The notes under the pieces: model-generated
What the model saw: the letters and a program-made list of their open reading frames with translations, nothing else
The model's database searches: none
Told to the model about the DNA's origin: nothing
Position numbers and translations under genes: made by a program
Assembly: GCF_000143415.4 (NCBI RefSeq)
Contig: NW_003314432.1
Location: 62,001-126,000, forward strand
Reading direction: 5' to 3'
Source of the DNA: Selaginella moellendorffii
Lineage: Eukaryota; Plantae; Lycopodiophyta
Length of the DNA: 64,000 nucleotides
In this document: piece after piece, positions 1-64,000 of the stretch
Layout of the letters: the number at the start of each line of letters is the position of its first letter
Position numbering within the stretch: the first letter of the stretch is position 1

Positions 1-434
1 ATCTCTTCACCTAGGTGTGTAAGAAGATCTTCCCTTTTTGCCCATACCTAGTATGGTTAAGATTAATTCAATGCAAGGACTCTAGTGTGTGATAGTTAAT
101 TCCAGAGTAACTTATCTGCTTCATAGTGGGTTTTACCCTCTAGCTTATAGCAAACCTTACTTTTACAATTATGAAATTAGAAAGAGTGGCTTATTACTCT
201 TGGCAAATTTAGGCAAACTAAATCAACACTAGAGACTAATTTGAATGGGGCGTGGAGACCATTTCGTGAAATTGCCCAGTGGAATCAACACAAAAGTCAA
301 ATTGTCTAGTGTATGATAGCCTGTTGTAGATCAATTTACTTATGGAATGATGTTAAGTAGCTTTTCAAACATATAATAACTAATTTATGGAAGACTTTGT
401 TTTAAATCTAGACAAAAATTGTTTTTTAAAGCAA

Positions 435-570
435 ATCGACTGGAAGAGGATCAAGTATGTGCTGCTCACCTCGTTCGACTACTGATTGATGCGTCATGGG
501 GAGATCCATTGATCTGCTTCTTTGGTTTGTACTTCGATATGTACAACCTCAAGCACTCGTCTTCTATTTA
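435..570 (+). pseudogene. 3' fragment of alpha-L-fucosidase (GH29) gene, duplicate copy 0
   Basis: RLEEDQVCAAHLVRLLIDASWGDPLICFFGLYFDMYNLKHSSSI is nearly identical to the C-terminus of the fucosidase at 12456-12592. Similarity starts abruptly at ~435. Confidence 0.85.
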
Positions 571-1199
571 CAAGAGAAACCACAAGAGGATATATATATT
601 TCATGGATACACTTTTCAGGTATAAGAAACATAGCTTTGGGTTGGAAATCCCTGGCCTGATCAATAACAGTCTCTTTGCATCACTCCTAACAGATTGGGC
701 CTAGAGAACAACAAAAAAAAAATCAAAAGCTAGCCCTCTACCCTTTGAGCTCATGGAAAGTACCCTTACATGGAGGTGGTAGCTCATTAGCTTGTTAGCT
801 TGTCTGTTAGCTTGTCTGGAGGACCTCCTGTTGCTCTTGCTTCCTTGCCACAAAATCACACCTACAAACCCATGTCCAAATATTGAACTACAATGTAGTT
901 CTGAAAACAATATCTTTTTGCTGAAACCATCAGTCAACTACATAGTCAACTCTTTGTAGTCAATGTGATGACCATTATTAAAATGTTTTGAATTTATAAA
1001 CACAAGATTAGTCTAAATAAATATCAACAATTAGATTATAGAATATTCAAGAATACCCAGGTATATCCTATCACTGTCATTTTCTGTGCGGTGACGGTGA
1101 TAAAATGCTGTACATGTAACCATTATCCACATCAAATTATTCTAGAATATTCTAAAATCAAGTTACTATTGAGTCAGTGCTGATTTATCATTGATTAAA

Positions 1200-2015
1200 G
1201 TTTGATAGAGCATTTTGGTGTTTCTAAAGCAATTGTCCAGAAGTATTGTTAGAAGTTCTCTAACTCAACATTCCAGCATCTAGGACAATTTCTTGTGTGG
1301 CTAGTAGATCTGACAGTAGTAAAAATAGGTTTCGAGAGTTTTTGTGGCTTCTTGAATTGCTATGGTGCAATTGACTGCACATATTTCGAAGTTGAACTTC
1401 CTAGAAACACTTTTGCAAGTGATTATTACAACAAGGACAAAGATAACTCAATTGTCATGCAAGCAATCATTGATAGTGAAGCAAAGTTCTTGGATATTTG
1501 AGTTGGAGATCCTAAAAGTTGCAATGACATAACTATTTTGAGGAAGAGTTCATTCTACAGAAGAGCTCAATTAAGTGAAATTCTTAACGGACCAATAGTC
1601 TTAAGAGGCCAATACCACTTTTGGGAGTATATCATTGGAGACTTAGGATACTACGAGCTTCCGTGGTTGGACCATTTCCAAATGCAAATGGAACTAAATT
1701 GAGGGAAGCATTCAACTTTTATTTGTTGTCTTTGAGGATAGTTGTGAGAGAAGTTTTGGATTGCTTAAAGGTCATTGGAGGATGTTTAGGAAGCTGATTA
1801 AAGTTGAGACCATCACTCAGTTAACATTTGCCATAAAAACAACTTGCATTTTGCATAACTTCATTATTAGTATAGGTGACATAGGGGAAATAGACATTGA
1901 GCCTGAGCTAGTGACTAATCAACTACAAGGCTGGTGACCAGAGCCTCATGTCGCTACTACGGAGGTTAGAAACATTCTCATTACTTATGTAGTAGACTTA
2001 CACAAATCCACTTGA
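1200..2015 (+). pseudogene. Harbinger (DDE_Tnp_4/HARBI1-like) transposase, disrupted
   Basis: Motifs NCYGAIDCTY, YYNKDKDNSIVMQAIIDSEAKFLDI, GDPKSCNDITIL, YIIGDLGY and TTCILHNF, with stops and frameshifts. Confidence 0.85.
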
Positions 2016-3399
2016 AGCTCACAAATTTATTTATTTTAGCGTGCTCACAAACTCAAGTTTTGTTTTATTTTTCAGGGTTTTAATTTGGAGATGTCAGTAC
2101 AGGGCTTGAACGCGGCTGCAGCAGGGAACCTGGCTGAGAGCAGAGAGAGGGGGGCTATGATGAGTTTAGAGTCACAGCTGCTGCCAGTGTTGGTCTGATT
2201 CTAACATTCATGTTCGTTTTCCGTTCTTCTCATAAGGAAGGTTTTTAAATGATTAAAGGGGGTTTTGTGTGTTGAGTTGTCTGGCGGCAAGAGGAAGAGG
2301 GAAGAAAATGATTTGGAATGGCACTACAGAAGACGCTTGGAAATGCAACTTGAGGCTGTCGACGCAAGGGAATGCAGCTTGTGGCCATTGAAGCTGTTCT
2401 ATCACTAGAAGTTGGGATCCTACTTGGTTTCCCAATGAATTCTTTGAAATTCCCAATGAATTCGGTGGTAGGGCAGGTGGTAGAAGGCCTGGATGTTGTC
2501 CGAAAGATAAGTACCAGTACCAAGATAACACAAGCAATCTTTACTTCCGATATGTATTTTCTTCTCTTCGTTCCTTGGGAAAAATCTCATCTTGAATCCC
2601 CACAGCAATGCCAAGCTTATAGGCAATACCTGAGTAGTGGTCACCGAGAGGGGATTCAATCAACCATACACAAAGATTGTCATTTTACAGTGTGGCATTC
2701 TTGGTACTTACTCTTGCAAAGTTCTTTCTTTCCTTTCAATCTAACTCTAATCCATTCGTGTTTCTATTGCCAGACAACTAATACAAACAGCTTTACGTGA
2801 ACACTCATGTCCTTCCAACAAGAATGCTCTATCTAAATTGATGGAATCGATCCAAGGATATTGGTAGTGGCAATGCAAGATGGGAATGCTAGGCCTAGAA
2901 TTGTTGATTAGGTAAATCATCACATCTTTATTAGTTCATCATCTCTCTTGTCTCTTCGGAGATAGTAATTAGTGACATTGTAAACTACAAAAGTGAAGTT
3001 CATGAATAAGAAAATGAATTGACTTACCAAAGAATCAATTGCAAACAAGGCTTGAGTTATTTAATCCATACTCTTCACCATTTGGCTATCCAAAAACAGA
3101 GTACACTCCATGAATTCTTCCTTCTTCAGATTATGATAACAAATTTCCTTCTAGCTATTTTCCATTGTATCAATGAGGCTCACATTGTTTTCACATAGTG
3201 CTCCTACAAGTTGTTCTGCAAGTTGTGTGCAGGACTTCTTCCTCAACTAGCCTGAACTATGCTTTTCAGGATTATTGTTGTTTTCTGTCATTGCCAAAAG
3301 TGATTATAAACAAAAACTACAAAACATACCTTTAGGCTCTAATTCTCCATATGGAGGTAATAGTGATTGTTTTTGAAGCTCTTGGTGTCGGTAATGGTA

Positions 3400-4012
3400 A
3401 TTGTTGAGATGTAAGTAGTGAAGACATTGATTCCTAAATTTGTCTCTGTGAATTTACAGTTTGACAGTCCTAAAGCCACTTGTCCATCATTGCATAAAGT
3501 TGATCATTGAACTTTGGTGGTAAATCAGCTTCACAATGTTGCTCTGTTGTCATGTTTCAATACTGCTTTTGCCAATAGGAACATGATATTCATATGACTT
3601 GATTTTGTTGAACTCTTTGTAGATATACTCCCAACAAGATTGGCATTGCCCAGGCAAATGGTTGACACCATGTGTCAAATAGTAGCTAAAAACTTAGTGA
3701 ATGACTGGAAGTCTAAAATATCCAAAACTTACTCGGAAACTTGCTGCCAATAAATGCTTGTAGTCTTGTGCCTCTCCTAAATGTTACCTCGCTGCTGTAA
3801 GAAGAAATCATGCTTCTTTGCTTCATTCAGAGCCAGCAATTTTTAGTTGGTTTCAGAGGCTTCGGTGGAGTGGGAGCAGTAAAATTCCCCCTACTGAATT
3901 GAGAACCATCATATAGAAACTCTTGCTGACATTGAGTGGAGAACACAATCTCCAAATCGTTCAACTGCTGCTCTTCCATTCTACTCAAAACCCTAAAACC
4001 ATGAATTGACAT
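3400..4012 (-). pseudogene. Harbinger-associated Myb/SANT (trihelix-like) ORF, disrupted
   Basis: Minus-strand translation across frameshifts gives SYWQKQY*NMTTEQHCEADLPPKFNDQLYAMMDKWL, which resembles the trihelix/MADF C-terminal part. It is convergent with the transposase. Confidence 0.55.
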
Positions 4013-5139
4013 GTCAGCAATAGTGGCGGGAGGAAATAATTACCACATTAGCATTTTAACCTGCTATTGCAGGTTTCATGGTGGTCAACCAGCTGGGCTA
4101 GTTTTGAAAAACATTTAAATTGATTTCACTATCACAATGCCACCATTAAAAAAATGATAGTGACGATGACATATACTAAGGCAACGTTATTTCAAATTGC
4201 TGATGTGGCCATCACAATTTGACTGTGATAGTCACATGTGCAGTGTCTATTAAGAAATTAAGAAAACCAAAAATATAGTGCCTACATTGAAGAAATACTC
4301 AAAACTGAAGCTATAAAAGATAGGTATTGTGGAAAAATAAAGAATATAAAAATATGATGTGTGCAAATAGGTCATACACCTTGTGAAAGAATCATTTGCA
4401 TGTCTGGAAACCATAAGCTAATGTGACCATCATCGTCTATTTATGCAATCAGATGTTTGGTGTTCTTTTGCAAATAGCCTGCAGAAAAAAATCTATCAAA
4501 ATAAATATTTGAATTGTAAAGAATACTTGGGGAATGCATAAAAAATATGATCTTATATAACACTTTTTCTCCATCTAGCATGTCATAGAGGACAAAGTAG
4601 CAATCTATTTAAATTATAACTCAATGTAGATTGAAATCACTAGAGGATGATCCTAATGATTCAAAACAACTTGTCTCAAAAGACTAGTGCAATATTCTAA
4701 ATCTGAATACCAATCCTGGATTTGGAATGATGCTAGACTGAAAGATTAAAGGGAACTGAAGAGTTGAGTCTAGTATTCCTAAGAGTTTAAGAATGATTAA
4801 GATTGTACTCCAACATGATAGTTTTGAAAATTTTCATATACTTATATTCCATGAGAAGGGAATAGTTGGTCACAAAACATTTTACAAAGTGCTAGTTGCC
4901 ATTGAAGAAGCAATATTCCCTTATACTTGCTTTATAATTATTTGTGACAACAACATTATATATAAAACTCCACCCTGCAGAATAGAAAGAAAGTTTTCGA
5001 AGGGAATGGATGAGTAGGAAATGGCACTTGTAATCTTTCTTATTTCCAAATGGGAGCTAGAACATAGATTTGGATGCCTTGAGAGGCACACTCTGCTTGC
5101 GCCATGTCAAACTTCTCATCATCAAATTACTTAACTATC

Positions 5140-5603
5140 CTTCATTATGCATCCCTATATATCCCTATACTAATTCCTAAAGCTCTCCAAGGATTTGGTT
5201 CTTGACAGGTATGGCATTGACTTTGCGGAAGATTTGATAAATTTCCTTGTAAAATCGCCTTGCATACATGCTTTGCAAAGAGCAATCCATTCAACATAGA
5301 TTAAGCCCATCATAAAAGTGGGCCAATTGTCTTTAAATTTAATTCTCTGTATCAACATCCAATGGAGCCTTCGTAAATATCAAGAATGGGCTGAGGCCCA
5401 GCGGAGAGGATAACATATGGGACTCAGAGAGGAGAACATATGAAGCATGTCGGGAGGCAATGAGGGAGATAGGATACAAGGAAGGCAATGGGAACGAGGT
5501 ATCAATGACCCATCTCCACCCGCGCCTCAAACGCAAGCTTTTCACACCACGACTTCCCACTTTCAACAGGAGCTCATGATAGACTCTCACCGGCATGGTC
5601 TTG
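5140..5603 (-). repeat. Dispersed ~460-bp repeat with an inverted copy at 46420-46930; possibly a LINE 3' end
   Basis: The reverse complement matches 46420-46930 (for example gatacagagaattaa.tttaaagacaattggcccacttttatgatgggcttaatctatgttga). Encodes LIYVEWIALCKACMQG... Confidence 0.7.
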
Positions 5604-5868
5604 AGAATCTGGATTGCCACGCCTAGCATGGCACTGATGTGAAGCAGGAGAAGCGCAGTGCTGCTGCTCAAATTCACAACAGCAGCATTGGTCGCGTTGC
5701 TGGCTAAAGCAAACCCACTGCACTTAACACTCCAGATAGATTTCTGAAGACTCTCCTATGCCCAATCTCTGTGCGTGCCGCTCTCCATCCATGGGGGATG
5801 GGGCGGCTCACGGAATGGCTGGATATCAACGATTGATGTTTGGGTCAACACATCAAAACAGTGAAGAA

Positions 5869-7287
5869 TCAAGTCTGAACTGCTCTGAAGATGTTTTCCA
5901 GCATCACATAAGGCAATGCATCACTCACAAGGCTGGACTGGCACGTAAATTCCGCAGCATGCATCCCTCGATTCATCTCCCCGTGGTTTTTGCATGCGGT
6001 AAGAAACGTTGCCCATGCAACTCCATCTGCTGGCAAAGGCATATTCTCTAGGACACCCTCGGCCTCTTTCAATCGCCCTAGTCGTCCGAGAGCATCAACA
6101 ATGCAGGTGTAGTGGTCTTGCGAAGGATCCAATCCATTGTCAAAGCTCATTGCCGTGAAGTAGCTTACTGCTTCCTTGACGAGCCCCAGATGGCTACACG
6201 CCGTCAAAACGATGGCAAACGCTGCCTTGTCGGGGTCAAAGCCGTGAAGAAACATCGCCCAAAAGAGCTGGATCGCAGAATACGCATGCCCGGTTTGGGC
6301 ATATGCTGCAAGAATCGTGTTCCAGGAGACCAAGTTCCAAGTTGGCATCTCATCGAACGCTTTCTTAGCATCACGAATATTTGCATCTAGAGCATATACC
6401 ACTAGAATTGTGTTCCATGAATAGGAATCCCAGCAGCAAACCAAAGAAAACGCCCGGATCGCCTCTTTGAAACGACCTCTCTGGGCATAAACAGCGATTA
6501 TCGCGTTCCATGAAACAAGATCTCTGCGTGGCATTTTTTCAAACAATTGTTTTCCTTGATCAGCATCACCGTTTTTCGCGTATGACTTGATCATAATCGT
6601 CCACGAAAGTACGCTGTGCTGAGGCATCCTATCAAACAAACTCTTGGCTTGAATCAAATCCCCATTTTGGGCATAGCAGCAGTGCATCGCCCCCCAGAGG
6701 ATCGCGTTTCGGTGGACAATCTCCTGGAAGACATCCTCCGCCTCCTCCATGAATCCATTCTCCGCAAACATGACGAGCATCACCGCGCGAGTGATGCTGT
6801 TCTTCTCGGGCATGGAATCAAACGCGGCCTTCGCATCACCCACTCGCCCGCGCTGCGCGAATCCCTGCACGAGGATCGTCCACGCTACCACATTCGTCTC
6901 GGGCATCCGATCCAGCACCTCTCTCGCTCGCCCAATCTCTCCGCCGCGAGCAAATCCCCGCAGCAGCGTCGCCCACGTCTTGCAGTTCCTTTCGGGCATC
7001 ACATCAAACACCGCCTTGCTTGATCCAATCCGCCCGCAATCGCCCAGCGCCTTGACCATCGCAGTGGAGGAAACTACGTCCCACACCGCCATTCGATCGA
7101 ACGCTGCCTTGGCCTCCCCCGGATGCCCACTCTCGGCATACGCGGTCGCGAGCGCCGTCCACGACGCGATGTTCTTGGCCGGCAATGCATCAAATATCCT
7201 TCTCGATTCCTCCAAATGCCCACACCGCGCGTAGACAACCAGCGTTTTATCCCACCAAGACGATGCCTTGTGAGCTACGCGCGCCAT
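5869..7287 (-). CDS. PLS-class pentatricopeptide repeat protein (S/SS-rich, ends in a truncated E domain, no DYW)
   Basis: 472-aa open ORF with tandem ~31-aa motifs (SWTALATAYAESGH..A...FDRM), P2-L2-S2 (LTACSHLGLV, HYTCIVDALGRLGRL), E1 (WATFLTACKNH) and a partial E2. Confidence 0.88.
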   Translation of the reverse strand: MARVAHKASSWWDKTLVVYARCGHLEESRRIFDALPAKNIASWTALATAYAESGHPGEAKAAFDRMAVWDVVSSTAMVKALGDCGRIGSSKAVFDVMPERNCKTWATLLRGFARGGEIGRAREVLDRMPETNVVAWTILVQGFAQRGRVGDAKAAFDSMPEKNSITRAVMLVMFAENGFMEEAEDVFQEIVHRNAILWGAMHCCYAQNGDLIQAKSLFDRMPQHSVLSWTIMIKSYAKNGDADQGKQLFEKMPRRDLVSWNAIIAVYAQRGRFKEAIRAFSLVCCWDSYSWNTILVVYALDANIRDAKKAFDEMPTWNLVSWNTILAAYAQTGHAYSAIQLFWAMFLHGFDPDKAAFAIVLTACSHLGLVKEAVSYFTAMSFDNGLDPSQDHYTCIVDALGRLGRLKEAEGVLENMPLPADGVAWATFLTACKNHGEMNRGMHAAEFTCQSSLVSDALPYVMLENIFRAVQT

Positions 7288-7514
7288 GTTTTAAATCCGG
7301 GAGATTATTCGAGGTATATTCATCACAAGGCCTTTGCTTTTATTTGTTACACTGTAAAGAGTTTCCTTTCTCTAGCAACTTTAAGGACCTTCCTCGCTTC
7401 GCTCGTGGCTCCAAAGAATCACCCCAGCCAAAAAAAATTCCTCCTTCCACGACTACTACTTCGCTACACTGCTCTACCAAAATCCACCCAGCAACACTAC
7501 TTGTGGAGTGTGAT

Positions 7515-10050
7515 TTACAATTCCACCTCTTGCAAGTCGTCTCCAAACACTCCGGAGGAACTGGCAGCTTCGAATCCCACTGTGCCGGACTGTTGATGGT
7601 GGTGCCGATGAATCGAACTTTCCTGGTGTTGGTTTTGCTGCTGCTGCTCGACCATCACTGGCGGAGTGACTTCCAGAGCTGGAGGTGGCGGCAACGAGAC
7701 GGTCGACGGTGCTGCTGGATAGTGATTCGAATAGAACATTGCTGGCGAAGAGCTGCTCGAGAGATGATCAGGCGTTGGCCCCGGATCGTTTCTCATATCC
7801 TGTACAAACGGCTGAGCGAATGCTCCATTCCCGTTTGAGAACGCCGTGTCGGAGACAAAGTCCGGTGCTGAGGAAGGATCCACCGAATGGTTGCTGTTGA
7901 TATCTGGAGCAGCGGCAGCAGCGGCTGCAGGCACGAAAAATCTCGCTGGAGCCAAAGGCTTTGCGCTTGCCTTTGGCACCACGCCAAACAGTGGAGGAGA
8001 GTCCTATGATGTCTTGGATGGTGTTACGCTACCTTTGTTGAATGTATCGACATATCTGCAAAAACCTCGTGAGATTGGAGTGCTGGGAATGACCAAAACG
8101 GTACCTTGATCTAACGTTTTGACGTGCGCGAGCTGCGTACTGGTTACTGCTCGGAGGCATTGGTGGGATTCCACTCACAACCGGTTGCGGCCTTTCTGGA
8201 GTTGGCTGTGGTCTCTCTGGAGACATGGAAATAGGAGCGCCGTTCTCCTCCACGCGCGAGACGAGCTTGTTTGCCGTGGGAGGAGGAGCCAACGGAAGGT
8301 CTGGCGCTTGTGCCTCGGCTCCTTCTTCAACCCAGCGCTTCAGTGTCTCGTCGTATCTAAACTTGTTGCTGTTGCCAAGCTTTGCCTGCATCACATACCC
8401 GACCATCAATCAGCTAGCGCTCTTTCCAAAGCTTCTACAAACCTCCTTCGATGGTGTTTTTATGAAGCCCATCGCTCTTTGCACGAAAGAAGTAAAGACG
8501 CCTCTGTTTGGCATTCCTTTCGCTGGACTAACGATCTGATGAAAGAATACAAGTCTTAATAAGGTACACAAGAGCAAGTCGAGTTACCTGTGCAGGCCTA
8601 AAGTCAGGCTCAGAAATGCTTTTCGCTGGCATGTTGGATCTTCTCGTATTATCACTTATGGGTTCCATTGATGCTGACGAGGCAAGTGATACACTGCTTC
8701 TGCTAGAAGCTGTTGCAGGACGGTTATTAATATCAGCATTATCGGAAGCTTTCGGGGGCGAAGGGCCTATCATCTTGTGTAGACCAATATTACCAAAAAA
8801 CCGTTGCACAATTGACGTCAAGCCTCCCTGGATAACAGGAAAGTGAGTATAAAAGCCCGAGTGTCTGCTTACAAACCTGAGAGTGGATACGAAGACGCTC
8901 TTCCAAGGCTACAGCCGCTTCTTTGCACACATCAGCTGCATGGCCCGCTGTTTTCAATGTTTTCAACACCGCTTGGCAATACCTTCGAAGAGAAACCTTG
9001 TGTTAACGAAGCATACAGTTAAAAATCACTACCAACCTTAAAGCTTCGTTTATCTTTCCAGCTTCAGCAAGCATCGACGCATAAATAAGCTTGTATGGCT
9101 GAAAAGGAAGTAAAATAAACTGGGAATTGCCGGTCACTCTTGCAAATTCGTACACTTCCATTCGCTGATGAAGAAAAGGTTAACAATTGTTATTGAGGAC
9201 AAACACGGCTTACCTGGATAGCTTCTGGACTAGCGTACGTGCGTGGATACTTACAATGGTCGGCACCTATAAGACAAAGTCTGGCAGAAGGGGAGAAAGG
9301 CTCAAAACTAGCATTTGCAAGAAGATAGCAAATATGGGCTCCACATATCTGCAAGTTAAAACTATGAGAAACATCAAAGTGTGACCATGTATATACCTCA
9401 TCTCGATGTCTCCAGAGACAATCACCAAGATGCATAATCACTCTCTCGTACCCATTAGTTCGGTTAGCTGCCATTATAGCCAGGTTTTCCTGCCATTCTT
9501 CGAGCATTCCTTCTACTGCGTCCTGCAAGTCAACATGCACTCCTTAAGCAAGAGAGTAGCTTGATAAAAGTATTTCACCTGTGTTGCACCATCTACAGCG
9601 GACGCTGGAACCGGTTGAGATTGAAGCGCTGTTACGTTCGACGAATTAGTGTTCCCTATGAACACTCCGGCATGTTGACCAGCATAAAGAAGAGATAAGA
9701 GTCCGGAGGGGAAACCCTGGTTGAAACTGACGTTGAGCCATCTCCGCTATAGTGTCGGTGTAGAACTATTAAAAACCACAAGACCATCACTAACGGTCTA
9801 TACATCAAAGCTACAAGACAAGGTACCTTCTCTCCCAGCTGCCGGGCCATAAGAAGAGCACATCCCCAAAGTTGCCCGTCTTGAGCACGTAACGCCTCTT
9901 TCTGCTTTCCGGCAATCAGTAGCCTTTTCACCTCAAATGCAGTTCCCTGTCGCCAGAAAGTGTTCGTTTGTATCAACTCAAGAGAAAAAGACTGCCCAAC
10001 CTGCATTTGCTGTTCGGTTGGAGTTGTCTGTAGACAGCGAGAGCCAAAAG
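7515..10050 (-). pseudogene. SEC16: 3' half of COPII scaffold protein SEC16 (multi-exon, short introns, frameshifted)
   Basis: Plant SEC16/MAG5 motifs: EVKRLLIAGKQKEAL..QDGQLWGCAL, EEWQENLAIMAANRT..IMHLGDCLW, AHICYLLA..SARLCLIGADH..PRTYASPEAIQ, FILLPFQPYKLIYASMLAEAGK, QAKLGNSNKFRYDETLKRWVEEGAE, RSRYVDTFNKG, and the C-terminal GDDLQEVEL*. There is a +1 frameshift near 9697 relative to copy 2, and the N-terminal half is missing. Confidence 0.88.
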
Positions 10051-10681
10051 CCCATGACTCTACATCGCGCTCCTCCTTTATGTTCTCAAACAAAGCCTCG
10101 GCTTCTTCCAAATGCCCTTTCCTGGCCAATGCTGTGACGAGGGCAGTCTGCGCAACGATCGTCTTCACGGGCATCCGATCAAACAAATCCTTGGCAGAAG
10201 CTATCTTTCCACTGCGGATGCAAAGCGTGATCATCACATTTCAAGAGATCTCGCTCTTCTCTGGAGCCAATTCGAAAATCTCTCGCGCTTTATCAAGATG
10301 CCCGTTGTCGGCATATGCCGTGACGATCGAGTTCCACGTCGAGGCATCTCGCCGGAGCATCCCATCGAACGTTCTGCGCGCTCGATTTAGATCTTTCGCC
10401 TGTGCGTAGGCCTGGATCATGATTTTGGAGGAGAAGAGCTTAGGATTCTCTATGGATTCCAAGATTGCACGGGCGTCATCGACGCTGCCGCATTTGCCAT
10501 ACATCTGGACGAGCAGATTCGCGAGGTATTTGTTGCGGCGGTGCTCGCTCTGCGCAATGCGGGCGTGGATTTGCCTCCCCCGTGACAGATCCCGGCAGTT
10601 CTTGAGCAGTGCTCCCCAGGAGAGCAAGCAATCCTCTGAGGTGTCTGTGGAAATCACGAAATTGGGGAAGAGCAATGCCAT
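10051..10681 (-). pseudogene. 5' fragment of a PLS-class PPR gene fused in frame to SEC16, with an internal TGA
   Basis: ALLKNCRDLSRGRQIHARI...YLANLLVQMYGKCGSVDDARA followed by S motifs. TGA at 10241-10243 replaces the conserved Trp (ISW). The same frame continues to ERDVESW|AFGSRCLQ (SEC16). Confidence 0.85.
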
Positions 10682-10910
10682 AAACTTTGCTGGATCTCAC
10701 ACGCATTCGCGATTCGCGAGGTATTCCTTGCGAGAATCCGGGCGCGACCTCCACAGCTCTTGAGAATCCTGGACGGAGAAAGAACATTCCAATCTAGCTT
10801 GGAGATCACGGCTAAGAAGAAGAAGATAAGCAAAGATTTTACTCTCTGGTGAGAATTCCTCTACTCCACTGGGCTTATAAGATTGGCTCTCTCCTCCATT
10901 CTCTATAGCA
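10682..10910. promoter_or_regulatory. Putative bidirectional promoter between the PPR ATG (-) and the fucosidase ATG (+)
   Basis: 229-bp head-to-head spacer. It contains the palindromic CTTATAAG at 10874-10881 next to ATTGG (CCAAT on the minus strand). Confidence 0.45.
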
Positions 10911-12592
10911 ATGAATTTCCATCTCTCTTTCTTGCTCCTCGAGATACTAGTGTTCTTGAGAGCTGTCGCCCTAAATTCGCCCCTCTCCGCCCAATTCCCT
11001 CATGGCGCCAGCTCCAGTTCAACTCGCGCCGCTCTTCCACTTCGGCGTCAACACATTCACGGACTCGGAGCGTGGATCCGGCCACGAATCGCCCTCCATC
11101 TTCAACCCGGAGCGATCTAATGCGTCGCAGTGGATGGACGCGGCTCAATCCGCGGGCGCGCAGCTCGTGATCCTCACGGTCAATCACCACGACGGGTTCT
11201 GCCTGTGGCCCTCGGCCTACACCAATTTCTCCGTGGCTAGCGCGAGGAGGGAAGGGGGATGTGGTGGCCGAGTTCGTGGCCGCCGCCAGGGAGCGTGGAT
11301 TGGACGTGGATGTGGCTTTTACCTCTCGCCATGGGATTTGCACGAGAGCTGCTATGGCGACACTCTTCTCTACAACGAGTTCTACTTGGCTCAGCTCCGA
11401 GAGCTTCTTACTGGGTGAGTGAGACATTCTTTGCTTCTTCTTCTTCACGCATTTTTCTTGGTGGCATGGTCACTGTGTGATATATTTGCATTTCCTCCAG
11501 CCCATCAAACGGTTTTAGCATTAGGAGCTCGCGAGCTTGTGGGCTTTTGTAGTTTTCATCTCTAGCAGCAGATGCCTTGACGCGGCATTCTGTTTTGGCG
11601 TGCAGATATGGGCCGATCTCCGAGGTGTGGCTGGATGGTGCGAAATCACCCACTGCAATGAACATGAGCTACGATTTTGAGCTCTGGTTTGACACGATTC
11701 ATCCCCGGTGGCAACATCTTTTCCGACACTGGCCCCGACATCCGATGGGTTGGGAACGAGTATGGCGAGGCCGGACAACCATGCTGGGCGATGGCGAACA
11801 GATCTTCCATTACGATCGGCAGGAGCGATGGCCAGTACGTAAAATCCATCCTTCCATGAGACTTTCGTTCTCGTGAAACTCGATCCAATTCGCAACATCG
11901 ACAGGTACTTGATGTCTGGAGAGAGTGCTGGAACCGACTGGCTCCCTCCGGAGTGTGATATCTCCATCAGGCCCGGTTGGTTTTGGCACAGGAACGAGGC
12001 TCCAAAATCCCTGGAGCAGCTGCTCGACGTTTTCTACAAATCATCCGCCAGGAACTGCTTGCTCCTGCTCAACGTCCCTCCAAACTCGTCGGGACTGATC
12101 GACGAATCCGACTTCCAGACGCTGGAGCGGTTTAGCTCCGCCATAGATTCCATCTTGAGCGTCAACTTAGCAGCGAATCCCTTGTCCGTGACAGCAAGCA
12201 GCGTTCGCAGCTCTTCGTTCGGGCCGAAGCAAATCCTTGACGAGCGTATGGAAACTTTCTGGGCTCCAATGCAAGGGGAGTCGACCGGCTGGATCGAGCT
12301 TGATCTTGGCAAGGTCTCAAAGTTCAACGCACTGGACATCCGAGAGCCAGTAAACATGGGACAAAGGGTCATGGAATATCTCGTCGAGGCATGCGACAGC
12401 GAGCTGGGCTGGTACCTGGTGAGCAACGGTAGCACCATTGGTTACAGGAAAGTGGATCGACTGGAAGAGGATCAAGTATGTGCTGCTCGCCTCATTCGAC
12501 TGCTGATTGACGCCTTGCGGGGAGATCCATTGATCTGCTTCTTTGGTTTGTACTTCGATATGTACAACCTCAGGCACTTGTCTTCTATTTAG
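10911..12592 (+). pseudogene. Alpha-L-fucosidase (GH29, FUC1-like), copy 1, frameshifted
   Basis: Signal-peptide-like start, FHFGVNTFTDSE, ILTVNHHDGFCLWPS, YLSPWD, EVWLDGA, GPDIRWVGNE, WLPPECDISIRPGWFWH, NCLLLLNVPPN and a C-terminal F5/8-like domain. Introns at ~11415-11605 and ~11835-11904. Several small deletions shift the frame. Confidence 0.9.
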
Positions 12593-13259
12593 AAGAGAAA
12601 CTACAAGAGGATATGTATATTTCATGGATACACTTTTCAGGTATGAGAAACAAGAGCCAGCCCTCTACCCTTTGAGCTCATGGAAAGTACCCTTGCATGG
12701 AGGTGGCAACTGGTTAAACTTGAGAAGTTAGCTTGTCTGGAGGACCTCCTGTTGCTCCTGCTTCCTCGCCACAAAATCACACCTGCAAACACACGTCCAA
12801 ACATTGAATTTGTAGTTCTCAGATTTAAAAGCTTTGAAAATAAATTAGAACAACTTTTTGCCGAAACCGTCGGTCAACTATATGTAGTCAACGTGACGAC
12901 CATTATTAAAATGTTTTTAATTTATAAACACAAAATTATTCTAAATAAATATCAACAATTAAATTATAGAATATTCAAGAATACCCAGGTATATCCTATG
13001 TTGGTTTGCTTAAGCAAACCAAAAATATAGTGCCTAAATTGAAGAAATACTCAAAGGTGTAAATGACTATAACTTAACTGAAGCCATAAAAGATAGGTAT
13101 TGTGGAAAAATAAAGAATATAAATTTAACAAAATTGATATGTGTGCAAATACTAAACAGGTCATACACCTTGTGGGTGTTCTTTTGCAAATAGCCTGCAG
13201 AAAAAAAGCTCAAGCTCCTGATCCATCTTCCACAGTCATATATCATATATATTAAAGAG

Positions 13260-15124
13260 GCATTGGGCTCGTCACTCCAAGATAATACACCTTTCAAATG
13301 GCTAACATAAAATACCAAATGAATTTTCACCCCAGCTGGTAGCCACACTCAATAAACCACCTACTGATGTGCTCCAGCACTTCATATAGACTAGCATACC
13401 AATGAAAAAGTTTATCACTCTTCCCATTCCACAAAGGCACTAAAGTGTTCTACTGCTCATTTGATAAAAAGATCACTCGCACAAAGATAAGATCACCCAC
13501 TTTATATTCCCAGAATTGGCGATGCTCATTAGCAAACTTCTCCGCTCTATCCTGAGCTATTTGCAAATTCTGTTTGCACACCACTAGAATTTCATCAAGT
13601 TCCGTAGCCAAATTAGTCACCTCTGAATCAAGCTTTTCTTAAGCATCCTTACTCAAATGCAATTCCAGCTCCACCGCTGTTTGAGGATGCCTTCCAAACA
13701 TTGCAAAGTAAAGATTTAATTTGGTTTCACTGTGTTAGCTATTGTTGTAGGCAAATTGCACCAATGGAAGATATAGATCCCACTATCCCTATTTTTGATC
13801 AATGCTACAACGTAGTATATCCTCCACCACTTGATTCACATGCTCGGTTTACTCATCTGTTTAAGGATGATCTCCATTTGAGAGTTTTAGAGTCACTTGC
13901 ATAGCGTTTGCAAAACTCTTCCAAAATCCACTAGTGAACTTTGAATCTCAATTGCTAACGATGTCCTCTGGCAAACCAAAATCAAGAAAGACCTTCTCCA
14001 AGTAGACCGCAACCAAGTCTAAGGCAGTGACACTCTTTTGAAGAGCCAACAACCGCACATACTTCGTTAAGCGATCCACTATGACCCATACTTGCTCCTT
14101 TTGCTTCTGTGTTTATGGCAAACAAATGATGAAGTCCATAAAGATACTACACTAATGGCTCTAAGGAATAAGTAAATGTTGCAAAAGTCCCCTTGGCTTC
14201 TCCTGTGGCACCTTTACCTATTGATAGAGCTCACATGACTTACAGTACTCAAGGATATTAGCCTTCATATTCCTCTAATAAAAATTATGCTTAATCAACT
14301 CATATATCTTCTTCCCCCCAAAATGATCAGCCTTTGAACAATCATGATAGTGGAATAAAACTTGAGTAATTAATGCATCCACCCGTGGCAAATACACATG
14401 GCCATTTTAGTAAAGAATCCCATCCACCAATGAGAAAGGTGCTTCTATCTGGGCTTGCAACGAGACCACCTCAACATCCTGAGCTTGAGCACGCTCAACT
14501 AATTGCCCAAACTTGCTAACCACCTTACTCAAATGATAATAGAACCATGTTTGTAATGTCATTACATGGCAAACACAAGATAAAGCATCTGCCACCATAT
14601 TCAATTTTCCCAGATAATGCTCAATAAGAAACTCCCCAAACTCCATGAGTTTGACCATCCAATGAGCTTACCTAGTATTCAACTCTTTTTGTGTGAAAAA
14701 ATATATAAGGGGTTTGTGATCTGTCAACACTGTGACCACTACACCATAAAGATAGTGTTGCCACGTCTGCAAAGTATGAACAATGAAGAGTAACTCTTAC
14801 TTATATATGGAATAACGTTGCTCCGCAGGATTCAAAGTTTGACTCTCATATGCAATAGGTTGTCCTTTTTGCATGAGAACTCCTCCTAGTGCATAACCAC
14901 TTGCATCACATGTCACCTCATAAGGTTTTGATGGATTAACAATGCGAAGCATTAGAGCCTTACTCAACAACCGTTTCAATGCCACAAAACTATCCTTATG
15001 TGGCTTCTTTCACTCGAATGGCACATCCTTGTGCAACAATTATATTAAAGGAATAGCCATCTCTGCAAACTTATGTTGAAATGTCGGTAGTAACTAGCCA
15101 TACCAAGGAAACTGCGTAACTCAG
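13260..15124 (-). mobile_element. Degenerate Ty3/gypsy pol fragment (RNase H-integrase)
   Basis: KPYEVTCDASGYALGGVLMQKGQPIAYES, GKLNMVADALS, SMDFIICLP, VDRLTKY, LPAGVKIHLVFYVSHLK. Truncated at 15124 by an LTR. Confidence 0.85.
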
Positions 15125-15780
15125 TGTCACGAATGTGACTTCAGGTATCAAAAGTTACCTATCGGCTAGTCCTTTCGAATATTTTTTCTTTACTGCCACG
15201 ACAGTAGGAGGTTAATATTGTTAAACCCTTTATTAATCCCTTTTATTCAAGTGTTAGTAAACTGGATTTTGCATCTGTACTTGGCCGGATGAGCATAAGG
15301 ATGGAATTCCTAAGTGTCTATTCAGCCAAACATATTTGGCCCAGCTTTTGAGTTCTTTTTTGCTCTGTCTTGCACTGGCTTGACAAGGACCCTTGCATAT
15401 TAAGATTAGTCCCTCAATATCGTTGGATGATAGCTTACCATATTTGCTAAACACCCTCACTATCATGCCCTTTGTGTTAATTTCATTTAAATCCCAAATA
15501 CTATTTATAGAAAGTGTCTAGATTTGCTCATTTGGCATATCTACGGAATGTAGAGATTGTCATGAACACAATGGTGTTCATTCTATGTCCAAATTCACAA
15601 TCTAAAGATATTCTATATTTAGTAAGCTTCAAGTTTGTCCCAAAGAGTAACTCTTGATACTAAGGGAGGCTTGGGTTGAAAACTCAAAGTGTGAAGGCCC
15701 ATGGAGGGTTTAAGTTCTGTTTCGTGGTTATTCTATGGTAAATCACTATAGGATAAAGGGTAAAAACTATGTGTGTTATA
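15125..15780 (+). repeat. LTR with an internal deletion (same family as the solo LTR at 49438-50545)
   Basis: Starts TGTCACGAATGTGACTTCAGGTATC, matching 49438. Ends ...aaatcactataggataaagggtaaaa...ttata. Lacks ~500 bp of the middle. Confidence 0.8.
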
Positions 15781-16479
15781 TTTTGTCTCAGAAGATATAA
15801 TATGATAATTAGTTGTTCTATTTAATAGTTTATGGCTTTATGCAATACCATATGTTCTTTGTGGTTTGCTTTAGATTGGTCTCTTGGGTTTGAGACATTA
15901 GTAGAATGTTGCTGACACGTGTTTAAGCAACTTGAGTTCCTTCGTATTATTGACTGGGATTTATTTAGATTAGCTAGTGTAATGGTTAGCATGACTAAAT
16001 GTTTGTTAGTCTTACCACATTCCTTCTGTTTTGTTGATTGTTGCTCGAGTTAGTTTTGATAGATTAGGATGTTATTTCCTTCAAGTGATACATTCGCGAG
16101 TATTTTGTTTATCAGTTAATAATACTTTGTATTCTTTGAGTTATCTTTAGTGAGTTGTTTGGCATGCTATTTACAATCTTTACTAATTAAGTTTTATCAT
16201 TGAGTTTTTTGATGATACACTGACTATTGAATTTTGTTGGATGGTGAATCCTATGTTTCCAAAAATAATGATCTTGGTGGTTCCTGTGCTCTACTACTAG
16301 TTTATCGAATGAAAACTTACTTAAAATACTTTTGTGTTCTCATCTAAGATATATTCACTGATAATTAAGTCTCTAAGATATCATTGTCTAATAACTTTGA
16401 TATTATTCATTTATTGATCTTTGAGTTTGGGCCAGTATAGGTAGATTGGCTTCAACACTTTATATGCATAGTGAAATCT

Positions 16480-17721
16480 TGCTGGACCCTTTATCATCCC
16501 CTTTTGTTCAAGTGTTAGTAAACTGAACTTTGCATATATACTTGGCCAGATGAGCATAAGGAAGGAATTCCTAAGTGTCTATTTAGTTGAGCATACTCGG
16601 CCCGGCTTGTTAGTTCTCTTTTGCTTTGTGTTGCACTGGCTTGACAAGAACCCTCGCGTATTGAGACTAATCCTTCAATATCGCTGGATGATAGCTTATC
16701 ATATCTGCCAAACACCCTTGCTATCATACTCTTTGTGTTAGTCTTATTTTAGTCCCAAATGCTATTTATAGAAAGTGTCTAGATTTGCTCATTTGGCATA
16801 TCTATGGAATGTAGAGATTGATTTGAACACAATGGTGTTTATCCTGTGTCCAAATTTGCAATCTAGTGCCATTCCATATTTAGTAAGTTTTGAGCTTGTC
16901 CTAGAGACTAACTCTTAATACTAAGGGAGGCTTAGGGTGAAAGCCCAAAGCATATGTTCCTCAGAGGGGGGGGGTTCCAAATGTATAGTAGGGATAGTGG
17001 GTAGTGGGTAGGTTGGGCATAACTAACTAACTTGAGGCATAGTATAGCTCCTGCTTGCGTGCCTGTCCTTGTTCTACGTCCAGCTTGGTTTAAGCCCAAG
17101 TTCCATTCAGAAAAAGATAAGTTTCCTCTCCTGGTATGTACACACACCTTAAAATTCTGTGTTTTCATTCTTTCCAGGTTGGAGTGATAGTGCGCATAGT
17201 TTCGCAGTTTCTTTGATTATTCTTCCAAGCTTTAGATCTTTGGATCGGAACCTTGTTCAGGGGAATTAGATGAAAAAGTTCAACTTTAAAAAAGAGACTA
17301 TTACATGCTAGCTAGTGGAGTACCCATGTCCTTGCGTTAGGCCACCAGTATGCCGAAATAGTGCCAAACTCCGTTTGGCTCCATTTTGTGTGCTAGTCCT
17401 CACATTGGGATGTTGGTTGCTCCAAAACTATTCCAAGTCGCTCCAGGCTTCTATCCCTTCACTCCTTGGGCTATATGCTTGGGAGTTGCTCCATGGTCTG
17501 GTTTCATCACTCCTTGGCTCCATGCTTAGGAGTTTGGCACTGTTCCTTCGTTTAGTGGCCCAAGGCTCTGAACCTCGGGTTCCACACCATTATCCTTTGG
17601 ACACGTGGCATGTGACATGTGGCATGTGTCACGTGGCATAAAGAGGGTTTAGGTTCCGCTTCATGGTGTTATCCTATAGTAAATCACCATAGGATAAAGG
17701 GACAAAACCACATGCACTACA
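16480..17721 (+). repeat. 5'-truncated LTR of the same family
   Basis: Aligns to 49520-50545 and ends ...ccacatgcactaca. Confidence 0.85.
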
Positions 17722-18699
17722 TTGTGTAAACAACTCTAACTACTTGTCTACAATAATCTATTTAAACCTTACCAATGGGTTTGGTTTCTTTGCTCATAAT
17801 GGCTAAGGCCTTTAACTTCTCTCTCTATATCTGTGCGGGTAGGGGTGTATCACACTTTTGTAAGCTAGGTGACACCTAGAGCAACAAGGGTGGGTAACTC
17901 CATTAGTCATTTCCTTGTCAGTGACGGCCAAAAGATGTTTGAGGTTGTAGGGCATCCGCGTTAAACAAAGAGGTTACTATCACTCATTTAAATTGGCACA
18001 TTTCTCACATAGTGTGAATTCGTGCCTCTTCGGGCTTTGTTTTGGATGCCGCTTGTCTCTAGAAGTGCTCTGGTCCTAGGCTTTCCAAAAATACCAATAG
18101 CGCCTTAATATCAATCTACATCAATGACATACACATGTTTTTCCACAATATTGGCGTTCTAGACTACCTCTTCTTGGATTTTGGGGAATATTGAGGCAGC
18201 TTCTTCCCAAATTCCTGCGATAGAGGGTAGACGGGGCTGAGCCCTTTCCAACGAGCCCACCAATAGTCAAAATGGGAAAGGATCGAGACCAGAGGACTCA
18301 TTTTCTCTTTTGGGCTAAACTTTGTTGGGAGTTCCTTGGGAACGAAACAATCTTCAAGGAATAGAGGTTGGCATAGGAATAAGAACAAGAGGAGCGGGAA
18401 CAAGAGTTGGCCTAGGAACAGGGACAGTAAGAGCAGGCGCAGCGATAGGAGTTGGTGTTGGAGCAGGCGCAGGAGTAGGAGGGGGTTACCGATTATAGGT
18501 TACAGGTCCCTGGTTACTGGTTACTAGTTACCAGTTACCGGCTACTCCAGCAGCTACTCCGGCAGTCACCCTACGAATCAATGGCTATGTGCTCGAGGGC
18601 AACATCTCCTTCCATTTTCACCCTTGTTTCTCTTCGTCACAGGCATTTTGGGCAACTTTGAGTAGCTTGAGCACAAGTCTACAATCTTTCTGCTCCTGT

Positions 18700-21600
18700 C
18701 AACCCAATTTCCTTGGCCAGGCATTTATAGTGTTCAGGGTATTTGATGCTGGTACAAACTAGACATGCGACAAATTGGCACCCTTTTACCATACCTCAAG
18801 GCCCTAAGGTATGGAGTAAACTTTCTCACATCCAAAGGTAGCTTAGGTATGGCACAGCACCCTCATGGGCCAAGTCCTCTTCATCCTCAGCAGATTCTAG
18901 TGGCTTTGATCTACAAGCTATGGCGCAGCCACCTTTAGCTCGACCTCAACTCCATGTTTTGCAGAAGGGGAGTGATCTCCTAACCTTCTCAGGTGTTAGA
19001 ACAGTCTCTCCAACATCACATATTAGTCACTTTGATTACTACTGCACCACAAACATGATCGTCAACGATGATCGTATGTGCTGTGACTTCTTGCAGTCTC
19101 TCGAAGGCAAAGCAGTAACTTGGGCAGATTCTCTTCTCCCAGAGGACTGGACAGACTTCTAGACACTACTTGCTTCTTTTAGAGAACGTTTTATTGAAGA
19201 AAAACACAAATCGGCTACTTGTCAACCTCTTTTCGTTCCGGCAGGGTGCTCACGAGTCTGTTCCTGACTACATCACCCGGTTTCGAGCATACTAGAAGCA
19301 GTGTTGGGATCATAGAGTGGTCCAAGATGAGAAACAGGGGATCATGGCATTCACGGCAGGTCTGTGTGGGAACTTTCAGTGGAAACCTCTCAAGAAGACA
19401 TTCAAGTCTTGCCATGAGGCATTTTCATTTGCCACGAAGCTAGAAAGAGAGCTTCTGGTCGACCTAGGGATTGCTAGAGTTGATTTTGACCAAGCCATCA
19501 CCCCATTAGAGTCACCTTCTGCAGCTATTCGCTGTCCACACAAAAGCCCATCACTATTGAGCATACACCTCTGGCCCTTCAGAACTTTGCTAATGAGATG
19601 TGGCAGTTGAAGGAGATCATTCTTCAGCAATAATCACACCATGACAAATTGCTCCAGGAGCTGGTGGAGTCCAAGAAAGAGGTCGCTACAGCTCGGGAAT
19701 GCAGATTTAAGTCCCATTGGTGCACTCACTGTAAGAGGAACACACACAACACGCAGTGCTGCTTGAAGCTTCATCCAAAGCTTTGGCCTCCACCTTCTCA
19801 ATGTGTCCAACAACATCCCTTTGCTAATAATTCCACATCGTCTCGAGGTCTAGAGATATATCAAGAGTAGTTGGAGTGACATGCAATTGAGGCAGCCCCT
19901 TCGTCAAGCAACGGCAAGGCACCAGCCTCATTGGTCAACACAATTTTGCTAGTTGAGGAACTCTATAGGCAACAATAGCAAATCGTAGCCACTCAAGCCC
20001 AAGTGAAGAAGAAGGCAACCGCTCAGCTTACCATAGATCCCTCGGTGTCAGTTGAGAGTGAATCTCTATTAGCACTAGATCTAGTGACACAGAGGGTGGC
20101 TTGTAAACTCCCCTTCAAGTCATTACTCTCTTCTCCTCCTGAGATATTACCAATAGCTATTCTTGTTCTAGAGCCGGTTCTTCAACAACTGGTTGACACT
20201 CCCGTCACCTTTTCGCTCCAAGATATGTTATATCTTGTCCCAGGATTCGGCCAGCATGTAGAGGAGTTTGCACGGTCAGGAACACCAGAGAGCACTCTCA
20301 AGAGAACTCCTCAAGAGGTGCACATTGTTGACATGATAAGATATGGTGGAGATCTTGGTCCATTCTTTGTCTTGGTCCAGATTGGTACTTCCTCTTGTAG
20401 GATGGATGTTTTGGTTGACTTTGGTTTTGGAAGTAATATTATCTCTCTTGAAGCTGCCCTTTCAGCACAACTACAAATCACTGAGAGCTCCTCCATCATG
20501 CTCAAGACCTTCGCCAACCACACCGTTCCTCTAGCGGGCATTTGGTGTGGTGTCAAGGTCTCAATGTAGGATGTTATTTCTGAGGTAGATTTCCTCGTGG
20601 TTGACTACCAATGTCTTGGAACATCCTCTTTGAAAGACTCTATCATCCTTGGCTGCTCATGGCAAGTCACAGCCCATTGCACCATTGATAGTGCGCAAGG
20701 CAAGATGGCAATTAGCGATGGAACCCATAGTGCCACCTTTCTCAACAACCACAGTAGAGCTCTTTCTCAGCAAGCCTAGCAGGCTCAGACTAAGATGGCC
20801 TCCGCACCACACTTCCCTCCTAAGCTCACAGAGGTTTTTCCTGAGTTGGAGGTGGAGTCGACCATCTATATGACGGGTGCTTTCTCATGCAATGTGATTG
20901 ACATGGTTGGAGGCAAGTTAGATAGCTTGAGACATCTTGCCACGCCCTCTTTATTTGATGGTGGGGCTTATAGGGTACGGGCTCCCATATCTAGCTTTTC
21001 GGAGTGTTTCTTGATAGAGGAAGGGCTTCTCAATTTTTTTCTCGCATGGGACCAACTCTCTCTTATGGAGCTTGATGACACAGTCACTCTAGACCAGGCC
21101 CATCTTTCACAGGACACAGTTGAACTCAATCCTTCTCAACAACTATCTAAGGTGTCACACAGCCAGCATCTTCCTACTAAAATCACGGTAGCTGATGAGT
21201 CTGAGCGTATTTTGTCATGACGTTTCTTGGAGATGGAGGATGACATCTAGACACAGAATCAACAGAAAGAATCAAGCCAATCGGACATGCTACATGCGAG
21301 TTATAGCTCTTTGAGTTCAGAATTTCCTACCGTGGAGTCCCCAGTACTCCAACCACCAGAACAACAACTTCCTTTCAAAATTCCCATCACGACGGGTATA
21401 GAGGCTTTTGGAGTGTGCCTTTGCCAATGTTCACAGCCTAGAAAGCCACCACATGCAACATACTATGCCTCACATTTGTTCAAGGAGACTGAAAAGAAGT
21501 ACGTAGATGCGGAAAAAGAAGCGGTGGCTATTGTTTATACCTTGGAGCGATTTTGTCACTTTCTCGCTAGAGCCTGTATCCATTTCCATATCTGTTTTAC

Positions 21601-22420
21601 TGTGCTAACCTTTCTTTTACAGCGACCAGTTCACACTCCTCGAACTTTATCTTGGATTGTGACCATCCAAGAGTTCCAACCAACTTTTCACATGCAGCAG
21701 AAGCGTGTGATGGATCCAAGGCATTGGCATGAGCACTTGGTTATGGCATTGTGGGCCTTTTAGACATCCTTCAAGACATCCATCTCCACGACCCCATTCT
21801 CCCTTGTCTATGGGACAAAAGCTGTGCTTCCAGTGGAGATCCAAGTGCCATCACTCTCACTTTCACTTCGATATGCAGTAGCGATGCAACTTAGTGATGA
21901 GGACAAGCTTCATACGCGTGACTTGGAGGTGCTTACCTTGGAAGAATAGTGATGATCCACAACTGAACATCTCCTTCGGGGCAAGTAGAAGATTAAGTCT
22001 GTCATTGATCACCAATAGTCTGCCGAACCATTTGAGGATGGCGATCTTGTTCTACTCAAGGAGTTTACGCCACCATTGAAGTTCTCCCCTTGCTAGACCG
22101 GCCCCTACTTTGTCCAGCGACACATCGGAGGTGGAGTATATATGCTAGTTGATGCTGATGGACGTGAGCTCCCACACACTCACAACCACTCTCACCTCAA
22201 ATGCTTCATCCGGTGAGGCGTTCCTCTTCTCTCATTTTTCTTTTTCTTCCTTTCTTTCACTTTATTTTCACGGCTCTTTTTCTTACTTTTAGGGGGTGTT
22301 TCTCCATTGGACCATGGCCCATGCCTTGGATTTCGTGCTTATGCTGCATTGCCATTTGTATGGAGGTTCTTTGCTTGGCTCGGTCTATGTTCCAGGTTTT
22401 TTGGCCCTTCCCTTACTATT
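18700..22420 (+). mobile_element. Internally deleted Ty3/gypsy-like element (gag, protease, RNase H, integrase C-terminus; no RT seen)
   Basis: Gag FLQSLEGKAVTWADSL, Zn-knuckle-like WCTHCKRNTHNTQCC, protease VLVDFGFGSNIIS, RNase H YYASHLFKETEKKYVDAEKEAVAIVY, integrase tail LWAF*TSFKTSISTTPFSLVYG. Possible PPT agggggTG at ~22291-22298. Confidence 0.75.
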
Positions 22421-25400
22421 ACTAGTACCACAACAATCGACAATAGAGACCACCTCTGCAATAACTAAACTATCAATAGCAAAATCAACAATATGATCCA
22501 CCACCCAGAGTATTTCCTCTTAACAACTATCAATAGCAACCTCAAACTCAAAAAATACGACTTCAATACTAACAACAACAAATCAAGGAAATCGACCTCC
22601 TCAGCAAGATCAACAACATTGAAGATCTCCTCCAACAACAAGAAATGTCAACATTGACTAAATCGAAGATGAACACTTTGAAGATGAACCTGAGATAAAA
22701 GCTCTAACTCCAAGTCGGAAAAAACACTACACTCCTGAAGATGATCTTGAGGAAAAGTCAAAGAACAAGAACTCCAAAACAAAGTGCAAGAAATCTCAAG
22801 GCATAAATGGCAACAAAGCAAGGAGCTAGTCAACATAATTCAGCAAACCCTTTAACAACAACAACCTGAAGTTGAAGATGATCAGGAAATTGTGACTAAA
22901 ACTCTATTAAGAAAAAAGGAACAACCAAAGTCTATCATCAACATTCTTCAACAAGGTATCACACTCACCCTTCTAAAACTTTCACATGTAGCTTCATACT
23001 TGAGAAAACAACTTCTCAAAATATGTCAAGCTTCTCCACCAAAAAACTTCAGCTCAAGTCAAGAAAAAAAACTACCAACTCATCCCATAAGGCAAACACC
23101 CAACCTAGCAACTATGATGAAGATGTACCATACATCCCAATCACGTTAGGAAAGAACAAAGTTATATAAATAATCATCAACAGTAGAGAAAATACCAACA
23201 TTATCAAGTATTCAACTTGCAAAGCAATGGGACTTGGACCAATCCACTCTACACCCTTCAACGTCAAGATGGCTGACGATCGAAGTGTACAACCATCAGG
23301 AATCGTGCACAACATTCCTATCAAGATTAAAGATCAAGAATTTAAAGTAGCTTTCATTGTACTCAAGATGGCAAAAGACCAAAGTTGCTACAAAGTACTC
23401 CTCAAATGAACTTGGCTCAAGACAATAGACATTATCACATATTGGAGGAATAATACCATCACCCTTGGAGGACATAAAGATGCTCCACAACTATCTACCA
23501 GTATTCTAAAGAAGATTGCAAAGACATTTTAACTAACCACAATCAAACAATATGACTAGAATGAAGGACTCTACAGCTATGAAGAAGCTCAAATTCTCAA
23601 GGCATACCCTGAATTAAAAGTACTAATCTAAGTCAATCTCAACCAAATTATCTTGAAGAAAAAAAGCAATCAAGATCCTCAACTTCAAAATGTAGATTTC
23701 CAACACCAGGATTTGAAAGAAAAGACAACACCAGCACACATGAAAAAACAATGAGAACATTCAAGCATCAAACTTGAATCAGCCTTCAAATGAATCCCAA
23801 TATACAAACCAAAGTCAAGGAAAAGCTTGACAAACTCGAAAATGTTAGATTCATCTTCCCAATTCAAAATCCAAAATGGCTATCACCACTAGTCATTGTC
23901 CCCAAGAAAAATAACAAGCTTAGAATTTGTGTCAACTATAAGAATCTCAATGATACAACTCAAAAGGACACCTTTTCTTCCATTCTCTGATGAAATTTTT
24001 GATGCAGTTGCAGGAAATGAGATGTACTCCTTTCTTAATGGCTTCAGTAGACACAATCAAGTACACATTGCACCTGAAGATCAACACAAGATGGCTTTCA
24101 TCAATCCATGGGGAGCATATACCTACCTTCACATGCTTTTCATTTTCTCTAATGCACCATTCATGTTTTAATGAATCATCATTGACACTTTTGGAGAATA
24201 CCTCACCAAATTTATGCGAGTATTTATGGATGACTTTAATGTCTTTAGTAACAAAGAAGAACATCTCCAATGCTTAGAGAAATGCTTCATCAAATGCCAT
24301 GAATACAATATCACATAAACCCTAACAAGTGCATTTTCTTCGTCAAATCAGGAATTTTACTCAGACATGTAGTTTCCAAAGAAGGAATCCTCATCCACAA
24401 GGACAAAACCCTCACAATCACCAACATACAACATCCATTTGACATTTCAACCTTCGATCATTCCTCGGTAAGATGGGATACCATTAAAGATTCATCAAAG
24501 ACTATGCCAAGATTGCAAAACTTAACACCGAACTCCTCAAGAAGAATCAAGTTTACAATTGGACTCAAGATTGTCAAAATGCCTTCAATAACCTCAAGAA
24601 TTCCCTCACCCAAGCTCCAATACTTGCTCAACCAAACTGGAACAAAGACTTCAACATCCAAGTCGACGCCTCCAACTATGCCCTCAGAAAGATCCTTTTG
24701 CAACAATAAGAAGATCATAAAGACCAACCAATCTACTATGCAAGTCGAAGACTCAACTCAGCTGAAATGAATTACACTACAACTGAAAAAGAGGCTCTAG
24801 CAATGATCTACGCACTCCAAAAGTTTTGATACTACCTACTCGGTAACTTCCTCCACCTTCTCAACAAAACAATCCTCATTGGGAGAATTGCACGATGGTT
24901 CTTACTACTTCAAGAATACAACTTCGAGATCATCTACAAGCTTGGAAGAGAACATGAATACCTAAGTTGTATTACAACCGATGAACAACTAAAACACAAC
25001 ATGGATGACTTTCCTGACTCTAATATCCTTTGAATCCACATATCACCAACCTAAATGGACAACATCTACTACTACCTCACAACAGCAACAATACCAAGTT
25101 GATATTCAACCTCCAACAAGTGCAAGCAATTTGTCTTGAGGACAAGACTATATTCAATCGTGGGAAGAAAATTGTATAAACAAAGAAGAAACAACATTTT
25201 ATGAAGATATGCAAACCCAGAAGAAACATAAGATCTACTTGAAGAAGCCTACTATGGACAAGTAGGAGGACATTTTGCTGAAAAAATCACAGCTTGAAAA
25301 ATTTTACAAGCAAGACTTTGGTGGCCAACACTTTGGCACAACTAAGCCAAATTCTGTAAAAAATGCGACATCTACCAACGAACCAAGTATACACCAAAGA

Positions 25401-26010
25401 AATAAACTCAAGAACTTCATCCAAAAACTCCACTCGAATCTTTTCAATGATGGGGACTTAACTTTGTTGGTCCACTTATGACAAACTCCAAACAAAACTA
25501 GTACATTTTAATTGCAATAAACTACATGACAAAATGGGCTGAAGCTCAACCAATAAAGATTGCTATAATAAAGAACATAACAAAGTTCATCTATAAAAAC
25601 ATCATCACAAGTTATAACTTACCTTGAGAACTTATCACGGATCAAGGAACACACTTCATTAATGAAACCATCAAAATTCTGACTCAAAAATTCACTATCT
25701 AGCACAAGGCTTCAACCATACTACCCTCAAGACAATAGTCAAGCAGAGTCTACAAACAAGACACTCAAAAACATCCTCATGAAAATCGTGAAAATAAATT
25801 AGAAAGACTGGGACAATCATATCTATAATGCCTTGTAGGCATATCAAATCATATATAAAGTTTTAACAAATTTGACGCCATTTAAGCTCACCTACGGCTT
25901 TAAAGCTTTGACACCACTTGAGTACATTGTTCCATCACTACAAATGGCAATACAATACAAAGTCAATCAAGAAGAATCAATCAAAAGAAGACTAACCATG
26001 CTAGAATAAC
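22421..26010 (+). mobile_element. Degenerate Ty3/gypsy (Athila/Tat-like RT) element, family A copy 1
   Basis: Protease, RT (WLSPLVIVPKKNNKLRICVNYKNLND, EMYSFLNGFS, VFMDDF), RNase H (VDASNYA, YTTTEKEALAM) and integrase. Inverted homolog at 46931-51470. Confidence 0.88.
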
Positions 26011-26159
26011 TTATTGCTAGCTAAGATCCTTTAACTATCTTGTTTTGAAGCTTTGGAATGCTCAAGGAGTTTTTTCTAACTCAGCAAAGGTGTTGCTTCA
26101 TATGATGGCTGAGGCTAACTATTATCAAACAGTTCTTTTGATAGAGTTATGCAATCTCA

Positions 26160-28812
26160 TGTGTGAGGCACTACTTTGATGATGTCCTATGACTAAGGAG
26201 GAACATGAGATGCATGTGAGGCAAATGTTGCCGCTATTGAGGGAGAACAAGCTGTATTCTAAACTGTCAAAGCGTGAGTTCTTCTTGGAGGAGATCACCT
26301 ATCTCGGACATGTGGTGCCACGAGATGGTGTGCGGGAAGATCCTCAAAAGACTCAGATAGTCGTTGACTAGCTTGTTCCCCCTACTGTGCATGGGTTTCT
26401 TTGGTATGGTGGGAGTCTTTTGCCGGTTTGTGAAGGACTTCTCCTTGATTGCTGCTCCTTTGATGGATATTCTTTGAAACACCACCAAGCATGTTAAGTT
26501 GGTGTGGGGTGAAAGTGTCAAGAAGCGTTTGAGTGGTTAAAGCAATCATGTATATTCTACAAATATTTGCTTGTGATAAGCCACTTGTGGTAGAAGGCTA
26601 AGGCTCATGCTCATGAGTCCTTTTCTCTTTCTGATCCTAGTGAGGCCATGGGTGTCAGTGTGGACCAAGGAGAGAATGTATCTACTCATGTTCTAGCTGA
26701 CACTTCTGTCACTAAGCTTTCTGAAGGAGTGAAGAAGAATTGTATCAACTCATCTGAGCTGTAAGGTTGTTTGTGCAATGAGTTGTGCATAGCCAAGTGC
26801 TTAGTGTCCTCTTTGACTCTGGTGCTACGCATACTTTCATTAACAAGGCTAGTGATGAGGGTATAGGAGCTGTCTTGGTGCAAGACTGCTGTCCTATTGC
26901 CTACATAAGCAACAAGTTTGACACAACTTAGCTGAACTGCCAACTCGGGATAGGAAGTTGTATGTTGTAGTTGTTGTGGTCAAAGAGTGGAGGCATTATC
27001 TGTATGGTTGGATTTTTCATGTGGATAACTTTACCACTTGTCACTCTTTTCACTTGCCAGATGGAGCTTCGAGGCCGGCTAGCTCATTGACTGGAGTTTT
27101 TGCAGGAAATGGATGTGCATTCCAAACCACTAGAGGAGTTTAGGTCTGGGGTTTAAGGTGACTAAAACTGATTTCCCCAGGGATTCCCAAGTAAAAGTCA
27201 AAGGGTAATTTTGACCACAGATTACTTGGGAATTCAGAAGATTGATGTTTAAAGCAAAGTTACTAGGTTTTCCAAGATCTACAACTTTTCTTTAAGACAA
27301 TTTTCCTGTTTCTGAAAGGAGTAGACAGTAAAGGTGGTTGTTTCTCCATTGGTTAGGATGGTGAACTCTATATCGTTTGGGAAGGTCTCCAGTGGTTTGC
27401 TGGATGAAATTAAAGAGCTTGCTGACTTCGACTCCTTTGTAGTGAAGGCATGTGCAGTTGTTTTGAAGGGGGACGCCTCTTCCAATGCGATTGTGCTTCC
27501 TTTGATGTACAAGATGGTTTCTTAGTCAAGAGGAATCAGGCTATGGTTCCTAGAGATGATGTTCTTTTACAGTGGATTCTGTAAGAGTGTCCATTGCACC
27601 AAGTGCAGGACATCGAGGACGTGTGTTCTGGTAGAGATGCATTTATTTTGGCCTGGAATGAAGTCAGGTGTTGATAAGTATGTGGACAGTTGTTAGACCG
27701 GCCAGGCAGTCACAATGGATTGTGAGAAGCATGAAGGTCTCTACCATAGTTAACCTCAACGGAAGTGGGATAGCATTTTCTATGAGTTTCATAGAAGGTG
27801 CTTCAAGGCAATGTTGCTATCTGGGTTGTTGTGGATTGTGTGATGATGTTGGCTCACTTCTTCCTTGTGAAGACGAATGCTAAGGCTTTTGACCTTGCTC
27901 AGCTGTATTTCTCTATGGGCTGCCTAAGGATGTTGTAAATGATCGGGATCCCATGTTCACTTTGGTGTTTTGGCAGATGGTGTTCCAGAAGCTTGAGACA
28001 AAGCTGAGCATGAGCATCCACAGTCAGATGGACAAACAAACGAGTTAATTAGGTGCTGGAAGACATGCTAAGATCGTTTGTTGGTCATCTGAAGAGGCAA
28101 GGTATTGGGGAGAAGTACCTGCCTTTGCTAGAGTTTGCCTATAACTGTGCCTTCCATTTGGCTATTGAGATGGCTCCGTTTATGGCAATGTATGGCTTTC
28201 AACCTTGGTGCCCTGTTGGTATGAACTTGGTTTCTCTGGAGTTGGCTGATGAGCATCATCAGCACAAGCAGTTTCAGGTTGGAGACAAGGTTTTCCTTCG
28301 GTTGTCTGAAGCTCAGTGAGCTCTTCAAGGTGGAGGTAGTTCTAAGTTGTTGCCACAGTACTGTGGGCCTTGGATTATTCTCAAACGAGTTGGAGACCTT
28401 GCCTATCAACTAGACTTGCCTAGTGGTGTGAAGATTCATCCCGTCTTCTATGTAGGAAGTTGAAGGCGTGTTTGCATTCTGGTAATATCTTGGACCAGTC
28501 TGTGATCAAGATTCCAGAGATAGATGTTTGAAGGTTGGCCCTACTTGTGTGTTATAGCAACAGCTAGCGCACACACATCGTAAGACTTGGAGAGAGTTAC
28601 TTGTTCAGTGGAATGGTTATTCTCCATATGATGCTACATGGGAAGCTGAGGATGATGTTGTTTCCTAATCTTGAGTATGACTTGGATGACATTCCAGAGG
28701 AAGAGGAGAAGTAGTCACTTGCTCCTATCCTTTCTTTCTTTTCTGACCCCGTTGATGGTTGGAGGTGTTGTGTCACGTGAGACAGTTAGTGGTTTTGTTA
28801 GCGGGATGCTTT
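26160..28812 (+). mobile_element. Degenerate chromovirus-type Ty3/gypsy (RT tail, RNase H, integrase, chromodomain, start of 3' LTR)
   Basis: EEHEMHVRQML..LRENKLYSKLSK, VKEWRHYLYG, QVLEDMLR, YLPLLEFAYN, chromodomain LVQWNGYSPYDATWEAEDDV (~28600-28660), and TGTCACG at ~28771. Confidence 0.8.
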
Positions 28813-30465
28813 GCTAGCTTCTCTCTCCTGAGCTACTGTTCATTGTAGTTGGAGCAGAGGGAAAAAATGTCACCATATTTCGTGATGAACCAGCTGATTC
28901 TGGACCTAGGTCTCTGATCAAAGAGCCAAATACCAACTGCAAATTTGCATGTGAAGAGGTGTTCAAACATCTCCACGGGGTTTTCATTGCATAGAATACA
29001 CAGAGTTTTGTGAACTGTGAGCCAATCACCAACAGGGATGCTGTCCTGCACAAGAAGCCAGCTTACCTTAGCTTCCACCAGTGTCTTCCACATGTTCACA
29101 ATGTACTTCCGATTCTTCAACTTTCGCATAAGCTTGGTGTCAATTTTATCCATCAAAAGCTCTCTGCCATGCTTAGACCTGTACATAAAAAAAGACACAC
29201 TGAACTCATTACCTTCCCCGGATAACTGAGCCGGATCCTATATAAGATTAGATATAGGTACTCCCCAAACTAGTGTATTGCCGAGCATTCTCCCAGTTGA
29301 ACCTTAGGATCCAGTTCAGTGTATTTCCCTCTCTGATGTATCGTCCTGATCCTTTTACCGAAGGCCATCCTGGGAACCGGGACCTCCTCGGGAACTATAC
29401 ATGGAAACAGTGCACCACTGTTATGGGGATAAAAAACAATACCTTGAGGTGATGGGGTTGTTTCCATAACAAAGATGATTTGAGTCTCAGCACCATCAAG
29501 CATTATCCAATCATGAACCTCGATAACTTCAGTTTGTAAAGCAAGATGAAGGCAATCACAAGCGATGCTGCCTTAAGCTTTGATGTGGAGTTTTCATCCT
29601 GGGTTGTAATGGGTTGTCATGAGGCCATCCGATGAGCAGGGTTTGCTCCAAGCGGACGTTAAACAAATACCTGACTTTACCTTTTTCATTGTATCATAGC
29701 TTGTCCACTGCTGAGGAAGAAAAACAAGATCCCAACAAGAACTTTGCTGTAAGTGATGGCTTGCTAGCTCTTTGTAGATCCAATAAGTCTTTGATTGAAG
29801 CTCCCACATTTCTATGCCACCTAGGCCAAAAATCTCTATCCAAGCCTGGAGCTGAACAGTCACCTATATACTGTTGATTACTGTTCTTATGCGCTACATT
29901 GAAGAACAAGCAATCAGCTAATGCCTCTGTCAGATGGTCTGGTTCTTTCTGACTTAACCTGGGTAGGAGTGTGACTTCCATATCTTCAACATCTCTTTTG
30001 CTATTCCATCCTGGACTTTCTTTGTGTTGAGAGGAGCAATGCCAATCGATTCCTTGTTTATAGTTACCACCTTGGCTAGGCAAGATCTTCTGTAGTTGAG
30101 CTCTGAAGAGGAAGTGCCAGCTTTGGTTTCGTGGATATAAACCTGACACAAGCACTTTGAAGAGAAGAGCTTTGGATTGAATTCCTGGGTGTGGCACATT
30201 CCGAATAACTGAATTCCACTCTACTTTTGCCCAGACTTTGCACCCGCTGGAGTTTCTAAAGTTTCTACATATGTCGTTGGTGATCAAGTGTTGGTGAGTT
30301 ATCGGGTGTTGCAGATCCAAGGTTTTTGCTGCGTAGGTCCTTATCACATCGTCCAACAAGTTGGTCCATGTGGTGACACTCAATGCACAATGTCAAGAGA
30401 AGATCCATGTGAAGCGGTTAGCTCAATATTGTGTGTGAACGGATTGATGTAAGGATTCTACCATA
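28813..30465 (-). mobile_element. Degenerate non-LTR (LINE) ORF2 3' region
   Basis: zf-RVT-like VSWLLVQDSIPVG...CILCNENPVEMFEHLFTCKFAVGIW, plus upstream Trp-rich ORF remnants. Confidence 0.65.
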
Positions 30466-32788
30466 TATTCTATGGTAGATATAGATAAACTCAACAAGAT
30501 TGGAATACAAAACTTTTTAATAATAATAAATTAACAATTTTTAATGTGTATTTATGGAGCCCACAAGAGTAGGGTGAGGTGTTATTATATTATGTTATTT
30601 ATATGCTCATATGATGCTGAGGTTTAGGGATATGAGTTTTATGGCCCAGGTAAGTTAGAGGAAGGAAAAAAAGAATTAATTAGAGTGAAAATGCGAGTTA
30701 TTGTGAAATTAGAGTATAAATGTGAGTTAAGAGTTAACACAAGCTAAGAGTAAAAACGTGATGTAGCAGCTTAAAAGAGGGAAGTAGGAATGCTTGGATG
30801 GAGTTCCACCAGGTAGAAAAGACAAGTCATACCTCAAGCCTCGGATTGCTCTCACCCGGTTGCCTACTTTAATCAAGCCCCGAACCACCCAGCAGTCTTG
30901 GCGCACAGGGATGACATCAGCCCTAACCTCTTGCTCCACTGCTACTTCTGAGCTGCTAGCAGCTTCTCCCCTCCTTAAGAAAAAAGGTCTGTTGTTCTCT
31001 TGGAGTTCAAGAGGCATCCTCTTCACCGTCTCCTCTGTTTTTGCTAGCTAGTTACTCTTACAAGAAGGAGCACAAGCCAAGTTCAGCTCCATGCTCAGCT
31101 CTATCATCTCCTCTTTAAGACACCTCACCTCTTTGAAGCCATTCAGGAGAGCTAGCACGCTTCACGTCTAGACGTCCCCCCCCCCCCCCTTTTTTTTTGC
31201 GATTGTCTCTTCAAACTCATCATACTTATTTAACTCACCAAACCTTCAGTTTGCACGCATCCGCACGTCAAGATTGTTGGAGAGCTCAACTGGAAGATGG
31301 AAAAAGGCCAAGGTGACTCATGGGGTTTCAAAACCTGCACTCGGCTTGGTCTCCTTGAGCCAGGACCATTTCTCCAGGAGATAACTTATGCTACAACACT
31401 CTCTGCTCGACGATCTCAATGTGGAAAGATCCACAAAGCTGTCCCACTCATCATAGTTGTAGAAGAAATCATCCTCATACTGCATCTGCAACCTTGCTCG
31501 AGCCCAAGCCTCCCCCATCGCAAGCTTCTCCCTCATCTTGATCAGCTCACACTTGAGGCGGCAAAACAAGTCCAGGTCCTGCGGAACAACAATGGAATAC
31601 ACCTTTCCCGGGTACCTGTCTCGAAATCTGTGAAAGTACAGTGGACGATGTGGTGTTTCAGATCGCAGCGGAATGATAACTTGATGAAAGCAACAAAACC
31701 ATCGAGCTCGCTCTTTGGGGATCAATTATCATCTCCTCCTTTGAAGCGATGAGCAGCAGGCCTTGATCGCATCCAGAAGTACTAGAGATAGTCTGCAAAA
31801 GCAAGTTTGACACCAGTTATTTTGGCAACACAGAAGAAAAAGAAGAAAAATAAACTCAAGTTTCAAAATTTATAGAGATCCATACAATCCAAATCAAGAT
31901 CAATCCTTTACGAACTTAATGCCGCTTTCAGCACCTCTAAGCTCTGCCAAAAAACGTAGCGCCACAATCGTTCGCTTGAAAATCTGAAGATGTCAATCGA
32001 AGCATGCAAGCAAAAACATGAAGTGAAGAAGCGCAGGTGGACAACAAAGGAGATGAACTGAGCGAGGCCAAGAACACATATAAGGACTGAATGTAAGCAC
32101 GTGAGGCCTTGCGCGGTTTTTTCCTCCGTGCGTGGCTTCATGTGCGAAGAGTTTGGTGTGGTAAGGTATGTTGTGGAGCAGCCAGAAGCCCAGGGTGAAT
32201 ATAAGTATGTGAGGCCTTGTGAGGTTTTACCACCGCCCAAGGACTCCTGTGCATGGGCCCCGGGCGAGAGTCATTTGTGAAAGTGTTCTGCATGAAACTG
32301 GTACCCTGAGGCTTCTGGCCACGTGGCCCCATGATTAATTTGTGTAGAGTGTGGTTTATTTTTGCATATTAAGTGTAGTTAGCAGATTATATTGAAGAAC
32401 TGAAGACTACCTACAGTTAAGTGCTTGCAGCAACAGATCATATAAAAAATGAATGCAGAGAATAACCAATTGGGATTTCTAGGAAGTTCGTGCGTGTTGT
32501 TAGTAATAATAATAATAATCATAAAAACCTGTTCAGCCAGTTAGAAGATTGTCTGAAAATTATGCATGTACAGCTCTTGAGCAACTGATTGCTGCTGGCT
32601 CACTTTCTATATATATCAAAGAGATTTTTTTTTAACAATAAACATCTAAGCTGCTGCAGTTAAGCTGTGACATTGTAAAGTTTAAAAAGGAAAAGAATTA
32701 GAAGGCTAAGTAATAACAAATCGGGATTTCTAGGGTATGCGTGCGGCGCTAGGGTTTGTGTGGTGTGTGTGCATTTCTCAACAATCTC

Positions 32789-35700
32789 ATGGAGTTCAGG
32801 GATCCCACTTTCTGGTGGGACAACAGGTTCAAGAAGAAAAACAAGTTCTTCTCAGAGTCCTACCCGGATTTCAAACATGTTTCTACCGGAGAGAGCCTGT
32901 GGATCGCCAACAGGAAAACACCGACCTGGGTCTCTGCAAAACTCGAGTCGCTCGCTGACCCAGCTGTAGGTAAGGCCACCACGGCCCGCTACAACTCTCC
33001 ACATACCGCACCTGTAGCTGGTGATGAACCGGTGAGTTTAGGGAGGCTGATACACCGCGTGAGAGACTCAGCTGAGAGCAGATCCCTTTCTTTGGGAAAA
33101 CAAGCCCATGAAGCTGTGCTCAAGAGTGATGAGCACAAAAACAACATCTACTTGTTGACGGGATTGATCGATATGTACTGCAAGTGTGGCGAGCTTGAGG
33201 AGGCTCGCAAGATTTTCCACTCCATGGGAACTCGGAGTGTTGTGTCCTACAACGCGATCATCCAGGGCTGCGGCTCGAACGGGCAAGCTGAACTTGCTCT
33301 GGAGTACTACTCTGCCCTGAGAGCTTGTACCACCATTCAACCCAACGATCGGACACATGTCGCGGTGATCAGCGCCTGCTCCAGACTTGCTACCGAATCC
33401 AGCGAGAAGAGGGAGAGAGCTCTACGCATCGGGATGGAGATCCATTCAATGCTGAGCAAGGAGAAGAAACAGGTAGATCTGTTCGTGGCGACTTGCCTGG
33501 TAGACATGTACTGCAAGTGTGGCGAGCTTGAGGAGGCTCGCAAGATTTTCCACTCCATGGGAACCCGGAGTGTTGTGTCCTACAACGCGATCATCCAGGG
33601 CTGCGACACGAACGGGCAAGCTGAACTTGCTCTGGAGTACTACTCTACCCTGAGAGCTTGTACCTCCATTCAACCCAACGATCGGACACATGTCGCGGTG
33701 ATCAGCGCCTGCTCCACACTTGCTACCGAATCCAGCGAGAAGAGGGAGAGAGCTCTACGCATCGGGATGGAAGTCCATTCAGTACTGAGCAAGGAGAAGA
33801 AACATCTAGGTTTGTACATGGCGACTTGCCTGGTAGACATGTACTGCAAGTGTGGCGAGCTTGAGGAGGCTCGCAAGATTTTCCACTCCATGGGAACTCG
33901 GAGTGTTGTGTCCTACACCGCGATCATCCAGGGCTGCAACACGAACGGGCAAGCTGAACTTGCTCTGGAGTACTACTCTGCCCTGAGGGCTGATACGACC
34001 ATTCAACCCGACGATCGGACACATGTCGCGGTGATCAGCGCCTGCTCCACACTTGCTACCGAATCCAGCGAGAAGAGGGAGAGAGCTCTACGCATCGGGA
34101 TGGAAGTCCATTCAGTACTGAGCAAGGAGAAGAAACATCTAGGTCTGTACATGGCGACTTGCCTGGTAGACATGTACTGCAAGTGTGGTGAGCTTGAGGA
34201 GGCTTGCAAGATTTTCCACTCCATGGGAACTCGGAGTGTTGTGTCCTACACCGCGATCATCCAGGGCTGCAACACGAACGGGCGAGCTGAACTTGCTCTG
34301 GAGTACTACTCTGCCCTGAGAGCTGATAACACCATTCAACCCGACGATTGGACTTATGTCGTGGTGATCAGCGCCTGCTCCACACTTGCTACCGAATGCA
34401 GCGAGAAGAGGGAGAGAGCTCTACGCATCGGGATGGAGATCCATTCAATGCTGAGCAAGGAGAAGAAACAGCTAGATCTGTTTGAGGCGAATTGCCTGGT
34501 AGACATGTACTGCAAGTGTGGTGAGCTTGAGGAGGCTCGCAAGATTTTCCACTCCATGGGAACTCGGAGTGTTGTGTCCTACACCGCGATCATCCAGGGC
34601 TGCAACACGAACGGGCGAGCTGAACTTGCTCTGGAGTACTACTCTGCCCTGAGAGCTGATAACACCATTCAACCCGACGATCAGACTCATGTCGTAGTGA
34701 TCAGCGCCTGCTCCACACTTGCTACCGAATCCAGCGAGAAGAGGGAGAGAGCTCTACGCATCGGGATGGAGATCCATTCAATGCTGAGCAAGGAGAAGAA
34801 ACAGCTAGATCTGTTCGTGGCGAATTGCCTGGTAGACATGTACTGCAGGTGTGGCGAGCTTGAGGAGGCTCGCAAGATTTTCCACTCTATGGGAACTCGG
34901 AGTGTTGTGTCCTACACCGCGATCATCCAGGGCTGCAACACGAACGGGCGAGCTGAACTTGCTCTGGAGTACTACTCTGCCCTGAGAGCTGATAACACCA
35001 TTCAAGCTAATGCTTGCACCTACACCTGCGTCCTTGTTGCTTGCGGGAGTGTGATGGCGGTCAAGCTCGGGAGGGAGATTCACCAGCTGGCGAAGCATGA
35101 AGGGCTGCTGAAAAACAATCCAGTTCTGGGCTCCAGCCTGGTGAGCTTCTACGGCAAATGCGGCGATGTTGATTCTGCTCAGGAAGCGTTTGACGAGTGC
35201 CGAGCTCGGGACAACACGGGTCTCTGGAACTCTCTCATACAGGCTTACACTCTCCAGGGCCGATCGATTGAGGCCTTGGAGCGTTTCTATTCCATGACTC
35301 AGGAGGAGGGCTGTAAAGCTGACGATGTGAGTTTTGTCTCGGTGTTGAACGCTTGCAGCCATGGTGGTCTGGTGGGGAAAGGAAGGCAGCTTCTGGATGA
35401 AATGCCCAAGCAGTATGGAGTGAAGCCACGTCTGGAGCATTATGTGTGCCTGATCGATATGCTCGGGCGAGCTAACCTCCTCGATGAAGCTGTGAGAGTT
35501 CTCAGAGCCATGCCTTTTGAACCGAATGCAGTGGTTTGGACGTCCCTGCTCGGAGCCTGCCGGAAGTGGAAGAATTACACGATCGGCAAACTCGCGTTTG
35601 AGCGTCTTGTGGAGATGGATCCCAAGAGCGGCACACCTTACGCATTGATGGCCAATATATTTGGAAACCTGGGGATGCTCAGTGAAAGGGCCGCTGTTGT

Positions 35701-36148
35701 GGAGAGAATGAGAGGTGAAGGCAGCTTCAGGGAGCCCGGGAGAAGCTGGTGGACGGATGTTAGCTCAGGAAAAGTGCATTCTTTTTCTGTTGGGGATAGG
35801 AGTCACTCACAGAGCGACGAGATTGCGGCCAAGCTCAAGCAATTGTTGCTTAAAATGAAAGAGGAGGGGTATGTGAGCGATGTGATCAACGTTCTAAAAG
35901 ACATACCCGAGGAAGAGAAAGAGGATCACCTGTGTGGCCACAGCGAGAAGCTTGCGCTGGTGTGTGCTCTGGTGAACTCGCACCAGAAGGAGACCATCAG
36001 AATTGTGAAAAATCTCCGAGTTTGTGACGATTGCCATGCGGCCACTGCTCTCATCTCTAAGCTGGAAAAAAGGTTAATCATCTGCAAAGATGCCAGTCGG
36101 GTTCATGTGTTCCAGGATGGCAGATGTTCCTGTGACAACTACTTTTGA
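32789..36148 (+). CDS. PDF(OSB)-PLS-PPR-E1-E2-DYW:WW protein, putative C-to-U editing factor
   Basis: Uninterrupted frame (open from 32756, first ATG at 32789, 1119 aa). N-terminal WWDNR..K..YPDFKH..TGESLWI..P.WV, ~23 PLS motifs, E1 AVVWTSLLGACRKW, PGRSWWTD, HSEKLA, KNLRVCDDCH, HVFQDGRCSCDNYF. An upstream exon is possible. Confidence 0.92.
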   Translation: MEFRDPTFWWDNRFKKKNKFFSESYPDFKHVSTGESLWIANRKTPTWVSAKLESLADPAVGKATTARYNSPHTAPVAGDEPVSLGRLIHRVRDSAESRSLSLGKQAHEAVLKSDEHKNNIYLLTGLIDMYCKCGELEEARKIFHSMGTRSVVSYNAIIQGCGSNGQAELALEYYSALRACTTIQPNDRTHVAVISACSRLATESSEKRERALRIGMEIHSMLSKEKKQVDLFVATCLVDMYCKCGELEEARKIFHSMGTRSVVSYNAIIQGCDTNGQAELALEYYSTLRACTSIQPNDRTHVAVISACSTLATESSEKRERALRIGMEVHSVLSKEKKHLGLYMATCLVDMYCKCGELEEARKIFHSMGTRSVVSYTAIIQGCNTNGQAELALEYYSALRADTTIQPDDRTHVAVISACSTLATESSEKRERALRIGMEVHSVLSKEKKHLGLYMATCLVDMYCKCGELEEACKIFHSMGTRSVVSYTAIIQGCNTNGRAELALEYYSALRADNTIQPDDWTYVVVISACSTLATECSEKRERALRIGMEIHSMLSKEKKQLDLFEANCLVDMYCKCGELEEARKIFHSMGTRSVVSYTAIIQGCNTNGRAELALEYYSALRADNTIQPDDQTHVVVISACSTLATESSEKRERALRIGMEIHSMLSKEKKQLDLFVANCLVDMYCRCGELEEARKIFHSMGTRSVVSYTAIIQGCNTNGRAELALEYYSALRADNTIQANACTYTCVLVACGSVMAVKLGREIHQLAKHEGLLKNNPVLGSSLVSFYGKCGDVDSAQEAFDECRARDNTGLWNSLIQAYTLQGRSIEALERFYSMTQEEGCKADDVSFVSVLNACSHGGLVGKGRQLLDEMPKQYGVKPRLEHYVCLIDMLGRANLLDEAVRVLRAMPFEPNAVVWTSLLGACRKWKNYTIGKLAFERLVEMDPKSGTPYALMANIFGNLGMLSERAAVVERMRGEGSFREPGRSWWTDVSSGKVHSFSVGDRSHSQSDEIAAKLKQLLLKMKEEGYVSDVINVLKDIPEEEKEDHLCGHSEKLALVCALVNSHQKETIRIVKNLRVCDDCHAATALISKLEKRLIICKDASRVHVFQDGRCSCDNYF
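33170..35005 (+). repeat. Intragenic tandem repeat, 333-nt period, ~5.5 near-identical units (S31+P36+L44 aa)
   Basis: ATGTACTGCA recurs at 33173, 33506, 33839, 34172, 34505 and 34838. Confidence 0.97.
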
Positions 36149-37295
36149 AAACATGTCAGTGCTCTTTCTTGCAGTTATCCCTGGTTTTAAACCCTCTGTG
36201 AGTCAAGCAGAAACATGGGCCGCTGAGTGAGCATCAAAGAGTTTGGGTACCGGCAATTCTTCATACTAAGGCTTATTATCTGAATCTGGGTGCTCCGTTT
36301 TGGGGCACCTGTTAGCAGGTTTAGTCACGATTCTGCTACCAAAAAGAAATTTAAATTTAAGACAACGTGTCATCCTCCTTTTGCATAGTTTTAACTTTTA
36401 AATGTTAATTTTTTCTCTGTGAAGTTCAGGTTGACGGCGTTGCTGATAGCAAGTACCGCCTCATGTTCTGGGAGCAAGGTGATGGCGGCTTGTGGCATGA
36501 CCAACTTTGGGTTTGTGCTCCTAGAGCACGTTGAAGACGTGTGGAAGCTGGTGACGACGGCATTTGTTTCTTGCAACGTACTCACCAGTTCCTCAGCGAC
36601 ATCTTCCTTCCAGATTTTTTGAGCTTGTCGTGAGTGGTGACTTGCTTGCTCTCTCCTGTGATGAGCCTCTGGTGCCCAACCTCAAGGCTCTCTTGTGGAT
36701 GGAGCTAGCCCTACACAGTCAACCAGCAGATGCACAAATCGTTGAGAATTAGCAACAAGTGTGTATCATAGGCTCAGTGCGTAGTGTACTAGTGTATATG
36801 TACATGTGTTTCAGCTAAATATAATGGGCCAAATACACCGAAGAAAGAAGAGTAGAAACAAATTAAGAAATGTAAATTAAGAAGTGCAAAAGAAATGAAA
36901 ATAAAAATTGTCCATCCTCATCAGTTTACTGAAATTAAGTTGGATTCAATTCTTCCAGCTCCAAATATTGTGTGATTGAGTTGTAAGTTAATTAATAGTA
37001 GAAAATAAGAAAAAAAAAACAAACATTGAAAAAATAGTGTTTGATAATATCTTCTTTGCTTTTAGTTTTTTGTTTTTGAAAGAAAATTAGTGGGGAGTGC
37101 TGGTAAAGATATCTTTGCCGTTTATTGGTGGTTAATTAAATGAGCATGCTTAGAGATGTTTATAAGAGTTTAGCTCTGGACCAAGAGTTATCCGAAAATT
37201 AAAGTTCAAAATTTATGTTTTCCTTATTTGCACAATAACTTAAGCTAAAGTAATATACTTACCCGTATTTTTTATGGGAAAATTATTATTCGCAC

Positions 37296-37459
37296 TATGA
37301 GTGCATGGAATATAGAAAGGGAATACAGAAATATGCATATCAATTAGCCCAATATATACAGGAGCGAGTGGTCCAGATTGAACCCAATCCGATGGCTACC
37401 AAAATCCCACTACGCTAATATTAGTATATGGCATCGTAGCCGTACACCTGGCCCTCACA
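37296..37459 (-). repeat. 3' LTR
   Basis: 164 bp; 16 mismatches by eye versus 42123-42286. Confidence 0.9.
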
Positions 37460-40400
37460 TCATCCCCTCCTTTCGAAATAATGGAAGGCTGTCAGGGTTC
37501 TCTTGTAGACGGGCTAGGATCTGGAGGAACATTAGGAGGAGGCATTAGCGGATTTGTAGATGGTATTAACTACTCCTGATCCCTTTGTATGAAGCATTTC
37601 AACCGCTACACATGCACAATTTCCGAAGGATCGGCCGGCTAGATGTCATGCCAAACCTCATAAACTTGCTGTCCAACTTGCCGCAACACCCGATACGGTC
37701 CTTTCCACTGCGCAAGGAGCCCCTTAGATAAACCACGTACCGTAAGATGGGGAAAACAGACTAACACCAAATCATCCACTTTGTACTCTACTGGTGGACG
37801 ATGATGGGAGTTGTAGTGCCGTTGTTGTCCCATTTGTACGTGGCCTAAGTATTTGGCAGACTCTGCTCAGACAAGTGGAAGAATGCTTGTCAAATATTGA
37901 TCCCACGACCTAGCATCAGGAGCTCGTGGCAATCACGAAGGTAAACCTAGCTCCGTTGGTAATATTGGATCATGACCATATAGAAGTTTATATGGTGAAG
38001 CACCAACAAAACTCTGTACCCTTGTGACATAAGCATATTGAAGAGACGGCAAATAACCATCCTAATCTGAATGTTGAAAGTTCACATACTTCACAATCAT
38101 CCCTTTGAATGTTCGAATGAGCCGTTCCACCAGACCGTCTGATTGTGGATGATAAGCACTCGTGAAAGTGTGGAGTATCCCTTACCGAGACGTCAAAACA
38201 TGAAATACCTCAGCCATAAATGCAGGACCATTATCTGAAAGAATCCGCTCTGGACAAGAATGCTGGAACACCACTCGATTGAGGAGGAAGTATCCAACAG
38301 CAGTTGCAGAGGTGCTAACAAGAGCACCAACTTCCACCTAACGAGTCAAGTAGTTAGAAGCAATAATAACATACTCATTGCCAACAGTCAACCGTGGAAA
38401 AGGTCCCATAAAATCAAACGCCACCAATTCAAACGGACAGGAAACTACAATTGACTCCAACCGTCCTTCCGCAGCACAAAAGGGAGTATTACGAGCTTGG
38501 CACCAAACGCAGCTATGCACATACCGGATAACATCACATCGCATCTCCGGCCAATAGAAAGACCTGTGCAGCTTCTTGGTCACTCAACAATGTCCAATAT
38601 GCCCACCTAGAATAGAAGAATCATGGTAAACATGGAGAAACCGTGGAATAAAGATAGAAGGCACAATCAGTCGTAAATGATCATCAAGATCCGTCCCCAC
38701 AAAATAAAGAAGGCCATTTTCAAGGTGATATTGAGAATGTAAATGCCAGAAAGGCAAGTCATCAGCAAGTGATGCAGGATTCTCAAACGCATCTCAAAGC
38801 CTTCGAATCCACATCTCAATCTTTTGAGCCTCGCAAACCTCATCAAAAGAAGGTAGATCTTGCTCTGTGCCTTAAAGACATTGAACGTCAAGTACAGCAA
38901 CCGCCGACGGCACAGAATCCTCGTCTAGAAAATCCACAAATGCTGGAACAACAGGCTCATCAGAAACATGAGAAGACAGTGGAGAAGGAAGAGGAGCTTG
39001 AGAAAAGGGCATCAGCATCAACCATAGAACTCCTTGGGCGATGAACAATATTAAAATCATATATCTGAAGCTTCAAAGCCCACCGAGCAGTACGACCAAC
39101 CAGGTTCTTTTGCTTCAATAATGAAGTAACAGCAGCATGGTCACCTTCAAGTAACATCCAAGAACCATGTAGATATGCATGAAGTTTCTCAAAACCCCAA
39201 ACTACTGTTAAACACTCCTTCTCTGTCGTGGAGTAATTCACCTCTATTGGTTGTAACGTACGGCTTATATATGCAATGGGATGATGCTGACCAAGCACAC
39301 TTGGGCTTTCTTGCATTAATACACCTCCAAGACCAATATCAGAAGCATCAACGTGCAAAATAAAAGGTCGAGTGTAGTTAGGATATGCCAAAACTGGAGG
39401 AGTCGTTAAAAGTTCTTTGAGATTCACAAATGCCCACTCACAATTTGAAGACTAGATGAAAGATGACATTGACGACTTCAGCAATGCTTGCAATGGTGCA
39501 GTGCGATCAGAAAGATGATCCACAAAACGACTGAGATACTGCACCTTGCCTAGGAAGCGCTCACATCATTCACACACTTCAGAGTAGGGAACTTTAGAAC
39601 GGCTACAAGTTTGTCAGGATCAACTTGCAAACCTTCACGAGAAATATGGTACCCAAGATAAGTTGTGTCCTTGGACCCAAACACGCACTTCGACTGCTTC
39701 AACTTTAAACCAACGTCCCATAGCCGATCCAACACTTTACACACATCACGAATGTGCTCCTCCCACGTCCCCTCCGAGTGAATCAAAACATCAGCAATGA
39801 AGTCAGCAGTCACCTCTGGCATATCATAAAGAACCTTGTCCATCATCCACTGGAAAGTTGCTGGAGCATTGTTCAAACCAAACGGCATCACCAAGAACTC
39901 GTACAAACCAAATGGTGTACGAAAAGCAGTCTTAGGAATATCTTCTTCGGCCATCAGTACTTGCCAGTACCCAGAAGCAAGATCTAGCTTGGTGAACCAA
40001 CGACTTCGCCCCAGACGATTCAAGAGATCAACAGTGTGAGGAAGAGGGTATACATCCGGGATTGTCACTTCATTTAACGGACGATAGTCGATGCAGAAAC
40101 AAATACTCCCATCAGGCTTCGTCACAAGATGAGGTTCACATACTTAAGGACTCCACGACTTCTGAATAACACCCTTCTCCAACATCTCCTTGACGTTTGC
40201 ACATAAAATCTTGATCTCCTTGGGTGACCGACGACGAACAGGAACCTTGATTGGACGAGCATCCTTAGTTGGAATGGGATGACGTGTGGCAATCTTGGCC
40301 CTAGATGATAGGTCAAATTCAAAGAGATTAGAATACTCCTTCATCAGCCGGTCAATAGCTTCAACACAAAGATTGTCATAGGGATCGAAAAAGGGAAGAG

Positions 40401-42122
40401 CAGAACAAGATGGAAACACAGGAGGAAATAGTGGGGGAACAAAAGTAATTTAAGCAAAAGTAGAAGTAGAGGGACGAAGAGGTACGGAAGTGAAAGGAAT
40501 GGATGAAACATAAGGAAGTATGAGACAAGGGGGAGAAGCCTCAAAGTCACACTTGGCATGATTGCGTTGCAACCAATCCATACCAAGAATGAGGTCAAAA
40601 GCTTGACTCGGCACCACCTGCAACGATTGCAGCTCAAGCTCGAGATCGCCCACACGCACAACCAGGTCTGCCTCATCTCGTGCACATGTATGTGTATGAC
40701 CGTTGCCATAAAGAATGAAAACGGGGTCCGCCGCATGATGCAAGTGTAGACGACAATGTGTGGCAATAGGTCGAGCAATAGAAGATAAACTCGAACCTCT
40801 ATTAACCAACACAGAGAGAATAATAGGAGACCTCTTGTTATAAAAATGAGCTTGGAAAGTAAACACTGGATGAACCGGTGCCGAGTGAACCCCTTGATGA
40901 TACTGCCGAAAGAAAGATGGAGGGGTCACTAACTTATTCGCGCAAGGTCCCTTCATTACTTGTGCGACTCCTCGTTTCCCGGATGCACTGCGGTGTCCAA
41001 ACCTTCCACTGCAGCAGCACCAACGGGACGTTGCTGACGCTAAGGTCTCCACCCAGGAAATGGAGGTCGCCAATCTGGAAAGTGCCGACAACGCCGATAA
41101 GTATGACTAACTTCATCACACACCCAGCAACAAACATCACGGCCACGACCACGCCCTCGCCCTTGGCCTTGGACTCGAGTAGCAACAGCATCAACCTCCA
41201 TTAGAACAGGACCATCACTCATAGAAAGTGGAGCGGAAGGACGTGCAGCAAGAAGTGGAAGAGGTGACGTCTCATAACGTTGTGCCAAGCAAAGAGCATC
41301 TTCAAGGGTAGCAGGAGCAAGTGCATGCACAAGTCTGACAAAATCTTGACGAAGTGCTGGCCACAACATTCCTAACTTCATCCACTCCGACATATTGGGC
41401 TCCGCACGAAACAAAAGACTTCAAAAACGAATGCCAAATTGCATCACTAACTTAGATGGCCCTTGGCAAAGACGATGCAATTGTTGGAAGGCATCATCAC
41501 AATTGTCAGCATGTCCGAAGGCGCATTTGAAGACGTCCGGAAGAACACTCCAATCCCCACAAGTGGCCGCGCTCAATCCATTATACCACTGCAACGCCAT
41601 CCCTTGGAGACACATGGGAAACTTACGCAAACATCGAGCATCATCCCACGAATGATATGTGGCAATCACCGTGAAGTGATTGAACCAATGGTACACATCA
41701 TCCCCAAGATTCCCACGAAAGAACTCTGGCCGAACGTGAGGATTGGCACCAAGAGCAGGAGGAGTTGGACCACGTGCCGTGAATGCCACCATCAATTGAG
41801 TTTGGTTGTTCATTTGCAAACGCATAGCATCAAGCAATTGGACCAACTGCTGCTCTAGAGTCAAAGGAGGAGATTGCTAATCTGCCATGAAGATAAACGA
41901 AAAAGAAAGAGCAAAAGAAGAGAAATGACAAAAAGCTAGAAGGAAATGGTAGATCTAGATAATGCAAAAAGCTAGATCTAAACCAAAATCTTGAAAAAGA
42001 AGAACAAAAGAAAAAAAAATGGAAAAAGCTAAATCTAAACAATGCAAAAGCTAGATCTAAACCAAAATCCCAAATCCAAGCACTCTTCAGGGACAATCAA
42101 AAGTGCCCTTCACTTCCACCAA

Positions 42123-42286
42123 TGTAAGTGCATGAAATATAGAAAAGGAATACAAAAATATGCATATCAATTAGCCCAATATATATAGGAGTGAGTGGTC
42201 TGGATTGAACTCAATCCGATGGCTACCAAAATCCCACTACGCTAATATTAGTATACGGCATCATAGCAGTAAACCTAGCCCTCATA
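42123..42286 (-). repeat. 5' LTR
   Basis: 164-bp direct repeat of 37296-37459, adjacent to the PBS. Confidence 0.9.
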
Positions 42287-42451
42287 GCACGAAAAAGAAA
42301 AAAGCAAATTTAGAGGATTCTTAATTCCAAATCTAAAGTGTTGGGGTCATTTTAAAAATTATTCCAGAAATATTCGAGAAGATTCTTAGGTAAGGCTTTG
42401 GCGTGCCTGCGAAGAAGATCTGATCTAGCGGCACGGCCCAAGAATTAAAAC

Positions 42452-43236
42452 ATGGCAGCAGCCACAGAGATTTATGAGAAATGGGGCCGATCGAGCTGGA
42501 TCTGGGCCTGCTCGTGCTCTATCTTCACCAACAGGAGGAGGAAGAGGTGCCCATGGAGGGAGAGGTGGCCATGGAGTGGGAGGAGGGCGCGGGGTGGCCG
42601 GGGTTGGCTGCAGATCTCTGAATCTGGCCCCGGGAGGATTAGGCCATGGTTCTGAGGCGGCTCAAGGAGGGGGTGCCCTGGGAGGAGGAGGCCATGGTTC
42701 TACTCTAGGAGGAGGACGCCACGGTTCTTCTCCGGGAGGAGGCCAAGCCTCAGTGAGCCACAACGGGAGGAGTCCAAGCCGCGCCCAGAGGAGCCCAAGC
42801 CACGTCTGGAGGAGTTCCCCTGGAGGGGAGGAGGCCATGGATCATCGCCAGGAGGAAGCCACGTCTGGAGGAGTTCCCCTGGAGCACAGCGTGCCGGGAG
42901 CTCCAACTGCTTTGAGAACCAGAGATGGCGGTGAGTTTACATTTCTTAGGTTACATGCATGCATGAGTGATTGAGAGCTCCCGGCAGGGTCATGAAGAAG
43001 AGGGAGATGACAGCGTCCCTGATCTGGAACAAGACCCGGATGCTCACTTGGAGGAGCTCGACCACGAGGCTGTCCAGTTTGTGGATACCTTGGGTTTTGC
43101 TGCACCTGCTGCTGCGAAGAGAACCCGGGGAAAGAACTGGAACCATGCTGAGACCATGCTCCTGATTGATCTCGTTTGGGAAAAACATCTCGCAAAGATT
43201 GCGGGGGAGGGAGGAGCAGCCAGCATGTTCTCATGA
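42452..43236 (+). pseudogene. Harbinger Myb/SANT-like ORF remnant with Gly-rich repeats
   Basis: KRTRGKNWNHAETMLLIDLVWEK is the start of a Myb/SANT helix and is truncated soon after. Upstream are degenerate GGAGGAGG repeats and a duplicated agccacgtctggaggagttcccctggag. Confidence 0.6.
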
Positions 43237-43299
43237 CGAAGACACAGCGCTGGAATCTCATCTTTCACCCTTTTGCTTTAGGGTTTAAATGCACATTGC

Positions 43300-44631
43300 G
43301 GATGACAAGAGCCCCGCTGCCAGAGGAAGAAGACCATGAACTTGAGGTTCGTCGGGCTGTGATTGGGAGGAGGTTTTGCATCGGCCTGTGGTGGGTGAAG
43401 CCTCGAAATGTCACCACCTGGAGTAAGTTTTCTTTGGAGTATTACGATGTGGGGAGGTGGAAGAGGAAACTTCAGATGGAGAAGAGGACCTTCTTCACCA
43501 TTTGTGGCATGCTGGAGAGCGAGATCCAGAAGCAAGATACCGGTTGGAGGAGTGTGGTGCCGGTGGATGTTCGACTGGGGGTAACTTTGTACAAGCTTTT
43601 CAAGAACACAGATTACTTGGATCTAGCAGACAAGTTCGGCATCGGGGAGTCCACAGCTCATGAGATTGTCATGGACACTACTGTGGCAATTGTCAAGTGT
43701 CTCAGGTACAAGATTCATTTTCCTTCAACCGCCAAGGAGGTTCAAGCTGTTACTGCTGGCTTTCAACAAGTGACAGGTACATTTTCTTATGTTTTTTGGA
43801 TTGTTATAAGTTTTGATGACCAATAGGAACCCGACTGCCTAATGTTGCTGGGGCGATCGACTACTAGACTGGACGGCAAGAGCTACTATGACTGGAAGCA
43901 GTGGTACTTGGTCATCTTGCAAGGGGTTTGTGATGCCCAGAAGAGGTTCCTCAGTGTCTACGCTGGGTGGCCAGGATGGTTTTAAAATGTTCTTTTTGCT
44001 TTCAGGACGCATCCATGACATGAGGGTTTTTCGTAATTCAACCCTCAAGAACAAGATTGTAGCAAGGGAGCTGCTGACATCACCCGCGATGTTAGCTTAT
44101 GATGATAGGATCAAGCCATACCTAGTGGGGGACAAAGGGTACCAACTCCAGCAGCATCTGATGATTCCACACACAAGTAAGTCTTCTTCATTCTACTTTC
44201 TTTTGTTCACTTGTTTTGGTTGTTGCTCAGCTCCGAACCCGACACCATCCAAGGCAGCTTTCAACCTTCATCACCACCTTGCTCAGATTGTTATTGAGCA
44301 AGCATTTGGACTTCTTAAAATGAAGTTCAGATGCTTGGATCAAAAACAAAGAATCCAGCCAAAGTACCATCCCAACATCATCAAGAGTTGTTGCATCTTG
44401 CACAATTTCTTGATTGATGTTGGGGAGACTGATCTTCGGGCGGAGATCCAAGCTTGGAGGAAAGAGGTGAAATGGCTCAAGGACCAGGACCTCTTTGTTG
44501 ATTACAGTGATCCCGAGCAATTGGAAGGGGAGCCTCATGAGGAGTTGCACAGTCCAGAGGATGCGAAAGAGGTTAGAGAGAACCTCACGTTTTCCCTCTG
44601 TCTTTGCCAGTGGCGCTTGTGTTTGCTTTGA
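43300..44631 (+). pseudogene. Harbinger (HARBI1-like) transposase with introns, disrupted
   Basis: MEKRTFFTICGML, RLGVTLYKL, LADKFGIGESTA, LPNVAGAID, LQGVCDAQKRFLSVYAGWPG, IHDMRVFRNS, YLVGDKGY, VIEQAFGLLKMKFRCL, CCILHNF. Confidence 0.88.
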
Positions 44632-45083
44632 AATTTGCCAGGATATAATTCTAAACATTTGAATTTGAATTTGAAATTTCAAAATTTGAATTAAGTCATT
44701 TTTAAGTGTTCGAATGCATTGTTTTTAAGTGTGTGCGAATGCAAAAGTCCTTATAAGTTTACTTTGCAACACAAATTTTTTCAATGTGCAAACCCGACTT
44801 TCTTAATTTTTAAAGTGGGTCGCTTAAGTTTTTTTTCACTAAATAAATGTGCGAATTGGTCCTTTCTCAACATAGAAGATAATGTTTTGCCAAGCTTACC
44901 ACAACCACTAGCAACCTTGATTGCCAATGATGTTGTCCTTGGCTGTGGTACCTATAACCATACAGCTAGGGCCAAAGTTACACCACCAATGGCCCATAGC
45001 AAGCACAGCCATGGTGGCACAAGGTCTCGGCCATGGCTAGCACTACCTTGGCTAGCCTTAGCCGTGGCATAGCCATCTACTAG

Positions 45084-45480
45084 AGGTGCTAGAGGAGAGC
45101 TGTTGTAGGAGGAGTGCTAGAGGAGTTGGAGGAGAGCTGTTGCAGGAGAAGTGCTGGAGGAGCTGGAGAGCTGCTATAGGAGGAGTGCTGGAGGAGCTGG
45201 AGAGCTGCTATAGGAGGAGTGCTGGAGGAGCTGGAGGAGACTCAATGCACAAGGGGTTTTGGAGCAGCTAGAGGGTGAGAAAGAATGATTTGATGAAAAT
45301 AAAATAAAAACTGAAAAATCCAAGAGTAGGATTGGCAAAAGTACAATGTGGAAGAGAGTTGTTGCAGGAGGAGCACTAGAGGACATGGAGGAGAGTTGCT
45401 ACAGGAAGAGTGTTGGAGGGAGGAGATATGTTGCATTGGAGGAAAGTAAGAGCCACTAGAGGAGTTGGGCACTAGAGGAA
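45084..45480 (+). repeat. GA-rich degenerate minisatellite (~34-bp unit ggaggagtgctggaggagctggagagctgctata)
   Basis: About 4-5 units at 45084-45240 and more diverged units at 45350-45480. Confidence 0.75.
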
Positions 45481-45929
45481 AATAATGGAGTACACAATAC
45501 CATCTACACTAACTAACCCTAACTGAACTCAAATAGATGCATTGCACTACGTTTGGTTTGCTTTGATATTGTCAATTTTTACATAAATAAAAAATTTATA
45601 TGATGTACTTATTTTAATACATTTTTTTATTCATATATAATTTGGAATTTTAGTACTTCTTGTTTATCTTTCAAAGAGTTCAACTAATTTTTTTTTTATC
45701 AATTTTATTCTTTCTATAGAAAGCTTAAAGCAAATAGTGAAGAATATAAGGAAGAAGTCCTACACTCTTGCAGCACTAAAATCTTGCAAATTTTCCTTTA
45801 AGAACATTATTACTAGTCAAAAAGTTCACTTTTTTTGAGTAGTCTGATGTGTTTGTTTTTATAGCATGTCCATAAACAGAAAATAAGGAACTTTTTACTT
45901 GCTCCTCATAGTAGAGTATCACAGTGATA

Positions 45930-46420
45930 GAAGTTCTCAAGGGTAAGGAATTGAAGAGTGACGGTGTAGAGGAGCTTTTGAGGTAGCTCGAGGGTGGTTG
46001 GGTTCAAGAGGAGGCGTAGTCTAGTTTAGAAAGACTAGATTGTTGATTTTTTGTGCCGACTTATAACATTGGTATAAGAGGTGTTAGTTGTGATGGCTGA
46101 CCAAGTTGAATGTTGGAATCCTATTGTTGATGGTGGTGCCGATGATGGTGCTGACGGAGCTGCAAAGGTTTGGACCATGGAAGATGTTATTCACAAGCTG
46201 CGAGCTCTTAATAAAAATCAGCAAGAGATGCAAGACAAGATGCATGGCATGATGAGTACTTTGTGTGAGTGTGTTGAGGCACTTAAGGCTAGTCATGGTG
46301 GCACTTTAAGTAAGCCTTCTTTGGTGGATGGACTCAAGATTCCAACCTTTTCTGGTGATGGTGGTATGGATAAGTGTTTAGCTTGGTTAGCCAATGTGAA
46401 GAAGTTTTTAATTGCTAAAG
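45930..46420 (+). mobile_element. LTR end, tRNA-Met-type PBS and gag start fragment
   Basis: ...aaCA-ttggtataagag at 46067-46080, ATG at 46093, and gag-like LKIPTFSGDGG..CLAWLANVKKFL. Confidence 0.6.
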
Positions 46421-46930
46421 GAGACCATGCTAGTGAGAGTGAGCCGTGGAAGTCTCTCATGAGCTCTTGTTGAAAGTGTGAAGTAATGGTGTGGAAAGCT
46501 TGCATTTGAGGCACGGGTGGATGGGCTCATTGCAGTAAGGTGATAGCTCGTTCCCATTGCCTTCCTTTTGTATCCTATCTCCCTCGTTGCCTCCCGACAT
46601 GCTTCATATGTTCTCTCTGTGTTCCATATGTTATCCTCTCCACTTGCGAAGCATTGCACAGCATGTTGCTGGAGCTAGGCCTCAGCCCATTCGTTGATGG
46701 CTAACATTTACAAAGGCTTCATTGGATGTTGATACAGAGAATTAAGTTTAAAGACAATTGGCCCACTTTTATGATGGGCTTAATCTATGTTGACTGGATT
46801 GTTCTTTGCAAAGCATGTATGCAAGGCGATTTTACAAGGAAATTTATCAAATCTTCCACAAAGTCAATGCCATAATCTGTCAAGAACCAAATCCTTGGAG
46901 AGCTTTAGGAATAATATATGCATAATGAAG
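46420..46930 (+). repeat. Second copy of the dispersed repeat at 5140-5603 (inverted)
   Basis: Direct reverse-complement similarity. Confidence 0.7.
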
Positions 46931-49900
46931 ATTCTTTGTTGTAGCAGTCTTTATTGGTTGAGTTTCAGCCCATTTAATTATATAGTCTATTGCAATTAGA
47001 ATGTATTAGTTTTGCTTGGAGCTTGTCATAAGTGGACTAACAAAGTCGAGTCCCCATTATTGAAAAGGTTCAAGTGGAGTTTTTGGATGAAGTTCTTGAA
47101 TTTATTTCTTTGGTGCATACTTGGTTCATTGGTAGATGTTGCATTTTTGACAACACTTAACTTAGTTATGCCAAAGTGTTGGCCACCAAAGTCTTGCTTG
47201 TAAAATTTTTCGAGTTGTGATTTCTTCAACAAAATGTCCTCCTATTTGTCTATAGTAGGCTTCTTTTAGTAGATCTTGTGTTTCTTCTAGGTTTGCACAT
47301 CTTCGTAAAATATTGTGTCTTCTTTGTTTGTACAGTTTTCTTCCCACAACTGAATATGGTTTTGTCCTCAAGAGAAATTGCTTGCACTTGTCAAAGGTTG
47401 AATATCAACTTGGTATTGTTGCTGTTGTGAGGTAGTAGTAGATGTTGTCCATTTAGGTTGGTGATATGTGGATTCAAAGGATATTAGAGTCAGGAAAGTC
47501 ATCCATGTTGTGTTTCAGTTGTTCATCGATTGTAATACAACTTAGGTATTCATGTTCTCTTCCAGGCTTGTAGATGATCTCGAAGTTGTATTCTTGAAGT
47601 AGTAAGAACCATTGTGCAATTTTGCTGGTGAGGATTATTTTGTTGAGAAAGTTACCGAGTAGGTAGTATCAAAACTTCTGGAGTGCATAAATCATTGCTA
47701 AAGCTTCTTTTTCAATTGTAGTGTAGTTTATTTCAGCTGAGTTGAGTTTTTGACTTGCATAATAGATTGGTTAGTCTTTATGATCTTCTTGTTGTTGCAA
47801 AAGGATCACTTTGAGGGCATAGTTGGAGGTGTCAACTTGGATGTTGAAGTTTTTGTTCCAGTTTGGTTAAGCAAGTATTGGAGCTTGGGTGAGGGAATTC
47901 TTGAGGTTGATAAAGGCATTTTGACAATTTTGAGTCTAGTTGTAAGCTTGATTCTTCTTGAGGAGTTCAGTGATAGGTTTTGCAATCTTGGTGTAGTCTT
48001 TGATGAATCTTCGATGGTGTCCCATCTTATCGAGGAATGATTGAAGGCTTGAAATGTCAAATGGATGTTATATGTTGGTGATTGTGAGGGTTTTGTCCTT
48101 TTCGATGAGGATTCCTTCTTTGGAAACTACATGTTCAAGTAGAATTCCTGATTTGACAAAGAAAATGCACCTATCAAGGTTCAATGTGATATTGTGTTCA
48201 TGGCATTTGATGAAGCATTTCTCTAAGCATTGGAGATGATATTTTTTGTTGCTAAAGACACTGAAGTCATTCATAAACACTCACATAAATTCAGTGAGGT
48301 ATTCTCAAAAAGTGTCAATGATGATCCATTGAAACATAATGGTGCATTGGAGAGACTGAAAGGCATGTGAAGGTAGGTATATGCTCCCCATGGATTGATG
48401 AAAGCCATCTTATAGGCACAATGTGTACTTGATTGTGTCTACTGATGCTGTTGAGAAAAGAGTACATCTCATATCCTACAACTGCATCAAGAATTTCATT
48501 AGAGAATGGAATTGAAAAGGTGTCCTTTTGAGTTGTATCATTGAGATTCTTATAGTTGACACAAATTCTAAGCTTGTTGTTCTTCTTGGGGACAATGACT
48601 AGTGGTGATAACCATTTTAGATTTTGAATTGGAAAGATGAATCTAACATTTTCAAGTTTGTCAAGCTTTTCTTTGACTTTGGTTTGTATGTTGGGATTCA
48701 TTCGGTAGGCTAATTGCTTTGTTGGTACCGCTTGTGATAGAAGTTCAATCCAATGTGTGTAGAGTTCAAGTGGAATTCCTCATAAGTCAGTCTAGGACCA
48801 GGTGAAAACATCTTGATAAGTGTCAAGTAGTTGGGTTGCTTTTGCTTTCAAATCTTCATCAACCTTTTGGGCAATGTGACTTTTTTTTGGTTCTTCAGGT
48901 GTTCCAAGGTTAATTTCTTGAGCTGGTTCTTCAAGGTTGAGTGTTGGTGTAAGTCATAATCCTTCTTGTCGTAGACCTAGTTGTTCTTGGAGTGGAATTT
49001 GTTGATGCATCAGTTTAAACTATTCAAGTTTGATGCTTGAATGTTCTTGTTGTTTTTTCATGTGTGCTAGTGTTGTCTTTTCTTTCAAATCTTGGTGTTG
49101 GAAATCTTCATTTTGAAGTTGAGGATCTTGATTGCTTGTTTTGTTCAGGATGATTTGGTTGAGATGACTTAAATTAACATTTTTAATTCAGGGTATGCCT
49201 TGAGAATTTGAGCTTCTTCATAGCTGTCGAGTCCTTCATTCTAGTCATATTGTTTGATTGTGGTTAGTTAAAATGTCTTTGCAATCTTCTTTAGAATACT
49301 GGTAGATAGTTGTGGAGCATCTTTATGTCCTCCAAGGGTGATGGTATTGTTCCTTTAGTATGTGATAATGTCTATTGTCTCGAGCCAAGTTCATTTGAGG
49401 AGTACTTCGTAACAACTTTGGTCTTTTGCCATCTTGATGTTGCGAATGTGATTTCAGGTATCGAAAGATACTTACGGACACTCTTTTTTTATTGCCATGA
49501 TGGCAGGAGGTTGGTATTGCTGGTTCCCTTTATTAACCCCTTTTGTTCAAGTGTTAGTAAACTGGATTTAGCATCTGTACTTGGCCGGATGAGCATAAGG
49601 AAGGAATTCCTACATACTTGGTTCGGCTTGTTAGTTTTCTTTTGCTTTGTCTTGCACTAGCTTAGCAAGAACCCTTGTGTATTGAGATTAGTCCCTCAAT
49701 ATCACTAGATGATAGTTTACTGTATCTGCCAAACACTCTCGCTATCATGCCCTTTGTGTTAGTTTCATTCCAGTCCCAAATGTTATTTATAGAAAGTGTC
49801 TAGATTTTCTCATTTCATATTTATGGAATGTAGAGATTGTCCTGAACACAATGGTGTTCGTCCTGTGTCCAAATTTGTAATCTAGCACCATTTCATATTT

Positions 49901-52900
49901 AATAAGTTTTGAGCTTGTCCCAGAGACTAACTCCTGGTACTAAGGGAGGCTTGGGGTGAAAGCCCAAAGCGTGTGTTCCGAGAGGGGGGGGGGGGGGGGG
50001 TGCCAAATGTGTAGTAGGGATAATGGGTAGGTCAGGCATGGCCAACCAACTTAAGGCATAGTTTAGCTTCCACTTGCATGCCTATCCTTGTTCTGCGTCT
50101 GGCTTGGGTCTAAGCCCAAGCTCCACACCATGCTAGCTGGTGAAGTACCCATGTCTTTGCATTAGGCCACTGGTATGTCGAAATAACGCCAGACTCCATT
50201 TGGCTCTGTTTTGCATACTGGTCCTGGCATTGGGATGTTGGTTGCTCTAAAACTGTTCCAAGTTGCTCCAGCTCCTGTTCCTTTGCTCCTCGGGTTGTAT
50301 GCTCGAGAGTTGCTCCGTGGTCCGGTTCCGTCACTCCTTGGCTCTATGCTTGGGAGTTTGGCATTGTTCCTTTGTTCAGTGGCCTAAGGCTCTGAACCTC
50401 AGGTTCCACACCTCTATCCTTTGGACACATGGCATGTGATATGTGGCATCTGTCATATGGCACAAAGAGGGTTTAAGTTCCGCTTCGTGGTGTTATCCTA
50501 TGGTAAATCACTATAGGATAAAGGGTAAAACCCACATGCGCTACAATTGAGTACGATGAAAGTTACCTTAAATTCTTGATCTTTAATCTTTGATAGGAAT
50601 GTTGTACACTCCGATCATCGGCCATCTTGACATTGAAGGGTGTAGAGTGGATTGGTCCAAGTCCTATTGCTTTGCAGGTTGAATACTCGATAATGTTGAT
50701 ATTTTCTCTGCCATTGATGATTACTTATATAACTTTGTTTTTTCTTATCGTGATTGGGATGCATGGTACATTTTCATCATAGTCGCTAGGTTGGATGTTT
50801 GCCTTATGGGATGAGTTGTTAGTTTTTTTCTTGACTTGAGTTGAAGTTTTTTGGTGGAGAAGCTTGACATATTTTGAGAAGTTGTTTTCTCAAGTATAAA
50901 GCTATATGTGAAAGTTCTAGAAGGGTGAGTGTGATACTTTGTTGAAGAATTTTGGTGATGGGCTTTGGTTGTTCCTCTTTTTTTGACAAAGTTTTAATCA
51001 CAATTTCTTGATCATCTTTAATTTCAAGTTGTTGTTGTCGAAGGGTTTGTTGAATTGTGGTGACTAACTTATTGCCATTCGTGCCTTGAGATTTCTTACA
51101 CTTTGTCTTAGAGTTTTTGTTCTTTGACTTTTCCTCAATGTCATCTTTAGGAGTGTAGTGTTTTTCTGACTTCGAGTTAGAGCTTTTACCTCAGGTTCAT
51201 CTTTAGAGTGTTCATCTTCAATTTAGTCGATGTTGACATTTCTTATTGTTGGAGAAGGTCTTTGATGTTGCTGATCTTGCTGAGGAGGTCAATTTCCTTG
51301 ATTTGTTGTTGTTGGTATTGGGGTCGGATTTCTTGAGTTTGAGGTTGTTATTGATAGTTGTTGTGAGGAAATACTTTGGGTGGTGGATCATATTGTTGAT
51401 TTTACTATTAATAGTTTAGTTATTGCAGAGGTGGTCTCCATTGCCGATTGTTGTGGTACTGATATTGATAGTTATTTTGCTGGGGTGGTGGTCTCCATTG
51501 TTGGTTGTCTCGATAAGGTTGGTCACTAATACTGATTGTCTTGATTGCCATTGTTGTATTGTTGATGGTATCTAGGGTTAGGATTATATATATCTTGATT
51601 TTGGTAGTTCAACTACCACTGTTGTGGTTCTTGTCTGAGTTGATTATAATGTCTTCTAGTTGCTGTAGGAGTTTAAGGTATATTTTCGACTTGTATGACT
51701 TTAGTTGCTTTTTTGTATCGACAGATCTTTGCTATATATCCTTCCTTTTCACAGATCTAATACTTACACTCTGTTAGGATGTATCCTTTATCCTTACATT
51801 TCATATACCATACTCCTTTAAATTTGTTCTTGATTGTAACTTTTTTGAGTATTTTGGTAAGTTCTTTATTCTTGTCTTTCTTCATGACTTCGAGTTTGTA
51901 TTCTTCCTTATCATCAGAAAAGTCATTTATTCTTGTTGTTTCTACTCTTAAAAAATTTCAAAGCTGTTTCTCGAGGTTCTTGATTTTTTAAAAAATATTG
52001 TCAATAAAGGTCTCGGCATTTAGATCTTCTTCCGTATTTACAAGAGCAACCATTTACTAGTATATCTTCTTCAATCCTTGTACATACCAAATATACTTAC
52101 CTTGTTTAGTGAGTAGATCTTTGTAGTGCTTTGTGTGAAATTTGAATCTTCGGGTATAGTCTTTGATATCTTCTTTACTGCCTTGTTTAATGCTCTTGAA
52201 ATGTTCTAGGTATTCAACTATTATGCCACTGGGTTGGTACTTCTCTTTGAATCACTTAACTTTTTCCTAAAACTTAGGTTTTTCATCAAGATTATAATAC
52301 CATTCTAATGCTTTTCTTTTAAGTGTGAAAAGGAATAGAAGTTCTTTGTTGTCTTCTTGTTGATTGACTTATATAATTTGGTTGAATTGTTGGAAATGTC
52401 TTTTTGTATTTTCAATTTTGCTATTGGTGAAGATTGGATATGTAATCATGATGCAATAGGGTATTGTTGGGTTGATGAGTGTTATCTTTCTACTGTTAAT
52501 GATGGTTCAGTTTCTTAAGAAGCTAGATAAGACTGAAAGTTGTCGGTGTTATAATCTTTGTAATTGGGATTTCAAGTGGTGGTAAATCTTGATCTAAGTC
52601 TAAATTTTAATTGATTATGTCTTCCTCGGCATTGATTGTGTTGATGTTGCTTGATTTGCTAACTTGTATGGCTTAAGTCGTTTTGTCAAAAGTCTTGAAT
52701 ATAGTCTCAAGGATTTCAATTTAAGCTTAAGTCTTCTATTGCTTATCTACTTCTAATTTTTGCTGGAGTTGTTTCTTCTCTTCTCATATTTGTTGTATTT
52801 GATCTCGCTCTTGTTTCTTGAGTGGATCAAGGTTGTGTTTGTATATTTGATGTTGTGCTAGAGTTTTCTTGAGTTATCATTTTCTTGAATTTGCTTTCCT

Positions 52901-53070
52901 GGTTTTCTTTTTGTTGTCTTTGGTTTGTTGTGTTCTTCTTGAGGAAATGTTATGTAGTTGTAGAATCATGTTTTGTAGACTAACACAATCTTATGTATTG
53001 GTATTTGTGTTGCTATGTTGTCTTCGGCTCAATAAAGTTAATCTTCAACAAAGTTGTTGCTCGCCAACTT
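46931..53070 (-). mobile_element. Ty3/gypsy family A copy 2 (inverted relative to 22421-26010), including the gag region, interrupted by a solo LTR
   Basis: Near-identical ORF translations (48315..48701 versus 23790..23990; 47026..47232 versus 25275..25481). Gag-like region at ~52000-52450. The 5' limit is approximate. Confidence 0.85.
49438..50545 (+). mobile_element. Solo LTR (1108 bp, TG...CA) with a 5-bp TSD (cttga/attga)
   Basis: The empty site atcttgagtac is visible in family A copy 1 (~23350-23375, reverse complement). Homologous to the LTRs at 15125 and 16480. Confidence 0.9.
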
Positions 53071-55508
53071 CGGGATCGAACAGGAGTGCATACTATGGCT
53101 ACTCTTTTTACAAGTCCTTGTTGTGTTAAATTGTTGTAAAGTAATTGTGGCTTACCTTTAATTGTGTTGTATAAAGTCATACACATGCTTACTATGAGCA
53201 TCCGCATTCTCCAATCAATGGTGATGTTCAAAAAGTCTAAGCTAAGTAGTGGTTATATTCTAAGTATTGTTGTCCTCAAGATTGTTGTTGATACAGGTTT
53301 CTAAATTTTTGATTCTTATATTTTTTACTTTTGATCACTGTCCATGCTTCAATTAACTATTATTTTTATTCCCTATCGTCCCCAAGGGATCTCCACTTGT
53401 TAAATCCTTAGTATTTGATTTCTATTTGCTTGGTTGCTTCTTAATAGCTCATTTGATAAATGTATATTTTCATTTTTAATAATGTGAAGAAGAAATGCAA
53501 GTGTTTATTAGTATGGTAGATGGTATATTATTATCAAAAGAGTTTGGGATAGTTTCCATTGAACTAGACTACCTATTTCCAACTTACTTGAAACATCACC
53601 AAAAGAAGAGATTGAGATTCTAATATAATCCCACTCTAAAGCTATGTTGTGTAGAGCATCTTGAGGGTCTACAATAATAATTAGTCCCTCAGGCAAAACT
53701 ACATGTATAGCATCCACTATCTTCACAAGAGCTTTATACCATATATTACATATATACCATATAGCTTTATATCTATAGAATAACAACCAGAGTTAGGGAT
53801 ATTCTTGCCTTCTGAAATATTTTTACTCTCTATCTTCTGTGAAATAACATCTTCATCATTATTCCTTTGTGTTCCAATTATATTTCCCTAAGAGATTTTG
53901 GTAGGAAATATCTCTATTGGAGACATCAATTGATTCTGCTTCTATATAAAAAACCCACTAACATCCAACTCACCTATAAAGGGGGAGTAATTCGAGTTAA
54001 ACACCTTAATAATGCAAAGCAAAACACATTTAACTCTTAAAGAAGCACAGTGACAAATGCAAGTAGCATCTAAAGATTCTATTCTTCCCTTTGCAATTGA
54101 TCCTTCATTATCCCAAACAATCTCTATTACATCTCCTTTTCACAACTTGAGAAAAATAAAGAAAATTACAAATATCAAAACACAAATAGAAGGAAAAAAG
54201 TACAAAAAAAGACAAGAAAATAGGAAATTAAAAAACAAAGTTCCTTTTGTGAATATGAGAAAACAAAACATGAAAATATGTAGCGAAAATAATTAAAAAT
54301 GCATAAAATAAGCACACACAAAGTCAAAGAATTTCTAGTATGCACTTGCATGCTAAAGACCCAATTTAATGTATTGATGAAAGAATATAAGCTCACAATA
54401 AACCAAAGTCAAATTAAGAGAGAAACAGATTGGTAAGTGCAAGTTTGTAAAATGACCAGAGAAACAAGAGTTATTTAACTTTGAACAAGCATGGTCTCAC
54501 ACTCATTCTTAAACAATGTAAGGATTTCTAACACTCTCTCTCTCATGGTCTCTTGTTTTTTTAAGCTAGCGTGTGAGCTCATGCCTAGCCAAACTCAAAT
54601 TTGACTTTCTCCAAAGAAGCTTGAGATTTCTTGGCATGCACTTGTACACTTATAGACCAGTTTTGGATGACTCTCTCTTGTAAATCTTTGTTCTTTTGTT
54701 TTGAGATTTCTAGGCATGCTCTCTCATGCCTATACACAAGTATGGGATGACTCTCTTGTAAATACACTACACTATCATATAGTCTCATGCCAAGCAATAC
54801 TAAAATACGAATGTATATTCTTATAATAATGGAAACCATATGTTTTGAGGAAAGAAAAACTTACCATGGCCATAAACAAGAGAGATATGTGCTTAGGATG
54901 TGCTAGAGAGGAAGGAAAAATGCCTCCTAAGATGTGATCCATGAACCAGTAGTGGCGAACCCAAGAGAACCCAAAACCTAAGAAAAAACCATAAGGCTAA
55001 GAGGGTGAAAGAATTTGAAATGCAAGGGTAGTGCTATAATACTAATAGCTTGTATCAGTTTTGATTGAATTTAGGCAGGATTATTAAATAATGTAGTACA
55101 GATATTTAATGTTGTCATATAGTTCAAGAAGAGACTCCATAAAAAGTTTTTTCAAAAAATGAGATAACTAGAATTTTTTAGTATTTATCGAAATTGTGTT
55201 TACAAGATTATATAATGAGAATCATGGCTTGAAATTTATTACTGAAGAGTTGTTGCATATGTTGTAGTTTATTACTCTATTTTATTCTATTTATATTCTA
55301 TGTTATATTTTACAGTTTTCATTTTGAATTTTATTGTTTTATAGAATTTAATTCCTGAATTATATTGTTTGATCCATTTTATTTATCTTGCTTCCTAGCT
55401 TCGCTCGTGGCTCCAAAGAATCACCCCAGCCAAAAAAAATCCCGACTACTACTTCGCTACACTGCTCTACCAAAATCCACCCACTACTACTTACTTGTGG
55501 AGTGTGAT

Positions 55509-57870
55509 TTACAATTCCACCTCTTGCAAGTCGTCTCCAAACACTCCAGAGGAACTGGCAGCTTCGAATCCCACTGTGCCGGACTGTTGATGGCCGATGA
55601 ATCAAACTTTCCTGGTGTTGGTTTTGCTGCTGCTGCTCGACCATCACTGGCAGAGTGACTTCCAGAGCTGGGAGGTGGCGGCAACGAGATGGTCAACGGT
55701 GCTGCTGGATAGTGATTCAAATAGAACATTGCTGGCGAAGAGCCACTCGAGAGATGATCAGGCGTTGGCCCCGGATCGTTTCTCATATCCTGTACAACCG
55801 GCTGAGCGAATGCTGCTGCTGCAAACGGTCCATTCCCGTTTGAGAATGCCGTGTCGGGGACAAAGGCCGGTGCCGAGGAAGGATCCACCGAATGGTTGCT
55901 GTTGATATCTGGAGCAGCGGCAGCAGCGGCCGCAGGCACGAAAAATCTCGCTGCAGCCAAAGGCTTTGCGCTTGCCTTTGGCACCACGCCAAACAGTGGA
56001 GGAGAGTCCGATGATGTCTTGGATGGTGTTACGCTACCTTTGTTGAATGTATCGACATATCTGCAAAAACCTCGTGAGATTGGAGTGTGGGATTCCACTC
56101 ACAACCGGTTGCGGCCTTTCCGGAGTTGGCTGTCGTCTCTCTGGAGACATGGAAATAGGAGCGCCGTTCTCCTCCACGCGCGAGACGAGCTTGTTTGCCG
56201 TGGGAGGAGGAGCCAACGGAAGCTCTGGCGCTTGTGCCTCGGCTCCTTCTTCAACCCAGCGCTTCAGTGTCTCGTCGTATCTAAACTTGTTGCTGTCGCC
56301 AAGCTTTGCCTGCATCACGTACCAACCATTAGCGCTCTTTCCAAAGCTTCTACAAACCTCCTTCGAAGGTGTTTTTATGAAGCCCATCGCTCTTTGCACG
56401 AAAGAAGTAAAGACGTCTCTGTTTGGCGTTCCTTTCGTTGGACTAACGATCTGATGAAAGAATACAAGTCTTAATCGAAGGTACACAAGAGCAAGTCGAG
56501 TTACCTGTGCAGGCCTGTGAAATGCTTCTTGCTGGCATGTTGGATCTTCTCGTATTATCACTTATGGGTTCCATTGATGCTGACGAGGCAAGTGATACAC
56601 TAGCTGTTGCAGGACAGTTATTAATATCAGCATATCAGAAGCTTTCGGGGAAGAAGGGCCTATCATCTTGTGTAGACCAATATTGCCAAAAAACCGTTGC
56701 ACAATTGACGTCGAGCCTCCCTGGATAACAGGAAAGTGAGTATAAAAGCCGAGTGTCCGATTACAAACCTGAGAGTGGATACGAAGACGCTCTTCCAAGG
56801 CTACAGCCGCTTCTTTGCACACATCAGCTGCATGGCCCACTGTTTTCAAAGAGAAACCTTAAGGATACAGTTAAGAATCACTACCAACCTTAAAGCTTCG
56901 TTTATCTTTCCAGCTTCAGCAAGCATCGACGCATAAATAAGCTTGTATGGCTGAAAAGGAAGTAAAATAAACTGGGAATTGCCGGTCATTCTTGCAAATT
57001 CTTCCATTCGCTGATGAAGAAAAGGTTAACAATTGTTATTGAGGACAAACACGGCTTACCTGGATAGCTTCTGGACTAGCGTACGTGCGTGGATACAATG
57101 GTCGGCAGCTATAAGACAAAGTCCGGCAGAAGTAGAGAAAGGCTCAAAACTAGCATTTGCAACACGATAGCAAATATGGGCTCCACATATCTGCAAGTTA
57201 AAACTATGAGAAACATCAACGTGTGACCATGTATATACCTCATCTCGATGTCTCCAGAGACAATCACCAAGATGCATAATCACTCTCTCGTCCCCATTAG
57301 TTCGGTTAACTGCCATTATAGCCAGGTTTTCCTGCCATTCTTCGAGCATTCCTTCTACTGCGTCCTGCAAGTCAACATGCACTCCTTAAGCAAGAGAGCA
57401 GCTTGATAAAAGTATTTCACCTGTGTTGCACCATCTACAGCGGACGCTGGAACCGGTTGAGGTTGAAGCGCTGTTACGTTCGACGAATTAGTGTTCCCTA
57501 TGAACACTCCGGCATGTTGACCAGCATAAAGAAGAGTTAGAGTCCGGAGGGTTGAAACTGACGTTGAGCCATCTCCACTATAGTGTCGGTGTACTATTAA
57601 AAACCACAAGACCATCACTAACGGTCTCTACAAGACTAGGTACCTTCTCTCCCAGCTGCCGGGCCATAAGAAGAGCACATCCCCAAAGTTGCCCGTCTTG
57701 GGCAGCCCGTAAAGCCTCTTTCTGCTTTCCGGCAATCAGTAGCCTTTTCACCTCAAATGCAGTTGCCTGTCGCCAGAAAGTCTTTGTTTGTATCAACTCA
57801 AGAGAAAAAGACTGCCCAACCTGCATTTGCTGTTCGGTTGGAGTTGTCTGTAGACAGCGAGAGCCAAAAG
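55509..57870 (-). pseudogene. SEC16: SEC16 3' half, copy 2 (more deleted)
   Basis: Same motifs as 7515-10050, with several deletions and frameshifts. Confidence 0.85.
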
Positions 57871-58388
57871 CCCATGACTCTTTATGTTCTCAAACAAAGC
57901 CTCGGCTTCTTCCAAATGCCCTTTCCTGGCAAATGCTGTGACGAGGGCAGTCTGCGCAACGATTGTCTTCACGGGCATCCGATCAAAGAAATCCTTGGCA
58001 GAAGCTATCTTTCCACTGCGGATGCAAAGCGTGATCATCACATTTCAAGAGATCTCGCTCTTCTCTGGAGCCAATTCGAAAATCTCTCGCGCTTTATCAA
58101 GATGCCCGTTGTCGGCATATGCCGTGACGATCGAGTTCCACGTCGAGGCATCTCGCCGGAGCATCCCATCGAACGTTCTGCGCGCTCGATTTAGATATTT
58201 CGCCTGTGCGTAGGCCTGGATCATGATTTGGGAGGAGAAGAGCTTAGGATTCTCTATGGATTCCAAGATTGCACGGGGCGTCATCGACGCTGCCGCATTT
58301 GCCATACATCTGGACGAGCAGATTCGCGAGGTATTTGTTGCGGCGGTGCTCGCTCTGCGCAATGCGGGCGTGGATTTGCCTCCCTGTG
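57871..58388 (-). pseudogene. PPR fragment, copy 2 (5' end displaced by inversion)
   Basis: Matches 10051-10584. Shares the TGA (58045-58047), has a 16-bp deletion near the SEC16 junction, and breaks at cctgtg (58383-58388). Confidence 0.85.
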
Positions 58389-58789
58389 TCTGGAGCAGAC
58401 GAAGTGGAAGCCCTAGTGAAGAATAGTGAGTTTTGGATGTAGTATTCTGAGCTTCTCGTGATCATGGCCCCAATTCTAAAGCTGTTAAACATAGTTGATA
58501 GAGATGGCGCAGGGATGTGTGTCATCTTTGAAGCTATGGATCAAATGCAAAAGAGCTTATAGAAATTCGCTGATGATGATGTGGTGGACAAGCAGAGAAT
58601 TGAAATGATTAAAGCATTCATATACAATAATGATTAGTTTGGTCCAAACTGTTAGCTCATGATGCACAATTGTCTGCAAAGTGTGGCTGTTGTTTACATC
58701 CATTGTGGATGGACATGGAAGAGGATGTTGAAGGCAATGATACCCATGCATACTTTGAATAGATTTCAAAGGGGGATTTGAAGCTTAAG

Positions 58790-59190
58790 GAAACGTTAGT
58801 GCTTCAATTTCATGATTTCAAGAAAAATCAACCTACACAGATAAGACATAATCTAGAGAGTATATATCTCAACTCCTTGACCTGCAAAAGGTGGCTATAT
58901 AAGTGCTCAACCAATGTATTTCAATTTTTGATGCTAAAAGAAATTAGAGCATTTGGAGCATTGTCTAGTCTAAGAGAAGAGCTCAGTTGCTAGTTGTGAA
59001 CATGAAAAGTTAGTGTATTGTTACACTAACTTGAAGTTAATCCAACTCATAGAGACAAAGGGCACCCCTTGTAAGGAAATTGATCATGATGATTTGGATT
59101 TAGAAGCCAATTGGGAGAGGCTTTTATATATGCAGCAAATGATGGAAGAATTCTAAGAACTTTTATAAGAGATAGATGAAAGTGTTGTAT
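58790..59190 (+). mobile_element. hAT transposase C-terminal dimerisation-domain remnant
   Basis: Degenerate LQKVAI*VLNQCISIFDAKRN*SIWSIV*SKRRAQL..EKLVYCYTNLKL. Confidence 0.65.
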
Positions 59191-59689
59191 GATCTTGAAA
59201 TCATGCAGTAGAATATCCTAATATTTAAAAGAATCTTTTAGAATCTTTTTCATTTCTTTAGGTTTTTAGGTTTGTTACTGACAAACGTGTTTGGAGAAAA
59301 ATTTGACATTTGCAAAATTATGCATTTGGAACGTTTGTGTGTTTGCTTGGTAAGTATGGTTTCTACCACGAATTCTTGCTCCAGATCGGGGAGAACTAAT
59401 AGAGGAGACTTGGAGGAATCATCATTTGAGCTCCACAAAGCTCAAAAAAATGGAAATCTTGTAATTTATGATAAAAATTACAGAGAGATCTTAGTATATC
59501 ATTTAAAGAAACAAGATAAATGGGTTACATATGCATTATGTGTTGAAAATGAAGGATATCTTGCTGTTTATAATACAAATTTGCAAATTTGTGTATGGAA
59601 ATCAAATTATTAAATTTCTTTAACATTAAGATAATTCACCATGATTATTTTTAAATAAACTATTTCATATCATTAGCTAATAAAAAACA

Positions 59690-60520
59690 GGGAAAATTAC
59701 ATTTGTACCCCTAAAAATTTACAAAATAACAAATTTGCCTTAGAAGTTTTAAAATTATAGTTTTGATTCTACAAAGCTAGAAAACTACCCTTACTCAACC
59801 TTCAACTAAAATAATCTAGAGTATTATATTTAATTTGGGGCAAATGGGATTAAGGATTAGGGCTAATTGATTATTGAGGTTTGTGCTAGAAAGGAATTAC
59901 AGTAGGAAATTGTTTTGATTCTATTAAGGAGTTATAAAAGGTAATTAAAGTGATGTTATTTAGTATGAAGTCGTGATTGCTACTACATCATTAGTTTAGT
60001 TGATATAACAGTATTCAAGATTCACTCAGAGCACCACATTCAAATTGTGAGGCTTGTTGAAAAGACTTATTTTTGCTTTGGTTCGCAAAAGATTAATATT
60101 CCATGTCTTTTATGCAATTATAACTATCATATTTTACAGAGAGCATATGTAATTCTACACCCATCCTTGCTACTCACTTGAGGCTTATTGTGGCGCATAT
60201 ATAGGTCTTTTTTTCTGGAGGGCTTGTGCAAGAATAATACATAACCATTAAAAATCCTCTTAGTTATCTAAAGAAAAAATGTGTATAAACATAATACATT
60301 GGTTAAGATAAAAAGGGCTTTCCATTGTGGATGATGCCATTACGTAGAACATAGCAGATGAACTTGTTAGTAGCTAATTTAATTAGTTTATTTGATTTTC
60401 TTTCTATCTTATTTGTTATTCCCTTGAATATATGTTAATAAGTAGAATATTCTAGAATATTCTAGTTGAAGAGTGTTAAAAGGTTGAGTAAGGGTTTTCT
60501 TTTGTAATATGTAAAATTTT
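59690..60520. mobile_element. Degenerate non-autonomous Mutator-like (MULE) element
   Basis: Starts GGGAAAATTACATTTGTACCCC. The inverted repeat cccttactcaacctt (59788-59802) / aaggttgagtaaggg (60480-60494) extends to ~50 bp. Confidence 0.5.
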
Positions 60521-60622
60521 GTGAGATGGAAATTCATTGATTGTTCTTTTTTGTTCTTGTGGAGATGGACCATTTTACTTCGATCACAGCAAGCTCCATT
60601 CCAGAGGATGTAAGGACTGGAG

Positions 60623-60980
60623 GGAGGAGAGAGCCAATCTTATAAGCCCAGTGGAGTAGAGGAATTCTCACCAGAGAGTAAAATCTTTGCTTCTTCCAGG
60701 GTGTCCTTGTTCTTGCAAGGCAAGATGGATTATCTTCTTCTTCTTAGCCGTGATCTCCAAGCTAGATTGGAATGTTCTTTCTCCGTCCAGGATTCTCAAG
60801 AGCTGTGGAGGTCGCGCCCGGATTCTCGCAAGGAATACCTCGCGAATCGCGAATGCATGTGAGATCCAGCAAAGTTTATGGCATTGCTCTTCCCCAATTT
60901 CGTGATTTCCACAGACACCTCAGAGGATTGCTTGCTCTCCTGGGGAGCACTGCTCAAGAACTGCCGGGATCTGTCACAGG
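60623..60980 (+). other. Inverted PPR promoter and 5' coding segment
   Basis: Reverse complement of 10581-10897, plus ~39 extra bp. Confidence 0.92.
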
Positions 60981-61453
60981 TCTTTCTTGCTCCTCGAGAT
61001 ACTAGTGGAGCTGTCGCCCTAAATTCGCCCCCACCGCTCCCTCTCCGCCCAATTCCCTCATGGCGCCAGCTCCAGTTCCACTCGCGCCGCCTCTCGATGT
61101 TCTTCCACTTCGGCGTCAACTCGGAGCGTGGATCCGGCCACGAATCGCCCTCCATCTTCAACCCGGAGCGATTGAATACGTCGCAGTGGATGGACGCGGC
61201 CCAATCCGCGGGCGCGCAGCTCGTGATCCTCACGGTCAAGCACCACGACGGGTTCTGCCTGTGGCCCTCGGCCTACAGCTCTTGGCGAGGAGGGAAGGGG
61301 GATGTGGTGGCCGAGTTCGTGGCCGCCGCCAGGGAGCGTACGTGGGCTTTTACCTCTCGCCATGGGATTTGCACGAGAGCTGCTATGGCGACACTCTTCT
61401 CTACAACGAGTTCTACTTGGCTCAGCTCCCGGAGCTTCTTACTGGGTGAGTGA
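60878..61453 (+). pseudogene. Chimeric ORF: PPR N-terminus fused in frame to fucosidase exon 1
   Basis: MALLFPNF...LLKNCRDLS|QVFLAPRDTSG|AVALNSPPPLPLRPIPSWRQLQF...TVKHHDGFCLWPS. Frameshift at ~61340. Confidence 0.75.
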
Positions 61454-62550
61454 GACATTCTTTGCTTCTTCTTCACGCATTTTTCTTGGTGGCATGATCA
61501 CTGTGTGATATGTTTGCATTTGCTCCAGCCCATCAAACGGTTTTAGCATTAGGAGCTCGCGAGCTTGTGGGCTTTTGTAGTTTTCATCTCTAGCAGCAGA
61601 TGCCTTGACGCGGCATTCTGTTTTGGCGTGCAGATATGGGCCGATCTTCGAGGTGTGGCTGGATGGTGCGAAATCACCCACTGCAGTGAACATGAGCTAC
61701 GATTTTGAGCTCTGGTTTGACACGATTCATCCCCGGTGGCAACATCTTTTCCGATGCTGGCCCCGACATCCGATGGGTTGGGAACGAGTATGGCGAGGCT
61801 GGACAACCATGCTGAGCGATGGCGAACAGATCTTCCATTACGATTGGCAGGAGCGATGGCCAGTACGTAAAATCCATCCTTCCATGAAACTTTCGTTCTC
61901 GTGAAACTCAATCCAATTCGCAACATCAACAGGTACTTGATGTCTTGAGAGAGTGCTGGAACCGGCTGGCTCCCTCCGGAGTGCGATATCTCCATCAGGC
62001 CCGGTTGGTTTTGGCACAGGAACGAGGCTCCAAAATCCCTGGAGCAGCTGCTCGACGTTTTCTACAAATCATCCACCAGGAACTGCTTGCTTCTGCTCAA
62101 CGTCCCTCCAAACTCGTCGGGACTGATCGACGAATCTGACTTCCAGACGCTGGAGCGGTTTAGCTCCGCCATAGATTCCATCTTCAGCGTCAACTTAGCA
62201 GCGAATCCCTTGTCCGTGACAGCAAGCAGCGTTCACAGCTCTTCGTTCGGGCCGAAGCAAATCCTTGATGAGCGTATGGAAACTTTCTGGGCTCCAATGC
62301 AAGGGGAGTCAACCGGCTGGATCGAGCTTGATCTTGGCAAGGTCTCAAAGTTCAACACACTGGAGATCCGAGAGCCAGTAAACATGGGACAAAGGGTCAT
62401 GGAATATCATGTCAAGGCATGGGACAGCGAGCTGGGCTGGTACCTGGTGAGCAACAGTAGCACCATTTGGGGGGGGGGAGGGATCCATTTATCTGCTTCT
62501 TTGGTTTATACTTCGATATATACAACCTGAGGCACTTGTCTTCTATTTAT
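60981..62550 (+). pseudogene. Alpha-L-fucosidase (GH29) copy 2
   Basis: Matches 10926-12592. It has lost its ATG, has TGA at ~61946, and has a deletion with a G-run at ~62468. Confidence 0.88.
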
Positions 62551-63199
62551 AAGAGAAATTACAAGAGGATATACCCCTCTAAGTGGATCAAGATATTATC
62601 AATGAAGTCAACAGTCATCTCGGCATATCATAAAGAATACGAGTACTTGCTTAGCAAATGCTGTGGTGTTGATCACACACCGCAAGCAATGAAGCCCTAG
62701 GAGTGCATAGCATAACACCTGTCACCATGCCCTCTTCTCTTCCCGGCCACACATGCATCCTGCTCATTGGCCACCACAACATTGAGCCAATATTCCCACT
62801 AACCATGGCCACTGGTCCTGGCCTGGGCTTGGGGTGGCCTCTCCTTTCTGAGAACTATGGCTTCTGAGGCTGCCCCGGGCCTAGGATCAGACGGCTGTGG
62901 GGGTATGGTCCCTTCGTTGTTATTATTATAGATATTTCATGGATACACATTTCAGGTATGAGAAGCATAGCTTTGGGTTGGAAATCCCTGGCCTGATCAA
63001 TAACAGTCTCTTTGCATCACTCCTAACAGATTGGAGCCTAGAGAACAACCAAAAAAAATCAAGAGATAGCCCTCTACCCTTTGAGCTTGTGGAAAGTACC
63101 CTTGCATGGAGGTGGTAGCTGGTTAAACTTGAGAACTTAGCTTGTCTGGAGGACCTACTGTTGCTCTTGTGTCCTTGCCACAAAATCACACTTGCAAAC

Positions 63200-63395
63200 A
63201 TGAATGATTATAAGGTGGTGGAGGATTAGTTTTACAATAACTTTTAAGCATTACTATTATTAAGCTTAGAGAATGTTTTATATGCTAAATTATACTTGGC
63301 AGATAATATTAAGCCTTGGTGGAGAACAAAAGAGGTTAATAAAGGACCAGTGGCCACTTGGGAAATGATAAAAATGAAGATCCGTACAACTTATA
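63200..63395 (+). mobile_element. Short retrotransposon gag-like filler inserted in the copy-2 flank
   Basis: Absent from the flanks of copies 0 and 1. Translates as VLYAKLYLADNIKPWWRTK...VATWEMIKMKIRTTY. Confidence 0.55.
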
Positions 63396-64000
63396 TATCC
63401 AAACATTGAACTAGTAGTTCTCATATTTAAAAGCTTTGAAAATAAATTAGAAACATCTTTTTGCAGAAACCGTCACTCAACTATATGTAATCAACGTGAT
63501 GACCATTATTAAAATGTTTTTAATTTATAAACACAAAATTATTCTACATAAATATCAACAATTAAATTATAGAATATTCAAGAATACCCAAGTATATCCT
63601 ATGTTGGTTTGCTTAAGCAAACCAAAAATATGCCTAAATTGAAGAAATACTCAAAGGTGTAAATGACTATAACTTAACTAAAGCCATAAAAGATAGGTAT
63701 TGTGGAAAAATAAAGAATATAAATATAACAAAATTGATATGTGTGCAAATACTAAACAGGTCATACACCTTATGGGTGTTCTTTGCAAATAGCCTGCAGA
63801 AAATAAGCTATTAAAATAAATATTTGATTTGTAAAGAATACTTTATGCATTAAAAATATGAGCTTATATAGCACTTTTTCTCCATCTAGCATGTCATAGA
63901 GGACATAGTAGCAATCTATTTAAATTATAACTCAATGTAGATTAAAATCACTAAAGGATGATCCTAATGATTCAAAACAACTATTATACTTGTCTCAAAA

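What the first reader, a model, noticed from the sequence alone, without database searches (positions are those of the whole stretch)
32789..36148. OSB-type PDF ssDNA-binding motif fused to a PPR-DYW:WW cytidine deaminase
Seen in sequence: the N-terminus (32789-~32950) reads DPTFWWDNRFKKKNKFFSESYPDFKHVSTGESLWIANRKTPTWVSAKL and is in frame with a PLS array and an intact deaminase (HSEK...CDDC...H..C.C). Established: W..F..NP..WWDNR..K.NP..PDFKHK.TGEALWL..P.WV is the PDF motif of plant organellar ssDNA-binding (OSB) proteins and is itself responsible for ssDNA binding, while DYW domains catalyse organellar C-to-U RNA editing. Inference: this editor may be tethered to nucleoid ssDNA or R-loops (co-transcriptional editing), or may even deaminate ssDNA in a sequence-programmed way. 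It is one of only two long intact ORFs in the window and sits amid decayed transposons, which suggests selection or a very recent origin. I cannot confirm that this architecture is unreported.
Basis: partly seen in the sequence, partly recalled or inferred. Interest (0 to 1): 0.9.

Follow-up and report, generated by a model that had tools for sequence, protein, structure and literature searches.

The report
PPR-DYW editor with OSB PDF module
A spikemoss gene for an organelle-type RNA-editing enzyme (PPR repeats plus a DYW cytidine deaminase) really does begin with the small "PDF" single-stranded-DNA-binding module of plant OSB proteins, an old architecture I found in no paper; this copy lacks the module's first helix, and what the module does on an editing factor is untested.

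Summary
Window 32789-36148 (+) is an intact, intronless 1119-aa ORF: PDF motif, about 15 PLS-type PPR motifs, E, E+ and a complete DYW deaminase. The PPR region includes a 333-bp unit repeated 5.5 times.

The first 54 residues are a true homologue of the OSB PDF motif: 359 library hits, 105 at E<=1e-10, the best being OB-fold proteins with several PDF motifs. Stranded RNA-seq covers the PDF region at the same depth as the PPR start. It shows no splice to an upstream exon.

The window is Selaginella moellendorffii or a very close relative. The gene belongs to a young family of at least 6 copies, with pS about 0.03-0.06 and C-terminal dN/dS of 0.18-0.29.

PDF+PPR proteins also occur in a second Selaginella lineage, ferns and Sphagnum. 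All of those that I read lack DYW.

This copy has a unique 12-nt deletion that removes helix 1 and a near-invariant Trp. Two paralogues have worse PDF damage but open PPR-DYW frames.

I found no paper linking PDF with PPR. The scan had already reported this family at least eight times elsewhere in this genome.

The parts
32713..32788 (+). Approximate 5' UTR. RNA-seq coverage begins here. It holds a (GT)n run whose length puts the upstream ATG (32737) out of frame in this copy, and an in-frame TAG at 32750.
32789..32950 (+). PDF module, aa 1-54 (MEFRDPTFWWDNR...PDFKH...LWI...PTWVSAKLES). It is of the long-loop form. It is truncated by a 12-nt deletion directly after codon 2 (after 32794) that removes WKTF, which is most of helix 1 and includes the near-invariant Trp.
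32951..33172 (+). Linker (aa 55-about 95) and the first PPR-like motif, up to the start of the tandem array.
33173..35005 (+). Tandem array of a 333-bp (111-aa) S-P-L PPR triplet, 5.5 copies at 96% identity. Units differ at 23 of 111 residues, including P5, P-last, L-last and S5.
35006..35572 (+). Remaining non-repeated PLS motifs.
35573..35857 (+). E motif (aa 929-987) and E+ motif (aa 996-1023).
35867..36148 (+). DYW cytidine deaminase domain (aa 1027-1119) with PG box PGRSWW just upstream, HSEK, CDDCH, H..CSC and the C-terminus DNYF, followed by the stop codon.

Best explanation
Shown: this is an expressed-type, intact, intronless nuclear gene of Selaginella (moellendorffii or a very close relative). 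[quoted passage not shown] Its extreme N-terminus is a homologue of the PDF module of OSB proteins. It belongs to a young, multi-copy family. That family is nested in an old lineage of PPR proteins with N-terminal PDF modules (a second Selaginella lineage, ferns, Sphagnum).

Inferred: the PPR array selects an organellar RNA site and the DYW domain deaminates the cytidine. The PDF module acts as a small, sequence-unspecific helper that binds single-stranded nucleic acid, either the RNA substrate or exposed ssDNA at the nucleoid. It would thereby raise local concentration or affinity.

In this copy the helper is probably weakened, because its first helix is deleted. The gene would then work mainly as an ordinary PPR-DYW editing factor.
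For: - ORF and domains. The DYW domain aligns over its full length to solved deaminases 9kfx and 7o4e, with the catalytic HSE and CxDCH kept.
- PDF homology: 359 hits, 105 at E<=1e-10, with OB-fold plus PDF proteins on top. Motif columns are conserved. AlphaFold gives a confident compact fold (pLDDT 90.5). That fold superposes on Atlas models of an OSB (SSB-Pfam) cluster and of three PPR clusters at TM 0.76-0.87.
- Transcription: stranded RNA-seq covers 32766-33172 on the + sense at 35-166x. There is no coverage upstream of about 32713 and no joints.
- Constraint: there are 0 nonsynonymous against 1-2 synonymous differences in the PDF among the four in-frame copies compared (the window copy plus L001, L004 and L005). 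C-terminal dN/dS is 0.18-0.29. The non-repeat coding parts are 93-99% identical to the paralogues, against 83-90% for the upstream flank. The PDF is 65% identical to the second Selaginella lineage, against 37% over the whole protein.
- Age: PDF+PPR proteins occur in Adiantum, Ceratopteris, Pteridium and four Sphagnum species. A tree holding all PPR-linked PDFs as one clade is not rejected and scores better than the free search (p-AU 0.65).
- ssDNA binding by the PDF of AtOSB1 is taken from the review PMC6963530.
Against: - No binding, localisation or editing data exist for any PDF-PPR protein.
- The PDF starts at residue 3 of the family's proteins, so there is no room for a classical cleavable transit peptide. 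Organellar location is therefore assumed, not shown.
- Of the six copies compared, three have a damaged PDF but an open PPR-DYW frame: the window (4 codons lost), L003 (first half frameshifted) and L006 (about 95 nt lost). This fits a dispensable module in this family.
- The selection counts in the PDF are tiny.
- RNA-seq reads mostly come from close paralogues. Window-specific letters are seen in only about 4-17% of reads.
- All PDF-PPR proteins read outside this family lack DYW, so the module's old role need not be tied to deamination.
Confidence: 0.55

Rival explanations
1. One reading: the PDF anchors the editing factor on nucleoid ssDNA or on the displaced strand of R-loops, so that editing is coupled to transcription.
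For: The PDF of AtOSB1 is reported as sufficient for ssDNA binding (PMC6963530). The module is conserved on PPR proteins from Sphagnum to ferns. Selaginella organelles have thousands of editing sites (abstracts listed), which is a setting where coupling could pay.
Against: There is no data on nucleoid association. RNA binding by the PDF has not been excluded, so ssDNA need not be the ligand. The module is damaged in 3 of the 6 copies compared, including this one.
Confidence: 0.18
2. In this young family the PDF is a decaying relic. The gene functions, if at all, as a plain PPR-DYW editing factor, and the N-terminal module is neutral baggage.
For: There is a 4-codon deletion of helix 1 here, a frameshifted first half in L003 and an approximately 95-nt deletion in L006, each with an open downstream frame. 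The predicted fold of the window's version loses helix 1 and confidence falls from 90.5 to 81.5. A deletion form like L006 is seen in 2 RNA reads (table 5c).
Against: The remaining 54 residues show no amino-acid change among four copies, while the adjacent linker has 4. The module is more conserved than the PPR array between Selaginella lineages. Three copies fetched as DNA (L001, L004, L005) and a fourth known only as a protein model (P0156) keep it complete.
Confidence: 0.17
3. On PPR proteins the PDF is not a nucleic-acid binder. It is instead a protein-protein or targeting module, for example for docking to OSB or other nucleoid proteins, for oligomerisation, or as an uncleaved import signal.
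For: It sits where a transit peptide would normally be. Its first 30 residues are Lys/Arg-rich (reading). AtOSB2 is reported to be tetrameric (PMC6963530).
Against: Acidic residues (E2, D9, D14) are unusual in presequences. Fern and Sphagnum homologues carry 12-114 residues ahead of the PDF, so there the PDF is not itself the signal. There is no interaction data.
Confidence: 0.07
4. The protein deaminates single-stranded DNA in a PPR-programmed way, acting as an organellar mutator or DNA editor.
For: Only the co-occurrence of a reported ssDNA-binding module with a cytidine deaminase.
Against: The DYW domain is an ordinary member of the RNA-editing clade, matching 9kfx and 7o4e over its full length. 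All other PDF-PPR proteins read here lack a deaminase, so the PDF was not recruited for deamination. No DNA-level evidence exists.
Confidence: 0.03

Closest known systems
OSB proteins (Arabidopsis OSB1-4), organellar ssDNA-binding proteins
   Same: They share the roughly 50-residue PDF motif with the same conserved columns (W..F..NP..WWDNR..K...PDFKH...LW...P.WV) and the same predicted fold. The long-loop variant seen here also occurs in OSBs (PMC13393729).
   Different: OSBs have a transit peptide, an SSB-like OB fold and C-terminal PDFs. Here there is no OB fold, the single PDF is the N-terminus, and it is followed by PPR-E-DYW.
PLS-class PPR-DYW RNA editing factors (for example OTP86/At3g63370, DYW structure 7o4e; synthetic PPR-DYW 9kfx)
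   Same: PLS array, E, E+ and a DYW deaminase with HSE, CxDCH and the C-terminal CxC zinc site, in an intronless gene.
   Different: There is an extra N-terminal PDF module and no evident presequence. The PPR array is built from near-identical 111-aa triplets. The PG box reads PGRSWW and the terminus is DNYF.
Unnamed PDF-PPR proteins of Sphagnum (P0168, 841-aa orthologues in four species), ferns (Adiantum P0162/P0164/P0111, Ceratopteris P0167, Pteridium P0161) and Selaginella (P0103/P0152)
   Same: One to three N-terminal PDF motifs followed by a PLS array with unusually long L motifs. P0103 aligns colinearly over residues 3-867 at 37% identity.
   Different: All of these end after the last helical repeats, with a Pfam E motif recorded only for some of them, and they lack a DYW domain. 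Most have 12-114 residues ahead of the PDF. They are annotated only as PPR or hypothetical proteins.
Other accessory-domain fusions of editing factors (RRM-PPR, MORF-PPR fusions surveyed in PMC13386178)
   Same: The idea of a small nucleic-acid-binding or helper domain fused to a PPR protein.
   Different: That kingdom-wide survey does not mention OSB or PDF. The PDF has no Pfam model, so domain-based surveys cannot see it.

Membership tests
PLS-class PPR-DYW RNA editing factor | Tandem PLS-type pentatricopeptide repeats | tested here: met
   PF13041 1.5e-85, PF01535 1.7e-72, about 15 motifs
PLS-class PPR-DYW RNA editing factor | E (E1) and E+ (E2) motifs between the array and the deaminase | tested here: met
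   PF20431 4.8e-9 at aa 929-987. PF20430 scores 24.6 bits against a cut-off of 24, at aa 996-1023.
PLS-class PPR-DYW RNA editing factor | DYW deaminase domain with the HxE and CxxC zinc site and the second H/CxC site | tested here: met
   PF14432 7.4e-32. Full-length alignment to 9kfx (1e-50) and 7o4e (4e-31) with HSEK, CDDCH and H..CSC.
PLS-class PPR-DYW RNA editing factor | C-terminal D-Y-W tripeptide | tested here: not met
   The protein ends CSCDNYF. The changes are conservative (Y kept, F for W), and the same ending is found in all paralogues.
PLS-class PPR-DYW RNA editing factor | Location in mitochondria or plastids and C-to-U editing of a defined site | not testable with these tools
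   There is no presequence ahead of the PDF and no upstream exon in RNA-seq. No targeting predictor or organelle transcriptome is at hand.
OSB (organellar ssDNA-binding) family | PDF motif | tested here: met
   phmmer gives 359 hits, 105 at E<=1e-10. Conserved columns are present except the first Trp.
OSB (organellar ssDNA-binding) family | SSB-like OB-fold domain N-terminal to the PDF | tested here: not met
   There is no PF00436 hit and the PDF begins at residue 1. OSB comparators do show it: P0021 has SSB at 1.2e-15.
OSB (organellar ssDNA-binding) family | High-affinity ssDNA binding | not testable with these tools
   This needs EMSA or a similar assay.
PDF-PPR lineage (unnamed; mosses, ferns, lycophytes) | PDF module(s) directly N-terminal to a PLS array | tested here: met
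   One clade of PPR-linked PDFs is not rejected (p-AU 0.65).

The most novel reading that the evidence does not exclude
The PDF module makes a whole, old lineage of PPR proteins (Sphagnum, ferns, lycophytes) nucleoid- or R-loop-associated. In that case organellar RNA processing and editing by these factors would be physically coupled to transcription or to exposed ssDNA. In the DYW-bearing Selaginella family the deaminase might then also reach ssDNA.
Probability: 0.1. Interest if true: 0.85.

Novelty: new variant of a known kind. Interest (0 to 1): 0.55.

Why it matters
PPR-DYW proteins are the catalysts of plant organellar RNA editing and are being developed as programmable RNA base editors. 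OSB proteins guard mitochondrial genome stability through the PDF module.

A conserved fusion of the two parts links DNA-side and RNA-side machinery of organelles. No domain database can see it, because the PDF has no Pfam model, and public gene models often cut it off.

It gives a concrete, testable question: does the PDF bind RNA as well as ssDNA, and does it tether RNA-processing factors to the nucleoid? The family also supplies natural controls, since paralogues carry complete, helix-1-deleted and largely deleted PDFs.

It may also be a compact helper domain for engineered editors. This copy is not the best representative, because its PDF is truncated.

Tried and rejected
- Chance resemblance: rejected by the phmmer statistics.
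- Hidden upstream exon carrying a transit peptide or OB fold: rejected for this family. RNA-seq shows no joints and no coverage upstream of about 32713. The upstream ATG at 32737 is out of frame here and in frame only in L001 and L005, through (GT)n length variation.
- Other PDF copies in the window: tblastn finds none.
- Pfam has no PDF model.
- Word-indexed protein searches restricted to the PDF region were nearly blind. A third, with the three-PDF region of P0024, worked.
- Fold searches of the PDF model gave nothing significant: Foldseek against PDB, VIA-align against 48,161 chains (best Z 2.2) and Foldseek against BFVD.
- The Atlas feature search of aa 1-60 gave no usable hit.
- The PDF tree is poorly resolved, with 61 columns.
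- Literature: the original OSB1 paper (Zaegel 2006) is not held. The searches 'PDF motif'+PPR, Selaginella+DYW+OSB, and OSB1+PDF+ssDNA, together with reads of the 2026 OSB survey and the 2026 kingdom-wide editing-factor survey, found no mention of PDF on PPR proteins.
- I could not verify the label 'DYW:WW'.
Full report
**Observation.** It starts at ATG 32789 and ends with a stop at 36146-36148, giving 1119 codons. An in-frame TAG lies 13 codons upstream. Pfam finds about 15 PPR motifs, an E motif (aa 929-987), an E+ motif (996-1023) and a DYW deaminase (1027-1118, E 7e-32). It finds nothing in the first 104 residues. Tandem Repeats Finder shows that 33173-35005 is a 333-bp unit repeated 5.5 times at 96% identity. 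The last 182 residues align end to end with the solved synthetic PPR-DYW protein 9kfx (E 1e-50). They also match the OTP86 DYW domain 7o4e (4e-31) over its 130 residues. HSEK, CDDCH and H..CSC are kept. The PG box reads PGRSWW and the protein ends DNYF.

**Is the N-terminus a PDF motif?** Yes. I ran phmmer with aa 1-58 against 1.84 billion cluster representatives. It returned 359 proteins at E<=1e-3, 105 at E<=1e-10 and 8 at E<=1e-30. Most carry 2-13 copies of the motif. P0021 is a classical OSB, with an SSB-type OB fold (PF00436, 1.2e-15) followed by three PDF motifs.

In an alignment of 45 PDFs the invariant columns are D15, R17, K20, D31, F32 and P49. The near-invariant columns are W3, P10, W13, P30, L41, W42 and W51. 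All of them are present in the paralogue L001. The 12-residue loop between WWDNR and PDFKH is the long-loop form, which is also seen in many OSB PDFs (PMC13393729).

AlphaFold2 on this alignment gives a confident compact module (pLDDT 90.5, pTM 0.75). Its elements are helix 2-8, strand 13-15, helix 17-21, strand 32-34 and helix 51-60. It has no significant match among solved structures or BFVD. In the ESM Atlas it superposes on an OSB (SSB-Pfam) cluster (TM 0.87) and on three PPR clusters of 57-127 members (TM 0.76-0.85, rmsd 1.0-1.9).

**Whose gene, and how many copies?** The nearest database proteins are S. moellendorffii gene models. The locus L001 comes from the v1 assembly (GL377592.1). 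It is collinear with window 27.5-37.3 kb at 89-97% identity. Its ORF is in fact continuous for 1029 aa, although the NCBI model (P0011, 497 aa) splices out the repeat array.

I fetched four more loci, L003 to L006. The exact window protein is not in the protein collection. The window's non-repeat coding parts are 93-99% identical to these paralogues, against 83-90% for the upstream flank.

Nei-Gojobori counts are as follows.
- PDF (54-58 codons): 0 nonsynonymous and 1-2 synonymous differences between pairs.
- Linker: up to 4 nonsynonymous and 0 synonymous differences.
- Last 381 codons: pS 0.047-0.064 and dN/dS 0.18-0.29 for the window against the others.

The gene is therefore both young and under purifying selection, at least in its E/DYW part.

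**State of the PDF in the family.** L001, L004 and L005, and the protein model P0156, have the complete motif (MEWKTFFRDPTFWWDNR...). The window has a 12-nt deletion right after codon 2 that removes WKTF. The other five copies aligned do not share it. Folding the window's own version loses helix 1 and lowers confidence (pLDDT 81.5, pTM 0.60), while the rest of the fold is still predicted.

L003 reads the first half of the motif out of frame and returns to frame before PDFKH. L006 has lost about 95 nt of it. Both keep a long PPR-DYW frame. So half of the six copies compared have a damaged module.

**Transcription.** I laid two stranded RNA-seq runs of 2026 and two older contig sets on 31600-33172.
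- Coverage is zero up to about 32712, then 4x in 32713-32765. It rises to 35-166x from 32766 on, with first mates on the minus strand, meaning the RNA is of the + sense in the usual stranded libraries.
- There are no joints, so no upstream exon.
- The PDF region is covered as deeply as the first PPR motif.
- About four in five reads are 95-99% alike, so they come from close paralogues. The fixed differences are at 32923, 32995, 33008 and 33141.
- 20 and 32 reads have loose ends before 32795 that spell the complete-motif form (...ATGGAGTGGAAAACGTTT), which is L004-like.
- 21 and 28 reads span 32794 without the insertion, so a deleted form is transcribed too.
- The window's own letters at 32995, 33008 and 33141 are in only about 4-6% of reads, and at 32923 in 13-17%. 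The level of this very locus therefore cannot be fixed. Another copy with the same deletion, or a strain difference, would explain the discrepancy.
- Two reads show an L006-like junction (table 5c).

**Start codon.** The upstream ATG at 32737 is out of frame in the window. It is in frame only in L001 and L005, because a (GT)n run varies in length. The conserved start is therefore the ATG directly before the PDF. The protein has no room for a classical presequence.

**Distribution of the architecture.** Among the 150 best representatives, four carry PPR motifs.
- P0011 is this family.
- P0103 is a second S. moellendorffii lineage of 910 aa.
- P0111 is from Adiantum capillus-veneris and has two PDFs.
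- P0024 is a transcriptome contig with three PDFs.

A further search found the following proteins.
- P0161 from Pteridium aquilinum.
- P0162 from Adiantum capillus-veneris.
- P0164 from Adiantum nelumboides.
- P0167 from Ceratopteris richardii.
- P0168 with 841-aa orthologues in Sphagnum compactum, S. jensenii, S. troendelagicum and S. fallax.
- Three unnamed contigs.

None of these has a DYW domain. They end after the last helical repeats, and a Pfam E motif is recorded only for some of them. In what I read, only the young Selaginella family combines PDF, PPR and DYW. Two Atlas clusters that match the fold are auto-named 'DYW domain-containing', but I did not inspect their members.

L001 aligns colinearly with P0103 over residues 3-867 at 37% identity. 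The PDF is 65% identical, so the module is better conserved than the array.

A tree of 55 PDFs is poorly resolved, but PPR-linked PDFs cluster (6 changes against 15 expected). Holding them as one clade gives a better likelihood than the free search (p-AU 0.65). One old fusion is compatible with the data but is not proven.

**Mechanism.** What is shown is the anatomy, the homology, the transcription and the constraint. The rest is inference from established knowledge. PLS-PPR arrays read RNA through positions 5 and last of each motif. DYW domains deaminate C to U in organellar RNA. The PDF of AtOSB1 is reported as sufficient for ssDNA binding (PMC6963530).

My preferred reading (0.55) is a normal organellar editing factor whose PDF acts as an unspecific single-strand binder that helps recruitment. 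In this copy that helper is weakened. The rivals are nucleoid or R-loop tethering (0.18), a decaying relic in this family (0.17), a protein-interaction or targeting role (0.07) and ssDNA deamination (0.03).

**Comparison with the literature.** In the library searched, no paper connects the PDF motif with PPR proteins.
- The only joint hits for 'PDF motif' and PPR are a review of mitochondrial replication and an unrelated virology paper.
- A 2026 survey of 182 OSB genes does not mention PPR.
- A 2026 kingdom-wide survey of editing-factor domain fusions does not mention OSB or PDF.
- Iyer et al. 2011 list only PPR, TPR and ankyrin as partners of eukaryotic DYW domains.

Many subscription papers are not held, so prior description cannot be excluded.

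**Earlier findings of the scan.** Earlier notes report the same architecture at least eight times elsewhere in this genome, including copies 15 kb before and 7.6 kb beyond this window. I tested the central claims myself. New here are:
- the RNA-seq evidence;
- the comparison of PDF damage across paralogues;
- the folds of the complete and deleted module;
- the observation that PDF-PPR proteins outside this family lack DYW.

**Verdict.** It is a new variant of a known kind, of moderate interest.

Noticed in passing
window 33173-35005: The five full 111-aa S-P-L units differ at 23 positions. These include P-motif position 5 (N/T), P-last (N/D), L-last (D/G) and S-motif position 5 (T/N), which is 4 of the 6 base-specifying positions (hypergeometric p 0.016). 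Between units, codons with a nonsynonymous difference outnumber those with a synonymous one by 1.5-6 to 1. Copy number differs between paralogues: 5.5 units here, 4.5 in L001, and shorter or longer arrays in L005 and L006.
   Followed up: partly
L001:10001-13090, L003-L006: Public NCBI gene models of this family (P0011 497 aa, P0153-P0156, P0001 617 aa) treat the repeat array as introns, or start downstream of the PDF. The genomic ORFs are in fact continuous (1029 aa in L001). The family is therefore systematically mis-modelled.
   Followed up: partly
window 32737-32788: A (GT)n run upstream of the start codon varies in length among paralogues. It decides whether an upstream ATG extends the ORF by 17 residues (L001, L005) or opens an out-of-frame uORF (the window).
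   Followed up: partly
PDF model from L001:10052-10243: The PDF module folds confidently (pLDDT 90.5) but has no match among solved structures (best Z 2.2). In the ESM Atlas it also resembles phage (Uroviricota) protein clusters at TM 0.52-0.68, one of which has Rad52/Rad22 in 58% of members. BFVD does not confirm this.
   Followed up: partly
window 5869-7287 (-): A second PPR gene of 472 aa with many PPR motifs. It has no PDF, and no DYW hit in Pfam.
   Followed up: no
window 11873-12592 and about 61997-62359; 7831-9181 and 55836-57027: Internal segmental duplication of the window. The two copies of a fucosidase / F5_F8-type-C fragment, and of a flank that also lies next to the paralogue in L001, are about 48-50 kb apart.
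   Followed up: no
window 40450-41091 (-), 43176-44631 (+): A retroelement aspartic protease remnant and a PIF/Harbinger-type DDE_Tnp_4 transposase split over two ORFs.
   Followed up: no
window 33068-33691 and 34805-35440 (-): Antisense ORFs of 81-211 aa inside the PPR array repeat with the array. They look like by-products of the repeat, not genes.
   Followed up: no

What the first reader, a model, noticed from the sequence alone, without database searches (positions are those of the whole stretch)
33170..35005. TALE-like PPR array: near-identical 333-nt triplets whose base-specifying residues vary
Seen: ~5.5 almost identical S-P-L units in which several of the few differences hit PPR-code positions (5/last). 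P motifs are N/N, N/N, T/D, T/D, T/D, T/N. S motifs are T/S x4 then N/S x2. The downstream S is S/N and P2 is N/D. Established code: TN/TS/SN=A, TD=G, NS=C, NN=C/U, ND=U. Inference: recent tandem amplification plus code-residue switching is generating a new editing specificity. The predicted target is about 5'-AYn AYn AGn AGn CGn CAn AUn n-nnn-C-3', with the last PPR motif at -4.
Basis: partly seen in the sequence, partly recalled or inferred. Interest (0 to 1): 0.8.

Follow-up and report, generated by a model that had tools for sequence, protein, structure and literature searches.

The report
Shuffled repeat blocks in RNA-editing gene
A spikemoss gene for an organelle RNA-editing enzyme reads RNA through six almost identical three-part modules that differ at letter-choosing residues, and sister genes carry other numbers and orders of the same modules; this hints at how new editing enzymes arise quickly, but no target was tested.

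Summary
Window 33173-35005 is a 333-nt tandem repeat (5.5 copies, 96% matches, no indels). It lies in one intact, intron-less ORF (32789-36148, +) for a PLS-class PPR-DYW protein of Selaginella moellendorffii or a very close relative.

Six sister genes in the public assembly hold 3.6 to 6.6 of the same units, all in open frames, each with a different string of code residues. Code positions are enriched among polymorphic columns:
- window alone: P=0.03
- 39 units of seven genes: P=0.002 (about 0.03 with linked blocks counted once)
- non-repeated motifs: P=0.009, all N/D swaps at 'last' positions

However, 21 of the window's 24 variable residue columns are not code positions. Variants move as linked blocks (Rm at least 12 per 333 nt), and code sites are shuffled no more than synonymous sites. 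This resembles the evolution of restorer-of-fertility-like (RFL) PPR genes more than a TALE.

The E/DYW end is under purifying selection (omega about 0.2). The target prediction, expression of this copy and its unit number by long reads were not tested. The scan found the same pattern before in neighbouring paralogues (s1-361228, s1-385106, s1-385185).

The parts
32789..36148 (+). Whole gene: intact intron-less ORF of 1119 residues from the first ATG (the ORF is open from 32756), encoding a PLS-class PPR-DYW protein
   Evidence: ORF list. Pfam: PPR_2 E=1.7e-85, E_motif 4.9e-9, Eplus 2.2e-5, DYW_deaminase 7.5e-32.
32789..33025 (+). N-terminal region without PPR motifs. It contains the short 'PDFKH...LWI' stretch that other readers of the scan call an OSB-type PDF motif. 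There is no obvious transit peptide.
   Evidence: Translation. No Pfam family even at E<=10. The stretch is conserved in paralogues B, C, E and G, altered in D (LDFKH), and lost through a net 81-nt deletion in L001. The PDF reading was not tested here.
33026..33145 (+). Leading L-like motif in front of the array
   Evidence: By eye, it aligns with the L motif of the units. This is inference.
33146..35011 (+). Array of six S(31 aa)-P(36 aa)-L(44 aa) units of 333 nt. The sixth is S+P only. Units start at 33146, 33479, 33812, 34145, 34478 and 34811.
   Evidence: TRF 33173-35005, period 333 x5.5, 96% matches. Unit table. DNA identity 92.5-97.4%.
33158..34825 (+). S-motif position 5 codons, at unit start +12 to +14 in each unit: ACG/ACT (T) in units 1-4, AAT (N) in units 5-6. 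S-last is S in all six units.
   Evidence: Codon table.
33251..35011 (+). P-motif code codons. Position 5 (unit start +105 to +107): AAC (N) in units 1-2, ACC (T) in units 3-6. Last position (unit start +198 to +200): AAC (N), AAC (N), GAC (D), GAC (D), GAC (D), AAT (N).
   Evidence: Codon table. P-last travels with P30/P31 as one linked block.
35012..35527 (+). Non-repeated terminal motifs: L (36 aa), S (32 aa, S/N), P2 (36 aa, N/D), L2 (36 aa), S2 (32 aa, V/N)
   Evidence: Among seven paralogues, 15 of 172 columns vary. Three of those are 'last' code positions, all N/D swaps. The N at S2-last (nt 35525-35527) is private to this window's copy.
35528..35731 (+). E1 and E2 motifs
   Evidence: Pfam E_motif at residues 940-998 of the 1130-residue translation. 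Boundaries are by my own count.
35732..36148 (+). DYW cytidine-deaminase domain with stop codon. It has a 'PGRSWW' box, HSE and CDDCH zinc-site signatures, and ends in NYF instead of DYW.
   Evidence: PF14432 matches profile positions 1-92 of 93. End-to-end alignment to the synthetic PPR-DYW 9kfx (E=1.1e-50) and to the OTP86 DYW domain 7o4e (E=4e-31), with HSE and CxDCH aligned.

Best explanation
The window holds one intact member of a young, multi-copy subfamily of Selaginella PLS-class PPR-DYW proteins, which are putative organellar C-to-U RNA-editing factors.

Its RNA-binding tract was built by tandem amplification of a 333-nt S-P-L triplet (in standard terms P1-L1-S1). It keeps being remodelled by unequal crossing-over and gene conversion between units, both within and between paralogues. 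Three specificity positions (S5 T/N, P5 N/T, P-last N/D) exist as two alleles each. They are dealt out in linked blocks, so every paralogue has its own number of units (3.6-6.6) and its own string of code residues, and therefore a different predicted RNA target.

Inferred mode of action, not shown here:
- Each S and P motif reads one base, and the L motifs contribute little.
- S2 sits at position -4.
- The DYW domain deaminates the C downstream.

For this copy the published code predicts 5'-AYn AYn AGn AGn CGn CAn AUn n-nnn-C. The excess of changes at code positions, including N/D swaps outside the repeat, fits selection for retargeting, or at least relaxed constraint on it, while the catalytic end is conserved.
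For: - Gene anatomy and domains.
- Repeat.
- Seven paralogues with open frames, 3.6-6.6 units and seven different code strings.
- Mosaic structure: 67% of informative site pairs show all four gametes, Hudson-Kaplan Rm=12 within 333 nt, and P30-P31-P36 and L31-L44 move as blocks.
- Six of the eight combinations of S5/P5/P-last occur in full units. A seventh (N-N-D) is read from the last half unit of G.
- Code-site enrichment: P=0.031 in the window. Across 39 units the ranks are 6, 8, 10 and 28 of 111, permutation P=0.002. In the non-repeat motifs, 3 of 6 code sites fall among 15 of 172 variable columns, P=0.009, all N/D.
- Purifying selection on the C-terminal 378 codons: omega 0.18-0.23 for W against the others. 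pN/pS between units is 0.66-0.92.
- L001 and L007 share a 99.7-100% identical downstream flank and a C-terminal dS of 0.012, yet hold 6.6 and 4.6 units. They are probably two haplotypes with different copy numbers.
Against: - No editing target, organelle location or expression of this particular copy was shown.
- The code-site enrichment is modest once linkage is allowed for: about P=0.03, by my arithmetic.
- Code sites are not more recombined than synonymous sites.
- The ratio of nonsynonymous to synonymous segregating sites in all 39... in the 29 units tested does not differ significantly from the C-terminal part (51:32 against 28:30, P=0.17). The window's units alone do differ (30:9, P=0.006).
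- Letters private to this copy at 35060, 35099 and 35525 were not seen in any of four public runs, and no contig spans the array.
- The N-terminus lacks an obvious transit peptide.
Confidence: 0.65

Rival explanations
1. Neutral birth-and-death. The cluster is a redundant, recombination-prone gene family, and unit gain, loss and shuffling have no functional consequence. Code positions vary more simply because they are the least constrained positions of any PPR motif. This copy may be on its way to becoming a pseudogene.
For: - pN/pS between units is 0.66-0.92, close to neutral.
- Code sites are shuffled no more than synonymous sites.
- Most variable columns are not code positions.
- One family member (L006) is a C-terminal fragment only.
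- L001 has lost the start codon and the N-terminal motif.
- S. moellendorffii has thousands of PPR genes (3,861 counted in PMC13386178).
Against: - All seven full-length copies keep open frames of 919-1278 codons.
- The C-terminal omega is 0.09-0.5, and about 0.2 for this copy.
- Three of only 15 replacements in the non-repeat PPR motifs hit 'last' positions (P=0.009).
Confidence: 0.25
2. Assembly artefact. The array in the window is mis-assembled, with collapsed, expanded or chimeric units, so its unit number and order are not real.
For: - No contig in four public runs spans the array.
- Three letters private to this copy were not found in those runs.
- The older assembly has an N gap inside one paralogue's array (L003 10431-10661).
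Against: - The window has no N in 64 kb, and the frame stays open through 5.6 units that carry unit-specific substitutions.
- Six other loci of an independent assembly show the same architecture with open frames.
- A contig of run X1 (35639-36300) carries three letters private to this copy.
Confidence: 0.05
3. The protein is not a site-specific editing factor. Its periodic S-P-L tract, together with the N-terminal OSB-like motif, binds trinucleotide-periodic nucleic acid, for example the trinucleotide microsatellites of the mitochondrial genome or its transcripts.
For: - The predicted target is periodic in threes, (A/C)(Y/U/A/G)n.
- S. moellendorffii mtDNA carries 57 trinucleotide microsatellites, for example AGC17 and ACC9 (PMC5654404).
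- Other readers note an OSB-type ssDNA-binding motif at the N-terminus.
Against: - The code strings are not homogeneous repeats of a single triplet.
- The deaminase signatures are intact and under purifying selection.
- No Pfam support for the N-terminal motif.
- No binding data.
Confidence: 0.05

Closest known systems
Restorer-of-fertility-like (RFL) PPR gene clusters of angiosperms (for example the rice chromosome 10 cluster; PMC5075784)
   Same: Both show clustered, highly similar PPR paralogues and chimeric genes. Whole motifs are gained and lost by unequal crossing-over and gene conversion. Diversity is high at positions 5 and last, so predicted RNA targets change quickly (one search compared).
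   Different: RFL proteins are P-class, with 35-residue motifs and no deaminase. They act on mitochondrial CMS transcripts. Here the genes are PLS-class with E and DYW domains, the exchanged module is a 111-residue S-P-L triplet, and the host is a lycophyte with extreme C-to-U editing.
TAL effector repeat arrays
   Same: Both are tandem near-identical modules that read one nucleic-acid letter each through a few residues. Module number and order vary between paralogues.
   Different: In this array only 3 of 24 variable residue columns are specificity positions, and units differ by 3-7% in DNA. One module covers three letters, one of which (L) is poorly specified. The target is RNA, not DNA.
Synthetic consensus PLS-DYW editing factors (for example PDB 9kfx; PMC8110955)
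   Same: In the designed proteins, identical P-L-S triplets differ only at code residues in front of a P2-L2-S2-E1-E2-DYW end. This natural tract comes close to that layout, and its C-terminal 182 residues align end to end with 9kfx (E=1.1e-50).
   Different: This is a natural gene. The L motif has 44 residues, differences are not limited to code residues, and activity is untested.
Ordinary Selaginella PPR-DYW proteins (for example P0004, P0006, P0008)
   Same: Same domain order. P0008 shares the 'SWW' box after PG in the DYW domain, the long L motifs and an N-terminal PDFKH stretch.
   Different: Their triplets are only 44-55% identical to one another, against a median of 86% here. Their C-terminal identity to this gene is about 50%.

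Membership tests
PLS-class PPR-DYW RNA-editing factor | Tandem PPR motifs of alternating P, L and S length classes, ending in P2-L2-S2 | tested here: met
   Pfam PPR families match. My own parse gives S 31, P 36 and L 44 residues x6, then L 36, S 32, P2 36, L2 36, S2 32.
PLS-class PPR-DYW RNA-editing factor | E1/E2 (E, E+) motifs between the PPR tract and the deaminase | tested here: met
   PF20431 E_motif E=4.9e-9. PF20430 Eplus E=2.2e-5, score 24.6 against a cut-off of 24.
PLS-class PPR-DYW RNA-editing factor | Full-length DYW deaminase domain with the HxE and CxxCH zinc-site signatures | tested here: met
   PF14432 E=7.5e-32, profile positions 1-92 of 93. HSE and CDDCH align with 9kfx and 7o4e. 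The name-giving last three residues are NYF rather than DYW; this is a conservative variant shared by six of the seven paralogues (B ends NCF).
PLS-class PPR-DYW RNA-editing factor | Import into mitochondria or plastids | not testable with these tools
   No targeting predictor is available. The N-terminus starts directly with the conserved MEF/MEWKTFF-RDPTFWWDNR stretch.
PLS-class PPR-DYW RNA-editing factor | Editing of a defined C whose upstream sequence fits the motif code | not testable with these tools
   No Selaginella organelle genome or editome could be fetched, so the target string is a prediction only.
RFL-type rapidly evolving PPR cluster | P-class PPR protein of the RFL clade | tested here: not met
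   This gene is PLS-class with E and DYW domains. It is therefore an analogue in its mode of evolution, not a member.
RFL-type rapidly evolving PPR cluster | Clustered near-identical paralogues with motif gain/loss and chimeric structure | tested here: met
   - L004 holds a full copy a few kb downstream of a DYW-carrying gene model.
- Family gene models sit on five scaffolds; the six full-length sister copies analysed are on three.
- Copies have 3.6-6.6 units.
- Rm=12.
RFL-type rapidly evolving PPR cluster | Excess diversity at positions 5 and last | tested here: met
   P=0.031, 0.002 and 0.009. The effect is modest after allowing for linkage.
TALE-like array | Repeat-to-repeat differences essentially confined to the specificity residues | tested here: not met
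   21 of 24 variable residue columns in the window, and 16 of the 19 most polymorphic columns across 39 units, are not code positions.

The most novel reading that the evidence does not exclude
The subfamily is a natural, self-reprogramming editing-factor scaffold. Recombination among near-identical S-P-L triplets, under diversifying selection, continually produces new target specificities.

The three-letter period of the tract (two read letters and one free letter) is functional. With S2 at -4, the L motifs fall on wobble positions when the edited C is at codon position 2. Alternatively, the tract tracks the trinucleotide microsatellites typical of this species' mitochondrial genome. In either case the nuclear array and its organellar targets would co-evolve in copy number and sequence. 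This would be an RFL-like nuclear-organelle arms race in a hyper-editing lycophyte.
Probability: 0.12. Interest if true: 0.75.

Novelty: new variant of a known kind. Interest (0 to 1): 0.45.

Why it matters
How plants with thousands of editing sites acquire matching site-recognition factors is an open question. A family of editing-type genes whose RNA-reading tract is made of exchangeable near-identical triplets would be a concrete route to new specificities. The family shows differences in unit number even between probable haplotypes, and N/D swaps at code positions that correspond to transitions in the target RNA.

It also gives a natural counterpart to designer PLS-DYW editors. That allows a ready experiment: the paralogues differ at a few known residues and in unit number, so their targets can be compared directly.

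There is a practical point too. The public gene models of this family are wrong, because predicted introns cut out repeat units. Counts and motif analyses of Selaginella PPR genes based on those models will miss this.

Tried and rejected
- **Reads (3,701 letters laid, under the 6,000 limit).** All runs are kept as short Logan contigs. No piece spans the array and paralogues mix at 98% likeness. Neither the unit number nor the expression of this copy could be settled. Two runs guessed to be RNA cover the coding part of the family, and an adapter-tagged contig end lies at 32729. I do not treat this as proof of transcription.
- **Word-based protein searches with the full length.** These missed the family because its gene models are too short. 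A search with the C-terminal 378 residues found 12 models. None is this copy (best 97-98%), so the window's counterpart in GCA_000143415.2 was not identified.
- **Pfam on the N-terminal 119 residues.** Nothing at E<=10, so the 'PDF motif' reading of other notes stays untested here.
- **blastp self-comparison.** It gave no off-diagonal hits and was replaced by pairwise alignment of triplets.
- **Comparison of segregating nonsynonymous and synonymous sites in the repeat and the C-terminus.** Not significant for 29 units of five genes (P=0.17); significant only for the window's six units (P=0.006).
- **Idea rejected: code sites escape homogenisation or are specially reassorted.** Their four-gamete incompatibility (23-25 of 30) is no higher than that of synonymous sites such as L3.3 (26 of 30).
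- **Literature.** I found no paper in the held library describing near-identical PLS triplets in Selaginella. The library is incomplete; Cheng et al. 2016 and Gutmann et al. 2020 could not be read.
- **Target scan of organelle editomes.** Not possible, because no organelle sequence was reachable with the tools.
Full report
**Observation**

Tandem Repeats Finder reports a single array at 33173-35005: period 333, 5.5 copies, 96% matches, no indels. It lies in frame within one long ORF on the + strand. The ORF is open from 32756, has its first ATG at 32789, and its stop codon ends at 36148. Pfam reads the product as PPR repeats (PPR_2 E=1.7e-85) followed by E (4.9e-9), E+ (2.2e-5) and a full DYW deaminase domain (7.5e-32, profile positions 1-92 of 93).

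I split the protein at the S-motif anchor. This gives six units of 111 residues, each S 31 + P 36 + L 44.
- S motifs: T/S x4, then N/S x2
- P motifs: N/N, N/N, T/D, T/D, T/D, T/N
- downstream S: S/N
- P2: N/D

Units are 92.5-97.4% identical in DNA. Median protein identity between triplets is 86%, against 48-53% in two ordinary Selaginella PPR-DYW proteins.

**Anatomy**

- 32789-33025: an N-terminal stretch with no Pfam match. Other readers of the scan call it an OSB-type PDF motif. I did not test that.
- 33026-33145: a leading L-like motif.
- 33146-35011: the array.
- 35012-35527: non-repeated L, S, P2, L2 and S2.
- 35528-35731: E1 and E2.
- 35732-36145: the DYW domain.

The last 182 residues align end to end with the synthetic PPR-DYW structure 9kfx (E=1.1e-50) and with the OTP86 DYW domain 7o4e (E=4e-31). 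The HSE and CxDCH signatures are in place. The protein ends in NYF rather than DYW. From memory, the 'PGRSWW' box corresponds to the PG/WW subtype of C-to-U type DYW domains. That is recalled, not tested.

**Organism and family**

The closest database protein is P0151 of Selaginella moellendorffii, 98% identical over the C-terminal 378 residues. P0151 is a 617-residue gene model on GL377646.1. At that locus (L001) the DNA holds an uninterrupted 1209-codon ORF with 6.5 units. The model's predicted introns simply cut out repeat units.

The C-terminal search found 12 such shortened models on five scaffolds. I fetched seven loci. Six hold full-length open frames: L001, L002, L003, L004, L005 and L007, labelled A, B, C, D, E and G. 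L006 is a C-terminal fragment.

None of these loci is the window's own copy. Identity over the gene is 94-97%, and the best protein match is 97-98%. The window's copy is the most divergent of the seven, with a C-terminal dS of 0.053-0.079 against the others. Notes of the scan place three more paralogues within about 35 kb of the window. I could not read them.

**Do the differences fall on code positions?**

In the window's six units, 24 of 111 residue columns vary and 7 more vary only synonymously. Three of the four S/P code positions (S5, P5, P-last) are among the 24 (P=0.031). With position 2, or with L5/L-last added, the count is 4 of 6 (P=0.019).

With 39 units from seven genes, the four code positions rank 6, 8, 10 and 28 of 111 in residue diversity (permutation P=0.002). 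These columns are linked in blocks. Counting each polymorphic block once, I expect about 0.7 blocks to contain a code site and see 3, which gives P of about 0.03 (my arithmetic).

An independent test comes from the non-repeated motifs L-S-P2-L2-S2. Only 15 of 172 columns vary among the seven genes. Three of them are the 'last' positions of S, P2 and S2, all N/D swaps (P=0.009). A fourth N/D swap sits at L-last. The N at S2-last is private to the window's copy.

By the published PPR code (recalled), an N/D swap at 'last' changes A to G after T5, or C/U to U after N5. That corresponds to a transition in the target.

So the enrichment is real but modest. It is far from the TALE pattern: 21 of the window's 24 variable columns, and 16 of the 19 most polymorphic columns across the family, are not code positions.

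**How the variants are distributed**

Among 29 units of five genes there are 31 informative nucleotide sites. 67% of site pairs show all four gametes, and the Hudson-Kaplan minimum is 12 events within 333 nt. Variants travel in short blocks:
- P30-P31-P36 ('CT..N' or 'DN..D')
- P12-P13
- L31 to L44
- S2-S3

Code sites are incompatible with 23-25 of 30 other sites. Synonymous site L3.3 reaches 26 and L13.2 reaches 28. Code sites are therefore reassorted as passengers of block exchange, not specially.

Six of the eight combinations of S5/P5/P-last occur in full units, and a seventh occurs in the last unit of G. The code strings (S5 S-last - P5 P-last) are:

| Copy | Units in order |
|---|---|
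| W | TS-NN TS-NN TS-TD TS-TD NS-TD NS-TN |
| A | TS-NN TS-ND NS-TN TS-TD NS-TD TS-TD NS-TD |
| B | TS-NN TS-ND NS-TN TS-TN TS-ND TS-TD NS-TD |
| D | TS-NN TS-NN TT-ND TS-TN |
| E | TS-NN TS-TD NS-TN TS-TN TS-TD |
| G | TS-ND TS-ND NT-TD TS-TD NS-ND |

C is interrupted by an assembly gap.

**Age and selection**

Synonymous divergence between units (0.056-0.077) is about the same as between paralogues (0.012-0.079). Units W1, W4 and W5 are 97.9-98.7% identical to L001 units 1, 4 and 5. Units of C, D and A5 match W4 and W5 as well or better. So amplification looks as old as the gene duplications, not more recent, and later exchanges changed unit number and order.

The C-terminal 378 codons give omega 0.18-0.23 for W against each of the other six genes (0.09-0.50 over all pairs). 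This shows purifying selection on the E/DYW end. Between units pN/pS is 0.66-0.92, and still 0.66 with code sites removed. That indicates relaxed or diversifying evolution of the whole unit.

A count of segregating sites gives 51 replacement to 32 silent in the 29 units, against 28:30 in the C-terminus (P=0.17). For the window's units alone it is 30:9 (P=0.006).

**Copy-number change is ongoing**

L001 and L007 share downstream flanks that are 99.7-100% identical, and their C-terminal dS is 0.012. Yet they hold 6.6 and 4.6 units with different code strings. The public assembly is known to contain both haplotypes (recalled from Banks et al. 2011). These two are therefore most likely haplotypes of one locus that differ by two units. 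This is an inference.

**Reads**

The best public runs hold about half of the sampled words. All four runs laid are Logan contigs, and no piece spans the array. The window's private letters at 35060, 35099 and 35525 were not seen in any run. A contig of X1 (35639-36300) does carry the private letters at 35853, 35874 and 35961.

The source plant may therefore differ from those sequenced in these runs. The exact unit number in the window is not independently confirmed. Runs X8 and X16 (RNA by guess only) cover the coding part of the family but not the flanks, and one X8 contig ends in an adapter at 32729. This hints at transcription of some family member and proves nothing for this copy.

**Most likely mechanism**

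Shown here:
- An intact PLS-DYW gene whose tract is a young triplet array.
- A family with variable unit number and block-shuffled code residues.
- A conserved catalytic end.

Inferred from established knowledge of PPR-DYW proteins:
- The S and P motifs each read one base, and the L motifs add little.
- S2 aligns to -4.
- The DYW domain converts the downstream C to U in an organelle transcript. C-to-U is the only editing type found in S. moellendorffii mitochondria (PMC5654404).

I could not test it because no organelle genome was reachable.

By arithmetic, the L motifs fall at -5, -8, -11 and so on. These are wobble positions when the edited C is at codon position 2.

**Comparison with what is known**

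The mode of evolution matches that of RFL genes of angiosperms: clusters of similar PPR genes, chimeric structure, motif gain and loss by unequal crossing-over, and high diversity at positions 5 and 35 (PMC5075784). RFL proteins, however, are P-class and lack a deaminase.

The layout resembles designer PLS-DYW editors made from identical triplets (9kfx; PMC8110955).

I found no paper in the held library describing near-identical PLS triplets or this dynamic in editing-type PPR genes. Key papers on Selaginella PPR motifs were not readable, so prior description cannot be excluded.

The scan itself had already noted the same pattern in neighbouring paralogues: s1-361228 with a follow-up, and s1-385106 and s1-385185 as first-reader notes.

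**Verdict**

This is a real feature. It is a new variant of a known kind: RFL-like evolution in a PLS-DYW editing-factor family. Interest is moderate, and the functional claim is still untested.

Noticed in passing
L001 1967-5596, with gene models P0151 and P0239-P0248: The NCBI gene models of this family in GCA_000143415.2 are wrong. Predicted introns cut out repeat units or the whole array: for example, a 617-residue model where the DNA has an open 1209-codon frame, and 364-residue models that keep only the C-terminus. Surveys of Selaginella PPR genes based on these models will miss the arrays.
   Followed up: yes
window 32789-32940; L001 1981-1994: The N-terminus carries a conserved FRDPTFWWDNR...YPDFKH...LWI stretch that other notes call an OSB-type PDF motif. 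Pfam finds nothing there. Paralogue L001 has a net 81-nt deletion that removes the start codon and this stretch, yet its frame stays open downstream.
   Followed up: partly
window 5869-7287 (-): A second, unrelated PPR ORF of 472 residues (PPR E=7e-69, no E or DYW domain). Similar sequence lies downstream of the paralogues in L001 (15193-15596, 96%) and L007 (18119-19083, 93%).
   Followed up: partly
L001 against L007: These two loci on different scaffolds have 99.7-100% identical downstream flanks but only 93-96% identity in the gene and upstream, and differ by two repeat units. They are probably two haplotypes, with exchange from paralogues inside the gene.
   Followed up: partly
L003 10431-10661: An assembly gap (a run of N) sits inside the repeat array of one paralogue in the older assembly, so the unit number there is unknown.
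   Followed up: no
window 40450-41091 (-), 43176-44631 (+): Transposon remains: a retroviral-type aspartyl protease fragment, and an HTH_Tnp_4 plus DDE_Tnp_4 (PIF/Harbinger-like) transposase in two ORFs.
   Followed up: no
window 11873-12592 (+), similar DNA at 61908-62467: An ORF with an alpha-L-fucosidase end and an F5/8 type C domain. Similar DNA recurs near the window's end and beside paralogue L002 (a gene at 14084-16904 with Ferritin_2 and F5_F8_type_C). It appears to be part of the duplicated segment.
   Followed up: no
window 33068-33358, 33446-33691, 34805-35440 (-): Antisense ORFs of 81-211 residues run through the array. They repeat because the DNA repeats, and have no independent support.
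   Followed up: no
window 45094-45236: A 34-nt tandem repeat, 4.1 copies, 89% matches.
   Followed up: no
window 32729: In run X8 (RNA by guess) a contig starts here with Illumina adapter sequence, and depth is zero upstream. This may be a transcript 5' end about 60 nt before the ATG, for some member of the family.
   Followed up: no
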